A stretch of 64,000 nt of DNA from a virus (Duplodnaviria > Caudoviricetes), in IMG/VR virus record IMGVR_UViG_3300036966_000119, positions 96,001 through 160,000 of that record; one strand, given 5' to 3'. Made by a program: the position numbers and the translations under genes. Below are positions 1 to 64,000 of the stretch, one piece after another (position 1 is the stretch's first letter; the number at the start of each line of letters is the position of its first letter). The notes under the pieces are model-generated. The model worked only from the letters and a program-made list of their open reading frames with translations, was not told the origin of the DNA and did no database searches.

Positions 1-190
1 TCATAATACTTATGTCATATATCTCGGACGTATGTTTTGACATAATGTATTCTTGTTTGATTCTTTTCATTAACCCAGGAAGGGTATTATCAGGTATATT
101 TACCTTTTTGAAAAGTATCTTTTCATGATAAGAAATATAATAGTAGATACACATATTAGCCAACAACGCTAATACATTGTTATCATCCAT
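1..190 (-). CDS. hypothetical protein (5' part; runs off the window)
   Basis: ATG at 190 preceded by AAAGGAGG; frame MDDNNVLALLANMCIYYY... stays open to the window edge. Confidence 0.6.
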   Translation of the reverse strand, partial: MDDNNVLALLANMCIYYYISYHEKILFKKVNIPDNTLPGLMKRIKQEYIMSKHTSEIYDISIM

Positions 191-302
191 GATAATCCCC
201 CTCCTTTCTAATAGAATCATATATGTATATGTATTCTATAATCGTTGTTTTTCTATGCTACCGATAAAAGGTATGTAAATTCCTATTATTTCATATTTCT
301 AC

Positions 303-320
303 ATATATATTATTAATGTG
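303..320 (+). promoter_or_regulatory. putative early (virion RNAP) promoter ATATATATTATTAATGTG
   Basis: The same TATAT(T/C)(A/G)TT motif recurs upstream of about 8 non-structural genes and resembles TATATT-type early promoters of phiKZ/AR9-like phages. Confidence 0.6.
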
Positions 321-409
321 AAGAAGAAAAGAAAGTGAGCTTTCACCTCTTATCTTCTGATATAAATTACCGCAAGTGGCACGAAGCGGTTTATGTGCTG
401 GAGAATACC

Positions 410-652
410 ATGAATAAGAAGATTAATAAGGCAACAAAGAAGTTCACAAAGAAGATCGTAAAGATGGAGAAGAAGCATCCTGTCGCAACAACCGCAATCA
501 TTATCGCTGATGGCGCAGCAACAGCAACTGGTATCGTGATGGGTGGTATCTATGCATGGAGAAATAGGAATGTTCTTAAGAACCTCCGTAACAATCAGAC
601 ACCAGAGCCACAGGTTTCTCCTACTGGAGATCCTAATGCAGCAACAGTATAA
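410..652 (+). CDS. small basic protein with one hydrophobic segment
   Basis: GGAG RBS at 400-403 favours ATG 410 (MNKKINK...) over 335; hydrophobic stretch TAIIIADGAATATGIVMGGIYAW; followed by a terminator. Confidence 0.65.
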   Translation: MNKKINKATKKFTKKIVKMEKKHPVATTAIIIADGAATATGIVMGGIYAWRNRNVLKNLRNNQTPEPQVSPTGDPNAATV

Positions 653-665
653 GCAATAAAATTGA

Positions 666-700
666 GGGGCCCATTTCTGGGCCCCAATATATTTTTTTTT
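666..700. terminator. bidirectional intrinsic terminator
   Basis: GGGGCCCA-tttc-TGGGCCCC hairpin with T tract, between convergent genes. Confidence 0.75.
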
Positions 701-704
701 ATTT

Positions 705-1712
705 TTAGAAATCGTAGTCATCATCTTTGGTATCATCTTTTGTTGGAGTAGAATCAACTGTTGAAGATGACTTAGGAAGTTTATCATCCTTGGGTTTAGA
801 AGATGCTTTCTTTGCATCAGAAGCATCACCCTTTGATCTCAGATCATAATGATCGATCTGTGCTTTAAGATTGTTCATCTTAATATTGTACTTCTCGATC
901 ATCTTAGCGTAATTATGTTCAATACGCTTTTTACGCTGTGTCTCAGGAATCTTCTTATAGTCATCATAAGCTTTCTTAGCAACCTCATATTCCTTAGAGA
1001 TCTGAACATACTTCTCAACCTTCTTGTCATATGATCTTGAGAGTACTGCACTGATCATAGATACAGGATTGAGAGATGCAGCTCCACGGAAGATATCGTT
1101 GATTACTTTGAATACACCCTCTATTGTTCCAACAACTACATCTGCTGCAGCACCGAGTGCCTTGAGAGTAGCAGCTTCCTGAACCGGAGTTGCTTTCTTA
1201 TGAGCCTTGAGGATAAGGTCATCAAGCTTCTTATCGATATCTTTGTTATAGCGTTTTATCCATAACATTGTGTCAGACTTTCTTGAAACTTTATCAGGCT
1301 TATAAACGAATCCCTTATCAGTTGCCTCGGTTGAAGCTATAATACGGGCAAGTTCACCAACAAGAAGTCTGTAACCGAAGGTATACGCAGCAGTGAAGAC
1401 AATGTTTTTGTCATCAGGCTTAGCGACATATTCGGCAGTCATCTTTTTGAATGTAGGTCTGTGAAGAACGTTAAACATTTCCTTGATGTATTTAACATCT
1501 TCAGCAGGGAGACCCTTGATTGTTGATAACTGAGCAACCTGGTATTCGATGTTATCATAATTTGGTGATTTAGTTATATCACCTTTGCTCTTGTATTCAT
1601 CAGAGCTTTTATTTGAATATATATCAGAAAGCTGACCGAGTATGGTTTCTATGTAAGCATCACTAATGCTTTCCTCGGTAGCCTCGGGTTTCTTTTTCTT
1701 ATCAAAAAGCAT
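705..1712 (-). CDS. putative virion structural (head) protein
   Basis: 335-aa ORF with GGAGG RBS in the late operon; internal VQE-A candidate maturation motif; coiled-coil C-terminus. Confidence 0.55.
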   Translation of the reverse strand: MLFDKKKKPEATEESISDAYIETILGQLSDIYSNKSSDEYKSKGDITKSPNYDNIEYQVAQLSTIKGLPAEDVKYIKEMFNVLHRPTFKKMTAEYVAKPDDKNIVFTAAYTFGYRLLVGELARIIASTEATDKGFVYKPDKVSRKSDTMLWIKRYNKDIDKKLDDLILKAHKKATPVQEAATLKALGAAADVVVGTIEGVFKVINDIFRGAASLNPVSMISAVLSRSYDKKVEKYVQISKEYEVAKKAYDDYKKIPETQRKKRIEHNYAKMIEKYNIKMNNLKAQIDHYDLRSKGDASDAKKASSKPKDDKLPKSSSTVDSTPTKDDTKDDDYDF

Positions 1713-1727
1713 TCTGTTTCACCTCCA

Positions 1728-3908
1728 TTAACCTAAAAGCTTGAACATGTCTCTTGTCTTTGTACCAGAAGTATCAAGAGTAGCAAGCTGTTTCTGTACT
1801 GATGCAAGAGAATGTACATCGAAGTCGTTGTTCTGGTCAGGAAGAAGTATCTTGATAGACTCAGCATCGATGTCAACGATGATCAATGAAATGAGGAAGA
1901 GTTCTCCACAGAACTTTCTTGCATTAGAAGCCTTAAGGAGATCGATCTCTGTCTGGTTCTTAATGTTATCAACATCCTGCTGTGACATGATTATTGAAGC
2001 ATTAGGAATCATACCGTTCTTGAGTTTACCCTTACCCTGCTTGTCACGGATAAATGCTGCAAAGATTGACTTACCCTGAACAACTGCTGAAGCGGGAGCG
2101 TCACCCTTCATATGAGCAAGTTCATACAGACGACGATACCATTTTCTGTTAGGATCACGAGAGTCTGCAGCAGTCTGTTTCTTTTCATCGATACGGAATA
2201 TAAGATCCTTCAGGAACTTAAGCTCTCCAGCACGCCACTTAACCTTACGAGAAAGCTTGTCCATTTCCTTAAGAGGATATCTTGCAACCTCAGGAAGAAT
2301 CGAAGAAGGAACAACACGCATATGTGTTTTAACACCGACGATGTAGTTTATTGGCTGAAGTGAATCATCCTTGTTGAGCATGTTAACAGTAACATTCATC
2401 AACAGAGGTTTCATTGTGTTGAGCTTCTGACACTTAGAGTCATCAACATACTGAGGTGCTTTAGCCATAGCCTTTGCATTAACCTCAGTCTTTCTGATAG
2501 CTCTGTCTGTATTGAGATTGTCAACACGATCCTTGAGAATCTGATTATTCAACTTCTCATTCTGTATACGTGTACCAAGAGTACCTACATTATATACAGC
2601 ATTAGCACCAGCATTAACAGCACCAAGAACGTCAGAAGCAGTCCTTGCACCAGTACTGATTGCTTCAGCACCCCTGTAATATGGTGATATTGCTTTCTGA
2701 GCATTTCTTTCATCAACAGTTGCTCTTGCAAGAGCTGAACGTTTCTGGGCATCAAGTAATTCAGTGTCACCTTTAGCAACTTCTGCACGACGATGTGCAG
2801 CTATAGCGTCAGTATATGTTGGAGCATTAGGAATATCACCTATATCAAGATTGGTCTTAGCAGCACTTGCATTTGATGATGCAGCCGAAGCATTCAGTTG
2901 ATCAATTTGAGCATTAAGTCTCTGATTTTCCCGGTTAGCATTATCAACGGTCTGTTCAACAGCACGCATTGTCGCAAACATACTATTTCTGAAACCAGGA
3001 TTTCTTGAATCGAGATCATTTACCATCTGTCTTAAAGCAGTATTTCTTTGATCTCTAAATTCATCAATTGTCATTGATCCACATACGTTTCTGACATGAT
3101 CCATTTGTGCTGCATCAGATTGAGATGTGTTTCTATTTATTTCATAATTTGATATAGTTGGTATGTGATAATATACCAAGGTGTTATCAAGGTTTTCAAT
3201 AGCTGCTTGAATCTGAGCTTGTGTTAAGTGTTGACCATTGAGCCATTCTTCGATTTCATATGCTGTACCAAATTGAATGTGTGCTGGGTCAATTATATTA
3301 AATTCCGCATTATCTCGACCAGGATCCCATGAAACACGAACACCGTGTGCGTTGATAATCGGATATGGATACAATGTCAACATGTCGCGGTTTGTAACAC
3401 GTGCTTCCTGGAAGAAATGATCGAACTCAGAAAGTGGTTGATGATCAACTGCTTCGTTGATAAGACGTGCATCAGCATCTTCAATTGAAAGCATATTGAA
3501 TTCGAACTGAGTACCGTCTTCCTGGTATACAGCATGGCATGCATCATGCTGATATGTTGTATCAGTGTATTCGAGATACTTGTTTGTATTGGTCTTGAAG
3601 TCAGCAAACTGAAGACCATTCTTAACAGATGAAGCATCTATCACGGGATTTAATGATATAGCCATCTGGAGATATGCTGCATATATCTGCTCAAGGAGAG
3701 ATGTTGTAGCAGTTGCATAATCCAGTGGAATGCTATTGGAAATAAATACAGGGAACTCAAATACGTTTCCCTGGGCTGATTTTACTATTGAACCTTTACG
3801 CTGACCTGGCTGGAATTTCGACGTAGCAGTATCGACACGGTTTATCAGATCTACCGCATCATTTCCAGCAGAAGCGAAACGGCTCAAAACATCATCATTT
3901 TTTGCCAT
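1728..3908 (-). CDS. putative virion structural protein of AR9/PBS1-like jumbo phages
   Basis: 726-aa ORF with AAGGAGG RBS; globular N and C domains (FEFPVFIS..., IVGVKTH) flank an Ala/Asn-rich coil; FFQE-A motif. Confidence 0.55.
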   Translation of the reverse strand: MAKNDDVLSRFASAGNDAVDLINRVDTATSKFQPGQRKGSIVKSAQGNVFEFPVFISNSIPLDYATATTSLLEQIYAAYLQMAISLNPVIDASSVKNGLQFADFKTNTNKYLEYTDTTYQHDACHAVYQEDGTQFEFNMLSIEDADARLINEAVDHQPLSEFDHFFQEARVTNRDMLTLYPYPIINAHGVRVSWDPGRDNAEFNIIDPAHIQFGTAYEIEEWLNGQHLTQAQIQAAIENLDNTLVYYHIPTISNYEINRNTSQSDAAQMDHVRNVCGSMTIDEFRDQRNTALRQMVNDLDSRNPGFRNSMFATMRAVEQTVDNANRENQRLNAQIDQLNASAASSNASAAKTNLDIGDIPNAPTYTDAIAAHRRAEVAKGDTELLDAQKRSALARATVDERNAQKAISPYYRGAEAISTGARTASDVLGAVNAGANAVYNVGTLGTRIQNEKLNNQILKDRVDNLNTDRAIRKTEVNAKAMAKAPQYVDDSKCQKLNTMKPLLMNVTVNMLNKDDSLQPINYIVGVKTHMRVVPSSILPEVARYPLKEMDKLSRKVKWRAGELKFLKDLIFRIDEKKQTAADSRDPNRKWYRRLYELAHMKGDAPASAVVQGKSIFAAFIRDKQGKGKLKNGMIPNASIIMSQQDVDNIKNQTEIDLLKASNARKFCGELFLISLIIVDIDAESIKILLPDQNNDFDVHSLASVQKQLATLDTSGTKTRDMFKLLG

Positions 3909-3944
3909 ATTATAGCCTCCTTGTAATTTATTTTAGTATTAGAA

Positions 3945-4118
3945 TTAATCATCAAGTCGCATTACCTTAGCAACTGATGGTGGTACAGAATCCATATAAG
4001 TAATTGTAACCTCGTATCTCGGAGTACGAGAATAATACTTATTCGTATGGGATTCAATTATCAAGCAGTCGTTGCTCATGATACCCACATGTCCTCTTTT
4101 TTCATTCGGCTGAAGCAT
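3945..4118 (-). pseudogene. orphaned 3' end of the RusA-like resolvase gene (57 codons)
   Basis: Translates MLQPNEKRGHVGIMSNDCLIIESHTNKYYSRTPRYEVTITYMDSVPPSVAKVMRLDD*, colinear with the C-terminus of 5334..5903; shares long identical DNA blocks; no RBS. Confidence 0.85.
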
Positions 4119-4137
4119 AATATTATTCGTTATTAAA

Positions 4138-4150
4138 CATATATTATTTT
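4138..4150 (+). promoter_or_regulatory. putative early promoter of the HNH gene
   Basis: CATATATTATTTT motif about 30 nt upstream of the AAAGGAG RBS and ATG 4177. Confidence 0.5.
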
Positions 4151-4176
4151 ATAAATAATATAAAGGAGAAATAATC

Positions 4177-5322
4177 ATGAATAATATTTTTGTTTATTAT
4201 GACGAAACAAATACACATCTTGTTTCATCAAATGGTATTGTACAAAACACTTTTGGTGATACAATAGAACCATATAAATCATCATCTAACATATTATATT
4301 CCCCATATACATTTGATGGTGGTATTACCCGACTCAAACGATTAGACATAATCATTGCATTAACTTTCAATCCTATTCCCGATGAATTGATTGGTCTACC
4401 ATTAACAGTTAAACATATCGATGGTAATCCAATTAATGTTTGTTCGGAAAATCTTGAATGGACTGAAGATATCGAAGAATGGAGGACGTCCCGTAAATTG
4501 AAAGGATATAAGATATCGTCATGGGGAAGAATAATGTCACCATATAATGAAATAATAAAAGGAACAAACAAAAATGGATATATAGCATTGACTATAAATG
4601 AAAGACCCGGTTCTGGCGATAAACGTGTAACGTATTTATTACATCGACTTGTTGCATCACTATTTATCGGTGATATAACTGATAAAGATGTCAACCATAT
4701 TGATGGTATTAGAAATAATCCAAGAGTGGATAATTTAGAAATAATTTCTCGTTGTGAAAATAATATTCACGCAATCAACATAGGAATGCATTCAAATAAG
4801 ATAAACGCCGAAACCGGTTTATTGATAGATGATTTATTATTCAAATATGAAGGATCACCAATTAAGGTTGTAAATCACATGAAATCATTAGGGTTTGATA
4901 ATATAACAGAAACCATTGTTGGTCATAGAAAGAAAAAATTAATAAAAAATGGATATAATTTTAAAGTAAAATATAGATTAAAACTAAATGACCCATTTCT
5001 TATGAAATTAATAATTGATTTACTTATCAAATATGACGGAAACGTACAAACTGTGTATTCTATTATAAACGAAAAATACCCAGATATTACAGATAAAAAT
5101 ATTAAGACTGTTAAAGCTAATTTATCACACAATGGTATTCATTTTAAGAATGGAATACATAATAGAAAAATTTCCGAAGAAGTTCGTAATCAATTATTGC
5201 GTTTATTAGAAATAAATAATTGGTCTGTTTCGGAGACCTATAAATATATTTCTAATTTTAAAGAGTTTGATCGTGTTTCTGTCTATGATTTAAAGTATCT
5301 GAAAAGGAAATATGGGGTATAA
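4177..5322 (+). CDS. free-standing HNH homing endonuclease (NUMOD4/HNH_3 type)
   Basis: YKISSWGRI (NUMOD4-like), HRLVA...VNHIDGIRNNPRVDNLE, plus a second N-terminal HIDGNPINVCSENLEW; visibly more AT-rich than neighbours; antisense to its operon. Confidence 0.85.
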   Translation: MNNIFVYYDETNTHLVSSNGIVQNTFGDTIEPYKSSSNILYSPYTFDGGITRLKRLDIIIALTFNPIPDELIGLPLTVKHIDGNPINVCSENLEWTEDIEEWRTSRKLKGYKISSWGRIMSPYNEIIKGTNKNGYIALTINERPGSGDKRVTYLLHRLVASLFIGDITDKDVNHIDGIRNNPRVDNLEIISRCENNIHAINIGMHSNKINAETGLLIDDLLFKYEGSPIKVVNHMKSLGFDNITETIVGHRKKKLIKNGYNFKVKYRLKLNDPFLMKLIIDLLIKYDGNVQTVYSIINEKYPDITDKNIKTVKANLSHNGIHFKNGIHNRKISEEVRNQLLRLLEINNWSVSETYKYISNFKEFDRVSVYDLKYLKRKYGV

Positions 5323-5334
5323 AATATACCCCAT
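5312..5334. terminator. hairpin between convergent HNH and resolvase genes
   Basis: ATGGGGTATA-aaa-TATACCCCAT. Confidence 0.55.
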
Positions 5335-5903
5335 TAATCCAATCGCATAGTCTTCTTGACGTTATCTGGTAATTCTTCCATATAAGTAATTGTAACCTCG
5401 TATCTCGGAGTACGAGAATAATATTTTTTTACATCAAGATCTGTTACAAGACAATCATCTCGTAATATACCCACATGTCCTCTTTTTTCATTCGGCATCA
5501 TTTGATCCATTACGGCTTTTGCAAAGTTATCAACATCTCCCGTATTACCCCATGGGCGAATAACTTTCATTTCAGCAAGTATTTGTTGTGTCTTTGTAAA
5601 AGACTTTGGTGTCTGACAAAATATGTCCACTTTTATTTTACAAGGAGTGGTTATAAACAATCCCTTCAATTTGGGTAGAACATTTCGATTGAAAAAAGAT
5701 TGATTCTTTGCAGCACCGGGTACATAGACCCGGTATCCACAAAGACGAGGACGGTGTGAAGGAACAGGTACCATTGGTATTATGAATGATACCTTGTTCC
5801 ATCTGATTCCAGAAAACACACCAAGTATGTCAGAGACTTTTGCTTGAACAGAATTAGTTGCATCGTTGAGCATTGCTTCAACGTTCTTCTGATTCATGTC
5901 CAT
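5334..5903 (-). CDS. rusA: RusA-like Holliday junction resolvase
   Basis: PVPSHRPR, GDVDNFAKAVMD (DxDNxxKxxxD), DDCLVTDLDVKKYYSRTPRYEVTI. Confidence 0.8.
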   Translation of the reverse strand: MDMNQKNVEAMLNDATNSVQAKVSDILGVFSGIRWNKVSFIIPMVPVPSHRPRLCGYRVYVPGAAKNQSFFNRNVLPKLKGLFITTPCKIKVDIFCQTPKSFTKTQQILAEMKVIRPWGNTGDVDNFAKAVMDQMMPNEKRGHVGILRDDCLVTDLDVKKYYSRTPRYEVTITYMEELPDNVKKTMRLD

Positions 5904-5918
5904 TATGATTTCTCCTTA

Positions 5919-7235
5919 TTAGTTAGCATATATTCTGTATGAAATGAGAACTTTCCAGTTTTCCTGAAGAGGTATAGAGTTGAAAGTATAATATGTTATC
6001 AACTTTATTCTCTGTGCTTCATCAGTTGTAAGTGAAGTGAATTCTTCTCCACTGAGATAGTCTTCAAACTTATCTGTGAAATACTGGAACTTGTGATTCT
6101 GGTTATAGTATGCCTGAACACCGATGTTTGTTGGTTCCTGGGTGTCAGGGTCTACTTTACATAACTGCTCCTGGAGAGTCTGGTAATCAAGTGATCCAGG
6201 TGTTGCAGAAGATAATGCATGAACAAAGTCAACAAAAGCATCAATGTTTGTCTGCTTGCCGTATATATCGTTCTCCATAAGAACAGTGTATATGTCACCA
6301 GCTAATGCGATAACTTCTTCATCAGCAGTTGATTCACGATCATCATCAAAGATGAGAGTGATGAATCTCTTCATCAATGTATCGTGTAATGTTTCAACTG
6401 TAGAACGCTGTCCTGGTACTGTATCGAATGCAACGAGACCAAGTTCGTTTATTACCGCAGACTGAGTATTTCCTTCCTGTCTGAAAAATCCAAGACAATC
6501 CTGGTTCTTAACATCAATGGACATTTCAACTTGAGCATACGTCTCGATTCTGTTTGTCTTAGGAGTTGTCTGTGTAGGACCAAGATCATTTTGAGTTACA
6601 GGATCAAGGTAATCCCATCGCTGACCATCTCTCCACCAGTTGTGGTAGATGTGTGCACGTTCATCAAATTTCTTGATGTAGTATGTCTTTGTATTAGCAC
6701 TATCACGCTGAACACCGAGATACTTTCCTGCAATAGATGGGTCCAGAGGATCATCAACAGTCTTCTGCTGGAAAGGTATTGGGTTTCTCAAGCAGACATA
6801 TGAATAGTCTGTGTTCTTTGTTGTGATAGCATCTTCACCAGCGCCACCATTACCAACAAGGAATCCCTGGATAAAATGTGTTGCCGGTATATCTTCAGTA
6901 ATAGGAAGATATCCTTTTGCATGATCTTCACTCTGGGGATTTCTACCGATACGAAGTCTGCTGTCTTCGTTCAAGTCAGGAACTACAACAGATGTATCCT
7001 TACCGATTACTTCGTATTTTATATTAGGATCATGAATAGAATCAAGATGTAATCCAAACATCTTCATCAAAATCCACTGATAGCCTGATATGGGGATTAT
7101 ATTGTCATCCTCATACCAAAACTTCTTTTCTTTTGTCTCAGTGTTTTCAAGTTCGATTTTTACATGACCTCTGAGGCCATGCTTAACATGACTATTATCA
7201 ACAAAAGAGAGTTTATCATTAAGCTCAACGTTCAT
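5919..7235 (-). CDS. putative virion (baseplate/tail) structural protein
   Basis: 438 aa; LRGHVKI...DNII, FLVGNGG, INELGL and terminal ISYRIY motifs typical of phage baseplate/tail-fibre-associated proteins. Confidence 0.55.
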   Translation of the reverse strand: MNVELNDKLSFVDNSHVKHGLRGHVKIELENTETKEKKFWYEDDNIIPISGYQWILMKMFGLHLDSIHDPNIKYEVIGKDTSVVVPDLNEDSRLRIGRNPQSEDHAKGYLPITEDIPATHFIQGFLVGNGGAGEDAITTKNTDYSYVCLRNPIPFQQKTVDDPLDPSIAGKYLGVQRDSANTKTYYIKKFDERAHIYHNWWRDGQRWDYLDPVTQNDLGPTQTTPKTNRIETYAQVEMSIDVKNQDCLGFFRQEGNTQSAVINELGLVAFDTVPGQRSTVETLHDTLMKRFITLIFDDDRESTADEEVIALAGDIYTVLMENDIYGKQTNIDAFVDFVHALSSATPGSLDYQTLQEQLCKVDPDTQEPTNIGVQAYYNQNHKFQYFTDKFEDYLSGEEFTSLTTDEAQRIKLITYYTFNSIPLQENWKVLISYRIYAN

Positions 7236-7252
7236 TAAAACTCAATCCTTTC

Positions 7253-7984
7253 TTACATATATTCTCCGTTCATAGGATTATAGACACCTGGATAGTCTTC
7301 ACCGACAGTGTATCTTTCAACATCATCAGAATATATACATTTCAATGTCATATCATTTACCATATAATCACTTAAAGATGGATCGACATCTTTCATGTAT
7401 CGTATTCCTTTTATGACGAACATAACTCTGGTCTTCATATTACTGAGATTATTACGATCAAAATTCTCAACCGCAATAGTTGAACTACCATAAGTGACAG
7501 TTCTGAAATTCGGATTTTCAACCAGTTGGATCATTTCTCCAACAGCCGGTCTGAAAGATGTTAATGCATATCTGTTATAATAACAAGGAGCATTTATCTC
7601 ATTACACATTGCATCAACGTTTTTGGTTGTTGTTGTATAATCGATAGATGTTGCATTACGACGCGATCTCCAGAATAATCCAAATGTGAATATTAATTGA
7701 CAAATATTTCTGTCAATGTCAGGAAATGGTGTCAATGTTTCTGATGGATTAGATACCTTGATAGCAGTTCCACCATAAACAGTATAACCATCTACTTGAG
7801 AACCGCCACCTGTTCCATCCTCGCCATTTAAATCATTAACATATATACCGTTTTCACCTGGTGTTTCACTATTGTCAACCACAATATTTCCGTTGTCTTC
7901 ATATTTAACACCAACTTTTTTTGTATCTTGATTTACACCAAGACCATCACCAAGATCCAGATTGATCTTAATTGATTTACTCAT
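7253..7984 (-). CDS. short tail-fibre-like protein, paralog 3
   Basis: MSKSIKINLDL N-terminus shared with the two upstream genes; Gly-rich hinge; RBS favours start 7984. Confidence 0.5.
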   Translation of the reverse strand: MSKSIKINLDLGDGLGVNQDTKKVGVKYEDNGNIVVDNSETPGENGIYVNDLNGEDGTGGGSQVDGYTVYGGTAIKVSNPSETLTPFPDIDRNICQLIFTFGLFWRSRRNATSIDYTTTTKNVDAMCNEINAPCYYNRYALTSFRPAVGEMIQLVENPNFRTVTYGSSTIAVENFDRNNLSNMKTRVMFVIKGIRYMKDVDPSLSDYMVNDMTLKCIYSDDVERYTVGEDYPGVYNPMNGEYM

Positions 7985-8385
7985 CCTATCCACTCTCCTC
8001 TCTTTTTATATATCATAAAAGAGGCGACAGATATTTCGGGTACTAACGTACGGTCTTCAACAACACTCATTACTGGACCATCGTTATCCATGACGAATCT
8101 ATCAAAACCATCATACTTCTGATGTCTGGAAACTGTTGAATTACATCCTATTTTAGATAGACTGGTTGATTCAGTTGCACTTGTAGGACCAAGAGCATTT
8201 CCTGGTGTATTCATAGTACCACCAGAACCACCTTCTCCATCAGGAGCTTTGGTTCCAACGAGCTTTCCGTCAACGATAGAAAGACCATTATTTTCTTTTG
8301 ATGAAATTCTCAATTTCAGTTTATTGTTGTTTGACTCAAGTGTGGAATTATCAGTCTTGATTTTCATTTTTATTGAACGAGACAT
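7981..8385 (-). CDS. short tail-fibre-like protein, paralog 2
   Basis: MSRSIKMKI... N-terminus, GEGGSGG hinge, AGGAGG RBS. Confidence 0.5.
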   Translation of the reverse strand: MSRSIKMKIKTDNSTLESNNNKLKLRISSKENNGLSIVDGKLVGTKAPDGEGGSGGTMNTPGNALGPTSATESTSLSKIGCNSTVSRHQKYDGFDRFVMDNDGPVMSVVEDRTLVPEISVASFMIYKKRGEWIG

Positions 8386-8399
8386 GAATACACCTCCTA

Positions 8400-8888
8400 T
8401 CAGTTGACATTGTTATATTCATCGGATATACTTGCAACCATTTCCGATACACCGATTACATTATTTCCATCTGTTTGTGTAATAACATAATACTCCCATG
8501 CTTCATTCTCTGTATTATGGACACGGAACATATCACCTGGATAAAGGATATCAACACTACGTTTATCTGTTAATTCAGAACCGTCTGCTGTATTAGAAGT
8601 ATAAATACGATGAATTATTTTTGGTGCAACAAGTCGTCTTGGTACTGGATCGGTTGAATCCGGAAATGCTTCTCCTGATTTAAGACCTGTTTGTGTTGCT
8701 CTATATCCATCAGGAAACCCGGTTCCTGTAGAACCGGGCTCACCTGGGATTGCTTGAGCATACAGACCATCTGCTTCAACGACGAGTGCGTTTTCCGAAC
8801 GTTGGGATATCTTTACTCCAACCGAATTATCATCATTGAATTTCAAAGTATTGTCGAGATCCAATGTTATTTTTATTGATTTACTCAT
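8400..8888 (-). CDS. short tail-fibre-like protein, paralog 1
   Basis: MSKSIKITLDL... N-terminus, GEPGSTGTG hinge, GAGGTGG RBS. Confidence 0.5.
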   Translation of the reverse strand: MSKSIKITLDLDNTLKFNDDNSVGVKISQRSENALVVEADGLYAQAIPGEPGSTGTGFPDGYRATQTGLKSGEAFPDSTDPVPRRLVAPKIIHRIYTSNTADGSELTDKRSVDILYPGDMFRVHNTENEAWEYYVITQTDGNNVIGVSEMVASISDEYNNVN

Positions 8889-8908
8889 GGAACCACCTCG
8901 TTTGTAAC

Positions 8909-11900
8909 TTATTCAGTGAAACATAAACCTGGTCCAAGTTCAATTGTTGTATCTTCCGAACCATCAAACTCAAATAAATGATTTGGAATATCATTGAGAT
9001 ATCCCTTGAAGGTGAGTTTATGTTTCAAAGGAACAAAGTTTGGAGAAATCGTTAAATTACCATCTTTGTCAATGCATAAATCACCGTTATCCTTTAATTC
9101 ACCTTTCAGCTGAATACCGAGGATATTACCCTTGAATATTCTCAAACCATGAGTACCGACCGTAGTTGTATCGCAACCATCGTGTTTACTTCGTTCAACA
9201 GCGCTGTAGCTATCCGTGTCATTTATACGAATACAAAGATATCCTCCAGCATTAAATCTGAGACCGCCGTTCTTACAACTGTCATCCATAGCATAACCAG
9301 AACTTTTGTCTGCGATTTTTATTCCCAATTCATCACGGTAGTCATTTGCCGCAATAGCACGGATATCTGTTTCATCATTATAAACATATTCGTTATTGGT
9401 AGTCAAACCCTTGTATTCATTGTAACGAACTTTTACACCAGGCTCATAGTAGAATGATGCTAATTCAACGATAGGGTCTCCATCCGGACTAACGTAAATG
9501 CTGTGTTCGTCTAAGAGATACTTGAACCAAGATTCCTCCGTTGTGAGACCATCATATGCTCCGGTCGAAGACTTGGCAAAAAATGAAAGTACTGCTGATG
9601 CATCTCTCATATCAGGAACGCCACCATCTCGCAAAGCGTCAGCTCTTGCGATCAATGTGTCAGTTAATTCAAGATCCGCTATTATAGGATTACGCATCAT
9701 GTAATTATGACCTTCACGTATTACTCTGACATTGGTTCCCTCTATATAAAGATTTCCAATTATATATATTTCTCCCTCCTCAGTAGGAAGTAATGCAGTG
9801 CATTCAGGATCTGAGAAATAGTTTCCTTCCTTGTAATACGCAGTATGTTTATTTTTTGTCCATAATGTTTGTATAAGTGTCGCGTCACGAGCATCAATTA
9901 TACCATCATTAGTCACATCAGGAATACGTCTGTCAGTGACTGATTCAATGTATCTACTTGCCTTTACAAGATATCTACCGACAACATCCTGATCTTGTTC
10001 AACAAGAACAATTGTTCTATGTCTACCAATAAGATCCTGTCCGGTTCTTATTGAATCAAGGGCTAAGTCATATGACAATTGTGAACCATGAATTGAGAAA
10101 TAGTAGGTAAAACCGGGTGTTTCAAGATTCGATGAGAATATGTAGTATCTCTTTCCAGCAATATATACATGGTCTTCATCAAATTTTGTTGGGTCACCAC
10201 TATACTCTATTTCAAGATCCATTATACTCGACCATTGCTTTTCTTTATACAAATTCGGTATATTTATTTTACGGCCAAGGAATTCTTCGTCTATAAACAA
10301 ATGCGTTTCCAGGCATGAGTCTGTTGGATTTGGTATATCACTACTATGAACATGACTCGGTTTGTAAAATTTATAAGGTTTGATGCCTAAGACGTTATGA
10401 TCATAATCGAATAATATGGTAGAAGAACCATCATAGAAATATTCATTTATGTGGGTCGAATATATAGATAAACCTGACAGACCTCTCGCAGTATTTACAG
10501 CAAGCAAACCATGTTCTGGATATGTTATACCACCATCAACAAAATGGAGTCCACCTTCATTCCATGTTGTCTGGTTGCCATATTCAGGCTGGTATTTTAT
10601 ACCTTTAGCAATATTAATACCAAGGGAATTTGTTGGATTATCGGAATCATCAGTAACATTGTAAAGAGCTTTTGTCTTATCAATGCGAACATTTACTTTT
10701 CCTTCATTATAGTAATCGGTCCTGGTTTGTTTAACACTGTAAGAGTTATCGGAACTACCTATTTCGAGGAAGTCACCGACATTAACAGATAAACCACCTG
10801 AATGGTTTGTAATTGTTGATGCAGATGGATTACCTAACCAGGATGAATCTACATTGATTGTATCCTCATCAACACGTAAACCCGAAAGGTTTGTAGCATA
10901 CTTGTGGTCAACAGTATCCGTATAGATTCCCTTGACAAGATTTATACCAAGGAAGCTTGGATTCTCATGTCTAACCGGATGATATGGTGATTTATCTTGA
11001 GGATTTGGTTCTACATAACCTGATGAATATGCAGGAGGCCAGTTGCTTATTGTCAAACGATTTCCGTCATTGAAAACTTTCTTTGGTATTACGCAAAGAG
11101 AATAGTTTGGCAATATAAACATTGAACCTTTCTCATTACAACTACCATCAGTATCTGTTCTGTATATATCACCAGACAAGCCTGTTGGTAATATAGTTTT
11201 GAATGAACGTTTTGGAACATTGTTTCTTGTTTGATGGATTGTAGCAGTATCGTATGGTGAAAAAGCATTTATACCACTTAAAGGAACATCACCGTTGTCT
11301 CCCCACATTGACTCTTGATTCTTATCCTCAAGAATCTCAGAGTGCAATAAATCAACTGATAAAGCTTCAGATCCGATATCAGATGATGCAGTGTGGATAC
11401 TTTCATATTTAAGACCCTTGAAGAGAGGCTGTCTCATTGTGTAAAAATCAATGATATAATCCGTATCAGGATTCTCAGCAGTTGGTGCTTGTGTTACCAT
11501 TCCTATTGCAGGTTTACGAATCATCAACATAGGATTCATACCTATTGTCAATGTTCTACAAGTACCAGTTCCAACGGGATCTTGAAGATATAATTCATCA
11601 TTAAAGTTACAAATGATGATATCACCTTTTTCAAACGATTGTTTGATAAAATTAGTTCCACCAAACTGTGTATCTGGTGAAGGATACACGACAGGTCTGC
11701 GGTCTATTCTAAATGTGACTTCATGTACGGCAGCAGGCATACCTCCGGAATAGTATAATAATGCACCTGAATCTGAAGGATCTCCTGAACCATATACACC
11801 GTCAAACCAATATAATGTTGGCTTGATCTTGCTCTTATCAATGTATAATCCTGATTCAGATTTATTATCACTGAGATCATTATATACCTTAAGAGCATCT

Positions 11901-12502
11901 TCATACTTCCAGATGTTTACACCTATACGTCCTGATTCAGCATATTGTCTACCATTAACATTCTCATTGTAGATGATTGTGTTATCAGCAGAACCAACTG
12001 TATCAAGAGCTTTTTGAGCATGTTGAAGTCTGTTGTTGTCATAATAAATATATCCTATGTAACCACGTTTATCATTTTGATATCCATGTCTTGCATAGAA
12101 TGGTTTATTAGCGTAGATCTCATCATTGTTCCATACTGTGTTTATGGTTTCATCAAGTTCCTGTAAGGATTCAAACATCTCAATTCGTTTGTATCCCATC
12201 TCTTGCATTATTCTTGAAATCACCCATTCTTTTATGTCGGCAAATGAAACATTATCAACATTACCAAGACCTATAGTGGCAGAATCTATTATAACAACAC
12301 CGGTCATGCCATTAACACTATTGACAATACGTGACAGTTTATTGTTTATAGCGTTCCATATTCTTTCAATGGTTTTCTCCAGTGTTGCACCAGTCGTAGG
12401 ATCGTCAATAGACTTTGTATTTGATTTTGGATTTATATCGGTGAGGACCAACTCATTACCAACGACTTCTTCTTGTTTGAGTTGAACACGATCTTCGGCC
12501 AT
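8909..12502 (-). CDS. tail-fibre-like protein containing a dockerin domain
   Basis: VNSVNGMTGVV..IGLGNVDNVS fibre motif; recurring LGI/GL..G.L.V shaft-like repeats; two dockerin Ca-loop repeats (DVTNDGIIDARDATLI and ADALRDGGVPDMRDASAVLSFFAKSSTG). Confidence 0.7.
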   Translation of the reverse strand: MAEDRVQLKQEEVVGNELVLTDINPKSNTKSIDDPTTGATLEKTIERIWNAINNKLSRIVNSVNGMTGVVIIDSATIGLGNVDNVSFADIKEWVISRIMQEMGYKRIEMFESLQELDETINTVWNNDEIYANKPFYARHGYQNDKRGYIGYIYYDNNRLQHAQKALDTVGSADNTIIYNENVNGRQYAESGRIGVNIWKYEDALKVYNDLSDNKSESGLYIDKSKIKPTLYWFDGVYGSGDPSDSGALLYYSGGMPAAVHEVTFRIDRRPVVYPSPDTQFGGTNFIKQSFEKGDIIICNFNDELYLQDPVGTGTCRTLTIGMNPMLMIRKPAIGMVTQAPTAENPDTDYIIDFYTMRQPLFKGLKYESIHTASSDIGSEALSVDLLHSEILEDKNQESMWGDNGDVPLSGINAFSPYDTATIHQTRNNVPKRSFKTILPTGLSGDIYRTDTDGSCNEKGSMFILPNYSLCVIPKKVFNDGNRLTISNWPPAYSSGYVEPNPQDKSPYHPVRHENPSFLGINLVKGIYTDTVDHKYATNLSGLRVDEDTINVDSSWLGNPSASTITNHSGGLSVNVGDFLEIGSSDNSYSVKQTRTDYYNEGKVNVRIDKTKALYNVTDDSDNPTNSLGINIAKGIKYQPEYGNQTTWNEGGLHFVDGGITYPEHGLLAVNTARGLSGLSIYSTHINEYFYDGSSTILFDYDHNVLGIKPYKFYKPSHVHSSDIPNPTDSCLETHLFIDEEFLGRKINIPNLYKEKQWSSIMDLEIEYSGDPTKFDEDHVYIAGKRYYIFSSNLETPGFTYYFSIHGSQLSYDLALDSIRTGQDLIGRHRTIVLVEQDQDVVGRYLVKASRYIESVTDRRIPDVTNDGIIDARDATLIQTLWTKNKHTAYYKEGNYFSDPECTALLPTEEGEIYIIGNLYIEGTNVRVIREGHNYMMRNPIIADLELTDTLIARADALRDGGVPDMRDASAVLSFFAKSSTGAYDGLTTEESWFKYLLDEHSIYVSPDGDPIVELASFYYEPGVKVRYNEYKGLTTNNEYVYNDETDIRAIAANDYRDELGIKIADKSSGYAMDDSCKNGGLRFNAGGYLCIRINDTDSYSAVERSKHDGCDTTTVGTHGLRIFKGNILGIQLKGELKDNGDLCIDKDGNLTISPNFVPLKHKLTFKGYLNDIPNHLFEFDGSEDTTIELGPGLCFTE

Positions 12503-12656
12503 AAATGTCATCTCCTTCTTAAATATTGATTTAGTTTTTATGGAAAGTCAATGATTCCCGACCAAACCATAATGTATGTTTTAACCTTATTTTGGTAGAA
12601 CTTACCTCGAGGTTTCTATACATATTTAAATACATCAATAACAGGAGGTTTTAAAA

Positions 12657-15600
12657 ATGGCTGATGAGATTCTGCTTAATAACTATTCTGATGATAGTCA
12701 GATAAAAAAGTTCATGCGAGATGAGTTAGCGCCAAGAGTCTTTCATGACATTCCATTGAATGTTCTCAATACAGGTTTCTTCTCTCTCGTCAGTGAGTAT
12801 ATCTCACAGATAACCGAACAGCTTGGTTTTACATCTTCATTCTATTTCAATGAAGCATTCATAACCAAAGCAGTTTTGCCAGATTCTATATATGCTGAAG
12901 CTGCTATATTTAATCTGGGTTATTCATTCGCAACACCTGCATCAACAAACTTTCTGCTTGAGTTAAAGATAGAAGATATCTATAATAACTCAGTATTCAA
13001 TGCAGACAATGGTTTGTATGAATTCGTGCTTGATAAGAACACAAAGTTCAATCTTCCTGAAGGATTCGTATATTCTCTTGATTATGATATATTAATTCAA
13101 TACAAGGATATTGCAACATCAAGTATGGATGCATCTATACCGGCATGGAACATCCAATACATCAACAGAAACGAAGCAAATATGTGTGCAACAAATAAAA
13201 ACGTTTACATCACATATCGTGTTACTGATGTTTGGTTATGTTTATTAATCCAAGCAAACGAATATGAGCGTGAAGTTCATACTGTTGTAAATAATACAAC
13301 AACCGGTATACCAAATGAAGACACAGTAATCATGTGTCAGAATCATATTGCTGGATTTGATATCAAGTATATCGACAGCAAGGGAAATGCGCAGTATCTT
13401 CAGAGAGACCATATCCTTACTATACATGATACTATTGAGGATAATGCTCCATATGTTAACTATATCATGGACAACCCACAGACTATCCGTTTCATGTGGC
13501 AGTTAAGTGGTTCACGTTTCTTCGTTCCTGAAATGAACTCTTCATTTGAAATAACCATATACACATGTCATGGTAAATCAGCTAATGCTCCTAACTACAA
13601 GAATGATCAACAGCCACAGGTCATCACCGCAGCAAATACATATTCGAATAATGCAAATGTTATGAAAGCGGCATTTGTAATATCCGGATGTGTTGGTGGT
13701 GCTGATATTGGTACTGTTGAAACTACTCGTAGAGAAACCATTGAAGCATATAATACAGCAAATGTATTATCAACTGATCATGATCTTGATGAATGGTTTA
13801 AGACATTCTACTTCAAGAATATCCTTTATCCGTTCTTCTTTAAGAGACGTGATGATCCGTGGGGTAGAATATGGAGTGGTTATATGGCATTATCCGATAA
13901 TGATGATTATGTCTATAGGACCAATACTCTTCATGCTCATATACCATATGAAGTGCTGTATAATAACAATGATAACACTGTATCAAGCAATGAAATTATA
14001 ATTCCTCCTGGATGGATATGGGTATATATTGATGATACTACAAATCACAAGCATCTTTATACTGTTACTCCATATACCAAGGCAGATGGAAAAACAATTG
14101 AGACTGTAAATACATTGGCTTCAATTACAGATAAATTCGTATTTGCAAATCCTTTTGGTATGAGAATACAAAAGGATCCATTTGCTATAGGATACTTCAA
14201 TCCTTGGGTAAATGAATACGTCACTGCAACGAAAATAACAAGAGCCACATCTGCTGTTGTTGATAACAACAAGGAAGATATATCTTACATATATCATGCT
14301 TCTCCAATCATCACTAATATCAAGAGAACATATAAAGATGACCATTACACATTCACATCATATATTCTTCCTAATATACCTGGAATGAATAATGGTAAAA
14401 AGTTAGTTGAATATGTTCGTGCAAACGCTGTTGCTCCATACTTTGATCCTCAAACATGGAACTACATGAAACAGCCACTTGATGTATACGCTGAATCAAT
14501 TCCTCTTATGATACTCACTGAAGAAGATGGATACATTCCATTTGATCCAGAGAACACATATCTGTGTGTTGAACAGAAAGACCGCATCGATGATGATAAA
14601 TGGCGTTTCGGTAGAGTGTGGATTGAAGAAAAAATCTCAGCAGATGAAAAACGCCATATCGACATCAGACCATCCGCAGATAAGATGTATTTGTACGGTA
14701 CAAATGATATATGGGGAACTAATGGTGCATGTGCTCCATATTCAGTTGCTGTTTCTGGTGATACTGATATCGACATATTCCCATCACTTACATCAGAGGA
14801 TTTAATAACATTCGGCCGTATTCCTACTCAGAATTATTATGAGATGAGATTGGCTGAAACAGCACCTCGTGGTACAATAACGAAAATAGTTGTTGGAGAA
14901 GCAACTAAGACCGAATTGACAAAGTACGGCGAATCACAGCTTGTCAAGATAGGTAAGAGTTATTCAGCAGCAATATACATCAACGTATATTACGCCGTTA
15001 AAGATGATGAGACTCATACTATTACTGAAAAACAAGTAACATATACGATCTCGAATGCGGCGAATGTATACATGCCATACATGTGGAGTACAGAGCAAAG
15101 TGAACCAGGTAAATATGTATTCGAAATGGATCAGCTTGGTTCTACATCAATTATTCTGTATGCTGATATGAAACCATCTCCTGAAAGTGGCGCTATTGCA
15201 TATTACAGAATGCCTTTCAATTTATTACCTAAGAACGAACCCATGTTATATGTTCATTCAGAACAGCTCCCTCTTGCCCTGAATAACTTGCGTGTTATTA
15301 TGCATGCAATCGTAAATGGTTCAGAAACAGGACGTGTTGAAATGCAGCCTGTATCATTAGAATCTGATGGTTCTTATAAGTTTGAGACAACACTTTATCC
15401 GTTAACAGAGTTGCTTGATATTGATAACAGAATCAATATGGCTTCAATGAATAACGGTGGTGGTTCTTGGCAGGCTGTAAATGGTGAAGTTGTATCTGTT
15501 GATGCTTCTGATCCACAGTTCAAGATCACAATACTTGTTAGATCTGATGACGCCAACAGAGATTCCGAAATTGAAAAGGGCGATTCCTACACAGGATTCA

Positions 15601-16877
15601 GAGTTACGGATGAATATATGTTAGACGACGTAGATCTAATCCAGGAACTCAAAGAAATGAGAAGTGTTGTCGAATTCGGAGAAGATTCAGTTCCATCCGA
15701 AGAACAGATCAATCTGTACAAACGTATGTTGGCATATTCTGAATATAATGCGTCAGATCCATACAATATGTATTATCTGACACTATATGCATACAACATG
15801 ATTATGGGTGTTGAGATGCCTGACTCACCGTTCTCAGAATTCAGACAGGCTTGTTCTGATGATAGACCAACATTCCGTAGCTTCTTCACTGAATATGGAA
15901 TGATCATGAGTGAATATGGTATTCCTGAATGGTTTGCTGAACTCGATGATGTATTAACAACAATCATCAATCATGAAGAGCTTCCTCCAAACATTGTACC
16001 AATCACAGATCCATCGGCTCCGACATGGGTTCCGAACAAGTTCTATATGAAAAATGATATGGGTAAGTATATCCTGTTAACAGAAGAACCAGCTAACTGG
16101 GTAAACAACTATCTCAACTACTACGTTGACACAAATGAAGTTCTTGATTGGTATCTTATATACAATACATTCAGTGAATATCAAAATAATGTCAATAAGG
16201 CATTTGAACCAGTAAACATCAATGGTGGTATGACTGTACAGCTCGTACCATTTGTTGAATACTCATTAATGTTATCAGACAGATTTGAGAACTTTGTATC
16301 ATCATTCACTCAGATACATAAGGCTATTGAACCTGTCATATTCAAACGTCTTGAAGGAAACAACTACCTTGATTGCAAACTCATTGCAACATACGGTAGA
16401 CCACATTCGTATTCTTCTGATTTGAATGTAAATCTGAATCCTGATGATGAACGTGCTTACTGGCCTGATCTGAATATACAGATTGAATTTGATGTCAAAC
16501 TGTATAACCAGGCATTGGCAACAAATACAATCAATGAACTCAGATTGATTGTTAAGTCATACTTCAATAGACTTACATCCGTACATACACCAGTTGATGC
16601 AATATCAATGGATAACAATATCTACATTTCTCATGTAATTCAACAGATGGAAGCACATGACAATGTTGCATGGATGAAATTCAAAGGATGGTATACTAAT
16701 GAAAAGGGTCGTGCTGATGGTAACTATATGGATGCCAACACACAGGCAATTGTTCAGAAGTGGAAATCGTTTGAAGATATGCTCAAGGACAGAGAAGGAA
16801 AATCCGAACTTGAGAGATATACTCCTGAGATGTTTGTAATGGAAGACGATAATATCGTAATCAATATAATCAAGTAA
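12657..16877 (+). CDS. large baseplate wedge-like virion protein
   Basis: 1406 aa with CAGGAGG RBS; NEAFITKAVLPDSIYAEAA..GY..ATPA N-terminal motif and GG.DI...E..R segment, as in gp6-like wedge proteins of jumbo myophages. Confidence 0.65.
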   Translation: MADEILLNNYSDDSQIKKFMRDELAPRVFHDIPLNVLNTGFFSLVSEYISQITEQLGFTSSFYFNEAFITKAVLPDSIYAEAAIFNLGYSFATPASTNFLLELKIEDIYNNSVFNADNGLYEFVLDKNTKFNLPEGFVYSLDYDILIQYKDIATSSMDASIPAWNIQYINRNEANMCATNKNVYITYRVTDVWLCLLIQANEYEREVHTVVNNTTTGIPNEDTVIMCQNHIAGFDIKYIDSKGNAQYLQRDHILTIHDTIEDNAPYVNYIMDNPQTIRFMWQLSGSRFFVPEMNSSFEITIYTCHGKSANAPNYKNDQQPQVITAANTYSNNANVMKAAFVISGCVGGADIGTVETTRRETIEAYNTANVLSTDHDLDEWFKTFYFKNILYPFFFKRRDDPWGRIWSGYMALSDNDDYVYRTNTLHAHIPYEVLYNNNDNTVSSNEIIIPPGWIWVYIDDTTNHKHLYTVTPYTKADGKTIETVNTLASITDKFVFANPFGMRIQKDPFAIGYFNPWVNEYVTATKITRATSAVVDNNKEDISYIYHASPIITNIKRTYKDDHYTFTSYILPNIPGMNNGKKLVEYVRANAVAPYFDPQTWNYMKQPLDVYAESIPLMILTEEDGYIPFDPENTYLCVEQKDRIDDDKWRFGRVWIEEKISADEKRHIDIRPSADKMYLYGTNDIWGTNGACAPYSVAVSGDTDIDIFPSLTSEDLITFGRIPTQNYYEMRLAETAPRGTITKIVVGEATKTELTKYGESQLVKIGKSYSAAIYINVYYAVKDDETHTITEKQVTYTISNAANVYMPYMWSTEQSEPGKYVFEMDQLGSTSIILYADMKPSPESGAIAYYRMPFNLLPKNEPMLYVHSEQLPLALNNLRVIMHAIVNGSETGRVEMQPVSLESDGSYKFETTLYPLTELLDIDNRINMASMNNGGGSWQAVNGEVVSVDASDPQFKITILVRSDDANRDSEIEKGDSYTGFRVTDEYMLDDVDLIQELKEMRSVVEFGEDSVPSEEQINLYKRMLAYSEYNASDPYNMYYLTLYAYNMIMGVEMPDSPFSEFRQACSDDRPTFRSFFTEYGMIMSEYGIPEWFAELDDVLTTIINHEELPPNIVPITDPSAPTWVPNKFYMKNDMGKYILLTEEPANWVNNYLNYYVDTNEVLDWYLIYNTFSEYQNNVNKAFEPVNINGGMTVQLVPFVEYSLMLSDRFENFVSSFTQIHKAIEPVIFKRLEGNNYLDCKLIATYGRPHSYSSDLNVNLNPDDERAYWPDLNIQIEFDVKLYNQALATNTINELRLIVKSYFNRLTSVHTPVDAISMDNNIYISHVIQQMEAHDNVAWMKFKGWYTNEKGRADGNYMDANTQAIVQKWKSFEDMLKDREGKSELERYTPEMFVMEDDNIVINIIK

Positions 16878-16886
16878 TTATGAATT

Positions 16887-16914
16887 TATTACGGGGGCAA
16901 TTGCCCCCGTAATA
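16887..16914. terminator. bidirectional terminator (perfect 28-bp palindrome)
   Basis: TATTACGGGGGCAATTGCCCCCGTAATA between convergent genes. Confidence 0.75.
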
Positions 16915-16941
16915 TCTTCTATTTGTTCAACTGTCATTTTA

Positions 16942-17472
16942 TTAAGAATTTGATATAGTCGCTTTAACAGAAGTAACTCCACTCAAACGCAATATCGGTT
17001 CTGGTGTTTGACGCTTATGTTGGGTTGGTAATATATCGATAGAGATGGGATTTGCGACATCGAATCTACATATTCCAAATGTAAATTCATTTTTGGTATT
17101 GATGTGATCGTTTTCATATGCTTCAATAACAATATCGTTATCAATATCTAATCGGCATAATCCAAGTGTCATAGGTTGATCCATGGGATTCTCCGCTTCT
17201 ATCATATATGTCTGAATACCCCATGTCATATCAACATCAAATCTACACATACCCATTGTAAAAACATCTGATATATCCGTTTCTTCAGTAGTCATGGAAT
17301 CAACCGATGCTTTTACCGATGATATGCCCATTAGATGTAATGCGGGATTTACATAATACGGAGGGGTATATTCCCCGGAAACGTATACACCATAAACGGG
17401 GACAACTACGTCATCCCCGTGTATATTATGTGTCTTCTTTAATACTTCTTTAGAACGAAATACATTAGCCAT
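16942..17472 (-). CDS. hypothetical tail-module protein with three internal repeats
   Basis: 176 aa; three (F/M)T.G.CR.D(V/I) repeats. Confidence 0.65.
   Translation of the reverse strand: MANVFRSKEVLKKTHNIHGDDVVVPVYGVYVSGEYTPPYYVNPALHLMGISSVKASVDSMTTEETDISDVFTMGMCRFDVDMTWGIQTYMIEAENPMDQPMTLGLCRLDIDNDIVIEAYENDHINTKNEFTFGICRFDVANPISIDILPTQHKRQTPEPILRLSGVTSVKATISNS
17380..17472. repeat. 93-bp direct repeat, copy A
   Basis: Matches 20647..20739 with 8 mismatches; 17424..17472 (49 bp) identical. Confidence 0.9.
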
Positions 17473-17487
17473 GTTATTTCACCCCAA

Positions 17488-20400
17488 TCAAGTATCACCA
17501 TTGATGATACGATTAAGATCATTTGTGACCTTCCATTCAATTGATGTACCCCAGAATCTGACAGGATTGTTCTTGGCATTGATAGTATTCGTAACACCAA
17601 TAGCTTTCATGGTAGTAAATGCTTCAATTGGTACATAGTAGATCTTATTGGAGTCTTCTGACCTGGATGAATATTGAGCAACAATAAGAACACCATCTTT
17701 GTATAGAATTTGCATTCCCGTAGAAGCGTAGCCGTAAATATGATAACTACCTGGGCAAAGTCTTTGTTGATATTGTGCATGCCAACGTGGACCATTATCC
17801 AATACTTCTCCAAGGTTTATACCTTGAACCCATCGATCATGTTTTGCAATCATCATTAATGATTTATTATTCTTACACATCTTTATCTGCACATCTCTCA
17901 GATTGGTATGCCAGCTCTTGTAACTATCATTCGGATTATCTTCAAACTGGTATGATGTGGTTGGGTCTTCAGCTTTTATGAAGAATGACTTATAATTATA
18001 ACCCCATCTACCGAATACCAAAGCATCATCGGTACCGATAATATCCTTTACACGCCATGCTTCTGTATATGTATACCATTGCTCTGTATTGGCCTTAAAG
18101 TCTTCTGTCAACTGCTGTAAGACATCATTTTTTATGTCATACATAAATACAGTTGAAACATTACCAGTTGTGAGTGCCTGAATGTAAACGAAATCTTTCC
18201 AACCAAATATACAACGAATTGTATATGTAGCTTGGTCGATAACGAATGTGCTATACAGTGAACAGTTGTCTGACATATCCAGTACCTTGAATACATAGTG
18301 TCCTGTCGAAGATTCATCGACGTCTTGGTATACACAGTATGGAGATTTATTAAGACCATACAGATGTGAACAACCAGCAATATGAGTCTGAGTCTCATTG
18401 TAGATATCAACAACAATACCCTCTGTACTTACATTACTATTTAAGACTTTTTGTACACATAAATATCCATCATCAACAAATGTAATCATGTTTACATTAC
18501 TTGATGAATCCGGGATTGGAGTGTCCCATATAAGAGATATATCAGATGAAGTTGGTGTATCATTGTAATCACCAACAGTCCATATTCTGAAGTAATTAGT
18601 TTGAGACCAATAACCAGATGTATTTTGCACAGCATTACCAGATGGATTACTGTATGGAGATGAACCACGGCACATTGTTCCTATGATACGATCACCATTT
18701 TTGGTTTTCCAACGATATATAGGATGCATCATTGTTTCATTATCAAACATCAATGGATACGATGCTTTCAATGTCTTGTTCTCAAGATCATAGTATACGA
18801 GATCGAAGTTAGTCATAAAATATTCATGTGTATCATCAGCAATAGACATAGCAAATGTATTTGAATAGTCTACCGATAGGTTACCAATAACATCCAGATT
18901 CTTTGGATCAACATTCATAGGACAACCATTAGCTGTTAATTCAAAAGGTTCTATATCAGGAATAACTCGATGAACTTTTCTGACTGTTCTATCATATACT
19001 GGATGCAAGATTCCGTTTCCGTTATCACTGGTAACATTTCCAGAGACGATGATGTAGTACCGCTTTGTTCTTAGAGCTTGTGGGACGTTAGAAAGGTTCG
19101 CAATCATTGTCCATTGGGAAGTATCCCAATATGCATCGGTCGCAGCAATAGTAATACCGGAATTATCAAATGCCAGTATTGGATAATTTGTGAATGCATT
19201 TACAAACACCCATGCGGTTATATCGATACCATTATAATTTATTGGTAACTTGAACCTGTTTGTCCAATGATTTTCATGGTATTTTGTACTTGTCGGATTA
19301 ACAAGATTTATTGGAACATCCCATTTCTTTGTATTGTAATTATACATCGTCAAAGAAGTTATGTCTATCTGCGAACATGGTAACGGACTAACGTAACGAC
19401 GATAATATTTGTCGCTATTTTTGCCGATGGACCAATCTATATCAAGGAGATTGTTATTGTTAATATCTACTCGTGTAGAATTATACGAATCTGGAAACGC
19501 ATCAGAAGGTTGATTGGTTGCTATGTTAATTGATTCAATGTTTCTTATTGAATCATATTGTGACCCAGCAGGTATATCATTATATGAGAATATTTCATAA
19601 CCTTCAAATTCTTTCGAATATGATGATGAAACAAGATTTCTATGATCGTTCGACCAAGTAAATGATTTACCGTAGAAAAATCCATGACAATACATGTATG
19701 GATCATCAATGAACATACTATGATCAACATCAGTCGATGCTTCACGTTTAATACTTCTACCAGAATCAGCAACCGTTCTGTCAGTTAGAACCGGCTTTAT
19801 TCTGATCCAGTCCCATGTACCAAGAGCTGGAATTTCTTGATTTCTCAATAAAGTAATATACAAATCATTTACAGAAAGATCCTTGTATAAACATGATGGT
19901 GTCATTAGTATATAAAGACCATTTGTATATGCATTATCTATGAGATCACTGCTTAATGTGAATATAAGATATGGTGTTATTGTCAAACGAGTATTCGGTT
20001 TCTTCTGAATTTTTGACAATTGACCTTGATCATCATAAACACGAGCATGAGTTCTCATGGAGAGATTAGACGCTGTTGAATCGGATGTACATAAACCAAA
20101 TTCGGTTATATCATACAACTGATTATTTCCATCTGTGTAATCCCAAATGAATCTGTTGGGAACATATGCTTGTGAAATAATATGGTTGGTTGAATCATAT
20201 TCAACATTCTTCCAACCCTTCTCTGACGAGCTCATGTTAGCATCGCTGGTTTTAATACCTAAAGCGGATATATAACCAGGCATTTTATTATTGGATGGAT
20301 CTATGGTATCTGGATCTGTAACAGCATAACCATTTCCAAGAGCCATTTTGTATCTAGATAATATATTGTCGTTGTTTGAGTATTCTGCTAAGATGTCTAC

Positions 20401-20553
20401 CATACCGTCATTGGTTGCATAGTTCTTACCAATCTTAACATCTATAATATTTCCGTCCATATCAGTTAATTCACATAAATAAAGATTTGAGAATTTCTTT
20501 ATTGGATTATTTGAAATGAACGTTTTGATCTTATCAGGGAGAGTATTACTCAT
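17488..20553 (-). CDS. large tail-associated protein, paralog of 20741..23563
   Basis: Colinear motifs NLY..DMDGNIIDVK.GKN..TN.G, ATDAYWD..W and K.IG.T.T; C-terminal half looks beta-propeller-like. Confidence 0.6.
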   Translation of the reverse strand: MSNTLPDKIKTFISNNPIKKFSNLYLCELTDMDGNIIDVKIGKNYATNDGMVDILAEYSNNDNILSRYKMALGNGYAVTDPDTIDPSNNKMPGYISALGIKTSDANMSSSEKGWKNVEYDSTNHIISQAYVPNRFIWDYTDGNNQLYDITEFGLCTSDSTASNLSMRTHARVYDDQGQLSKIQKKPNTRLTITPYLIFTLSSDLIDNAYTNGLYILMTPSCLYKDLSVNDLYITLLRNQEIPALGTWDWIRIKPVLTDRTVADSGRSIKREASTDVDHSMFIDDPYMYCHGFFYGKSFTWSNDHRNLVSSSYSKEFEGYEIFSYNDIPAGSQYDSIRNIESINIATNQPSDAFPDSYNSTRVDINNNNLLDIDWSIGKNSDKYYRRYVSPLPCSQIDITSLTMYNYNTKKWDVPINLVNPTSTKYHENHWTNRFKLPINYNGIDITAWVFVNAFTNYPILAFDNSGITIAATDAYWDTSQWTMIANLSNVPQALRTKRYYIIVSGNVTSDNGNGILHPVYDRTVRKVHRVIPDIEPFELTANGCPMNVDPKNLDVIGNLSVDYSNTFAMSIADDTHEYFMTNFDLVYYDLENKTLKASYPLMFDNETMMHPIYRWKTKNGDRIIGTMCRGSSPYSNPSGNAVQNTSGYWSQTNYFRIWTVGDYNDTPTSSDISLIWDTPIPDSSSNVNMITFVDDGYLCVQKVLNSNVSTEGIVVDIYNETQTHIAGCSHLYGLNKSPYCVYQDVDESSTGHYVFKVLDMSDNCSLYSTFVIDQATYTIRCIFGWKDFVYIQALTTGNVSTVFMYDIKNDVLQQLTEDFKANTEQWYTYTEAWRVKDIIGTDDALVFGRWGYNYKSFFIKAEDPTTSYQFEDNPNDSYKSWHTNLRDVQIKMCKNNKSLMMIAKHDRWVQGINLGEVLDNGPRWHAQYQQRLCPGSYHIYGYASTGMQILYKDGVLIVAQYSSRSEDSNKIYYVPIEAFTTMKAIGVTNTINAKNNPVRFWGTSIEWKVTNDLNRIINGDT

Positions 20554-20571
20554 ACTTATCACCTCTTTATT

Positions 20572-20739
20572 TTATTTAACAATCACGTGATTGTTGCTTT
20601 TACTGTTTCTATTGTACGTATCCAGGCTGTGTATGGCACGAATGTGAACGCATACACCATAAACGGGGACAATGTTGTTGTCCCCGTGTGTATTATGTGT
20701 CTTCTTTAATACTTCTTTAGAACGAAATACATTAGCCAT
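20572..20739 (-). pseudogene. truncated duplicate of the 5' end of 16942..17472
   Basis: First ~31 codons (MANVFRSKEVLKKTHNTHGDNNIVPVYGV) match, then the sequence diverges and stops at 55 aa. Confidence 0.75.
20647..20739. repeat. 93-bp direct repeat, copy B
   Basis: Lies 3267 bp from copy A; contains a perfect ACGGGGACAA-N5-TTGTCCCCGT hairpin. Confidence 0.9.
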
Positions 20740-20740
20740 A

Positions 20741-23563
20741 TCACCAACTCCATCCGATGATAGTACCATTACCATCGGTTTGAGCCAATGGTTTTCCGGG
20801 TGGTATTCCTCTTGAGTTAGCAGTTCCGTCTCCGTATGAAGGTCTGTTGGTATAACGTAATAACCACTGCTTATTTGTAATATTTTTAATAGTAGTCATC
20901 GCAGTAGGTGTATCAGTCTTACCAACAATCTTTATCGGCATCCAGTTTGGTATAGGAGATTTAATCCACAGAGTCTGTGGACTTGTACCTGTAGCCTGTT
21001 CACACCATATGAAATTTTCACCATATGGAATGATTGCATTCAACGATTCCTGGAGGTAATAATGCTTCATGATTGTTGATGTTCTCAAATATTGACCAAA
21101 GTCTATTACTTGTATCTGAGCACCTACATTATTACCAGAAACATGATATCCTCTACAGATTGAAAGAACTATAGCACCACGAGTTGTATCACCTGATGTT
21201 GATTTGTATGTATATCTCAAATCGTAATTAACACGTGTTCCGAGATACTCATTATCAACATCAAAATCATTTAGACCCTGTGGCATTGTTGGATTATCCA
21301 TACGAATATAATGTGCTTTCTTAATATTACCCTTACCATATTCAGAGAATTTATATACGATGAATACATCATCAACAGATGTAAATCTTACATCACTGAG
21401 GCCAGAGTTGTATGGGATGTTATTTGTAAACGCTTCAGGAGTTCTACTTGAACCAGATGCAACGTTAACAACGAATGCATATGTTGAACCGTTTGTACAC
21501 CATACATAGTCTGAAACGCCATCAGAATGACCAAACATGAATGGTATATTTGATATTGTTGATGGGAATGGAATTGGTGAACCATCAACCGCACCAGTTG
21601 TGACATCATAGATGTACACCTTCTTGTCAGATGTACCAGCAGGAACATAAGCTACCTTATTAGTACCCCAAATACAACAAGACATCTTCCAGTCATGTTT
21701 ATGAGATACAAAGTTAGCACCACGTATATCAATGATAACACATTCTTCAACACCCGACTTAACTGATTGCATACAGATAATACCGGTACCGGATTCAGTT
21801 CTATAACATTCACTGTATGAATTAACAGTACCTGTGAATGGAAGTGTTTCTTCTGATGATGTTATAGTTGTTGGATCTTGACGACTTGTATCGGTTGCAA
21901 ATACTTTATTATTCACTGAATTGAACGTAATCAACCATTTTCCATATGTCATTGATTCAGTATTGGACGAGTCTCCTACTGTGTATACATACATAGATTC
22001 AGGGAAGTAAACTTTGTTTCCACGTAAGAACCATTTGTATGCATAGTTATCACAAGTATTTGCGATACCATATACGGTACCAAGACCACCATATGAAACG
22101 AATCCATTATCATCAGGAGTAGAACCGCCTGGTTCTAACAACTGGAATACGTCTGACTGACGTGTGAACTTTAAGTCGTTTGCTTTGACATTTGTTGATG
22201 TTATCCAGAAACGTTTCTGAGATGCTCCCTTAGAGGCAATATCATTGAAGTTATCAATGAATATCCATGTATCGAAATCCCAATAACTGTCGGTTGCATA
22301 TACTGACAATGAACCAACTGAGATTGAGAGTATGGGATCATCAGGACGTATATTCTGATAGAGATACGCAGTAATGATCTCTCTACCATTCCAGTAGTAT
22401 ATCGGAAGACCACATGTACTCTGTGCAGGTGTATCAGAATATAATCTATTATTTGGATTATAGACACTCATCTGAACATTCCATCCATCAGTCTTCCAGT
22501 CATACAGATAACCATTAGCTGTATTGAAATGTGTTATCGGAGGCCACTGATGTTTGTTGTAGTTAGCCGTATTTTCAGGAACCATACCAAACTTCTCAGA
22601 GAATCCAAGATGTTTGTAAGGTGTCTTTGACTGAAGATTGATAACATTCACTGCTTCAGGTGATGATAAGAATGCTGGTTCAAGAATACACATACCTGGT
22701 GTGTAATACAAGAAACCATCAATGTATCCTGAGTCATCTCCAGCACCATCGTACAATACAAATGAATTACAAATAGATGAATTTGTAAATACGTTTTCTT
22801 GTGTATTGTCGATTGTATGATAACCATCAGAATATGCATATGTCTGACGGTTGAATACTTTGTCATCACGTTTGTATGTGTATATGTTTGATTCAAACAT
22901 TCTGTGATACATGATTTGGTTGGTAGTAATCATAGTATATACATCATTAGCCCAACCGTTCTGAATCAGATGTTCATAGAATGATAAACACATATAAACT
23001 GTGATTATGAGTTTTTCATCCTGTTTCTTGACAATACTCGTACGAGTACCATCATCAGAATATATACGTGAATGTGTCCACAGATTATTCCATGCAGTAC
23101 CAATACCGTATTCTTCGATACGAGTATCTCCAGGGAAGTTATCGATATTCAAAGGATATTCGCATACCATGAATCTTGATATCAATGTAATTAAACCGTC
23201 ACCAGGCTCTGTTCCTGCGGCATAATACATTGGATATGCATAGTCCTTTGACGTGTCTGTGTTTGTAGCAGCAAGACCATTGAAGCAAACATTCTCAAGC
23301 TGTGTATCTTCTATTGTAACAGGAGTTGTACCCGAACCAACATAAAGCTTTACAGTACTTGATGCTTCAAATGCATTACCAAACTGATATACTGCTGAGA
23401 AACCAGTATTAGTCATTACATTCATACCATACTTCTCATCAGTAATATTTCCGTCTTTATCTACAGAGGTGAACACATAAATGTTTGATACTCCAGGATG
23501 GATCTTTTGTGAGTTCTTAACGAATTTCATTGCACGCATAAATATTTCGTCACGTTGGCTCAT
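20741..23563 (-). CDS. large tail-associated protein, paralog of 17488..20553
   Basis: ~940 aa; GGAGGAGG RBS favours MSQRDE start; NIY..DKDGNITDEKYGMN..TNTG, VGSG, EYGIG and ATDSYWD motifs. Confidence 0.6.
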   Translation of the reverse strand: MSQRDEIFMRAMKFVKNSQKIHPGVSNIYVFTSVDKDGNITDEKYGMNVMTNTGFSAVYQFGNAFEASSTVKLYVGSGTTPVTIEDTQLENVCFNGLAATNTDTSKDYAYPMYYAAGTEPGDGLITLISRFMVCEYPLNIDNFPGDTRIEEYGIGTAWNNLWTHSRIYSDDGTRTSIVKKQDEKLIITVYMCLSFYEHLIQNGWANDVYTMITTNQIMYHRMFESNIYTYKRDDKVFNRQTYAYSDGYHTIDNTQENVFTNSSICNSFVLYDGAGDDSGYIDGFLYYTPGMCILEPAFLSSPEAVNVINLQSKTPYKHLGFSEKFGMVPENTANYNKHQWPPITHFNTANGYLYDWKTDGWNVQMSVYNPNNRLYSDTPAQSTCGLPIYYWNGREIITAYLYQNIRPDDPILSISVGSLSVYATDSYWDFDTWIFIDNFNDIASKGASQKRFWITSTNVKANDLKFTRQSDVFQLLEPGGSTPDDNGFVSYGGLGTVYGIANTCDNYAYKWFLRGNKVYFPESMYVYTVGDSSNTESMTYGKWLITFNSVNNKVFATDTSRQDPTTITSSEETLPFTGTVNSYSECYRTESGTGIICMQSVKSGVEECVIIDIRGANFVSHKHDWKMSCCIWGTNKVAYVPAGTSDKKVYIYDVTTGAVDGSPIPFPSTISNIPFMFGHSDGVSDYVWCTNGSTYAFVVNVASGSSRTPEAFTNNIPYNSGLSDVRFTSVDDVFIVYKFSEYGKGNIKKAHYIRMDNPTMPQGLNDFDVDNEYLGTRVNYDLRYTYKSTSGDTTRGAIVLSICRGYHVSGNNVGAQIQVIDFGQYLRTSTIMKHYYLQESLNAIIPYGENFIWCEQATGTSPQTLWIKSPIPNWMPIKIVGKTDTPTAMTTIKNITNKQWLLRYTNRPSYGDGTANSRGIPPGKPLAQTDGNGTIIGWSW

Positions 23564-26500
23564 CTTCATCCTCCTCCTCTTTATTTGTAACAAGTCTAAC
23601 CGATATTATCTTATCATATTCCGTTTTATCAACATCGAATTTTGTTATATGCTCTGCATCAGAATATGGGATTAACGGATAGGTTATATCACCGACATGT
23701 ACGACCATATATGAATCACGGAATTCAACAAATCTTTCATCATATGTAAATCTTTCTTCATACTCTGCATTTGTTATAATAACAAACTGATCGTATTTGT
23801 AACCCAGATTATATTTAGCATAATCAGTGAAGTTAGCAACATACAATTTGAAGTTAGCAGCAAAGAAAAATCCTTTAAATGTGAAAGGTCTATAGAGATT
23901 GCTACTGGAGTCCCAATAGTTCATTGTTAGACCCATTGCAGTAACAGTAAATCTATCGGATTTAATGTCATATATGTATAATGTCGGTGAGTTTGTAATT
24001 GTTATGTACAATGCACCATTCTCACAGTCTATTGTACGTGGAATAAGTGATTGATATGGTGTTGGTACAGTTCGCATTGCAAATGGTGTGCCATCGTCAA
24101 CTGTCGCAGCCATTGTATCTTCATTAATAATGTAGATGTAGTTCTGCTGAGTTATATAGAATTTACCATCAGCATAACAGCAACAGTTTCGTGCTTTTAA
24201 TGTCCATTGACCAAATGTATCTTTAAAAGAATACCATGTATCTGTTGACATATCATATACCCAAGCAGTTTGTGAATTACCGTTGTACAGCGTTAATATA
24301 AAACGTTTACCAACGGCAAAATCTGCACATATCTCATTCATTGAAGGTGAACGATGTTGGGTCCATCTTTGACGTATGGTATCATAGAAATAGAATCCAT
24401 GATTATAGTTGATAACAAATGTATGGTCATCAAGCCAAACCATCTTACCATAAGCAGTAAAGTTTTCGTCTGAACCAGGACTCAATGGCTGAATAGTATC
24501 ATCATTTGGCTCCACAGGAACTCTCCAAATTGTTTTACCGAAGCTTTGATTAGATGCTGCGATATATAAATAATCGTCATCAGCAAGTAATCCTCCATAG
24601 TATACACTGGAACCACCCATAGATGATTTTGGTATATCTTTCACTATTGATATCTGGTTTGTGAGTAAGTTTAACTTTGTGAATCTAACGATTCTATTGT
24701 TGCATAATGTAGCACAATAGATCATTCTGTTATGTTCACAACATACACCTGACTCAATAGAAGTAATTGCTTCTTGACCAGCATCGATGTAACCACCGAT
24801 ATATGATCTATTGTTAGATGGAACCTTTGTGGATGAACCGACAGGAAGAAGATCAATATGTTCTATCGTCTTTTCTTTCTTTTCATGTTCATGATAAGAT
24901 ATCTCACCTTGAGTTTGTGCAGTTATCGAATACAACTTTGGTTCGAAGTTTGGTATATCGTTCAACTTTGCTTTTATCGTAAATTCGATACGAGCATTTT
25001 CAGCAACACCCTTACGAACACCTGATACTTCAAAGTCGGTTGTTTCTGTATCGATATCAGCATCGATTATTATTTTCTTTAACAAGTTTGGTGTGTATTC
25101 AACAACATTGATTTCTTGTTCTTTTGGAAGAACTTTGAATATCACATTAGTGAATCCTGTACTTTGTGGGTCATATACATAAACTGTATAATTATTCAAT
25201 AAACCAGCATCGGAATAAAATCTTGATGCACCGTATTGAATGAAATCCTCTTCAGTCGGATCTCCGTCAGATAAGAAAGTCCATGTTTCGGTTGTCTTAT
25301 CAAAATACTTAAGACCCTCGTCATCTTTACACATAAAGCTCATGTAGTTTACGGAGGAAACAAGTATCTCTGCTTTGGCGATACCATAATAATGGTTTAC
25401 ATCGTTTGCAGCCATGTATGTATCTGACAAGTAGTATTCTGATCCTAATGCATAACCAGTGGGTTTATACGATTCTGCAGTGAGAACATATCCAGAACCG
25501 CCACATCCTCCTGCATCATCATCAGCATGAGAGTCAGGAATGCATCCAGAACCACCGAACCAACCAGAACCTCCAGCACCACCGAAACCGTTGTTTTCAG
25601 CAACACCGGAACCACCATATCCAAATCCACCACCAACACGTGTGTTATTAGGTGATTCAGTTTGTGTACCAGGTCCTGGAACGGTACCAACTATTGAATT
25701 GCTCCAAAGACCATTCGTACCACCACCAGCACCGCCGAAACGATTACCGGATTTTTCAGCAGAACCATGTCCTCCAGCACCACCGGCGACAATAAGTCTG
25801 TGATTCAGAGTGTCTTGTACTATACGAATATCGGTAGCACCACCACCGAATGTTGAACGATAGTCATTTGGATCACCTGCAGCACCACCACCATTGAATG
25901 CAAGTGCTGGATTTATTAACAGTGCTTGATCGTAGTCATATGAGTATCTGATACCGGATCCACCAACTCTTACGAATATTGGCGTACCCCCCTCAAGAAT
26001 CAATGATCCCTCAGAATAACCACCACGAGCGACGTTGGATATTGTGTAACGAGTACCACCATCACCACCGGTACATTTAAATGTATATTCACCAACAGGA
26101 AGTTCGATGTTCTCCATCCAACCTACTAATGGGAATATGAGTTTGTCTCCAGCTTCAATTGTAAGTGTTTCTTTACAGATAATGATTCCAGCTTGTTCAG
26201 CAGTACCACCCATCATACAGATGTCTGTAAATAATACATCTGGATCGACTACATAGTCTTGTGGTTTATATGATGAAGATGTTACAACATAACCAGAACC
26301 ACCACCACCAGCGGTAGTGTTTCTTTCTTGGGTTCGTTCAGTGGAATAACCACCAAACCAACCTCCGCCTCCACCACCAGAACCTTCGGCATTATATGAC
26401 ATAATGGTTGTCTTATCAGGTGGAGTCATTCCAACACCGAATGAATATCCGGATGTTTGATCAGCACACATATCGTAGTATTGGTCGGTATCGTAACAAC

Positions 26501-28028
26501 CTACAGCACCACCAAGTGCACCACCACCTACACCGAAGTGAGATGGGAGATAGGTGGTTGAGTATGTGTAGTAACTACCACCACCTCCACCGCCAGCGAC
26601 AATGATACGTGACCACAGATCAATGTCAATAATCTTTGTTTCATTGTATATCGTTTTTGTCTGAACGGGGTCTCCGACGGTGAAATCATTACCAGTACCT
26701 TTTCCATGAATCTCATCATTTACAAGATCATACAATCCGTTTACAACAGTTGATTCATAATACTTCAGACCAACGCTCGTTATATCTGACACGGATATTG
26801 TACTGTCGTTTGCTCTTCTGATTACAAATCTGAAATAATGTGCTTGTGAAGGTATTTCAATTTTACTTTCACTTGATACCCATCCATCGTGATATGATAA
26901 AAATTGCTGATCAGAATCGTAAAAAATATAAAGCACTTCCAGATTAGTCGATGCTGTACCAGATACTGAGATATATTTATGAGCTGGATCGATCTGGATA
27001 TATGTCTGAGATCTAATTCGTATTGATTCAACAGATGAATCATCATTATCTTCACCCAGAGGTTGTGTCGTCGAATTTATTGAACCTTGTGAAAGTTGAA
27101 CATTTGAAACATCTATCTCAGTTCCAGTATTAACAAATGGAACGAAGAATCTCTTCAAGCCTGATGGATCAGATAGCTTCAAATACCTGACTGAAACTTT
27201 ACTGTTTTCTTTTACAGTACCATTGTAGTTTGCTGCAAACAGATAGATGTTGCACCCACTTGAAAAAGTCTTCGGCGATACAGAATAATCATCACCATTA
27301 ACGGTCAATACGTTATTAGCAAAAGACATCGTTGTATCTTCATCTTGACTCATGTGGGCTGGTATACCGGCATTACCATATGCGAAAACACCGGATATGG
27401 GTGTATAACTACTATTGCCCAAAGTTGTAAGATAATAGCTGTCACGCAACCATGAGCTTGAATTTGAATTCGAAGCAAATATTGTACCATAATTACTACT
27501 GCCAATATTACTATGTGGGGTAAATCTCATTTCAAAGGAAATATCATTTGAACCAATAACACCAGTGTCAAGGTACTGTGTTCCATCAGAACGAATATAT
27601 TCAACTTCAGTAAGCCAGTCTGGTACTTGATGCTGTACTGTGATTTCTCTACCACCTTCATTTGTCAAACGTACATCAGAAGCACCACCGCCACCACATC
27701 CATTTTTATATGATGAACTATATGACTTACCACCATCAGCACCACCGTTCCAACCTCCGGCACCAATAACACTTGTTGTGCCGACACCTCCATCACCACC
27801 AACGGCAGCATAGAAAGTTTTATCAGTTTGAAGGTCTAAGATACCATAAGATGTTCCACCGATTGGTGCTGGTGGTTTATTACTATCAGGGAAAGTACCA
27901 CCTTTGGCACCTTTACATATGAAGAGATACTTTCCGGGTGTTAATGAGAATTCTTCAACGTCACCTGTATATGAAAACGTCTTGTGTGGTTTCCATAATC
28001 TGTTTTTATAAACATACACGTCACCCAT
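23550..28028 (-). CDS. glycine-rich (Gly_rich_2/ALK-LTK-like) tail or receptor-binding protein
   Basis: Two FSYTG/GA.GG...GG.S.G...GGGGASDVR/ATDIR...RIIVAGGGGG...GGGW.GG...GGGGSGYV domains; inserted EYI.SDGTQY.DTG lectin-like block; propeller-like C-terminus. Confidence 0.75.
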   Translation of the reverse strand: MGDVYVYKNRLWKPHKTFSYTGDVEEFSLTPGKYLFICKGAKGGTFPDSNKPPAPIGGTSYGILDLQTDKTFYAAVGGDGGVGTTSVIGAGGWNGGADGGKSYSSSYKNGCGGGGASDVRLTNEGGREITVQHQVPDWLTEVEYIRSDGTQYLDTGVIGSNDISFEMRFTPHSNIGSSNYGTIFASNSNSSSWLRDSYYLTTLGNSSYTPISGVFAYGNAGIPAHMSQDEDTTMSFANNVLTVNGDDYSVSPKTFSSGCNIYLFAANYNGTVKENSKVSVRYLKLSDPSGLKRFFVPFVNTGTEIDVSNVQLSQGSINSTTQPLGEDNDDSSVESIRIRSQTYIQIDPAHKYISVSGTASTNLEVLYIFYDSDQQFLSYHDGWVSSESKIEIPSQAHYFRFVIRRANDSTISVSDITSVGLKYYESTVVNGLYDLVNDEIHGKGTGNDFTVGDPVQTKTIYNETKIIDIDLWSRIIVAGGGGGGSYYTYSTTYLPSHFGVGGGALGGAVGCYDTDQYYDMCADQTSGYSFGVGMTPPDKTTIMSYNAEGSGGGGGGWFGGYSTERTQERNTTAGGGGSGYVVTSSSYKPQDYVVDPDVLFTDICMMGGTAEQAGIIICKETLTIEAGDKLIFPLVGWMENIELPVGEYTFKCTGGDGGTRYTISNVARGGYSEGSLILEGGTPIFVRVGGSGIRYSYDYDQALLINPALAFNGGGAAGDPNDYRSTFGGGATDIRIVQDTLNHRLIVAGGAGGHGSAEKSGNRFGGAGGGTNGLWSNSIVGTVPGPGTQTESPNNTRVGGGFGYGGSGVAENNGFGGAGGSGWFGGSGCIPDSHADDDAGGCGGSGYVLTAESYKPTGYALGSEYYLSDTYMAANDVNHYYGIAKAEILVSSVNYMSFMCKDDEGLKYFDKTTETWTFLSDGDPTEEDFIQYGASRFYSDAGLLNNYTVYVYDPQSTGFTNVIFKVLPKEQEINVVEYTPNLLKKIIIDADIDTETTDFEVSGVRKGVAENARIEFTIKAKLNDIPNFEPKLYSITAQTQGEISYHEHEKKEKTIEHIDLLPVGSSTKVPSNNRSYIGGYIDAGQEAITSIESGVCCEHNRMIYCATLCNNRIVRFTKLNLLTNQISIVKDIPKSSMGGSSVYYGGLLADDDYLYIAASNQSFGKTIWRVPVEPNDDTIQPLSPGSDENFTAYGKMVWLDDHTFVINYNHGFYFYDTIRQRWTQHRSPSMNEICADFAVGKRFILTLYNGNSQTAWVYDMSTDTWYSFKDTFGQWTLKARNCCCYADGKFYITQQNYIYIINEDTMAATVDDGTPFAMRTVPTPYQSLIPRTIDCENGALYITITNSPTLYIYDIKSDRFTVTAMGLTMNYWDSSSNLYRPFTFKGFFFAANFKLYVANFTDYAKYNLGYKYDQFVIITNAEYEERFTYDERFVEFRDSYMVVHVGDITYPLIPYSDAEHITKFDVDKTEYDKIISVRLVTNKEEEDEDEPT

Positions 28029-28057
28029 TGTATCACCTCCTTTTACAAAAATAAAAA

Positions 28058-28477
28058 TTACTCTGATTCAATAGGTCTATAAGGTGTATCACTTGGTGAA
28101 TAGATTGCAACAAGAACATCCTCAGGCAGCTGATCGAGTTCTGCTTGTGAAGGAAGGTGATCGAAGGTAACAATCTGAGATTCGAAACCTACTATCTTCA
28201 ACTTACCTGTCGATTTGTCAGTAGCAAGATCAACGGAGGTGTAGTTTTCGATAACACGATAAACTGTTTCTTCATTAGGATCTACGACAAGAACATTTCT
28301 TGTATATTCTTTTCCTTCCTGGTAATCTTCAATAGAAGCATTACCACTTCCACCACCACCTATTTCGAGAAGTTCAAGCTTGTTAGCAAGTCTTTTAATG
28401 ATTGCTGCTTGTTCTTCTATGATTCTATTAAGACGGACGAATACTTCATCCATCGGTTCATTATTCATTGATGGCAT
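28058..28477 (-). CDS. hypothetical tail-module protein (coiled coil plus CBM5/12-like motif)
   Basis: 139 aa with AAAGGAG RBS; DYQEGKEY..N.LV....VYRVIENYTS. Confidence 0.55.
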   Translation of the reverse strand: MPSMNNEPMDEVFVRLNRIIEEQAAIIKRLANKLELLEIGGGGSGNASIEDYQEGKEYTRNVLVVDPNEETVYRVIENYTSVDLATDKSTGKLKIVGFESQIVTFDHLPSQAELDQLPEDVLVAIYSPSDTPYRPIESE

Positions 28478-28499
28478 TTGAATATCTCCTTTCTTTCAT

Positions 28500-28703
28500 T
28501 TATGATTGCTCTTCAAGCCAATGATCAACTCTGGCTTCTATACGTTTGAGATCAGTATTTATTGATCCTTCGTTGTTTATAACTCCATCAAGAATTACTT
28601 CGAACTTAGCAACAACATAAGCCCAAGGTATTAATGCAACAGAGTCATTATCAGGAAGATCAAATACAACTGGTTGTTTTGCATCACGTGCCATAGAATA
28701 CAT
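28500..28703 (-). CDS. hypothetical protein
   Basis: 67-aa ORF with AAAGGAG nearby (MARD start also possible); first gene of the tail operon. Confidence 0.5.
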   Translation of the reverse strand: MYSMARDAKQPVVFDLPDNDSVALIPWAYVVAKFEVILDGVINNEGSINTDLKRIEARVDHWLEEQS

Positions 28704-28770
28704 CTCCTTTCATATATCACGTTTATGAAAGCGTTCGATACTATTTATATACAAAAAAAAAGAATTATAA

Positions 28771-28788
28771 GGGGGCATGTACGCCCCC
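28771..28788 (-). terminator. intrinsic terminator
   Basis: GGGGGC-N6-GCCCCC with a minus-strand T tract (A run 28753-28761). Confidence 0.6.
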
Positions 28789-28906
28789 AAATATTCTTTT
28801 CCTGATATAACGAATACCTACCTTGCTACCGGTAGTTTGCTTCATGTATAGCCGCTTGCCAACGCGGTCTTCTACAATCGGTTATCGTGAATGGGTTTAT
28901 ACGAGT

Positions 28907-29851
28907 TTAGTTTTCAGCTACTACATTCTCGTATCTCTTATAGTTTTTGACAGTCTTTATTTTGCTGCCAATTCGTTCTGTATAGTATGAGCATCTGTGC
29001 ACATTACTCATTATATACTCAGAACGAAGTACGCCGTAATTGTTGATCACAGCTCGTGGGTATATTTTATTGACCTCACCAACGGTCATGTTTGGATCGA
29101 TATGTATCATGCATTCTTTGCATTTTCTGACGCCATAACGATCCACTCTACATTTTGCACATGTCATGCATGGATTAAATTCAACATAGTCATGTGCTTT
29201 TTTTAAAACTATTCCACCATCGAGCATTTCTGTCGATTCCTGGAGCAGAACATATTGTGCTTCAAGCTTCTCCAGGTTAGAAGCGTTTGTGTTATAGTAT
29301 AGCTGTTCTTTAGCAGAGTCCAGCTTCTCTTCTATTGATTTCACTCTTCTGAACTCATAAAGAGTAACAGTTAGAGCTTCCTCAAAGAAGGCTTTCAGAC
29401 CTCTATAGCGGCCCAGTGAAAACCACATATTCCTTGTGGAATTCTTAGTTATAGAAGCCCCGATGGATATCTTCTGCACTTCTAACTGGCATACACACCA
29501 GTCATATACAAAACGCAGAAATTCTTTAGGTCCATAACTATCTACGAAGCAACAGTTACGGAAATCGTCTCCCTCGGCCTGTGTCAGATTGTTGTAGCTT
29601 TTTATGAGAGCCTTCAGAACAATTTTTCCTGAGAGGCCGAGAGACTTAAGTTTATTATATATATCGATGAGCTTGTCTTCACCAACTTCAAAGAAGATTG
29701 GTGTTATAATTTTCGCTTCATCGCCTTGTACCAGCTTGATTGCTGGCGTGTGTCTTGGGCTTTCATCAAAGATGAATCCCACAGCTTTGGCAAATGCCTT
29801 AGCTTTTTCTAATTCTTTCATTCTACTACTGTTTTTAATTGTCATCATCAT
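28907..29851 (-). CDS. hypothetical early protein with Cys-rich C-terminus
   Basis: 314 aa with GAAGGAGG RBS; CMTCAKC...C and HRCSYY; preceded by the early-promoter motif. Confidence 0.7.
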   Translation of the reverse strand: MMMTIKNSSRMKELEKAKAFAKAVGFIFDESPRHTPAIKLVQGDEAKIITPIFFEVGEDKLIDIYNKLKSLGLSGKIVLKALIKSYNNLTQAEGDDFRNCCFVDSYGPKEFLRFVYDWCVCQLEVQKISIGASITKNSTRNMWFSLGRYRGLKAFFEEALTVTLYEFRRVKSIEEKLDSAKEQLYYNTNASNLEKLEAQYVLLQESTEMLDGGIVLKKAHDYVEFNPCMTCAKCRVDRYGVRKCKECMIHIDPNMTVGEVNKIYPRAVINNYGVLRSEYIMSNVHRCSYYTERIGSKIKTVKNYKRYENVVAEN

Positions 29852-29930
29852 CGCGATGACCTCCTTCTCTTTAAATATATATTACTAATATGAGCAAAGT
29901 GAATTGAAACGAGTTTCTTTTCGTTTTACC

Positions 29931-29950
29931 CATATAAATAATATATATAT
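29931..29950 (-). promoter_or_regulatory. putative early promoter
   Basis: Minus strand ATATATATATTATTTATATG. Confidence 0.6.
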
Positions 29951-29980
29951 CTTGAAGGAGAAATAGTAGAACGAAAGAGT

Positions 29981-30009
29981 GGGGTAAGGGTCTCAAACTT
30001 CCTTACCCC
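29981..30009 (-). terminator. intrinsic terminator
   Basis: GGGGTAAGG-N11-CCTTACCCC downstream of the AAA operon. Confidence 0.55.
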
Positions 30010-30048
30010 GGAAGTGATCATAACCATCGTCCATTGTAAATATCTTCA

Positions 30049-30174
30049 TCATCCATCGTAATCATCATCGTCATCATCGTCGATATAGTTATCACATGAC
30101 AATGATGTTACAAGAATACCTATAAGAATTGAGAGTATAGTTATAACTCCCCCTATTAACCATTTATTTTTCAT
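30049..30174 (-). CDS. 41-aa membrane peptide with poly-Asp tail (not in ORF track)
   Basis: MKNKWLIGGVITILSILIGILVTSLSCDNYIDDDDDDDYDG*; ATGA overlap with the upstream stop. Confidence 0.55.
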   Translation of the reverse strand: MKNKWLIGGVITILSILIGILVTSLSCDNYIDDDDDDDYDG

Positions 30175-30443
30175 ACCAGTACCGTCCTTTCTGTATCGTT
30201 TATTTCTTTAGAGAGAAAGTCTCGTAAAGCTTCTGTAAATGCTTTGTCAAACTTTTCTCTGTAGGGCTTTGTGTTTTCAGAAACCCACATGGCTTCCGAT
30301 TCGTTTAATTCTATTTTATATGTGACACCGCCATATATGTTATATATGACGGTCCACTTGTCTGAATTACTGACTCTCGTTAAGTCTTTGAAAGTGTTCT
30401 GTAAGTCGAGTGTCGTCGTTTTGTAAACATCCATTATCTTCAT
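30171..30443 (-). CDS. hypothetical protein
   Basis: GGAGG RBS before MKIMDVYK; overlaps the AAA gene 3' end. Confidence 0.5.
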   Translation of the reverse strand: MKIMDVYKTTTLDLQNTFKDLTRVSNSDKWTVIYNIYGGVTYKIELNESEAMWVSENTKPYREKFDKAFTEALRDFLSKEINDTERTVLV

Positions 30444-31617
30444 CTTTATACGCCTCCACGAGCTCATCAAGGGTCTTTCCAACCATTACGTCCAACTGAA
30501 GTTGTGCAAAGGTTGTTCCCTCTTTTATTTTTATATCTCCGTCGTATGTTTTTCCATAATGATGCATACAGAATTCATCAAATGTTTCTTTACATACTCC
30601 ATCGATCTCTATCTTCAAGTCGATTCTTCCGGGGCGTATTAAAGCCGGATCCAACTTGTCGATATGATTTGTTGTGAACACATAGATGGCGTTCGTTGGT
30701 GCATTGATACCGTCGAGAGAATTCAGTAATGATGCGAATCCGCCACCAGGTCTTTTGTTTTTGTCCTTGTCTTCTTCGGCTTCATCAGCTTTCATGAAAA
30801 TCGAAGTTCTGGCTTTCTCCTTAAAGCCACAATCGATGTCTTCGATAATGATGGTTCTATAAGAATCCTCTGTCATTGTGTCAGAGGGAATTTCTCTTCC
30901 TAACATAGTAGAGAATGACAGAACATCATCACCATAGATGAAATTTGTTACAGAATGGGTGTATTTTGATATGGCCTGAGCTATGCTGGATTTACCTGTA
31001 CCAGCAGGACCATATAGCAGAATACCGAAATGATATGGTATTCCATTCTGCTTGTACCAATCTCTGCGTTCGATAAATTTATCGATAGAATCAGTAATCA
31101 GTTTCTTCTTTGATGACTCAATAAATATGTCATCAAATGTCCTCATCTTGTGAGTCATTGACATTGATGCGAAGTTCTCCCTATCCTTGTGAAGATAACT
31201 CCACTTATCCCAATCTTTCTTTGATTCGATAACTCCCTTGTGGGTTATCTTCTCAATGAATAACTTGAGATTGGAGACATTGTTTTTTGTGTTGATGGTC
31301 CTCAGATAGTGTTTCTTTTCTCTATCGGAGTACATCCATATCGGAGTCCCATGATACAGAGTAAAGCATTCACCTCTAATGTCTACCGATAGGTCTGTTG
31401 TAAATTCGAATTTCAGATTGCCTGCTATTTCGGATGACTGAGTTGCACCCACTTTTTCTGGGATGTTTTTGAATATGTGTTTCAACACCGGTTGTGCCTT
31501 ATAGGCAATATCATCAATGCAGATAACGTAGGATGTCTGGTCCTTGATAAGTTTACCAAGTTTACCAAGTTTACCAGACAACTGCATGATGAATGGATTG
31601 ATTGGCATATGTTTCAT
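30367..31617 (-). CDS. BCS1-like AAA+ ATPase
   Basis: WYKQNGIPYHFGILLYGPAGTGKSS (Walker A), IIIEDID (Walker B), LLNSLDG, TTNHIDKLDPALIRPGRID (SRH). Confidence 0.85.
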   Translation of the reverse strand: MKHMPINPFIMQLSGKLGKLGKLIKDQTSYVICIDDIAYKAQPVLKHIFKNIPEKVGATQSSEIAGNLKFEFTTDLSVDIRGECFTLYHGTPIWMYSDREKKHYLRTINTKNNVSNLKLFIEKITHKGVIESKKDWDKWSYLHKDRENFASMSMTHKMRTFDDIFIESSKKKLITDSIDKFIERRDWYKQNGIPYHFGILLYGPAGTGKSSIAQAISKYTHSVTNFIYGDDVLSFSTMLGREIPSDTMTEDSYRTIIIEDIDCGFKEKARTSIFMKADEAEEDKDKNKRPGGGFASLLNSLDGINAPTNAIYVFTTNHIDKLDPALIRPGRIDLKIEIDGVCKETFDEFCMHHYGKTYDGDIKIKEGTTFAQLQLDVMVGKTLDELVEAYKDEDNGCLQNDDTRLTEHFQRLNESQ

Positions 31618-31642
31618 TAAATGAATCCTCCTTAAATGTATT

Positions 31643-31660
31643 CATGTAAATAATATGTGT
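31643..31660 (-). promoter_or_regulatory. putative early promoter
   Basis: Minus strand ACACATATTATTTACATG upstream of the AAGGAGG RBS. Confidence 0.5.
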
Positions 31661-31682
31661 ATGAATTTTTAAAATAATAAAA

Positions 31683-31701
31683 CCGGGGCATGAAGCCCCG
31701 G
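31683..31701 (-). terminator. intrinsic terminator
   Basis: CCGGGGC-N5-GCCCCGG with minus-strand T tract. Confidence 0.65.
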
Positions 31702-31705
31702 AATA

Positions 31706-32161
31706 TTATGTAATTATGTGATTCTTTAATTCATCCTTGATTTTCTTTTCGTATTTTCTATAGAGCTCACCAAGAGTCTGGCATCCGGAGGGATATAACC
31801 AGAAAATGGCAACAGTTGATGAAATCATTGATGCCATTGGTCTGACAACTGTATTTGAAGGAATGAATATTATATTATCAAGGTCTTCAACTTTTGTGTC
31901 TGAGAATTTCAATAAATCAACATATCTCTCTTCGTTTATAACAAGATCAATGAAGTTATAAACAGTCTTTGGTTTAAAAGATACTTGTCTTTGATCACCA
32001 ACGGGAATGTAGTTGAATGTATTGAATGTTCTTGATGTGCATATCAATGGATCAAATCCTGATGTGCACATGTGTATGTAATGATCTCGATATTTCTTTA
32101 GCTTGAATACCGTTGAGTCCATTTCATCAAGTTTTTCTGAAGTATTATTACCAGTATCCAT
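31706..32161 (-). CDS. hypothetical protein
   Basis: 151-aa ORF with GAGGTG RBS, in operon. Confidence 0.65.
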   Translation of the reverse strand: MDTGNNTSEKLDEMDSTVFKLKKYRDHYIHMCTSGFDPLICTSRTFNTFNYIPVGDQRQVSFKPKTVYNFIDLVINEERYVDLLKFSDTKVEDLDNIIFIPSNTVVRPMASMISSTVAIFWLYPSGCQTLGELYRKYEKKIKDELKNHIIT

Positions 32162-32170
32162 TTAATCACC

Positions 32171-33214
32171 TCATAACAATTCTATCAGATTTATGTCATC
32201 GACATGTAAACTCTGAAGACCATCGATATCATACAGGTCTATCATCTTACTCTTAATCTTTTCAACTATTGATGGTGGTATGAGTTTTGTGTGTGACTCT
32301 ATATCAATCAACTGGAATGATTTCTTTATGGAATCATGATACAATGGATTGAGTATCGGGAGGATACTTTCAATTGATTTTGGATCTGAAGGAATCTCGC
32401 CTCTTTCAACCGCTCTCAGTAGATCATTCGCAAATGATGATATACCCAGCTGGGTAATACCTATAAGGCCTCTGTCAAAATCACCGATTATCGAATTCAA
32501 TAATGCATAGAATACTTTATTCTGGACAAATGTATTCATTATATCATCATTGATTGATGATATTGACTGACATATCATTGATGGATCTGCAAGCTGATGA
32601 TTAAACTTTGACATGATAACCCTTGTTCTGTCTTCAAGCATGTACATTGTCATCAATGGTGATCCAGACACAATAAGTCTGTCACGACCGTTGTTTTTGT
32701 AATCATCAATTATGTTTGGGATAATATAATTATCCACACGATTACATCTGATGAGATATGACTTAGGTATGTACTTGAGAATGATTTCTACACGCTTCAT
32801 TGCCTCTGTCCAGAAGTAATTAAGCTGAGCATATCTTTCCTGTTCGAATTTATTTACGTAAGGCATCAGATATGATTTAATGACATCCTGTTCTGGCAGT
32901 AAAGCCATCTCGAAGTCATTAACTATAAGGAATATCCTTACGTCATTAAGTCTGTTGGAAAACATCTTCCAATGTTTTACGACTGATAAGACATTGGATA
33001 TGATATCTCTTTCAACTGCATCACCATCTGAGAATGGTAATAAGTTTAAGAATTTAGCTGATGTCGACAAAGCCGACACCAGCACATTTAAATCGATGAA
33101 TATATCAATTCCATTGATTGGATAATAGTCCTCTCCACCAAGGAAAGTACTAATGGTATTGAACTTTAATTTCAATGCCTTACCAACAATAGGACCTATT
33201 GAGAATTCTCTCAT
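32171..33214 (-). CDS. divergent 5'-3' exonuclease/FEN-like (PIN + H3TH) protein
   Basis: N-terminal IFIDLN and IIGDFDRGLIGITQLG resembling the GD..D.I.G..G.G hairpin; catalytic residues look eroded. Confidence 0.5.
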   Translation of the reverse strand: MREFSIGPIVGKALKLKFNTISTFLGGEDYYPINGIDIFIDLNVLVSALSTSAKFLNLLPFSDGDAVERDIISNVLSVVKHWKMFSNRLNDVRIFLIVNDFEMALLPEQDVIKSYLMPYVNKFEQERYAQLNYFWTEAMKRVEIILKYIPKSYLIRCNRVDNYIIPNIIDDYKNNGRDRLIVSGSPLMTMYMLEDRTRVIMSKFNHQLADPSMICQSISSINDDIMNTFVQNKVFYALLNSIIGDFDRGLIGITQLGISSFANDLLRAVERGEIPSDPKSIESILPILNPLYHDSIKKSFQLIDIESHTKLIPPSIVEKIKSKMIDLYDIDGLQSLHVDDINLIELL

Positions 33215-33259
33215 GCTATAGTCCCCTCCTTACTGTGAGCCTCTATAATTTTTCTCAGA

Positions 33260-35263
33260 TCACCCCTCACGGAGACCGAAGATGTAATCCTCAAATGAAC
33301 GAGGACCAACACGATTGATCTCGTTTCTCTCATTGAAGATTACATTAAGGATATGATGCCTTGTCTGTTCAAATGCCAGAGCAACAGAAATTGACTCATG
33401 ATTAGCAAGAGCTGTCTTGAGTCGCATCAACTGATACTCAGGATCCGGTTTAGTCCAGTCAGGTCTGAGAAGCTTGTTCTCAACCGAACGTATGAGGTGA
33501 CCGATAATGATCTCACCATGTACTGAGAAGATCGGAATGATACCATGCATGAGATGTGCTAACTCAGTAACAGCCTCCTCTATAGTATTGAACTTGGATA
33601 TCTCATTCTCGAGCAGCTTCATAATATTCATATATTTAGCAGTCATCATAATATTTACAGGAATGATATCACAGAATGATCCATTACCTGTCTCAAGTAT
33701 CTTATGAGATGAGATCTTGTAGTAAGGTACATCATCAATCATTACTTCCTTGAATGAGTCTGTTATGGAGTCAGGAATATTGATTGATGCATACTTCGAA
33801 ATTGTAATCGGAATAAGATCCTTTCCAATATATACTGTAAGAGACTCAGATATATTATCCAGATAATCTTCTTTGAGATAGATATCAAACTTCTTCTCAT
33901 CTGTAGGAATAAGAGTTGAGTTCTCCATAACGAACCATTTCTCATATCCGTCAGTAAACTCAACCTTCTCTGCATTAGTCTTGAGCAGATGTTTAGCAGA
34001 CAGAATCTTCTGTCCAACATCCTTTGTGAGAAGTTCTGTAGTATATATGAAACCACCCGGGAGTTCTCCAACCTTAAGAGCCTTAGTACCATAACACTTA
34101 TGACATACATCCTCATTGAGGTTACATGTACAAGGACTTCTGAACCAGAGAGTCTGGCCAAGAAGATCAGTATCATTCTTTGAGAAAATTCTTTCATGGA
34201 TACTATTCTTCTGAGTAGTATACCATCTACCGTCCATCATCTCAAGCATACACTCATCAATGAAGATTGGTATTGGGTTTATGGAACCACAGTCTTCAAC
34301 TGTTGGTGAAATAGTTCCATATGTAAGGATCCAAAGATTACGTGCAAAGTAACCTGCAGAACCCATGTATTCTTCATTCATGATATCAGGAACACGTGCT
34401 GCGATTGCACCAACATACATACTCTGTTTTGTACTGTAACCAGCACGGAATCCATTACCGTTCATGGTTGATGTGATAATATTCTTACCATCAGGAATCT
34501 GAGCAAGATTGATGTACAACTCCTCCATCTGCTTTGCTTTGATGATCTGAGTGTATTTATTATCAATGAAGAATGGGTTGTTACGTTTAAGCATCTCTGC
34601 TTCAAGTACCTTATACTTTTCAGCATTAGCAGCAACGATATCTGAGGTCTGCATATTTGGAGGATATTCAGTATTATTGATTTCTCTGATGATTTCAGAA
34701 TCACGATAGTGGTCGAGGAACAAGTTCTCAGCAGTAAACACCTGCATATCTGCCTTTGAGAAATTTACCAATAACTGTTTGAGGTCCATAGTAACCCGAG
34801 CCATAGTAACATCTCTCTGTGCAAGTGTTTTACCAAATGAATTCAGTGTCTCAACTATCTTGTCCTGAATTTTGTTTCTACCCTTCTTTGATAAGAATCC
34901 CTGAAGGATATAATCATTGATATCAATATATTCAAGATAATCCATAACAGGTCTCAGGAATACTAATGACATCATGAATCTGTTCAGAGGGAGTTTATAA
35001 GTGATCTTATCATCAACATTCTTCTTGAATTTGATGAATGTATGTTGTAACTTTTCACCATTTTCGTCGAAGTTATTCCAACATAACGAAGCAACATCAA
35101 CGACACGTTCATACAGATAATCGAAATCATGTTTGAATCTGTCAAGTATAATGGTCTCACCAATGAGATCGTATATCTGTTCACTTGATGTTATTTCATA
35201 TAATGCTGCGATGTCTTCGAATCTTGATTCATTGACATCTGTATCAATATTGAAATTTATCAT
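33260..35263 (-). CDS. multisubunit RNA polymerase beta' C-terminal subunit (probably non-virion RNAP)
   Basis: SAGYFARNL (bridge helix), EDCGS, RSPCTC...VCHKCYG zinc site, QKILSAKH trigger-loop equivalent. Confidence 0.85.
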   Translation of the reverse strand: MINFNIDTDVNESRFEDIAALYEITSSEQIYDLIGETIILDRFKHDFDYLYERVVDVASLCWNNFDENGEKLQHTFIKFKKNVDDKITYKLPLNRFMMSLVFLRPVMDYLEYIDINDYILQGFLSKKGRNKIQDKIVETLNSFGKTLAQRDVTMARVTMDLKQLLVNFSKADMQVFTAENLFLDHYRDSEIIREINNTEYPPNMQTSDIVAANAEKYKVLEAEMLKRNNPFFIDNKYTQIIKAKQMEELYINLAQIPDGKNIITSTMNGNGFRAGYSTKQSMYVGAIAARVPDIMNEEYMGSAGYFARNLWILTYGTISPTVEDCGSINPIPIFIDECMLEMMDGRWYTTQKNSIHERIFSKNDTDLLGQTLWFRSPCTCNLNEDVCHKCYGTKALKVGELPGGFIYTTELLTKDVGQKILSAKHLLKTNAEKVEFTDGYEKWFVMENSTLIPTDEKKFDIYLKEDYLDNISESLTVYIGKDLIPITISKYASINIPDSITDSFKEVMIDDVPYYKISSHKILETGNGSFCDIIPVNIMMTAKYMNIMKLLENEISKFNTIEEAVTELAHLMHGIIPIFSVHGEIIIGHLIRSVENKLLRPDWTKPDPEYQLMRLKTALANHESISVALAFEQTRHHILNVIFNERNEINRVGPRSFEDYIFGLREG

Positions 35264-35278
35264 ATCATGATCCCTCCA

Positions 35279-35920
35279 TTAGTTATCAATCATGCTCATA
35301 TCGAACTTGAAGTTCATAAGCATTTCCTTACGAGCATTCTTGTTCTCTTTACCATCACCAACAAGCATACCCATTGTTGATATGATTTCAGCATCATCCA
35401 TTGTAACACGTAAAAGTCTACGTGTCTTGGGATCCATGATTACCTCCTTTGATACAACTGCTGCAGATGATCCAAGACCTTTGTAACGTGCCTTGATAGC
35501 AGGATACATCTTTTCAACATACTCGAAGAATTTCGATATTGTCGTCTGAATCTTGTTGCCGTTCTTATCAGGGTACTTAACAAGAAGACCATATTTCTTC
35601 TGGACATTGATAATGTATTTCAGCTGAGAAACGAGATCATCATCAATAACAACCAGCTGGTCATGCAGATCAATAACGGCTTTGATCTGATGATTGTCAT
35701 GATCATACTTTAACTCTGGATATACCTTTATGAGCATGCGTACCCAGTCATCAACATGCTTCTCAAAGTCTTGAGGAGTATCGCCGTACTTCGCAAAACC
35801 ATAAGCTATGTATTCAAGTAAATCCATGTTTGTAGATCGATTGATTGATACCTCGGATAATGTTGACAGATACTCAAATGATTCTGTAACAAAGTCTTTG
35901 GCATTTACTTTTTTCGACAT
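35279..35920 (-). CDS. gyrB: type IIA topoisomerase GyrB, C-terminal fragment
   Basis: RYKGLG...MDPKTRRLLRVTMDD...LVGD..R; GGAGG RBS favours MSKKVNAK start at 35920. Confidence 0.85.
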   Translation of the reverse strand: MSKKVNAKDFVTESFEYLSTLSEVSINRSTNMDLLEYIAYGFAKYGDTPQDFEKHVDDWVRMLIKVYPELKYDHDNHQIKAVIDLHDQLVVIDDDLVSQLKYIINVQKKYGLLVKYPDKNGNKIQTTISKFFEYVEKMYPAIKARYKGLGSSAAVVSKEVIMDPKTRRLLRVTMDDAEIISTMGMLVGDGKENKNARKEMLMNFKFDMSMIDN

Positions 35921-35986
35921 GTTGTGTTCCTCCATTCACAATAATAGTAGTAATGAGTAGTATCATTATTTGGACAATATAAATAT

Positions 35987-36009
35987 GTTGGGGAGCAATG
36001 CTCCCCAAT
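35987..36009. terminator. terminator-like hairpin between the two gyrB halves
   Basis: TTGGGGAGC-aat-GCTCCCCAA, extendable by flanking ATAAATAT/ATATTTAT. Confidence 0.55.
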
Positions 36010-36021
36010 ATTATATTTATT

Positions 36022-37743
36022 TCATTTCATTTCAGGGAATTCAAGTTCCATTCCACCGATAGAGTCAATACATACCTGAAGGTACTCTGTCTGAGAAGCA
36101 ACGTAATATACGTTCTTATCTTTCATGAGTTTGTACAGAGGTGGCTCTGCTATATAGAGCTTACCAGCCCTGATGATATCTGGTAAGAACTTAACAAAGA
36201 ATGCACATATACCAACACGGATATGATATCCATCAATATCAGCATCAGTAGCTATGATTATTTTATCGAAGTAAAGTTTCCTGATATCGAATGTTGGTCC
36301 TATTCCACATCCAAGAACCTTAACCAGATTCAACCAAGGAACTGACTGAAGTGCTCTATCAAGAGTGAGATCCCATACATTCAAAGATTTACCTCTGAAT
36401 GTTAATATGGCCTGATACTTTGCATTTCTTGCACCCTTAAGTCCACCGCCTGCGGAATTTCCTTCAACAAGGAATAGTTCTTTTGGTTCGGGAGTTATGA
36501 TTGTTGCACAAGGATAATATGAATCAGGCTTCTGCCATGACTTTAATGCCTTGGTAGTTGATGCAACATTTCTCATCTTTTCTCCTTCGATACGAGCTCG
36601 ATGGTTACCGATAACAACTTCGGCCATTTCATTCAGTACCGAATCATTGGACTTTGATAATACGTTATAAGCAGCTTCTTCAATTGCTTTACCAAGTACT
36701 CTGTTGTCGACTGAATGTTTACTTTGTGATGTAAACATATGTGCACAGTTTGTGCCTGCCTTTACAACGATATTCATATGTGCAAGAATATCTTTCTTGA
36801 GATCAACACCTTCGAGTTTCTTCTGCTTGCGAATAACTCGTTCTGTTATCGCCTTACTGAAACCCCTGATGATTCCATCAACATGAGCACCATTCTGTGG
36901 AGTATGAATCATATTCATCCAAGAATGACGTACATCATCACCTTTGTATTTATCCGGATCAGAATATGTGATTGCAACAGATACTTCGAAATGTCTATCA
37001 AATACTTCCTCGTCAAACTCTTCTTTCAACTGACCAGAACATTCGAACACGAGATCATTACATAATCTCGCATCCAATGGAACGAACTGCTCAAAGAACT
37101 GGAATAATTCTTTATGACGAACCGTTGTTGTATCCCCATTGATTGTATAAATCATATTGGTTGATCGTGGCAAAGTATAATCTGCATCAGCAAGCCATGT
37201 TTTCATGAGTTCAGTAGGGATAGTATCAACACCGAGTAACTTTCTTGAAGGCTTAAATGTTACAATAAGACCATGTTCATTTCCTGTGTAGGATTCTTTC
37301 TTCTCATCAAACAGAACTCCGTTCTTATATATGAGCGTCATCCTACATTTCTCGGTTGGTCTTATTGTTACTATCTCAAGATATGATGATAATGCCAACA
37401 CACAGGTTGAACCACCAACACCATTCTCACCAGTACTTTCACCATGAGCTCGTGTCATCTTTGTGCCTGCTTGAATAGTTTCATATACCTCTCTGATTAT
37501 ATTGGTCGGAATACCTCTACCGTTATCACGGACTGTTATCTGTTTATCAGTCATCATGATTTCTATCTTGTTACCAGGTGATTCAGTATTACTACATTCA
37601 TCTTTACTGTTGTCAACCAATTCTTTACAAAGATGGAATACACCAAGGTCTCCAAGATTGGCAATGTACATTGTTGGTCTGGCCTGGATCTTCTCTACAT
37701 CGTTTTTGATGATATTATATTTATCATCTTTAATCTTTGGCAT
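36022..37743 (-). CDS. gyrB: type IIA topoisomerase GyrB, N-terminal part (GHKL ATPase + TOPRIM)
   Basis: RPTMYI, ELVDNSKDE, DNGRGIP, GENGVG, LVEGNSAGG, FRGKSLN, IATDADIDGYHI, PPLY; AAGGAGG RBS favours MPKIK start. Confidence 0.9.
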   Translation of the reverse strand: MPKIKDDKYNIIKNDVEKIQARPTMYIANLGDLGVFHLCKELVDNSKDECSNTESPGNKIEIMMTDKQITVRDNGRGIPTNIIREVYETIQAGTKMTRAHGESTGENGVGGSTCVLALSSYLEIVTIRPTEKCRMTLIYKNGVLFDEKKESYTGNEHGLIVTFKPSRKLLGVDTIPTELMKTWLADADYTLPRSTNMIYTINGDTTTVRHKELFQFFEQFVPLDARLCNDLVFECSGQLKEEFDEEVFDRHFEVSVAITYSDPDKYKGDDVRHSWMNMIHTPQNGAHVDGIIRGFSKAITERVIRKQKKLEGVDLKKDILAHMNIVVKAGTNCAHMFTSQSKHSVDNRVLGKAIEEAAYNVLSKSNDSVLNEMAEVVIGNHRARIEGEKMRNVASTTKALKSWQKPDSYYPCATIITPEPKELFLVEGNSAGGGLKGARNAKYQAILTFRGKSLNVWDLTLDRALQSVPWLNLVKVLGCGIGPTFDIRKLYFDKIIIATDADIDGYHIRVGICAFFVKFLPDIIRAGKLYIAEPPLYKLMKDKNVYYVASQTEYLQVCIDSIGGMELEFPEMK

Positions 37744-37798
37744 GGAAAGCTCCTCCTTCGTTTTATTTGCTATTTTGATAGTTATTCTCCATAGCACG

Positions 37799-37812
37799 AA
37801 AATAATATATGT
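37799..37812 (-). promoter_or_regulatory. putative early promoter of the gyrB/RNAP operon
   Basis: Minus strand ACATATATTATTTT. Confidence 0.5.
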
Positions 37813-37957
37813 CTTTTGAAAACAAATTCGTAAGTTCATCTATGAACAATATCACTCGCCGGTGATAACTATCGAACATTCTACTGACATGGAATGTATC
37901 CTCCGTTTTTATGGACCGATCTGGCTGAAGTCGGTCCAACTATTTGTATTTATTTGT

Positions 37958-37974
37958 GGGGGCTTTATGCCCCC
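37958..37974. terminator. terminator-like hairpin in a divergent intergenic region
   Basis: GGGGGC-tttat-GCCCCC; no annotated gene ends here. Confidence 0.45.
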
Positions 37975-38022
37975 AAATCCTTATAATTTTCTATGCTACT
38001 GGATTTAATGGTACATAATTGC

Positions 38023-38041
38023 TATATATATTATTAATATG
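38023..38041 (+). promoter_or_regulatory. putative early promoter
   Basis: TATATATATTATTAATATG. Confidence 0.6.
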
Positions 38042-38101
38042 AGAAAAGAAATAAGAATACGCTTATTTCAACTCTCTTTCATTATTTAAGGAGGTCATAT
38101 T

Positions 38102-38530
38102 ATGACAAAAACAGAGAGAATCGCTAATGGATATACCAAATGGGTCCTGATCTCAGACCGTCACGGTAACGACGACATCCAGGATTTCTGGTACAGCAGT
38201 GGGCTGCAGCCGTGGCTTATTGGAGATGAGGAGAAGGTTGCCGATGACATTACCAATTGGGACATTACAAAACTCAGAAATTTTGCCAAGAAATTAAACA
38301 TCTATATGCTCAACATGTGTCTCGATTCTGATGATACATCATATGTTATTCTGCCGGTGTACTCTTACAAACTAACGAGATCAGAAAATAAAAAACTTGT
38401 AGATGCCTATCTCGAGACAATAGAGTTTTCCCCAAGTCAGTTCCTGAAATATCACAGAAAGGATCTCATAGCTCTCCTTGGCATAAAGACATACAATAAG
38501 ATTGTATATAAATACAAAAACAACGATTAA
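38102..38530 (+). CDS. hypothetical early protein
   Basis: 142 aa with AAGGAGG RBS, own promoter motif and terminator. Confidence 0.7.
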   Translation: MTKTERIANGYTKWVLISDRHGNDDIQDFWYSSGLQPWLIGDEEKVADDITNWDITKLRNFAKKLNIYMLNMCLDSDDTSYVILPVYSYKLTRSENKKLVDAYLETIEFSPSQFLKYHRKDLIALLGIKTYNKIVYKYKNND

Positions 38531-38534
38531 TACG

Positions 38535-38564
38535 AGAGCCCTTCGGGGCTCTATCTTTTTTTTT
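38535..38564 (+). terminator. intrinsic terminator
   Basis: AGAGCCC-TTCG-GGGCTCT followed by a long T run. Confidence 0.85.
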
Positions 38565-38623
38565 TGTTTGAAAGCATTATTGAACGAAAGGGTAATCTTT
38601 ATTATTCGGAAAGGAATGATATA

Positions 38624-40132
38624 ATGAAAATCCAAGAATTATTTGACATTGATAGATACATCAAGGTCAACCAACTTAAGGAAGTTACATCTCAACATAT
38701 ATACAGAACACAAAACATGTTTAACCCAGAAGGTTTGTTCTCAGAAGATATCTTTGGTCAGACTGCTGAAGAACAAAAATACACATGTGGTTACATAAAG
38801 CTTCCTGTTCATGTATTCAATCCATCGGTTGCAAAAACAATCATTGCTCGTTCTGGTGGTATCATTCGTAAGATGGCATATGGTGAAACGAAGTGTAATC
38901 TGAAGAATGGTGTTCTTGTTGCAGACAAAGAAGGACAATACTGTGGTCTCAAAGATCTGTATAATATATGGGAGCAAATTGATATAAGAAAAACCCTCAA
39001 TACCAGATCAGATGAAAACATCGATATTCTTACGAAGTCTCCAAAGAGATTATTATTCAATGATAAAGTATTGGTGTTACCTCCTGCCTTTAGACCAATC
39101 GGTATGCGTAATGGTCGTAGAACCAAGAATGAGTTGAATTCCCTTTATACTCATATCATAGGTCTCAAAAGTGTTACTGCTCATACTACATCAAACGTTT
39201 ATCAGATATATGCAAAGTTCCAAGATGCTGTAATGAATATCTATACTTACATACATGACTATGTTGGTTCAAAGAACGGCTTCTTCCAGAAACAGTTACT
39301 TGCAAAGACAACAACGTTTACTGCAAGAAACGTTATATCCGCTCCTCGTTATAACAACGATCATCCTGCTGTAGGTATATTCAAGACAGGTTATCCATTG
39401 CATACATGTGCAACATTATTCCGTCCTCTTGTAATATTCCAAATGAAACAGTTCTTCACATATTCAAACGTCCAGGATATTCATCCAAACAAGGAGGAAG
39501 TAAAACCTGGTGTTCTGAATAATATCTACGATAACAAGATGATCGAAGATCTGTGTAATATTTATATGGAGAATCCAGGATCACGTTTCCGTATCATGTA
39601 TCTTGATGCTGAAAATCAGGTACCTATGCAGATGGAGTATCTTGATATCAAAAAGAATCAAACAGTGACAAGACCTGTTACATTAACCGACGTAATTTAT
39701 CTATGCTGCAAGGTAGCTATTGAGGATGCTGGTAGAATGGTATACACTGTTCGATATCCTATAGGCGACTACCTTGGAAACTTCTTTACCAAAGTACACA
39801 TTCTTTCAACATTGGAAACAATGCAGATTCAATTCCGTGGGGAAACAATGAACTATTATCCCGTTATAGATATTAATAGACCACATAACAGAGTTGCTAC
39901 ATCATTTATTGAAACTATAAACATGAGTAACTCTCGTCTTAAAGCACTTGGTGCAGACTATGATGGAGATACAGTTAAGAGCATTGGTTTATGGAGTGAT
40001 GAAGCAAACCAAAGAGCAGAAGAATTAATGTTCTCCAAAATATACAATATTAAAGCAGAATGTGACTCAGTTTATACCATTGAAATCGAGTGCTTGAATG
40101 GATTATACGCATTAACAAAGAGAAATGAGTAA
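38624..40132 (+). CDS. multisubunit RNA polymerase beta' N-terminal/catalytic subunit (probably virion RNAP)
   Basis: GLFSEDIFG, GYIKLP, VLPPAFRP, ARNVIS, RYP and catalytic LGADYDGD; RBS favours MKIQEL start. Confidence 0.9.
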   Translation: MKIQELFDIDRYIKVNQLKEVTSQHIYRTQNMFNPEGLFSEDIFGQTAEEQKYTCGYIKLPVHVFNPSVAKTIIARSGGIIRKMAYGETKCNLKNGVLVADKEGQYCGLKDLYNIWEQIDIRKTLNTRSDENIDILTKSPKRLLFNDKVLVLPPAFRPIGMRNGRRTKNELNSLYTHIIGLKSVTAHTTSNVYQIYAKFQDAVMNIYTYIHDYVGSKNGFFQKQLLAKTTTFTARNVISAPRYNNDHPAVGIFKTGYPLHTCATLFRPLVIFQMKQFFTYSNVQDIHPNKEEVKPGVLNNIYDNKMIEDLCNIYMENPGSRFRIMYLDAENQVPMQMEYLDIKKNQTVTRPVTLTDVIYLCCKVAIEDAGRMVYTVRYPIGDYLGNFFTKVHILSTLETMQIQFRGETMNYYPVIDINRPHNRVATSFIETINMSNSRLKALGADYDGDTVKSIGLWSDEANQRAEELMFSKIYNIKAECDSVYTIEIECLNGLYALTKRNE

Positions 40133-40148
40133 AAGGGAGTGATTCTCA

Positions 40149-40688
40149 ATGGCTAAGTTTGTTACCGATGACGGTAAAGGTGGTATTTCTGGAGATCGAT
40201 TACTGGATCAACTACGAGGAAAAACACCATCATATTCATATGATTATTTTCCACATGCGAAAAAGAAACATACTGATGTTGATAAACTCAAGGTTCCCTC
40301 TGGTAGACTCAACAGTCATCGTTTAAACAACATCAATATGTATGAATTACTGACACACATTCAACAAACGTTATCATTGAATAACAGATGTATTATCGAG
40401 ATGATAACAAACGAAGATCATCGTTGTATCAATACAAATGAAACGATTCAACGCAGAATTCATTTATTTGCAGAAAAGTTTATCAATGATGATTTCAAAC
40501 AAGCAAATCCAAAACAAAAAGTACGATTCAAAGTAAATGAAGACAACTTTGATTACCGAGATGAAACAGATGAAGAATGGCTTGATAGATTATGTCATAT
40601 CTATATGCATCGATATCATCCATCTAAACTTCAAATGATTAAATGTGAAGAATGTTTACAATGTTGGATGAATTCAGATAAATGGTAA
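40149..40688 (+). CDS. hypothetical protein (CEECLQCW motif)
   Basis: 179-aa ORF with GGGAG RBS. Confidence 0.65.
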   Translation: MAKFVTDDGKGGISGDRLLDQLRGKTPSYSYDYFPHAKKKHTDVDKLKVPSGRLNSHRLNNINMYELLTHIQQTLSLNNRCIIEMITNEDHRCINTNETIQRRIHLFAEKFINDDFKQANPKQKVRFKVNEDNFDYRDETDEEWLDRLCHIYMHRYHPSKLQMIKCEECLQCWMNSDKW

Positions 40689-40824
40689 TTTTTTTATTCT
40701 ACAAATAAATGTCTTTAGATAGACGGAGTCTATCTTATATTAGTATATATTAAGATATTGATGATAATAAGCAAAATCAATAACCGAATTGTACTATTAT
40801 AATTAGAAAGGAGGATTATGTAGT

Positions 40825-41835
40825 ATGAATTATAGCGACATGTTTGCTATGCTGGGTTCTTCAAATGATCCATATGATGGTCAGTTTGATAATCCACATT
40901 CAGAATTCCCTACATTTCCGACAGCACCTTCCGGTTTTGATACGTCATATCAACCAGCCCCAGCACCAATGAGTTGGGAAGAAGCTTTCAATGGTTTTAA
41001 GACAAGACCGGTGTTGTATAATATGGATGGATGGATTTCACCTTATGCTTCAAATAACTGGGGTGGTACTTCAAATATCCTTGCGTACATTGATGAACAG
41101 TATAAACTTCCTATGGGTGAATCTAAGATTGATCCTAATAGAATCTTTACTGCTGAAGTCAATGGTTTGAGAGCTTTGTCTGCTGACCAGGCTAAGATAC
41201 TTAAGATGTTTGAAAAGAAGTTTGCTGAGTCAATTACTGAGAAAGATAAGGTTGGTCTCACAGAAGAAGACATTGAAGCTATGGCTGCAATAACTTCTGC
41301 TCGTGTTGCTTTAACAAACATTGAAAAGGAGAAGGTTGCTATCAAGAAGAATATTGCTGACATCAAGATCAAACAGGCACAGAATACAAATGCTCCTGCT
41401 GCAACAGGTGTGGGACCAAGAAGCATGACTTCTTCATCAGATATCGGTAGAAATATTCTTGATAATATTTTCGCCGCACCTGGTATGTCCGCTGCAACAA
41501 CTCCTATTGTATCCGAGGTTGATTATTCGACTTCTGGTGTTTCAGCAGGTCAAGAGATTCTCGACAATCTTCTCGGTACTGGACCTACCGGAGCAATACT
41601 TGCTGAAAAACAGGGTATGAGACCTCTTGTTGTTCTTGGTGAAGACGGTCATGCTGAGGATGTTATCGTAGTAGATAAAGATAATGTCCGGGTTAAAGAT
41701 GTTCCCGATGGTTTTGAAGTTCCCACATTGGAATCTCTTGGTGATGTTCACCCAGAAACAAATACTATTGACTGGGAAGGTGCACGTCAAGTCGAAACCA
41801 TCAGCAAAGCTGCTGTCGAAGCATCGGAGGAATAA
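40825..41835 (+). CDS. hypothetical protein with central coiled coil
   Basis: 336 aa with GGAGG RBS. Confidence 0.7.
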   Translation: MNYSDMFAMLGSSNDPYDGQFDNPHSEFPTFPTAPSGFDTSYQPAPAPMSWEEAFNGFKTRPVLYNMDGWISPYASNNWGGTSNILAYIDEQYKLPMGESKIDPNRIFTAEVNGLRALSADQAKILKMFEKKFAESITEKDKVGLTEEDIEAMAAITSARVALTNIEKEKVAIKKNIADIKIKQAQNTNAPAATGVGPRSMTSSSDIGRNILDNIFAAPGMSAATTPIVSEVDYSTSGVSAGQEILDNLLGTGPTGAILAEKQGMRPLVVLGEDGHAEDVIVVDKDNVRVKDVPDGFEVPTLESLGDVHPETNTIDWEGARQVETISKAAVEASEE

Positions 41836-41841
41836 TGTCTT

Positions 41842-42426
41842 ATGGAGAATGAGAATTATATCAAGATGGATGGTGAAAAGGCTTCATTTGATGGTGGAGC
41901 CATAAGATACACTAAGACAGGAAAAGGACGTTATGATCTGATACCTGGTGAAGTTGTTATTTCCATCCTTAATGATGCATGGGAATATTTCTATAATGAA
42001 GGATCAATGACTACTTCTAAAATGGATATAATCCAGATGGCATATCAAAATCCTAATGTAGGTAGAGTTAAGTATTCTGAGACAATAATTAATCTTGTCA
42101 ATTATATTTATGCATATGGAAAATGGACATATGATGAAACACACAATGATTCTGTTGAAACAGACTTTGGTGATTTCTTAACCGGTTTCTGTAGAATGCT
42201 TCATGATCTCGCAATACATTATGAGAATGGAGCAGAGAAGTATGGTCCTGACAATTGGAAAAAAGGCATTCCATCGACTGGTGGTGAACGTGGCGGTTCA
42301 TTCACTGATTCAGGATTAAGACACCTCAATCAATGGTGTCAAGGATTGAATGATGAACCACATCATATTTCATGCATATGGAACTTTTTTGGTGCCATAT
42401 GGACGATTCTTAATAAAGATAAATGA
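41842..42426 (+). CDS. dATP/dGTP diphosphohydrolase-like protein (DUF5664 family)
   Basis: F..GAIR...GKGRYDLIP, GAEKYGPDNWKKGIP, DSGLRHL..W..G..DEPH...IWN. Confidence 0.8.
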   Translation: MENENYIKMDGEKASFDGGAIRYTKTGKGRYDLIPGEVVISILNDAWEYFYNEGSMTTSKMDIIQMAYQNPNVGRVKYSETIINLVNYIYAYGKWTYDETHNDSVETDFGDFLTGFCRMLHDLAIHYENGAEKYGPDNWKKGIPSTGGERGGSFTDSGLRHLNQWCQGLNDEPHHISCIWNFFGAIWTILNKDK

Positions 42427-42432
42427 TTATTT

Positions 42433-42465
42433 ATACGGGGCTTCGGCCCCGTATTCATTTATTTT
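42433..42465 (+). terminator. intrinsic terminator
   Basis: ATACGGGGC-TTCG-GCCCCGTAT plus T-rich tail. Confidence 0.85.
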
Positions 42466-42569
42466 CAACACAACAATAATTGCGGGATTCAGCTATTGGA
42501 TCGCGATTCTCCATAGTGTTAGATTCCCCTCAATTGCAATTAAATTCTACAGAAAAGGAGAAGACTAAT

Positions 42570-45500
42570 ATGCTTGAAACAAAATATGGTTTAAAATATT
42601 CAATGCCTCACAGCATTGTCCATATTGTTGATAATTCAATGTATCAGGGTGAACTCCCAAAAATCGTCGCTGACGATCCTTCATTGTATTCAACAATCGT
42701 TGTTTCTGGTGCTCCGATGGGTGCTGATAATGAGATCATACCAATCAACAGAAGTGATGTGTTAAACATTTCTTATGGTATGGCCAATCTCTCATCGGGT
42801 GATATCAAGAAATTTGGTCAGACCATAACATATCCGTCTGCAATTCTTGCACAGGATGCTCCTATAAAGTTCATGCGTGTAACACCTGATGAAGCAACTT
42901 ATGCTTTCTCTTGCCTCCTCATCCAATGGAGATGGGATGGTGCTACAATGCACGTTCGTTTCAAGACAACTTCTGGAAACGGTAACAATGGACTTCCTCC
43001 TGGAATAGTTCATTCAAGCTTCAAGAATCCCGCTCGTCTCAACTCAACACTCGTAAGAATGTTTGCTGAGGACTTTGTTCCTGATGAAACTGGCGGTACA
43101 TGGAAGCAGCGTGTATTCATGACATCTATAGCTGCAGGCCGTGGTAAGGTGTATGATTTCTATAATTATGCTATCAACCAGACTCAGCAGTCAAAGCGTC
43201 CTGCAAACATAAGATATCTGTTTGCAACAATCGACACACGTACAGATCAGATCGTTGAGCGTTTCTATGCTTCACTCGTAAACCAGAATAATGGTGGTCG
43301 TGCTGATGCTATCGAAACAGTAAACGTTCAGGTTGGTCAGCGTGTTAAGGGTTCTTCAATCATCATTCCTACAGTTAACGAATTAGCTGTAACCGAACTC
43401 TACAAAGAGTACATGGCTAAGGTTAAGGAAATGATCGATGCTGATATCCTTCCTGCTGAATCCGATGAGATGAAGTGGGTTACAGATGTCTATAAGACAA
43501 TGACAGTTAACATATTCGATCCTATCTATGGTAGATATATTTACAACGGTGATACCGATGTTAAACTGCCATACTTCCAGGTTGATATGTTTGACCTCGA
43601 TATTCCTCAGCTTGAGACAGCTAACAAGCTCAACATAGCTCTCGGTCAAGGAGAAGTAATATCTGAGTATCTTGCTGATCCTATTGATCTTGATGCTGTT
43701 CTCGATTCAAAGACATACGGTGTAACAAATCCAGATGATGCATATCACGTAGGTGATTTGTTTATCACCAATACAGCAACACGTGCACTTACATTGATCA
43801 CATCAATCAATCAGTACACAGGTGCTATCACATCAATACCGATCTCTCAGGTATGTGAAGATAAGACAGCAACACCTCAGAAGAAGTACATGTTCTCTGC
43901 ATTTACATCTGTTGATTCAACACCAACACTTGACAATGTATTTGAGGCTGTTAATGACCTGATCAGACGTAGAAAGCTCGTTCCAACAATCGAGTCAACC
44001 GAAACTGATCAGCAGGGTAAATCTTATTATAAGTACAGCCCTGACTTTGTACTTGTTGAGAATAAGGGTTCAATCAATCCTAACAACAAGCTGACAAACT
44101 TCATCATTGCTAAGATCGGTTATGCTGATAAGGAAACCACATCTACAACAGATCCTGTACCAAATCAGGAGAAGTCTTATTTGTATAACACAAAGGCTCG
44201 TGTATACAGTCTGCTTGTATATCCTTCAACAAAGATTACATCTTTCGCAACAGAAACAACAGATGAATTCTATAATTCACCTGGTGCAACATATATCGAT
44301 ACCACAAATGGTGAAGTATATGTCAATGGTTATACCTCAGATAGTGCTTCAACAGGTCATCGTTACCCAGTTGCTGATTCAGAAACACCATTCTTCGTTG
44401 GTAACTGTCCTACATCATTTGCTATCACAAATGATCTTATGAATGCTTCATATGATCTTCTTATATACAAGGATTCAAATGAAGCTGGTGGTACTAATGT
44501 CGACGTAACTTGGTCTGTTATCGGCGGTTCTGGTGTTCCAAATACCGGCAGAGGATATAAGACTGGTGACGTAGTTACACTCAAGGACACAGTAATAGAT
44601 GAGGAAACAAGAGATATACCTGATAATACAAAATTCACTGTATCAAGTGTTATTTCTGGTACAGACGATCAGACAATAACTGTTCGTTTCGTTTCTGGTC
44701 CTGCACAAACAGGAAAAATAGTTGAAGGTGTTTATGACACTGAAAATCTTACAGCATATGATCCTGTCGGTGCGTCAGATGAATATGTTGCAGGTAGATT
44801 CTATGAGAAGTCTACTGACGGCGAAGGTCATGCAACTTATACAAGACTTGATAGCGATACAGCTCCTGCAGATTGGGGTGTTGCTGAAGACAAGTACTTC
44901 ACAGAGAGACTTGCTCAGGGTCTTAAGATCAAGATTACTGCTGCAGACATAAAGACAATTATTGCTCCTCCATCTGCTAATCCAACAGTAATCAAGCGTT
45001 TCATGATCACTGGTACTCAGGGTTCACTCTATCGTTACCAGATGGATCCTACTGACATTCCTTCAGACTACTATTCACCATCATACGGTATCAACCCGAA
45101 CTCAGAGCTCGGTGGTATCCCGATCGAAAACGGTTATGCTGGCTTCTTCGATGATGATATTTCTGAAATCGAATTCAAGTGGCGTTACTCAGCTCTGCTT
45201 GTTAAGGCATACAAGGGTGAGATAGATCCTCGTATCAAGTCACCTGTAAGATGTCCTGCCAAGTATCTCTTCGACGGCGGCACAAATACTATCGTTGGAC
45301 AGACAATTCTTCCATACATGGTATACAAGCCGGTTGATATAATCAACGCTTCAACAATCTACAATGACGACGAGAAGGAAGCTATACTTCTTAACTCAGA
45401 TCTCATCGCCAACATAAAGGAGTTTGAGGATATCGACGTTAAGCAGGCAATGTATGACCTCGCGGTATATCGTTGCTACCAGGGTATTCCTGAGGACAAG

Positions 45501-46226
45501 CGTCCGATAGGTCCTGGTTCAGGCTTATCTCTCCATCTCGACTCAGGTGTTACAGATGCTAACACAGCAATGCTTGTCAACCAGTCATTTACCAAGAGAT
45601 TCAACAACCCGAATGTTTCTTGGGATATTGGTGGATATGTATCTTCTGCTGATGGCATCTCATACACTTTCACAAAGGCTCTTGCAGACAGCATGTTTGC
45701 ACATCTGAAGCGTTTCTCTGTTAATAAGCCATTCACAGGCAAGTACACCAACATTTCTCCTGAGAGCTATATCTCATTCTTCCCGGATATAGATATACGT
45801 GACTGGGAGGAAAGAGAACTCCTCTACAAGTCTGGTGGTAACGCTTGGATCATGGATGTTAACGGTAACCTCCAGAGAAAGTCACAGCGTACTCTCTACA
45901 GAGAAGGCGATACTTCAGATCTGATCCAGGAGAACAACATGAGAACACTTTCTCAGTTAACATATCTCCTCCAGAACAAGATCGATTCTTATCTGCTTGA
46001 GTACAACGATGATGGCGTTCTTAAGACACTTAAGGATGACGTTGATTCAATGTTCTCCAACTGGGTTGGAAACCTTGTACAGAAGCTTGATATCACTTTC
46101 GAGAGAGACATCAATCCTCTTGACGGCGGTGAGATCGTAGTATGCTACTGCAACGTTACATTCAGAGGTCTCATCCTCAGAGTACCGATCATCGTAAACG
46201 TTCAGAGACGTACTGATTCTGAATAA
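42570..46226 (+). CDS. contractile tail sheath protein
   Basis: ~1218 aa; FGQ.I.Y...L.......MRV..DEAT.A N-terminus, GRGYKTGD.V, C-terminal ENNMRTL...V.C.V.FRG; precedes the tube gene. Confidence 0.8.
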   Translation: MLETKYGLKYSMPHSIVHIVDNSMYQGELPKIVADDPSLYSTIVVSGAPMGADNEIIPINRSDVLNISYGMANLSSGDIKKFGQTITYPSAILAQDAPIKFMRVTPDEATYAFSCLLIQWRWDGATMHVRFKTTSGNGNNGLPPGIVHSSFKNPARLNSTLVRMFAEDFVPDETGGTWKQRVFMTSIAAGRGKVYDFYNYAINQTQQSKRPANIRYLFATIDTRTDQIVERFYASLVNQNNGGRADAIETVNVQVGQRVKGSSIIIPTVNELAVTELYKEYMAKVKEMIDADILPAESDEMKWVTDVYKTMTVNIFDPIYGRYIYNGDTDVKLPYFQVDMFDLDIPQLETANKLNIALGQGEVISEYLADPIDLDAVLDSKTYGVTNPDDAYHVGDLFITNTATRALTLITSINQYTGAITSIPISQVCEDKTATPQKKYMFSAFTSVDSTPTLDNVFEAVNDLIRRRKLVPTIESTETDQQGKSYYKYSPDFVLVENKGSINPNNKLTNFIIAKIGYADKETTSTTDPVPNQEKSYLYNTKARVYSLLVYPSTKITSFATETTDEFYNSPGATYIDTTNGEVYVNGYTSDSASTGHRYPVADSETPFFVGNCPTSFAITNDLMNASYDLLIYKDSNEAGGTNVDVTWSVIGGSGVPNTGRGYKTGDVVTLKDTVIDEETRDIPDNTKFTVSSVISGTDDQTITVRFVSGPAQTGKIVEGVYDTENLTAYDPVGASDEYVAGRFYEKSTDGEGHATYTRLDSDTAPADWGVAEDKYFTERLAQGLKIKITAADIKTIIAPPSANPTVIKRFMITGTQGSLYRYQMDPTDIPSDYYSPSYGINPNSELGGIPIENGYAGFFDDDISEIEFKWRYSALLVKAYKGEIDPRIKSPVRCPAKYLFDGGTNTIVGQTILPYMVYKPVDIINASTIYNDDEKEAILLNSDLIANIKEFEDIDVKQAMYDLAVYRCYQGIPEDKRPIGPGSGLSLHLDSGVTDANTAMLVNQSFTKRFNNPNVSWDIGGYVSSADGISYTFTKALADSMFAHLKRFSVNKPFTGKYTNISPESYISFFPDIDIRDWEERELLYKSGGNAWIMDVNGNLQRKSQRTLYREGDTSDLIQENNMRTLSQLTYLLQNKIDSYLLEYNDDGVLKTLKDDVDSMFSNWVGNLVQKLDITFERDINPLDGGEIVVCYCNVTFRGLILRVPIIVNVQRRTDSE

Positions 46227-46249
46227 TGGTAGGAAAGGAGAGATAATCT

Positions 46250-47371
46250 ATGGCTACAAGTTTACAGACAGGCATCCGTGAGTACAAGGGTGACCTTTCT
46301 CAGTACACAGGTATGTACGGTGGTCTCACACCAGATGTGCATACTCTTAGAAGTCTTAATCCGCTCACTACCAACCGTGTTCTCTGCGTAATGTACCGTG
46401 GTCCTTACTTCCTCATGCACTACTTCGGCGGTGATGAGAACAATGCATACAACCCAAGGAACGAATTCGGTACATACAAGAAGATTGTCGAGTACTACAA
46501 TACCGGCATCACTTGTAATATAGGAGATGCTTCTCTCGCTCCAGCTACTCTTCAGGGTGGCTTTGCGGGTAGAAGCATTTCTATCCCTACAACTCAGAAC
46601 GCACAGTCAGGTCAGACTCTCACCATTCAGGTTCCTGAAATGGTAGGTCGTCCTGTTGCTAACTTCCACAATATGTGGATCGATGGTATTGCAGATCCTA
46701 TCACAGGACTTACAACATATCACGGTCTCGTAGCAGGTTCTATAGGTGAAGATAATACTCCTCAGAGAATATTCGCACCTGTAACCGGTGGTAATGCTCT
46801 CGCATCATCATCTGGTGTTGCACTCGATCCTTCACCTGCTTGGGAAGTTGCTGAGTTCCTCATAATCGCACTTGACAGAAGTGGTGCACGTGTTGAAGCT
46901 GCTACAATGGCTCTCGGCTGTGTTCCTTCTGCAAAGGTTGGTAATGACATATTCAACTCAAACAACACTGGTCAATCACAGATCCAGAATCTCCAGCTGA
47001 CATACAACTGTCAGTATGTACAGTCTGCTTATGTAAATGACCTTGCAACAAGATATGTTAAGCAGTTCGCTGTATTCGGCAACTCACTTAACTTCAATCC
47101 TGGTGCTGGTGATGCATTCTTCGACACAGCTAATGAGGCACCTTATGGTGACATCAATACAGCTATATTCAACGGTGGTAAGAGACCTAACCTCGACTCT
47201 GTTCAGTCTGGTCTTGGTAATGCTCCTGTTATGTATGCTAACAACAAGGCTGTTGTACGTAATTCACCTGCTCCGAAGGCTGTTGAAGTTGGCGATCACT
47301 CAGTGATCTACAATGATGCAGACTTCAACTCTACAGATATATCCAATCCTTATGAGGGTGCAGGAATCTGA
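46250..47371 (+). CDS. tail tube protein
   Basis: Directly after the sheath gene; E..G.P...FH.MWIDGI.DP.TG...YHG motif of AR9-like tube proteins. Confidence 0.7.
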   Translation: MATSLQTGIREYKGDLSQYTGMYGGLTPDVHTLRSLNPLTTNRVLCVMYRGPYFLMHYFGGDENNAYNPRNEFGTYKKIVEYYNTGITCNIGDASLAPATLQGGFAGRSISIPTTQNAQSGQTLTIQVPEMVGRPVANFHNMWIDGIADPITGLTTYHGLVAGSIGEDNTPQRIFAPVTGGNALASSSGVALDPSPAWEVAEFLIIALDRSGARVEAATMALGCVPSAKVGNDIFNSNNTGQSQIQNLQLTYNCQYVQSAYVNDLATRYVKQFAVFGNSLNFNPGAGDAFFDTANEAPYGDINTAIFNGGKRPNLDSVQSGLGNAPVMYANNKAVVRNSPAPKAVEVGDHSVIYNDADFNSTDISNPYEGAGI

Positions 47372-47390
47372 CAAAAAAAATACAATATAG

Positions 47391-47414
47391 TGCGGGGGCC
47401 ACAAGGCCCCTGCA
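47391..47414. terminator. bidirectional terminator
   Basis: TGCGGGGGCC-acaa-GGCCCCTGCA between convergent genes. Confidence 0.7.
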
Positions 47415-47424
47415 TTAATTGTAT

Positions 47425-47826
47425 TTATATTAAATTAAATATTTCGATTATATCAAATCTCTCATAATGGAATTTTATACACACATGTCTTGATCGACAT
47501 TCAAAGAATCCGATGTATACACCTAATAATTTCTTATCGGCTTTTGTAATCATCTTCTTTGATATAATTATTCCATCATCCATGATTGTTGGACATTTTG
47601 CTTTACCAACAATCTCTCTTTCATACATTGTAAACTCTGTTCCCAAAGCTGCTTCAACTAATTCATCATCGTTGATTGTATCCAGAGATGATATATCAAA
47701 CTCTGGATCATCCATTAATTCTTTTAATAATGATTCATCATTGAAGATGTATTTGAATTTGAAGTTCTTGGGTTTGTGTGTTTCAACCAACTCAACCGGA
47801 GTCAGTTCTTTTTTACTTGATGCCAT
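47425..47826 (-). CDS. hypothetical protein
   Basis: GAGGAGG RBS before MASSKK. Confidence 0.6.
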   Translation of the reverse strand: MASSKKELTPVELVETHKPKNFKFKYIFNDESLLKELMDDPEFDISSLDTINDDELVEAALGTEFTMYEREIVGKAKCPTIMDDGIIISKKMITKADKKLLGVYIGFFECRSRHVCIKFHYERFDIIEIFNLI

Positions 47827-47839
47827 TATATTTTCCTCC

Positions 47840-48505
47840 TCATGTGAAAGCATCCATCATCTTCTCTGTGAAGTTACTAATGTAGCATTCTATTGTTATA
47901 GGTAGTACTCCTTTATTGGGATCATCATCGTCTTCTACAATTGCATCGCATAATCCTTCATACGTTAAACAAATATTACCGTCATCTGTTGGTCTACCCA
48001 CATGTTTCTTGTAATCTTTTTGTAATTGATACAATACACAATTAGCTTTCATTATATCATCAGCATATTCATCATCTGGACAATAATCACATAGTAAGAA
48101 ATCAACTACCATACCATGATCCAATCCATTGATAATATCACCGATAACTCTAAAGATTTCAACATCTCTACGAACTATCGCTTCTCCAAATAACATATAC
48201 TGATTCAACTCAGCTGACAAGTTTGATATCGCTTCTTCTACAAAGTCCCAACATGTCATCACAGTGAACAATTCATCCGATGAATTTGATTTAAACTTAT
48301 ATGGTTCCAATACATGGTTTCCATCATATTTACCATTGGAACCTTTCTTGACAAGTGTTATTGATTCCGGTGGAACATTAGTGAACCCATGTTGTGATGT
48401 GAACAATTTTAAATCATCCATCGTTTCTGCGTATACATAATAATTCATATTCTTAGAAGTATTATGTACTGAGGAGAATTCGAATTTGAGATAATAATCC
48501 TCCAT
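47840..48505 (-). CDS. hypothetical protein
   Basis: 221-aa acidic ORF coupled to its neighbours. Confidence 0.65.
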   Translation of the reverse strand: MEDYYLKFEFSSVHNTSKNMNYYVYAETMDDLKLFTSQHGFTNVPPESITLVKKGSNGKYDGNHVLEPYKFKSNSSDELFTVMTCWDFVEEAISNLSAELNQYMLFGEAIVRRDVEIFRVIGDIINGLDHGMVVDFLLCDYCPDDEYADDIMKANCVLYQLQKDYKKHVGRPTDDGNICLTYEGLCDAIVEDDDDPNKGVLPITIECYISNFTEKMMDAFT

Positions 48506-48506
48506 G

Positions 48507-49202
48507 TTACCATCCCTTCATTTCTGCTAAAACAACTTTGGCTACAAATGACAGTAGTCCTATGTTGCCCATCTTGTATTCACCCGTTCTTCCAAATGGT
48601 ACATAATAAAATTCGGGTAATTTGTCCTGTAGATAATTCTTTTGGAACTTCGATAAGAATGGAAGTATGTCTGTATCGTAGTTATCCACTTTATTGAATA
48701 CATTACAAAGAAACTTATGAATACCAAGGGTATGCTGATTTAACATTTCCTTTGGTATACCCTTATATGTGACCACTCCATCGGAGTAGAACATTTCTAT
48801 TCCTTTATAATACATATAAGCAGACCAAGTATTCTCGTGTTTGAATTCTATACCATCGATATTATTTATTATTTTATTTTTCGAATTGAAAATACATGCA
48901 TCCGAATGTAATGATATTACATTTGTTTCGTCTAAATTGTTAGCTTCCAAGAATTTTCTTCTGGTATCAAGCTCACATTCTATTAGACGCTGCGAGTATT
49001 CCTTGTTATCGCGTTGCATTAAACCAACTCTTTTTGTTCGTTGATCCTTTGGTAATAACCGTAATATCCGTATCGTTTCTTCATCAAGTAACCCATACTT
49101 TTCTGATACTGATACAGACATTGCTCTCATATCATATTCAACGATATTAGAATGAAACATAAATTGGATATTTGGATTAAACCATAAAAGTTTTTCATTC
49201 AT
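48507..49202 (-). CDS. small DNA polymerase B palm-like protein
   Basis: IVEYDMRAMSVS (motif A-like) and ISLHSDACIF (motif C-like) in only 231 aa. Confidence 0.45.
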   Translation of the reverse strand: MNEKLLWFNPNIQFMFHSNIVEYDMRAMSVSVSEKYGLLDEETIRILRLLPKDQRTKRVGLMQRDNKEYSQRLIECELDTRRKFLEANNLDETNVISLHSDACIFNSKNKIINNIDGIEFKHENTWSAYMYYKGIEMFYSDGVVTYKGIPKEMLNQHTLGIHKFLCNVFNKVDNYDTDILPFLSKFQKNYLQDKLPEFYYVPFGRTGEYKMGNIGLLSFVAKVVLAEMKGW

Positions 49203-49247
49203 TATACCACCAACCTTTTCTTTAAATTAGTACATATTTGTCATGTA

Positions 49248-49265
49248 CATATAAATGATATATGT
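49248..49265 (-). promoter_or_regulatory. putative early promoter
   Basis: Minus strand ACATATATCATTTATATG. Confidence 0.45.
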
Positions 49266-49345
49266 ATTATTTAAAAATTTTACATGTATGATTTATTTGT
49301 ATATGAAAATACAAATATAAAATTCTTATGCAAAGGAGAAAGAAT

Positions 49346-51217
49346 ATGGCTGACAATAAAAACATTGATCCGTTGGAAGCATTACTCAATAAGCAGAAAG
49401 CTGCTCTTGGTCGTCCAACAGATGAACCTGTTGCTACTTCGACTGATGCAACACCAGAATCAACCGGATTCATGAACACTGAAATTCCTGTAAATGAAGT
49501 TGCATCACCCTTAATTCCTGATGATATTACTGAAGATGATATCTATGGTAACAATGATCTGGAGAATGAAATAGCAGCAGAAGAAGCTGCTGATGAAGCA
49601 CAGCGTAAGGCAATGGCTGAAGAAGCTATTAGTCAGAAGGAGCAGAAGAAGGCCGAGACACCTTTCATGCCACCTGATGAGCATGATATGCAGTATCATA
49701 ATGAAGCGATTGCATATCAGCAGGACAAGCTCAATATCGTATCAGGAATGGTAAACCGTGTTGTTGCTAAATACAGAATCATCTCTGGTGGCATCGAAGA
49801 CGTTCCTAATCCTGATCTCGGTACACTCGGCAAGATGGCTGTAATGGGTGAACTCATTGACATCTATCACAACAATGGCGAAAAAATAACTCCTGAGTTT
49901 GAGACTCTTATTCTCAAAAACTGGGTTATGCCTGATGGATCACTTGCTATCAACAATATCAATGAGAATGGTATTGTAATCGATAGAACAATGACAAATG
50001 ATGCTCCGACAAACGTATCATCAACAAAGATAACAAATGATGTTCCTACTGAGGAGGAGAAGAAAGAAACTCCTACAATCAACATCAATGTTGAACAGGG
50101 TACTCCTGTAACAGTAAATGTTGATGATTCTATCGTTGCTAAAACAGCTGAGACAAATGAGGTTAACATCTACGTCAAGGAAGTTACTCAGGAAGAACTT
50201 CTCAAGACAACCATCGTTGAGAACTCAGACCAGGAAGGCATTATCAACGTATATGACTCCGGTGTTAATGATGTTCCTATTACACTCCCTCTCTCAGGAT
50301 ATCGTTGTGTAATGAGACCGATCAACTGGTTTGACTTTATCAAGCTTACCGCACCTACTTCAAACAATGGTACTGATAACGAACTCAAGAAGTGGTCTGT
50401 AATATATGATCACCTTAAGAATCCTTCAATCGGAGAATTCAAAGACTTTGAAGACTTCATGAAGAAGACAAAGTACCAGGATCGCGAAATACTTATGTGG
50501 GGTCTTCTTGTTGCTACTGCTGATGATGAGGAAACTCTTTCATTCACATGTGACAATGAAAACTGTAAAAACAGAATCCAGATCAAGTATCGTCCTCGTA
50601 CAATTATTCATATCGATGATTCACATGTTCCTTCATGGTATCTTCCTTCATATGAATCTGCTCCTGGTCCTGATTCTGTTAAGATCTGGGAAGAAGCAAA
50701 CGGCAGAAGAAAGCGTTACAAGCTTCCTAACACAGGTATCATCGTTGAGATCAATGAGCCTTCTGCATACGAGTACGTTACACAGAAACTTCCTCTCATC
50801 GATACACTGTTCAAGAGATATCGTCCAGATGACTCAATGACAAAGCTTGATCCTCAGGATGTATCAATGGCTGAATTCGATTACCTTGCTGCAAATGCAT
50901 TGTTCGTTTCTGCAATGACAATCGTTCGCCAGGGTAAAGACGGTAAACCCAAGGAGTATCGTTTCACTAACTGGAACCAGATCGAGGAGATTATCACAAA
51001 GGCTCTCGATGCAGAAGACTCTGGTATTCTTCTTAAGATTATCGAGAAGACAAGAGAGAACGTTTCTCCTGTATCATTCCGAGTTGAAGACATCACATGT
51101 AAGTCATGTGGTAGACATATCGATTTCGTACCTATTAATGATATCGGAACATCATTGCTTTTCCAAGTATCACGAAGGCTCAGCAATACTCAGATAAACT
51201 TAATCGAGATGGATTAG
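49346..51217 (+). CDS. baseplate hub assembly / tail assembly chaperone (T4 gp26-like) with long acidic N-terminus
   Basis: LPLSGY, DREILMWGL, C-x4-C (CDNENC) and CKSCG, terminal LLF; AAAGGAG RBS favours MADNK start. Confidence 0.6.
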   Translation: MADNKNIDPLEALLNKQKAALGRPTDEPVATSTDATPESTGFMNTEIPVNEVASPLIPDDITEDDIYGNNDLENEIAAEEAADEAQRKAMAEEAISQKEQKKAETPFMPPDEHDMQYHNEAIAYQQDKLNIVSGMVNRVVAKYRIISGGIEDVPNPDLGTLGKMAVMGELIDIYHNNGEKITPEFETLILKNWVMPDGSLAINNINENGIVIDRTMTNDAPTNVSSTKITNDVPTEEEKKETPTININVEQGTPVTVNVDDSIVAKTAETNEVNIYVKEVTQEELLKTTIVENSDQEGIINVYDSGVNDVPITLPLSGYRCVMRPINWFDFIKLTAPTSNNGTDNELKKWSVIYDHLKNPSIGEFKDFEDFMKKTKYQDREILMWGLLVATADDEETLSFTCDNENCKNRIQIKYRPRTIIHIDDSHVPSWYLPSYESAPGPDSVKIWEEANGRRKRYKLPNTGIIVEINEPSAYEYVTQKLPLIDTLFKRYRPDDSMTKLDPQDVSMAEFDYLAANALFVSAMTIVRQGKDGKPKEYRFTNWNQIEEIITKALDAEDSGILLKIIEKTRENVSPVSFRVEDITCKSCGRHIDFVPINDIGTSLLFQVSRRLSNTQINLIEMD

Positions 51218-51228
51218 AAATTATCGAG

Positions 51229-51516
51229 ATGGGGCTAATGTTCGGAAAGATAATTCCAATGAACATGCTTGCACGAATGCCGCTTCCATTCGTGCACCGC
51301 CTCCGTGATATAAGGATCAAACAGTTGCAAGAAGCAAACAAGCAACAAGAGTTGCAGATGCAACAAGCTCGTGTACAACAGCAGAGAAATATGACACGTG
51401 GAAAATTACCACCAAACTGGAGACCACCGGCACAACCACAAAATATCTCTGGTGGCTTTGATCCCGCCATGTTTAATGGCACACCGTTCGATGATATCAT
51501 AGATGAACTTACCTGA
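51229..51516 (+). CDS. gp51/gpT-like chaperone extension (possibly expressed as a frameshift fusion)
   Basis: IIEMGLMFGK..MNMLARMPLPFVHRLRDIRIKQL; no RBS; frame is open back to ~51142, overlapping the upstream gene. Confidence 0.5.
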   Translation: MGLMFGKIIPMNMLARMPLPFVHRLRDIRIKQLQEANKQQELQMQQARVQQQRNMTRGKLPPNWRPPAQPQNISGGFDPAMFNGTPFDDIIDELT

Positions 51517-51552
51517 TATTTTAAAATAATAAAATAAAGAGGTGAGTTTTTA

Positions 51553-51696
51553 ATGGATAATATGTCAGATTTTTCCCAGTTAAATCAATACATTTACTGG
51601 TTTATACAAAATAATGGAATCCCCTATGTTGTCGACAATTACATTGTCTTGCGAGAACAATATTATTCGGAGAAGACAACTACGTCGGCATCATAG
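51553..51696 (+). CDS. 47-aa hypothetical protein (not in ORF track)
   Basis: AGAGGTG RBS; MDNMSDFSQLNQHIYWFIQNNGIPYVVDNYIVLREQYYSEKTTTSAS*. Confidence 0.4.
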   Translation: MDNMSDFSQLNQYIYWFIQNNGIPYVVDNYIVLREQYYSEKTTTSAS

Positions 51697-51719
51697 GTAT
51701 ATTCCGTCTGGAGGTACTT

Positions 51720-52556
51720 ATGATAAAAATCCCGAATAACATGCTCGAGGAATTCAAAGGTCGTTTCAATACACATAAAGTGAATATAGCAGCATGTAAC
51801 ATCTATTACAAAACAATGATATTACTCAATAAGAAAGCAAAGATGATAGAGAAAAAGAATCAGCTTATGATTACAAGAGAGATATATGAGTCTGATTTCT
51901 TAAATGCTTTAAGTGATATCGAACTTGTTACTCCACCAACTGATGCTTTTATACCCGGAGATGGTGAGAATGAACTAATGACCATCAACCAGTTAGCTGC
52001 AGAATATATAGAGATTACAAAGCGCATGCCCGTATCTCTTATAGAAGAAACATATGGCCCTACGAATGCATTGGTGATCCTTCTTAAGAAAGATCCAAAG
52101 AATGTTGATAAATTCCATGATGACTTGTTCTTATACTTCATGCTGTACAAGTATCTTGATCAGATTGATATTATAAGACTTAATACATTTTCAAACTACA
52201 CACCAATCATCGAATATATCGTTAACAATATAACTCTTGATGATTGGAAGAGTTACGTCAGAACCAACAGGATTAACGAAAAGAAGTATGCTGAGAAATG
52301 TGAAGACATACTGTTCAATCCGGACATAGCTTCTGTATCTAAGTATTACAAGAACTCCACAGATCCAGATGTACCAAATCTCGATATCGTTAATCTTATC
52401 GAAAGACTTGTATCTAACACTGTTCTGAAAAATGATATTATACTGATACTCGGTGTATATCTCGTAATATCATTCGCTATGTCTGATTTTAATAATAAAA
52501 AGGCTAAAGATTCACCATGTGCAAAATATGTACGTGATGTTCTATCTAAAATCTAA
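51720..52556 (+). CDS. hypothetical protein
   Basis: 278 aa with GGAGG RBS. Confidence 0.7.
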   Translation: MIKIPNNMLEEFKGRFNTHKVNIAACNIYYKTMILLNKKAKMIEKKNQLMITREIYESDFLNALSDIELVTPPTDAFIPGDGENELMTINQLAAEYIEITKRMPVSLIEETYGPTNALVILLKKDPKNVDKFHDDLFLYFMLYKYLDQIDIIRLNTFSNYTPIIEYIVNNITLDDWKSYVRTNRINEKKYAEKCEDILFNPDIASVSKYYKNSTDPDVPNLDIVNLIERLVSNTVLKNDIILILGVYLVISFAMSDFNNKKAKDSPCAKYVRDVLSKI

Positions 52557-52646
52557 AATCTAAAATATAAAAATTCGAACATATATAATTCTCCCGAAAG
52601 GAGGATCTGTTGTTAAAATCTAATATAGTAGGAGTGATATAAGATA

Positions 52647-54941
52647 ATGGAACAGAAAGAGATCAATAATGTAAACAACAAAATCAGACGTCGTCGTGGT
52701 ACGATGAACACTGCATCCGAAATCGATAAACGTGCAGAAGAAGTATCACCAATGTCTTTGTTTGGTGCATCAGCAATGGTGTTTCCGGACAAGATATCTA
52801 CCATTCGTGGTGTTATGGGTACACGTCATACATCACAACGTGTTGTTTTAATCAATCCTGAATTCCCCCGTTTGTATACCGGTGCTGAAAATGAATTCGG
52901 TGACAGATCGTCTTGGAACATCAAGACACCAGATGATTGTGAACTGGTACGAACCTTTAGGAAGTTCAAGGATTCCGCAATATCACCAATTGCGTATATC
53001 TTTAAAAATCTGAGGACTGGTAAATATTCGTGTCATGTTGTAAAGCCATGTCACCATCTCGTTGAGAAATACGGTTTCCGTATGAACAATGCGATTCATG
53101 GTAAATACAATGACGGAGATATCTTACCAAAAGGAACCACAATTGCACAATCTTCATCATATGTAAATGATAACTATTGTGCTGGTAGAAATCTCAGAAT
53201 GATATACACAGTACTTCCGGAGCTCACAGAGGATGCTCTTGTTATTTCAGACAGAGCAGCAAAGGCATTGGAATATGACATGGTCGATATTGTAACTGTC
53301 AATATCAAACAAAGTTCTTTCCTTCTGAATAAATACGGAAATGAACAACTGTACAAACCTTTCCCGAATATAGGAGAGGAAATACAGGATGACATTCTCT
53401 GTTCTATCAGAGAAAACTCCTATTTATCATCTGCATCAGAAGCACTGATTCCTCATATCAATGATACCAACTACTGTTCACATGGTATCGTAGTTGATAT
53501 GGATATATATTCCAACGTCGATGTTGAGAATGATCAGTATAACTATTATCTCGGTCAGATACGTGACTGGTATTCTGACATTTATGCTTTCATCTCAACT
53601 ATCGTAGATGATCCCTATCAGGACGACACATCTCTGTTGGATATCTATCATCAGGCCGAAAAATACTTAAACAATTCAAAGTGGGTAACCAAAGAAGATA
53701 TTGTTGATACTGTAATAAAGTTCACAATACTTCAGCCAAAGGAAATCCATGTTGGACAGAAGGTTGTTGGTCGTTATGGTAACAAGTCTGTTATTGCGAA
53801 GATTATTCCATGGCAGCTTATGCCAAGAACCGTTGAGTATGATGAAGATGGTAAACCAATCCCTGGCACGGAAGAACCAATCGATATGTTGTGTAATGCA
53901 CTTGCTGTTCCAAACAGAATCATTGCATTTGCAACATATGAATCAACTATGACATTCATGATGGAAAGAATGTGGCAGCATGTTCTTGACCTTGATGAAA
54001 AGAAGGTTCCACATGATGAAATCATGAACACTGCAATCGACTTTGTTGAAACTTTCAATCCTCAGCAGGGTGGAGAATTGAGACGTATCTACAATGAAGC
54101 TCCAAATGAAACATATGCAGATCTTATTAAAAATGGATTCTATATTCAGATCCAGCCACTCAATGAGAAATGTGTACGTGACTCAATTCTTGAGGCTTAC
54201 GAGAAATGGCCTAAGATTATGAGATACTACAAGATTCAGTCAAAGCTTCGTCACAGATGGGTCGATATTGGTGGAACATATCCAGTGGGTTACCAGTACA
54301 CATGGGTTCTTAAACAGGAACCTTCAAAGGCTATGTCTACTGTTGCTACAGGTAGAACAACTCTCTATGATCAGCCTGTTAAGACCAGAAGATATAACAA
54401 GAATCTTATTCCTTATTCTGACAACCCTATCAAGTATGGTGAATATGATACCTACAACTTCCTTGCAGGTATGGGTGTTAAAGCCTTCTCTAAGATATCC
54501 ACATACTATCGTGGTTCTCAGTATGAAGAAAACTCAATACTCATGTCACATCTCAATGGCATTGGTATTGATACTTCGAAATACAATCAATTTCCACAAC
54601 TTGATAATTTAAAGAACATATTAAAGCTGTTAGGCACTGAACTCCAGACTGATTTATATTGGTATGATACCATCGGTAATGTCGATGAAATACATGACGT
54701 AAAGATCGGTAATGTGGATGTTCCGATTTCTATACCGGACCTTCACTATATGCTTATTATGCATTCATACTATTTACAGTATGCTGCATACAAGCAGGGA
54801 TCATTCGATATGATAGATTTCTTTGCTCAGATGAGTAATACCAATACCTTTATAGGATTAAGCCAGGAGTACATTGACTATCTCTTCAATAAGTTCATCA
54901 ACCTTCTGCCCGTATTACAGCAGAGAAAACAGTATAACTAA
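52647..54941 (+). CDS. multisubunit RNA polymerase beta C-terminal subunit (probably non-virion RNAP)
   Basis: R..M...H.SQ....PE.P...TG.E, GRNL, EDALVIS, GQKVVGRYGNKSVIAKI, LKQ, KYGEYD. Confidence 0.9.
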   Translation: MEQKEINNVNNKIRRRRGTMNTASEIDKRAEEVSPMSLFGASAMVFPDKISTIRGVMGTRHTSQRVVLINPEFPRLYTGAENEFGDRSSWNIKTPDDCELVRTFRKFKDSAISPIAYIFKNLRTGKYSCHVVKPCHHLVEKYGFRMNNAIHGKYNDGDILPKGTTIAQSSSYVNDNYCAGRNLRMIYTVLPELTEDALVISDRAAKALEYDMVDIVTVNIKQSSFLLNKYGNEQLYKPFPNIGEEIQDDILCSIRENSYLSSASEALIPHINDTNYCSHGIVVDMDIYSNVDVENDQYNYYLGQIRDWYSDIYAFISTIVDDPYQDDTSLLDIYHQAEKYLNNSKWVTKEDIVDTVIKFTILQPKEIHVGQKVVGRYGNKSVIAKIIPWQLMPRTVEYDEDGKPIPGTEEPIDMLCNALAVPNRIIAFATYESTMTFMMERMWQHVLDLDEKKVPHDEIMNTAIDFVETFNPQQGGELRRIYNEAPNETYADLIKNGFYIQIQPLNEKCVRDSILEAYEKWPKIMRYYKIQSKLRHRWVDIGGTYPVGYQYTWVLKQEPSKAMSTVATGRTTLYDQPVKTRRYNKNLIPYSDNPIKYGEYDTYNFLAGMGVKAFSKISTYYRGSQYEENSILMSHLNGIGIDTSKYNQFPQLDNLKNILKLLGTELQTDLYWYDTIGNVDEIHDVKIGNVDVPISIPDLHYMLIMHSYYLQYAAYKQGSFDMIDFFAQMSNTNTFIGLSQEYIDYLFNKFINLLPVLQQRKQYN

Positions 54942-54966
54942 TGTAACTTTAACTGTATGAGGGTAT

Positions 54967-54985
54967 CCGGGGCCATGTGCCCCGG
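54967..54985 (+). terminator. intrinsic terminator-like hairpin
   Basis: CCGGGGC-catgt-GCCCCGG. Confidence 0.55.
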
Positions 54986-55023
54986 TTACTCTTAATATTT
55001 TTTTATTAGAAAGGAGAAAGGAA

Positions 55024-57231
55024 ATGTCCAATATAGTCCGAATAGATGACCATAAAGGACAACCACATTACTACGACTTTGGAACAAAGAATGGTTCTTT
55101 TTTGTTAACTGCAAAAGAGTTAAAAGAACTTGGATACAAGAATTGGTATTTCATGTTAGAAGTAAAATATCCAAATCTTAAAGTACAAGATATGGATCCA
55201 TATGATCCCAATATAACTCCTGAGGACATAGGAAAATTACTTGTTGAATGCAAGCATAACCCATGGTTCTTTTTTAGAGAAGTATTACTCATTCCTGTTC
55301 GTGGTGCTGGTTCTGTTCCTTTATATTTACACCGAGCCGGTTTGGCTGCTATCTGGTGTTGGTTCCATAGTATTGACTTTGAATTAGTACAGCCTCGTCA
55401 GACTTATAAGACAACAGTTATTACTGGAATAATGGCATATAACTTATTATTCGAATACCGAAACTGTGATATTCCTTATATGCATAAAACAGAAAAAAGA
55501 TGTATTGATAACGTTGGTATTCTTCGTGATTATATCATGGCTTTACCAAAATACTTGAATCCATGGGCAAATGATAAACATCCACCAGGATTACAATCAA
55601 TGAAGTATGAAGCTCATAATGTTAATATCGCAGTTTTGTCTGCTGCTAAATCTGATTCTGCTGCTCCTGATAAGACTCGTGGATATTCACTGTTTACATG
55701 GTTTGCAGATGAGTGTGAATTCATACCTTTCATGAAGCAAGTCCTTGATGGTGCGAACCCTACAATCGTTCAAGCAAGAATTACTGCTCAGCAACAAGGT
55801 CTTCGTGCATGTATGATGTATGCATCTACCCCAGGAGACTTGGAAACAGATGCAGGTAAAGAATGGCAAACCATTCTTGATAGTATGCCACACTTCGATG
55901 AATCATTCTATGATTTAACCGAAGAAGAAATTATCAAGATGAAATCATTTCCCGGACCCAATGATCCGGATCAAGACAGAGTCCCTGTAACCATGTTGTA
56001 CATCGAGTTTAATCATGTGCAATTACGTAAGGATGGATTATATCTTAGAGAACAATACACCGAAGCTGTTAAGAAACATACTCTTGGTGAGTATCGTCGA
56101 GGCGTATTACTTCAGAGATTCCGTGGTGGTGAAGGAGCATTCTTCAAACAGGAAGACATCGATTACATCGATAATCATACTCGTGAACCTGATTATGATA
56201 TATACTTAATGAAAAAATATCATTTGTATGTTTATAAACATAATATCCAGGTTCCTGATTTAACTTCTGATACACCATACTTCGATATGAATATACCATA
56301 CTTCATAGGCATCGACTGTGCTACTGGTAAGGATGGAGATAATACGGCAATATGTATACTCAATCCATATACACTGGAAGTTGTTGGTGAATTGTTATCA
56401 CCATTAATGGGTGGATTAGATTTGATGAGAACAGTTACAATACTTGCAAAGTTGATACCTCGTGGATTGTTCTGTTTGGAATCAAATATGACAGGTGTTG
56501 ATATCATTGACTTCGTTCAGGAATCACGTCTTGAAGAAAGATTCTATCATGATCCTCGTGCTTCTGAGATAACCAAGAATGTTACTAATCCAAATACAAC
56601 AACAGAATTCAAGTTAAAACAAAAGGCTCATGCTAAACGTTATTATGGTACTACTGTTGGTGATAAGGTTAGAAAGACAATGTTCAATATCTTGAGAGAT
56701 ACTTTACATGATTACAGACATTTGATATATACCAAGTATCTTGTACATGATATCTGTAACCTTGTTCAAAATAAACGAACCGGTAAGATTGAAGCAGCAT
56801 CTGGTGAACACGATGATATGGTAATGGCATATCTTCATACATTGTATATTCTTAAATATGGATATGAGCTTGAGAGATTTGGTGTGAACAAAAATCTATG
56901 CACCTACTCAAAAGCTACTGAAATAATGAGAGAATTCGAAGAATCAGTGATTGAAGATCATATCGATAATACCGCTGGTCTGCAACAAGGATCATTTGAA
57001 GCCCAGTTGTATAATGATATAACATCACAGGTTAGAGAAGAATTTTCTAATCCGGGTGGTTATGATGATTATGGTTACAAACATAATCAATACCAACAGT
57101 ATGGTCAATTACAACAAGCACCTGTTGCTCATTCTACTGCAGCTAATCTTGCTTTCTTCCGTGAAGTAAATGATACTGCCAATGGTTTTGGTGGTTATGG
57201 AGGAAACAATGGTTTCTTTGGTATATATTAA
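55024..57231 (+). CDS. terL: terminase large subunit
   Basis: ECKHNPWFFFRE, PRQTYKTT (Walker A), FADECEF (Walker B), ASTPG, IGIDCATG and HDDMVMAY (RNase H-like nuclease). Confidence 0.9.
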   Translation: MSNIVRIDDHKGQPHYYDFGTKNGSFLLTAKELKELGYKNWYFMLEVKYPNLKVQDMDPYDPNITPEDIGKLLVECKHNPWFFFREVLLIPVRGAGSVPLYLHRAGLAAIWCWFHSIDFELVQPRQTYKTTVITGIMAYNLLFEYRNCDIPYMHKTEKRCIDNVGILRDYIMALPKYLNPWANDKHPPGLQSMKYEAHNVNIAVLSAAKSDSAAPDKTRGYSLFTWFADECEFIPFMKQVLDGANPTIVQARITAQQQGLRACMMYASTPGDLETDAGKEWQTILDSMPHFDESFYDLTEEEIIKMKSFPGPNDPDQDRVPVTMLYIEFNHVQLRKDGLYLREQYTEAVKKHTLGEYRRGVLLQRFRGGEGAFFKQEDIDYIDNHTREPDYDIYLMKKYHLYVYKHNIQVPDLTSDTPYFDMNIPYFIGIDCATGKDGDNTAICILNPYTLEVVGELLSPLMGGLDLMRTVTILAKLIPRGLFCLESNMTGVDIIDFVQESRLEERFYHDPRASEITKNVTNPNTTTEFKLKQKAHAKRYYGTTVGDKVRKTMFNILRDTLHDYRHLIYTKYLVHDICNLVQNKRTGKIEAASGEHDDMVMAYLHTLYILKYGYELERFGVNKNLCTYSKATEIMREFEESVIEDHIDNTAGLQQGSFEAQLYNDITSQVREEFSNPGGYDDYGYKHNQYQQYGQLQQAPVAHSTAANLAFFREVNDTANGFGGYGGNNGFFGIY

Positions 57232-57244
57232 ATAAAAAAAAAAT

Positions 57245-57265
57245 ACGGCCCCGTAATGGGGCCGT
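57245..57265. terminator. bidirectional terminator
   Basis: ACGGCCCC-gtaat-GGGGCCGT with an upstream A run. Confidence 0.75.
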
Positions 57266-57274
57266 TTATATTAT

Positions 57275-58357
57275 TTACTTATTTTTTAACGCAGCTTCGA
57301 CGATACCTTTTCCAACTTTCTTCTGTTTTACGTTTAGAATAAGTTTGTCGGATGGTACAATGTCAGTTCCATACTCCTTCTGTATTTTGTCTTTTATTAC
57401 CGAGGCTGGTGCCATCGTTCCATCCTCGTTGAACATGTAATTTGTTATTGGGATTATAAGATCCCTATCAGTCATTCTTTGTCCCGATAAATATTTCTCG
57501 TTGAATACCTCCATTCCCTGTTTGATTCCAGACTGGAGAGTGACCTCATATGGATCACCGATCGGCTTCTGATTTGTTTCTTTATGTTCAACCACTGGAA
57601 TTACCTTTTTGCCCGGGCCGACATAGAAATATTTGCCGGATATTTTTGAATAATTTCCTGCGAGTATTGAGCGTACCCCAGCAACAGAAATTTTCATTTC
57701 TCCAGCGATTTTACTGGGAATCGCTGTTATCGGTACCTCGGCTACAGCATATAATGCAATCTTCTCCGAAACAGCCACCACAGTATAGTCGTCGAGCCTA
57801 CCGCCGTTTACGTGATTCCTGGTAATCTCCAGGTTTTCATAACGGCAATTTGATTTGTCGTCGTTTTTGTACTTGATGACTTTTCCTTTGGGTATAGTTT
57901 CTCCGGAACAACATTCGTATACGACTCTGGATACCATATGCTTGTGTTTTCCATTTGTGAATTTCAGATATCCGCTTTCATTAATGGGTTTTATCCTTTC
58001 ACCGTCTTTAATGATTATACCTTCTTCATTGGCATATATGTTGTCATACACCGGATGTTTGTGGAACCCTTCAGGAATTGTGAAAACCTTAGGTTTCTTG
58101 TGATATGCTCTCTTGGCTGTCTTAGTCTTAGTCTTAGCTGCAGTCTCTGTAGGAACTTCAACCTTTGATTCTTCGTTTGAGTTCTTTTTGTATTCCTCGA
58201 ATTCAAACATTGTTCCAAGCACCTTGTAGAGAAACTCAGCATTCTTCTTAAATTCGGGGTCAAGAACCCCTAACGCTGATATCTGCTCTACAGTCAGATC
58301 CAGAGCGGCCTCTTTAACTCCAGCAACCTTCTCAGCAAAATCAATAAATTTTTTCAT
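57275..58357 (-). CDS. degenerate HNH_3-like protein
   Basis: GYLKF..HMVSRVVYEC..G.IP...IKYKNDDKSNCRYENLE: HNH fold with both conserved His replaced. Confidence 0.6.
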   Translation of the reverse strand: MKKFIDFAEKVAGVKEAALDLTVEQISALGVLDPEFKKNAEFLYKVLGTMFEFEEYKKNSNEESKVEVPTETAAKTKTKTAKRAYHKKPKVFTIPEGFHKHPVYDNIYANEEGIIIKDGERIKPINESGYLKFTNGKHKHMVSRVVYECCSGETIPKGKVIKYKNDDKSNCRYENLEITRNHVNGGRLDDYTVVAVSEKIALYAVAEVPITAIPSKIAGEMKISVAGVRSILAGNYSKISGKYFYVGPGKKVIPVVEHKETNQKPIGDPYEVTLQSGIKQGMEVFNEKYLSGQRMTDRDLIIPITNYMFNEDGTMAPASVIKDKIQKEYGTDIVPSDKLILNVKQKKVGKGIVEAALKNK

Positions 58358-58424
58358 AGAGTACTCCTTTTCTGAATAAAGATGTGATTTGAAACGTTAA
58401 TAGATTTCGTTTCTATTCTTTATT

Positions 58425-58442
58425 CATATTAACAATATATAT
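58425..58442 (-). promoter_or_regulatory. putative early promoter
   Basis: Minus strand ATATATATTGTTAATATG. Confidence 0.6.
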
Positions 58443-58466
58443 TTGAAACATAAGAATCTTAGAATC

Positions 58467-58488
58467 GAGTGGGCCCGAAGGCCCACTC
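58467..58488 (-). terminator. intrinsic terminator
   Basis: Minus strand GAGTGGGCC-TTCG-GGCCCACTC. Confidence 0.7.
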
Positions 58489-58523
58489 TATCCAAGGAGG
58501 TATACAAATGCAGAAAGTTTTCA

Positions 58524-60242
58524 TTAAGAATTTAAATACTCAATAGCTTCAATTAAATCGAGTAATTCATTTGCTTGTTCTTGTGTGAAATCACTTGATG
58601 GTGTATTATTATTTTTATCATCACTACCAAGTGTGATTTTTACAACACCCGGTTGTGTTTTAACCTTTTTCAGTGTGAATGGTCCTATGTCTGAATATTT
58701 TCCAAGATTATCATGTATATCTTGTTCAGGAGCATTGTACACATTGAAGAATATCTCATTATCTTCTGGCTGTAAGTCTTTCGATAAACCAGATGCAGCT
58801 TTTTGTGAAATGTACATTAATTTTGATAAGAAATCTCTGTTAATTATGATACCAGACGGGTTATCGTCAGTTGATTCGGTTGGTATCATCATATGTTCAG
58901 CACATTTTGCAAGAAAATCCTTTGAGCTATTTCTTATGAATTGTGTCATTTTTGAAAATTCTTCCGGTGATTTGAATATAAATGCGTAATTTTCATTTGT
59001 GTCTCTATGAACATATCCATCAGTACCTTTGACATTATGATTATTAAATCTTGGCATTAATACAAACCAATCATTTCCAATATGACCCCATGCAGGTTTG
59101 ATAACAATTCCATCTGAAAATAAATCACTTATTATTTTACCAGTTTTTCCAAGGTTATCAAATGATACCCGAGATGGTTCTATTTTGTTAGTTTTCTGCC
59201 ATGGTCTATCTATCGCCGAAAATTGGAATCCTAATGCACTTGATTCATATGAACAATATGTGACAAGAGCAGATAAATATCCGAAATTATAAGTCGTCCA
59301 TCCACCTTCCTTATAGAATTCTGAAGAACCAAATACTTCAATTGATGAGTTTAATGTTGAAATAAAATAACTCGTTCTCGACATAAATTGATTGAATTCA
59401 TTTACCCATATACTCAATTCACTGTTCAATTCATTAGCAGCATCGTTGTATTTATCTTTTGAACTTTCAAGTGGACGATTGTCACCGAAATTCCTCATAA
59501 TTTTTAATGTGTCACTTATTTTATCAATGCTGGTAGATAATTGCTTAAGTTCTTTCATCAATTGTTGTACTGTATAAACATTGCCATCATTACTGATATT
59601 CATTGTTGTATTTGGTTTAACTGCATTACTTAAAGATTCGGAAGCTTTCTTAAGTTTCTTTATTATTGACTTATAATCTTTTTCAAATGCGGATGCATTT
59701 GATGTTGAATACAGTTTTGACACATCATTTGAAACTTCAACAGAACTCCTTAATGATTCTATCATATTTGGTATATCATATACGATAGCAACACCAATTT
59801 CACCGGTGGTATCTTCTTCGAATGTTAATATATTCTTTTTATGTTTATCATATATGATATAACCAGCAGCTGAAGCAGCGGCAGTTACACCGACCGCTGC
59901 TAATGCTCCTATGATCTTTTTCTGTTGATTCTTATCATCTTTAGAACCAGTGATCACATTTTTGACATTATCAACAATCTCATTTGGTTTCTTATTAAAT
60001 AATTTATCGAGTTTACTTTTGATGAATTGAATAAATTTTCTTATCATGTCAGGTATGAAGAATATAATCTTCTCGAGAGTTGTTTTACGTTTAGGAGCAT
60101 CTCCTTCTTGTATAATATAATCACTCTCAAGATACAATCCTTCATTTTCCATTGTAAATATTTTACAATATTCAGAGAATATTGCCATTGCAGTATCATA
60201 TTCTGAGTTAGTAACAGCCTCATCTATAAGTTCAAACATCAC
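58524..60242 (-). CDS. putative internal head/ejection protein
   Basis: Acidic propeptide-like N-terminus ending IIQE-G, amphipathic helix, GALAAVGVTAAASAAGY hydrophobic segment. Confidence 0.5.
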   Translation of the reverse strand: MMFELIDEAVTNSEYDTAMAIFSEYCKIFTMENEGLYLESDYIIQEGDAPKRKTTLEKIIFFIPDMIRKFIQFIKSKLDKLFNKKPNEIVDNVKNVITGSKDDKNQQKKIIGALAAVGVTAAASAAGYIIYDKHKKNILTFEEDTTGEIGVAIVYDIPNMIESLRSSVEVSNDVSKLYSTSNASAFEKDYKSIIKKLKKASESLSNAVKPNTTMNISNDGNVYTVQQLMKELKQLSTSIDKISDTLKIMRNFGDNRPLESSKDKYNDAANELNSELSIWVNEFNQFMSRTSYFISTLNSSIEVFGSSEFYKEGGWTTYNFGYLSALVTYCSYESSALGFQFSAIDRPWQKTNKIEPSRVSFDNLGKTGKIISDLFSDGIVIKPAWGHIGNDWFVLMPRFNNHNVKGTDGYVHRDTNENYAFIFKSPEEFSKMTQFIRNSSKDFLAKCAEHMMIPTESTDDNPSGIIINRDFLSKLMYISQKAASGLSKDLQPEDNEIFFNVYNAPEQDIHDNLGKYSDIGPFTLKKVKTQPGVVKITLGSDDKNNNTPSSDFTQEQANELLDLIEAIEYLNS

Positions 60243-60253
60243 CGATCACCTCA

Positions 60254-61328
60254 TCAACATTTTATATCGGGGAGTTGTTTAATTTTATCATGTGCACCCG
60301 GATAATACGGAATAAGAGAATGTCTTTTACGTCCCCATGATTCAAACATTCTCGCTTGACGCACATGATCGGTTATATCGAAGTACCAGGTCTCTTTACC
60401 TCTATCACGTAATCTACCAAATATCTGTTCTCCTATGATGGGTGAAGAATATTGGTCGAAATTGATAACAGCAGCAAGATTCTTAACATCTACGCCAGTA
60501 CCCATTGACAATGATGTTGATAATATGAAGTCAGATTCCATAGCTTGTTTGCGTACAGCCAATGGCATACTACCGTCGACACCAGAAAAAGAATAATGTG
60601 AGAAGAAAGGATCTTTCTTCATTACTTCTATTACTCTTTCTATTATTGATATCAATGGTACAAGGAGAAGAATCTTTCCATCGTATGTAGTTGTCTTTTT
60701 AGCAACTTTCATCATATAAATGAGATTGTTTATGAATGGTACACCTTGTTTGTATTCCATTAACATTCGATAGTAAGTGGCTTTAATGAGACCCTTACTA
60801 CCATAACGGAAGTATTGCATACATAAATTGGTTGATGGATAATAGTATATATCCTGGAAAAAGACATTTACATATTGCTTTTGATACTCTTCATATTTTG
60901 GATTACCTATGAATCTATCTGCGTCAGACAATGCTCTATTGAGAATATTGTCTTCTAAGTAGTCGGATCTACCAAGTGTTGCAGAAAGATACCAATTGTT
61001 TGGTATATTACATATAGCATCAAACTTCAGATTTCCCTTAAGATGAAGATGTGCTTCATCAACTACCTTAATGCCGAATGCTGATCGACGAACAACATCC
61101 ATCAATCCTTCCCAATCATCACGTAAAGCATTCTCAATAGAAGATATCGTTACAACACATACTTGCTTATCTGGTGCATCATATATGTTGGTCGCTATAT
61201 CTGAACGAGGAACACCTACGTCACCAAACTCATCACACCATTGATTCTTCAACAGTGTTGTTGGTACAACTATCAACGGTTTCAATTGTAACTTTGAAAT
61301 CGCATATGTTGCAATGAACGTTTTACCG
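60254..61328 (-). CDS. SF2 (UvsW-like) helicase, exon 2
   Basis: GKTFIA..PLIVVPT (Ia), VVDEAH (II), LSAT (III), GTGVDV (V), QIFGRLR (VI); spliced product 483 aa. Confidence 0.85.
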
Positions 61329-61662
61329 CGGACGTTCTACCGCCTGGCTATATCATCATCTCTTGAATGTTTAAGAGATGTCCACCGCTTCGGAGATTAT
61401 TTATCCCCTAATGTATTAAATCATACAATAGCCGACGAACTTTACCCTATTCGGGTCTTAGCTGCTGATTGCTCATTCTTTATAGTATTTAGGATTTAAC
61501 CTTGTACCATCCCATGGTTTCTTTCTACTTTCGTCGCATTCACGCTTATGCATATTTCATCATTACGTTGTAGCACCATAGGCATTAGAGTCATCGTCCC
61601 AGCAATTCAATGGAGAGTACTTTACACGCACGTCACCGTACGCGGGTGCCGGTAATAGTTCA
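61329..61662 (-). ncRNA. group I self-splicing intron (IA2-like), 334 nt, no internal ORF
   Basis: P1 GGUGU/GCACC with U.G at the 5' splice site; P10 UUACCG/CGGUAA; P3 UCCAUUG/CGGUGGA; P4 UUGCUG/CAGCAG; P7 GGCUA/UAGCC; P7.1, P7.2, P8, P9; terminal G; removal restores PGVGKT in frame. Confidence 0.92.
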
Positions 61663-62039
61663 ACACCAGGTTTTAGTTCAATCGTAATCTTATGCTTCTT
61701 ACGATTGGGATCGATCATCATGTTTATACAATCTTCTTGTAACTTTGAACGAGGTTGTCTGTTCATGTTAAGAGTTATCCTTTTTGGAGTTATTGGTTGT
61801 ATAACAGATGGGTGGGGTAATCGTTGAATGTATTGATCATTCAATGTAAGAAATCCAGAAGAAATATAAACAACATCATGTTCTTTACCAAAGATAGGTT
61901 TCTTTGAGGTATCATTACCAGAATAGATGAAGAATTCTCTTACCGGATTAACCAGAGAAAAATACTGAAGTATCTTTCTCTTGGTTATATCGTCAGGATT
62001 ATGTATAATGAGACCGGTTGTGGTTCGTTCAAGTTTCAT
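61663..62039 (-). CDS. SF2 (UvsW-like) helicase, exon 1
   Basis: AAGGAG RBS; PRSKLQEDCI (Q-motif region), IELKPG-V ending mid Walker A. Confidence 0.85.
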
Positions 62040-62050
62040 TATATCACTCC

Positions 62051-62194
62051 TTAATCATCGTCGTCATTTGATGAGCCGTATATAAAATGCTCCATTGTTG
62101 ATTGATGTGATGTATCAAGTGATGTATCGTATGCTGATGATGGATGCATTGTATTATATTCCTTATCGTATGCGTCGTTAGTATCATATCCCAT
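62051..62194 (-). CDS. 47-aa acidic peptide (not in ORF track)
   Basis: TAATG overlap with the portal stop; MGYDTNDAYDKEYNTMHPSS...NDDDD* ends just before the helicase RBS. Confidence 0.45.
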   Translation of the reverse strand: MGYDTNDAYDKEYNTMHPSSAYDTSLDTSHQSTMEHFIYGSSNDDDD

Positions 62195-64000
62195 TAGAAT
62201 TCACCGCCTTCTATTTCTTCTTCTATACCAGAATCAATAATGTTTTCACCCTTACCGGTTTCTTCCATTCTTCGCTGGTTTGCTACAGAACGTGCTTCTT
62301 CTGCGAGTTCTTCAAAATGATCAATATCAATCTGAGGAATGTATTCGTGAAGAAGTAACTTCTTGAATTGACGTGCTGTCTCTGAAGGTTTCTTGTCTTC
62401 ACCCTCTTCAAGTTCCTCATCTCGTAAGAAGGTTTCTTGTAATAATTCCAATAAAGAATTGAAGTTATTTATCATATCAACAGTAACATTCAGAGTCTTT
62501 GCAGTTGGCATTCTTAATACGTACTTGAGTTCCTTAAGGACTTCATGATCTATATCAGTTTCCCAACGCAAGATTCTTCTGTAGAGTCTTGTTATGTCAT
62601 GATTGAAATCCATCTTGAATGATGAAATCATTGTATTGAATCTCGTGTTAGCCAATTCTGTTTCCTTAGCAAACTCAATCTGTGATTCATTTCCACCCTG
62701 AACCATCAATGACGGTACAGGGGTTGAGTTGATCGATTCATTCTTGAGCTGTTCCAATAGATCATTATTTATTGGAGCATCTGCAGCAGGAATTGTATCA
62801 AATGTAATAGGAGCAATATCACCTGCACCCATTGGCATTATCAATTCAGAACCACCACTGACTTTCGTCATGGATGATCTATAGTTGAAGATATCATTAA
62901 CAGTAACTCTACGAGCTGCAAATTTACGCATTGTATCATTAACCATCTTCTGATAATCGGTATCAAGACCAGACATTCTAAGATTGTATACACGAACCTG
63001 AGAATTGTTTATCTGATATAAGATGGAATATAATTTGAGGAACATATACATTCTTGCTGTTACCAAACCTGGTTCCAACATAGAATGACCCTTACCAATA
63101 CCATCTTTATTGATAGAACACTGGATGACATGTTCTGCAGGAATAAAAATAAAACGCATCATAGCATCATTGAACTTATGTGCCTGGAGTATAGACACAA
63201 TCTGAGTATGTAATGCGATATTATCTTTCATGAATTTCAAATTGAAATTATTGATAATTTTTGATGCGAGTTTCTCACAGAACATTCTGTCAGGAGAGAA
63301 TGTATCATAACCAACAGAAGGTGATCTGAGTGTATATCCGGTAAGGCCACTATTACGGCGTTGACCGGACTCTTCAGGACGAGTCATATCAGAGATGTAA
63401 TAATAACCAATGATGTTTCTGTCAACACGTATTGGAATAAGCTTTGTTGCAGGAAGTATCTTAAGATAGATACCTTTTATATTCTCGAAGTTATGAGAAA
63501 TGAATTCTCCTCCGTTTTCTCCTTCACCATCTTCCATATACATGTTATCATTCATTACATGTTCAAAGAGATTATCAACCTCTTGAACAAAGCCGTCTTG
63601 ATCATGGTATTTGGTATTATATACTGCACGAAGATCATGTGCTGATTCTTCTATTACAGGAAGAGCAATGTCTTTCTCAATGTATCTGATGTTACGACAA
63701 ACATATTCCAATGTTGCATCAACATCCTCAGCAGCTTCTTCAGTTGCTTTCTTATTTTCAGTACCATCTTCATTGAATACCTTGGTACGATACATTGGGT
63801 TGATTTCCATTATCTCTGCTTCTGTAAAGATACCTGCTCTCTTTTTACCACGTTTGGATTCAATAGAATCATTTACGATAGTATCATTAAGAGATATCTC
63901 GACTGCGGATTCACCATATCCAAAACCATTAAGAACAGATGATGTATCTGACATATCCATTCCTGTAAGTTGGTTATTCTTTGTACTACCAGACAATCTG
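62194..64000 (-). CDS. portal protein (3' part; start lies outside the window)
   Basis: G.Y.K.L....IP.......GYYYI, FIP.EHV, G.G.S.L, VRVYNL, N.T.VP..M motifs of T4 gp20-like portals in AR9-like phages. Confidence 0.75.
   Translation of the reverse strand, partial: RLSGSTKNNQLTGMDMSDTSSVLNGFGYGESAVEISLNDTIVNDSIESKRGKKRAGIFTEAEIMEINPMYRTKVFNEDGTENKKATEEAAEDVDATLEYVCRNIRYIEKDIALPVIEESAHDLRAVYNTKYHDQDGFVQEVDNLFEHVMNDNMYMEDGEGENGGEFISHNFENIKGIYLKILPATKLIPIRVDRNIIGYYYISDMTRPEESGQRRNSGLTGYTLRSPSVGYDTFSPDRMFCEKLASKIINNFNLKFMKDNIALHTQIVSILQAHKFNDAMMRFIFIPAEHVIQCSINKDGIGKGHSMLEPGLVTARMYMFLKLYSILYQINNSQVRVYNLRMSGLDTDYQKMVNDTMRKFAARRVTVNDIFNYRSSMTKVSGGSELIMPMGAGDIAPITFDTIPAADAPINNDLLEQLKNESINSTPVPSLMVQGGNESQIEFAKETELANTRFNTMISSFKMDFNHDITRLYRRILRWETDIDHEVLKELKYVLRMPTAKTLNVTVDMINNFNSLLELLQETFLRDEELEEGEDKKPSETARQFKKLLLHEYIPQIDIDHFEELAEEARSVANQRRMEETGKGENIIDSGIEEEIEGGEF

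Follow-up and report, generated by a model that had tools for sequence, protein, structure and literature searches.

Does a tailed phage carry a dockerin on one of its fibres, and does it use that dockerin to attach through the cohesins of its host? The question is raised by a gene for a fibre-like protein in a window of 64,000 nucleotides (positions 96,001 to 160,000 of the viral record IMGVR_UViG_3300036966_000119). A preliminary description had noticed two dockerin-type repeats in this protein, separated by an insert, and had proposed that the virion plugs a captured host dockerin into the cohesins of a cellulolytic Ruminococcus.

Organization of the fibre-like protein

The gene of the fibre-like protein, P0001, occupies positions 8909..12511 on the minus strand, as do all of its parts described here, and encodes 1200 amino acids as an open reading frame according to the open reading frame list and its translation. 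Translation probably begins with the ATG at 12502, for a protein of 1197 residues with the N-terminus MAEDRV. This second ATG is preferred because it is preceded, 9 nt upstream, by AAGGAG, and because the orthologues P0005 and P0006 begin at the same ATG. The source is a 172.6-kb jumbo-phage record that is 64% complete. The protein consists of an N-terminal anchor domain (residues 1–140; 12092..12511), which is its best-conserved part, a shaft made up of repeats, and a distal part that varies and contains the dockerin. The full dockerin module, including the insert, is formed by residues 863–1005 (9497..9925), as delimited by AF2, VIA-align and the PDB profile. The C-terminal fibre domain (residues 1006–1200; 8909..9496) displays the repeats GGLRFN.GG.L.IRIN and NILGIQL. 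With 195 residues C-terminal to it, the dockerin is internal and not located at the fibre tip.

Dockerin repeats, calcium loops and insert

Dockerins are defined here by two tandem segments of about 22 residues, in each of which a helix comes after an EF-hand-like Ca loop of 12 residues, and by calcium ligands at loop positions 1, 3, 5, 9 and 12 in both loops. Both motifs are present in P0001. The motif of repeat 1, DVTNDGIIDARDATLIQ, encompasses residues 865–881, and that of repeat 2, LTDTLIARADALRDGGVPDMRDASAVLSFFAKSSTG, encompasses residues 949–984 and is followed in the translation by W995..YL. The two repeats and W..YL had initially been placed at 9510-9925; these coordinates are right and correspond to residues 863–1001. 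Repeat 1 (residues 865–886; 9854..9919) is formed by the Ca loop D865–D876 and helix 1 (model helix 25–37), and contains the Pfam Dockerin_1 stretch at residues 865–884. The linker helix and repeat 2 (residues 950–984; 9560..9664) are defined by the alignment of P0004–P0006, the alignment to the ScaH and CttA structures in the PDB, and the model helices 102–108 and 119–132. The tandem repeats of about 22 residues (865–886 and 958–984) align to the two repeats of 34 short dockerins and to solved dockerins. An extra C-terminal helix 4, EESWFKYLLDEHS, follows at residues 991–1003 (9503..9541; model helix 142–154), and its 'W..(F/Y)L' tail recurs in the Dit dockerins of prophages.

The ligands of loop 1 in P0001 are D, T, D, D and D, which is acceptable, with N at position 3 in four orthologues. 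Loop 2, DALRDGGVPDMRD, which leads into helix 3, DASAVLSFFAKSSTG, is non-canonical, with 13 residues and a Leu at position 3. Of the two dockerin-type repeats seen in the preliminary description, the second thus has a degenerate loop in this copy. Since this loop has an extra residue, and Leu where a ligand is expected, one of the Ca sites may be missing; group-2 dockerins with a single loop still bind (PMC12270676). Loop 2 is canonical in P0004 (DADRDGVIDGSD), and the loops of P0005 and P0006 are near-canonical, with 12 residues and without the extra residue. Both motifs are kept in all six close homologues and in at least five distant ones, and the ligands of loop 1 are lost in the homologue P0051.

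The recognition positions 10 and 11 are occupied by A874-R875 in repeat 1 and by M-R in repeat 2, with Arg at position 11 in both; the repeats are asymmetric because loop 2 is altered. The equivalent pairs in the orthologues are G-R and N-R (P0002), A-V and G-R (P0003), S-T and G-S (P0004), G-T and A-S (P0005), and S-R and G-S (P0006).

The insert is beta-rich and extends from helix 1 to the linker helix (residues 887–949; 9665..9853), with strands at model positions 38–45, 48–50, 66–73, 79–86 and 89–91 and a pLDDT of about 95. It had been described as a phage-type insert of about 75 residues. This length is recovered when counting motif to motif, although the insert measures about 63 residues in the AF2 model, and no known phage domain matching it was found. 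The insert motif (F/Y)Y(S/T)D.E.T is kept in all split-dockerin homologues.

Similarity to solved dockerins

The Pfam Dockerin_1 model (PF00404) scores 12.6 bits on the whole protein and 19.5 bits on residues 840–1010, both below the gathering cut-off of 22.9 bits; the match is split because the insert interrupts the model. Among the orthologues, P0004 (27.5 bits) and P0005 (27.2 bits) are above the cut-off, and P0003 (20.3 bits) and P0006 (21.6 bits) are below it. The dockerin profile match anticipated in the preliminary description is thus obtained for P0004 and P0005, but not for P0001, with or without flanks. A profile built from six orthologous segments matches solved R. flavefaciens dockerins in the PDB, with the ScaH dockerin 8ajy_B at an E-value of 1.2e-8, the CttA XDoc at 1.6e-8 (4wkz_A) and 6.4e-8 (4iu2), and the group-2 dockerin 9gvb at 3.9e-4. 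All PDB matches of this family profile are dockerins, and the best ones are ScaE-binding. As judged from the sequence, the dockerin likeness of residues 863–1005 lies far beyond chance.

An AF2 model of the dockerin computed from a 50-row alignment, seeded with dockerins found by the family profile, has a pLDDT of 93.7 and a pTM of 0.86; it replaces a model from an earlier 6-row alignment that was uninformative (pLDDT 47). Comparison of the model with 48,161 PDB representatives using VIA-align places dockerins at all of ranks 1–14, with unrelated chains at Z < 3. The best match is the ScaH dockerin 8ajy_D, which superimposes over 84 of 84 residues with a Z of 9.0, an rmsd of 2.5 Å and 30% identity; 2ccl_B gives a Z of 5.8 over 62 of 62 residues. 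The superposition, over the full 84 residues, pairs helix 4 with the helix at the C-terminus of the ScaH dockerin. A Foldseek search against the PDB gave nothing at E 0.001 (best match 8ajy_B, 4.9e-3); the match is weak because the insert breaks the alignment, and the fold was settled by VIA-align.

A complex of the dockerin with the ScaE cohesin of R. flavefaciens SAb67, a stand-in partner (P0176:28-215), was predicted with two Ca ions and author-built alignments. Three runs gave scores of 0.60, 0.74 and 0.77, with a partner pLDDT of at least 88 and a contact agreement between runs of at least 0%. The median of 0.74, against 0.16 for the best of three controls, reaches a pass mark that 58 of 80 solved complexes attain, compared with 2 of 110 mismatched pairs. 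The predicted interface is formed by helix 1 (residues 871–886) and helix 3 (residues 971–984), with A874 and R875 at its center, and not by the insert, of which only A945 and D946 would touch the cohesin. The score measures likeness rather than binding, because similar complexes (8AJY and 4IU3) are already solved and memory of them is possible; read in this manner, the predicted complex supports cohesin binding. The R. flavefaciens-type dockerin recognized at the outset thus finds agreement in profile, fold and predicted complex. Family profile and model together confirm residues 863–1005 as a real dockerin, seemingly one that resembles group 4 of R. flavefaciens.

Conservation within a fibre family

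The N-terminal 140 residues of P0001 are common to at least 161 clusters, at 50–99% identity, in proteins of 686–2026 residues on contigs of up to 279 kb. The C-terminal domains differ among these clusters, and a few have matches to adenovirus-fibre Pfam models. In the homologue L004, both ends are kept, including the C-terminal fibre domain, and the dockerin region is swapped out. The identity of the C-terminal fibre domain among close homologues is 66–96%. The fastest-changing part is the dockerin region, with 84–90% identity in P0002 against 98% at the N-terminus, and the lowest values are found at residues 701–1005. Weak matches to the PHROG category 'minor tail protein' are located at residues 54–93 (E 0.0076 and 0.045), and a Protein Atlas feature search of residues 1–700 returned scores that are all below 0.9 and serve as leads only. 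Other giant fibre-like proteins, of 1406, 1024, 950 and 1492 residues, are encoded nearby. The shared anchor and the swap in L004 support an architecture of the phage fibre or receptor-binding protein type, as the preliminary description had assumed, with a probable location on the virion.

Dockerins are present in 44 of 121 fibre-family proteins that share the N-terminal anchor, and some of them are unsplit or double. The capture from a host that was proposed initially is not a recent one: by sequence, the dockerin is a conserved module of a large family of jumbo-phage fibres. Searches of GenBank phages with tblastn gave no match for P0001, the dockerin segment of P0004 or the phage-type dockerin P0017, and a scan of GTDB genomes with the whole fibre found no relative.

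Dockerins on Ruminococcus prophage proteins

Dit-like tail proteins ending in a dockerin were found in 16 GTDB genomes, comprising 12 titled Ruminococcus, one Oscillospiraceae and three Clostridia MAGs; three of the 12 Ruminococcus genomes are R. flavefaciens, including the cultured strain SAb67. Searched with the jumbo-fibre profile, the SAb67 genome gives the dockerin of the prophage Dit as its best match, at 40.9 bits against 27, and the next matches include the CttA XDoc and a cohesin and dockerin adaptor. Dockerin modules recur on unrelated tail proteins of Ruminococcus phages, namely Dit and other fibres. The nearest shape cluster in the ESM Atlas is that of a 244-residue dockerin protein and is 50% viral. 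ScaE-type cohesins are present in 58 of 61 genomes sampled from Ruminococcus.

Comparison of three 20-kb pieces of DNA with 161 Ruminococcus genomes gave only matches of 30–66 nt and no CRISPR spacer; spacers could be missed because two candidates per genome were scored. The short matches that were inspected are AT-rich ribosome-binding-site regions or dockerin-coding DNA, and further ones are located at positions 263-337, 30037-30097, 37479-37538 and 54559-54612 of the window. One candidate (G104) was discarded as it does not lie within a repeat array. The host predicted in the preliminary description is accordingly backed by the nearest relatives of the dockerin, which support Ruminococcus as the probable host, but not by a spacer match. 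The virus is presumably a jumbo phage of gut or rumen bacteria.

Possible role of the dockerin

Adsorption mediated by a cohesin is the best reading of these data, and we assign it a probability of about 0.55. Given a host-type dockerin in a fibre, the virus probably attaches through the host's own sockets. The P0001 dockerin would fold after lysis, in Ca-rich gut or rumen fluid, and, if the fibre is displayed on the virion, plug in a Ca-dependent manner into a surface cohesin of a Ruminococcus-like host. The likeliest target would be a sortase-anchored cohesin of the ScaE type or a ScaH/ScaG-type relative. Because the closest solved relatives bind cell-wall-anchored ScaE, a surface anchor is favored over enzyme-carrying scaffoldins, which narrows the earlier proposal, where both had been considered. 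Plugging may represent a first, reversible step of adsorption, or may retain virions on cellulosome-coated cells and fibre, with infection completed by other parts of the fibre or by other tail proteins. ScaE cohesins on cells are normally filled by the XDocs that ScaB and CttA carry, in very strong bonds (PMC5301203); free sockets may therefore be scarce, which counts against adsorption. Also counted against it are the sub-cut-off Pfam score, the altered loop 2, the A-R and M-R pairs, the internal position and the weak PHROG matches, together with the cohesin from a stand-in species and the possible memory of 8AJY and 4IU3 in the complex prediction, and DNA searches that gave no host.

Binding to cohesins could instead serve as a tether rather than as a receptor, with virions held on cellulosome-coated plant fibre, biofilm or shed cellulosomes. 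Encounters with fibre-attached hosts would increase and infection would proceed via other receptor-binding proteins, much as capsids adhere to mucus through Ig-like domains. The fold and the predicted complex apply equally to a tether, which would also suit a dockerin that is internal and not at the fibre tip, a phage with several other giant fibre-like proteins, and cohesins that are plentiful on scaffoldins away from the wall (11 cohesin matches in SAb67). It is nonetheless improbable, as the closest relatives are those that bind wall-anchored ScaE and not the enzyme-type groups 1, 3 and 6, the siphophage prophage dockerin resides on Dit, and thereby at the end of the tail that touches the host, and shed cellulosomes would also act as decoys. 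The module might also be a dockerin-derived, Ca-stabilized, EF-hand-like knob that lacks a cohesin partner and contributes to the stability or folding of the fibre, comparable to the non-cellulosomal dockerin-like modules that are widespread in bacteria and archaea. We regard this as similarly unlikely. The degenerate loop 2 of the P0001 clade, the loss of loop 1 ligands in P0051, the low Pfam scores and the doubling of the module by the insert are in line with a knob, yet helices 1 and 3 keep their cohesin-facing residues, the x-Arg pairs are likewise kept, and the confident complex model uses the canonical face. Furthermore, the region evolves fastest and has been replaced in L004, as would be expected of a specificity determinant more than of a brace, and the same module is present on unrelated tail proteins of Ruminococcus phages.

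The least probable alternative is that the dockerin binds a phage-encoded cohesin-like module, forming an assembly joint between the fibre and an accessory protein or enzyme, or between fibre and baseplate. Such a partner could lie in the missing part of a record that is 64% complete, and divergent ruminococcal cohesins can escape sequence models (PMC13463774). Against it, the 172.6-kb record contains no cohesin (PF00963 and a ScaE-type profile) and no second dockerin besides the one in P0001, four related viral records (27–92% complete) contain no cohesin by PF00963, and the small Ruminococcus Dit-dockerin prophages reside in genomes with many host cohesins.

Adsorption through a host cohesin is thus retained as the preferred reading. 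A broader proposal, somewhat short of even odds, is that Ruminococcus phages in general adsorb by hijacking the cohesin-dockerin system. Unrelated virion proteins (jumbo-phage fibres, siphophage distal tail proteins and other fibres) would each have acquired a group-4-like dockerin to plug into the sortase-anchored ScaE-type cohesin, on which the attachment of the cellulosome to the cell depends; a host could then resist phages only at some cost to its degradation of fibre, and vice versa. Phage receptor-binding proteins are known to recognize glycans or outer-surface proteins via dedicated phage folds. If P0001 binds a cohesin, phage-host recognition would gain a new class, for which biochemical tools already exist in the form of cohesin arrays, ITC and solved ScaE complexes, and predation by phages would be tied to the anchor of the cellulosome in key fibre degraders of the rumen and gut. 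Hosts could likewise be predicted for the uncultured jumbo phages of a large clade, as implied by the 44 dockerin-bearing fibres, and cohesin-dockerin engineering would obtain a naturally split dockerin with an insert of about 63 residues. The prophage version in the cultured strain SAb67 makes the idea testable now.

Comparison with known systems

In the literature, no report was found of a phage whose tail protein or receptor-binding protein bears a dockerin, in keeping with the preliminary description, which knew of no characterized receptor-binding protein of this kind. The nearest case comes from an ANME enrichment, in which dockerin genes were seen on a viral contig (PMC13452462). The 'dockerin' of E. 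coli phage HSE2 was dismissed as a precedent, as the term denotes a CBM template there.

The closest known systems are the group-4 dockerins of R. flavefaciens, found in ScaH (8AJY, the CohScaE-DocScaH complex), ScaF, ScaI and peptidases, which, like P0001, consist of two Ca-loop/helix repeats and helix 4, with Arg at recognition position 11 of each repeat. Dockerins of groups 4 and 2 bind cell-wall-anchored ScaE and display an extra helix 4 and Gly-Arg at loop positions 10 and 11 (PMC12270676, PMC5301203). The group-4 ScaH dockerin is the best match of P0001 in both sequence and structure and would share its helix 1/3 face, which is a predicted one in P0001. Unlike group-4 dockerins, the P0001 dockerin is internal rather than C-terminal and belongs to a fibre that is made in the cytoplasm without a signal peptide; it has the beta insert and a 13-residue loop 2 with Leu at position 3, and A-R and M-R replace G-R at the recognition positions. 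The X-dockerin dyads of CttA and ScaB (4IU2, 4IU3 and 4WKZ; best E 1.6e-8, Z 5.7–6.4) are also ScaE-binding and tolerate large insertions. In these dyads, the stalk is formed by an upstream X module, held in place by three insertions of the dockerin (PMC5301203). By contrast, P0001 has a single insert at another site, and an X module was not detected.

The Dit of the Ruminococcus prophage in SAb67 (L016:7992-8726) shares with P0001 the phage-type dockerin and its tail 'YDG(L/M)(T/S).E.(S/A)W..YL' (BLASTP 6e-9). Its dockerin differs in being contiguous, C-terminal and Pfam-significant (43.1 bits), and in belonging to a small siphophage baseplate protein. A published description of Ruminococcus prophage Dit-dockerin proteins was not found. 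Carbohydrate-binding modules are inserted in 'evolved' Dit proteins and in fibres of phages of Gram-positive bacteria, and capsids adhere to mucus by means of Ig-like domains. As proposed for P0001, a module that binds the host surface is grafted there onto a structural virion protein for a reversible first contact. Those modules bind glycans, whereas that of P0001 would be a protein-protein plug derived from the surface-assembly system of the host.

Dockerin module of the fibre protein

The fibre-like protein P0001 is encoded by a 1200-aa ORF on the minus strand (8909–12511). Translation probably begins at 12502, with the second ATG (protein MAEDRV...); judged from the sequence, this start is preferred because an AAGGAG Shine-Dalgarno motif abuts the ATG at 12511 and lies 9 nt upstream of that at 12502, and because the orthologues P0005 and P0006 begin at the matching residue. 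Residue numbers follow the 1200-aa ORF. The two dockerin-type motifs that the preliminary description had placed at 9510–9925 are both present (aa 865–881 and 949–984) and are followed, as described, by W995..YL; the interval is correct and corresponds to aa 863–1001. The proposed Dockerin_1 match holds for two orthologues but not for P0001 itself, in which repeat 1 alone is detected, below the Pfam cut-off of 22.9 bits (12.6 bits for the whole protein, 19.5 bits for aa 840–1010). Both repeats are conserved in all five homologues (1197–1207 aa); in two of these, the match covers the pair of repeats and exceeds the cut-off (27.5 and 27.2 bits). The second Ca loop is that of a textbook dockerin in P0004 (DADRDGVIDGSD) and is near-canonical, with 12 residues, in P0005 (DADRNGVVDASD) and P0006 (DANRDDRINGSD). 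In the window's clade it reads DALRDGGVPDMRD; because this loop is longer by one residue and places Leu in ligand position 3, one Ca site may be weakened in the P0001 dockerin.

The six segments (P0001 and its five homologues) were combined into a profile, which was searched against 177,635 distinct PDB chain sequences and retrieved dockerins only (8 sequences at E up to 1). The top match was the ScaH dockerin 8ajy_B (E 1.2e-8), followed by the CttA X-dockerin (4wkz, E 1.6e-8; 4iu2, E 6.4e-8) and the group-2 dockerin 9gvb_B (E 3.9e-4). Among 1.84 billion representative proteins the same profile gave 528 matches, which include six clusters of ~1200 aa aligned over the entire module, insert included, and short two-repeat dockerins in hundreds.

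AF2 modelling from the six-row alignment gave a pLDDT of 47. With a 50-row alignment of 16 fibre-family segments and 34 short dockerins, in which repeat 1 is placed on repeat 1, repeat 2 on repeat 2 and the insert is a gap, the values were 93.7 for pLDDT and 0.86 for pTM, a confidence that derives from an alignment itself built from dockerin matches. The model consists of helix 1 (model residues 25–37), a five-stranded beta insert (38–100), a linker helix (102–108), helix 3 (119–132) and an extra helix 4 (142–154). The top three Foldseek matches are R. flavefaciens dockerins, weakly (8ajy_B, E 4.9e-3). A VIA-align search of 48,161 PDB representatives returned dockerins at ranks 1–14, led by 8ajy_D (Z 9.0, rmsd 2.5 Å, 84/84 residues, 30% identity), with unrelated chains starting below Z 3; the dockerin fold expected in the preliminary description is thereby recovered in the model. 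Residues 863–1005 are almost certainly a dockerin into which a beta domain is inserted. The nearest cluster in an ESM Atlas shape search is a 244-aa dockerin protein, 50% viral, and Bacillota dockerin proteins, including the transglutaminase type, come next. The insert (aa 887–949; window 9665–9853, minus strand) is beta-rich and confidently modelled, and the motif (F/Y)Y(S/T)D.E.T is kept in all split-dockerin homologues.

Fibre architecture and genomic context

The window covers bases 96001–160000 of its source, an IMG/VR virus record. This record spans 172,576 bp (completeness estimate 64%, CheckV) and carries genes for split RNA polymerase beta subunits, topoisomerase II, a tail-sheath-like protein and several proteins of 950–1492 aa; from this size and gene content, the virus is therefore a jumbo phage. 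An almost identical fibre protein, P0167, is found on a 274,282-bp contig. Within the window, the 1492-aa protein at 23550–28028 (minus strand) has three stretches of the ALK/LTK glycine-rich domain PF12810 (E 1.3e-63) and a weak tail-fibre PHROG match, and is a further candidate for host recognition. Elsewhere, an HNH endonuclease gene (4177–5322, plus strand; PHROG 59, E 6e-37) lies antisense beside a RusA-like resolvase gene (5334–5903, minus strand), the pair being surrounded by a block of structural genes.

Receptor-binding fibres are usually built from an anchor that is conserved and a distal part that evolves fast and can be exchanged. The first 140 aa of P0001 are common to at least 161 clusters at 50–99% identity, in proteins of 686–2026 aa and on contigs of up to 279 kb, and the precomputed Pfam matches of these clusters vary (Dockerin_1, two adenovirus-fibre families or Peptidase_M23). 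A 1116-aa homologue on another viral contig (IMGVR_UViG_3300010163_000018, L004:3001–6351) has the N-terminal 680 aa and C-terminal 140 aa of P0001 and a different middle region that lacks a dockerin, which is a module swap. Between P0001 and P0002, identity is 98% at the N-terminus and 84–90% in the dockerin region. P0001 weakly matches the PHROG annotation 'minor tail protein' (E 0.0076 to 0.045), and is presumably part of the virion.

Dockerins on other phage tail proteins

A custom HMM built from short dockerins detected a dockerin in 44 of the 121 proteins of the P0001 fibre family, with E-values that hold for that small protein set. Some are contiguous (P0248, aa 834–908; P0197, aa 847–920), and P0198 and P0201 have two each. 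Both loops and the 'GW..FL' helix were confirmed by eye in these unsplit and double dockerins; Pfam mostly misses the dockerins of this family. The dockerin is thus a widespread feature, which one lineage has elaborated into the split form.

Many of the top short matches among the 1.84 billion proteins are phage tail proteins rather than secreted enzymes, including distal tail (Dit)-like proteins (PHROG 33, lowest E 2.7e-12) with Pfam-significant terminal dockerins. Another of these matches is a fibre, P0024; this metagenomic phage structural protein of 415 aa combines choline-binding repeats with two C-terminal dockerin repeats; its N-terminal 200–300 aa match the GenBank Ruminococcus phages NatCom_29429 (65%) and NatCom_23091 (44%), in genes annotated as hypothetical. 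Members of the Dit-dockerin family are present in 16 GTDB genomes, namely 12 with Ruminococcus in the title, 1 Oscillospiraceae and 3 Clostridia MAGs; three of the 12 are R. flavefaciens, among them the cultured strain SAb67. The SAb67 prophage gene (NZ_UETD01000003.1, L016:7992–8726) encodes a 244-aa Dit-like protein with a C-terminal dockerin (43.1 bits, Dockerin_1), and is flanked on one side by a Prophage_tail gene and on the other by a gene of tape-measure size (999 aa). Cohesin-mediated adsorption would be easiest to test with this prophage, since SAb67 is in culture.

Predicted complex with a ScaE cohesin

SAb67 has 11 Pfam cohesin matches and a sca cluster in the order ScaC, ScaA, ScaB, CttA, ScaE (L037), and ScaE-type cohesins were found in 58 of 61 sampled genomes of the genus. 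The ScaE orthologue of this cluster, which has a signal peptide, cohesin, Thr-rich linker, SPKTG motif and membrane anchor, was used as partner, aligned with 16 orthologues from the genus. The pairing with a Ruminococcus cohesin suggested in the preliminary description scored above controls: the module, modelled from the 50-row alignment with the cohesin and two Ca ions, reached a median of 0.74 (runs of 0.60, 0.74 and 0.77; partner pLDDT at least 88), against 0.16 for the best control. The calibration comprised 80 solved complexes, of which 58 attained the mark, and 110 mismatched pairs, of which 2 did so. At least 0% of contacts were common between runs. The predicted contacts involve helix 1 (aa 871–886, where A874 and R875 lie at the centre of the interface), helix 3 (aa 971–984) and the loop preceding helix 4. 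Since A945 and D946 are the only insert residues that touch the cohesin, the insert leaves the binding face uncovered in the model. The predicted complex supports, but does not show, cohesin binding by the phage module, because a similar complex has been solved, the cohesin is that of a stand-in species, and neither custom alignments nor ions entered the calibration.

Host, partner and attachment

The relatives of the dockerin point to Ruminococcus as the probable host. The suggested CRISPR-spacer matching gave no spacer-like match between three 20-kb pieces and 161 Ruminococcus genomes, with two candidates scored per genome. The fibre would show its dockerin, probably in several copies if it is trimeric; Ca2+ outside the cell would fold the domain, which would then plug into a surface cohesin, ScaE-type or related, of a Ruminococcus host. 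We assign a probability of roughly 55% to this reading, in which the contact is the first, reversible attachment.

That the dockerin instead tethers virions to cellulosome-coated material, with no receptor function, appears unlikely, and the same holds for a structural Ca-binding knob that has no partner. A partner encoded by the phage itself is rather improbable: no cohesin was found in the 172,576-bp record with PF00963 or a ScaE-type profile, or in four related viral records with PF00963, which makes such an internal partner less likely. Our literature search turned up no phage tail or receptor-binding protein for which a dockerin has been described. What seems to be new is a variant of the receptor-binding fibre in which the plug that the host uses in its own assembly would serve as binding module, together with the novel insert in the dockerin.

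Comparison with ScaE-binding dockerins

Of 76 candidates in the SAb67 genome, only 8 reach E <=0.001 with the phage dockerin profile. A prophage tail protein scores best (40.9 bits), followed, among others, by the CttA XDoc and an adaptor with cohesin and dockerin. The few matching SAb67 dockerins include those of a 383-aa cohesin-linker-dockerin adaptor scaffoldin (L089:496–1647) and of a secreted protein of 243 aa whose dockerin is N-terminal (L086:1102–1833).

Group-4 dockerins comprise the ScaB and CttA XDocs, ScaF, ScaH, ScaI and a peptidase, and the sortase-anchored ScaE cohesin is the partner of all group-4 and truncated group-2 dockerins (PMC12270676, PMC5301203). The structure 8AJY contains the ScaE cohesin in complex with the ScaH dockerin. 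ScaE-binding dockerins possess an additional helix 4, and the Gly-Arg pair that they use occupies positions 10 and 11 of the loop (PMC12270676, PMC5301203). Helix 4 is likewise present in the P0001 module, whereas the Gly-Arg pair is replaced by A-R and M-R in P0001 and appears as G-R in P0002 and P0003.
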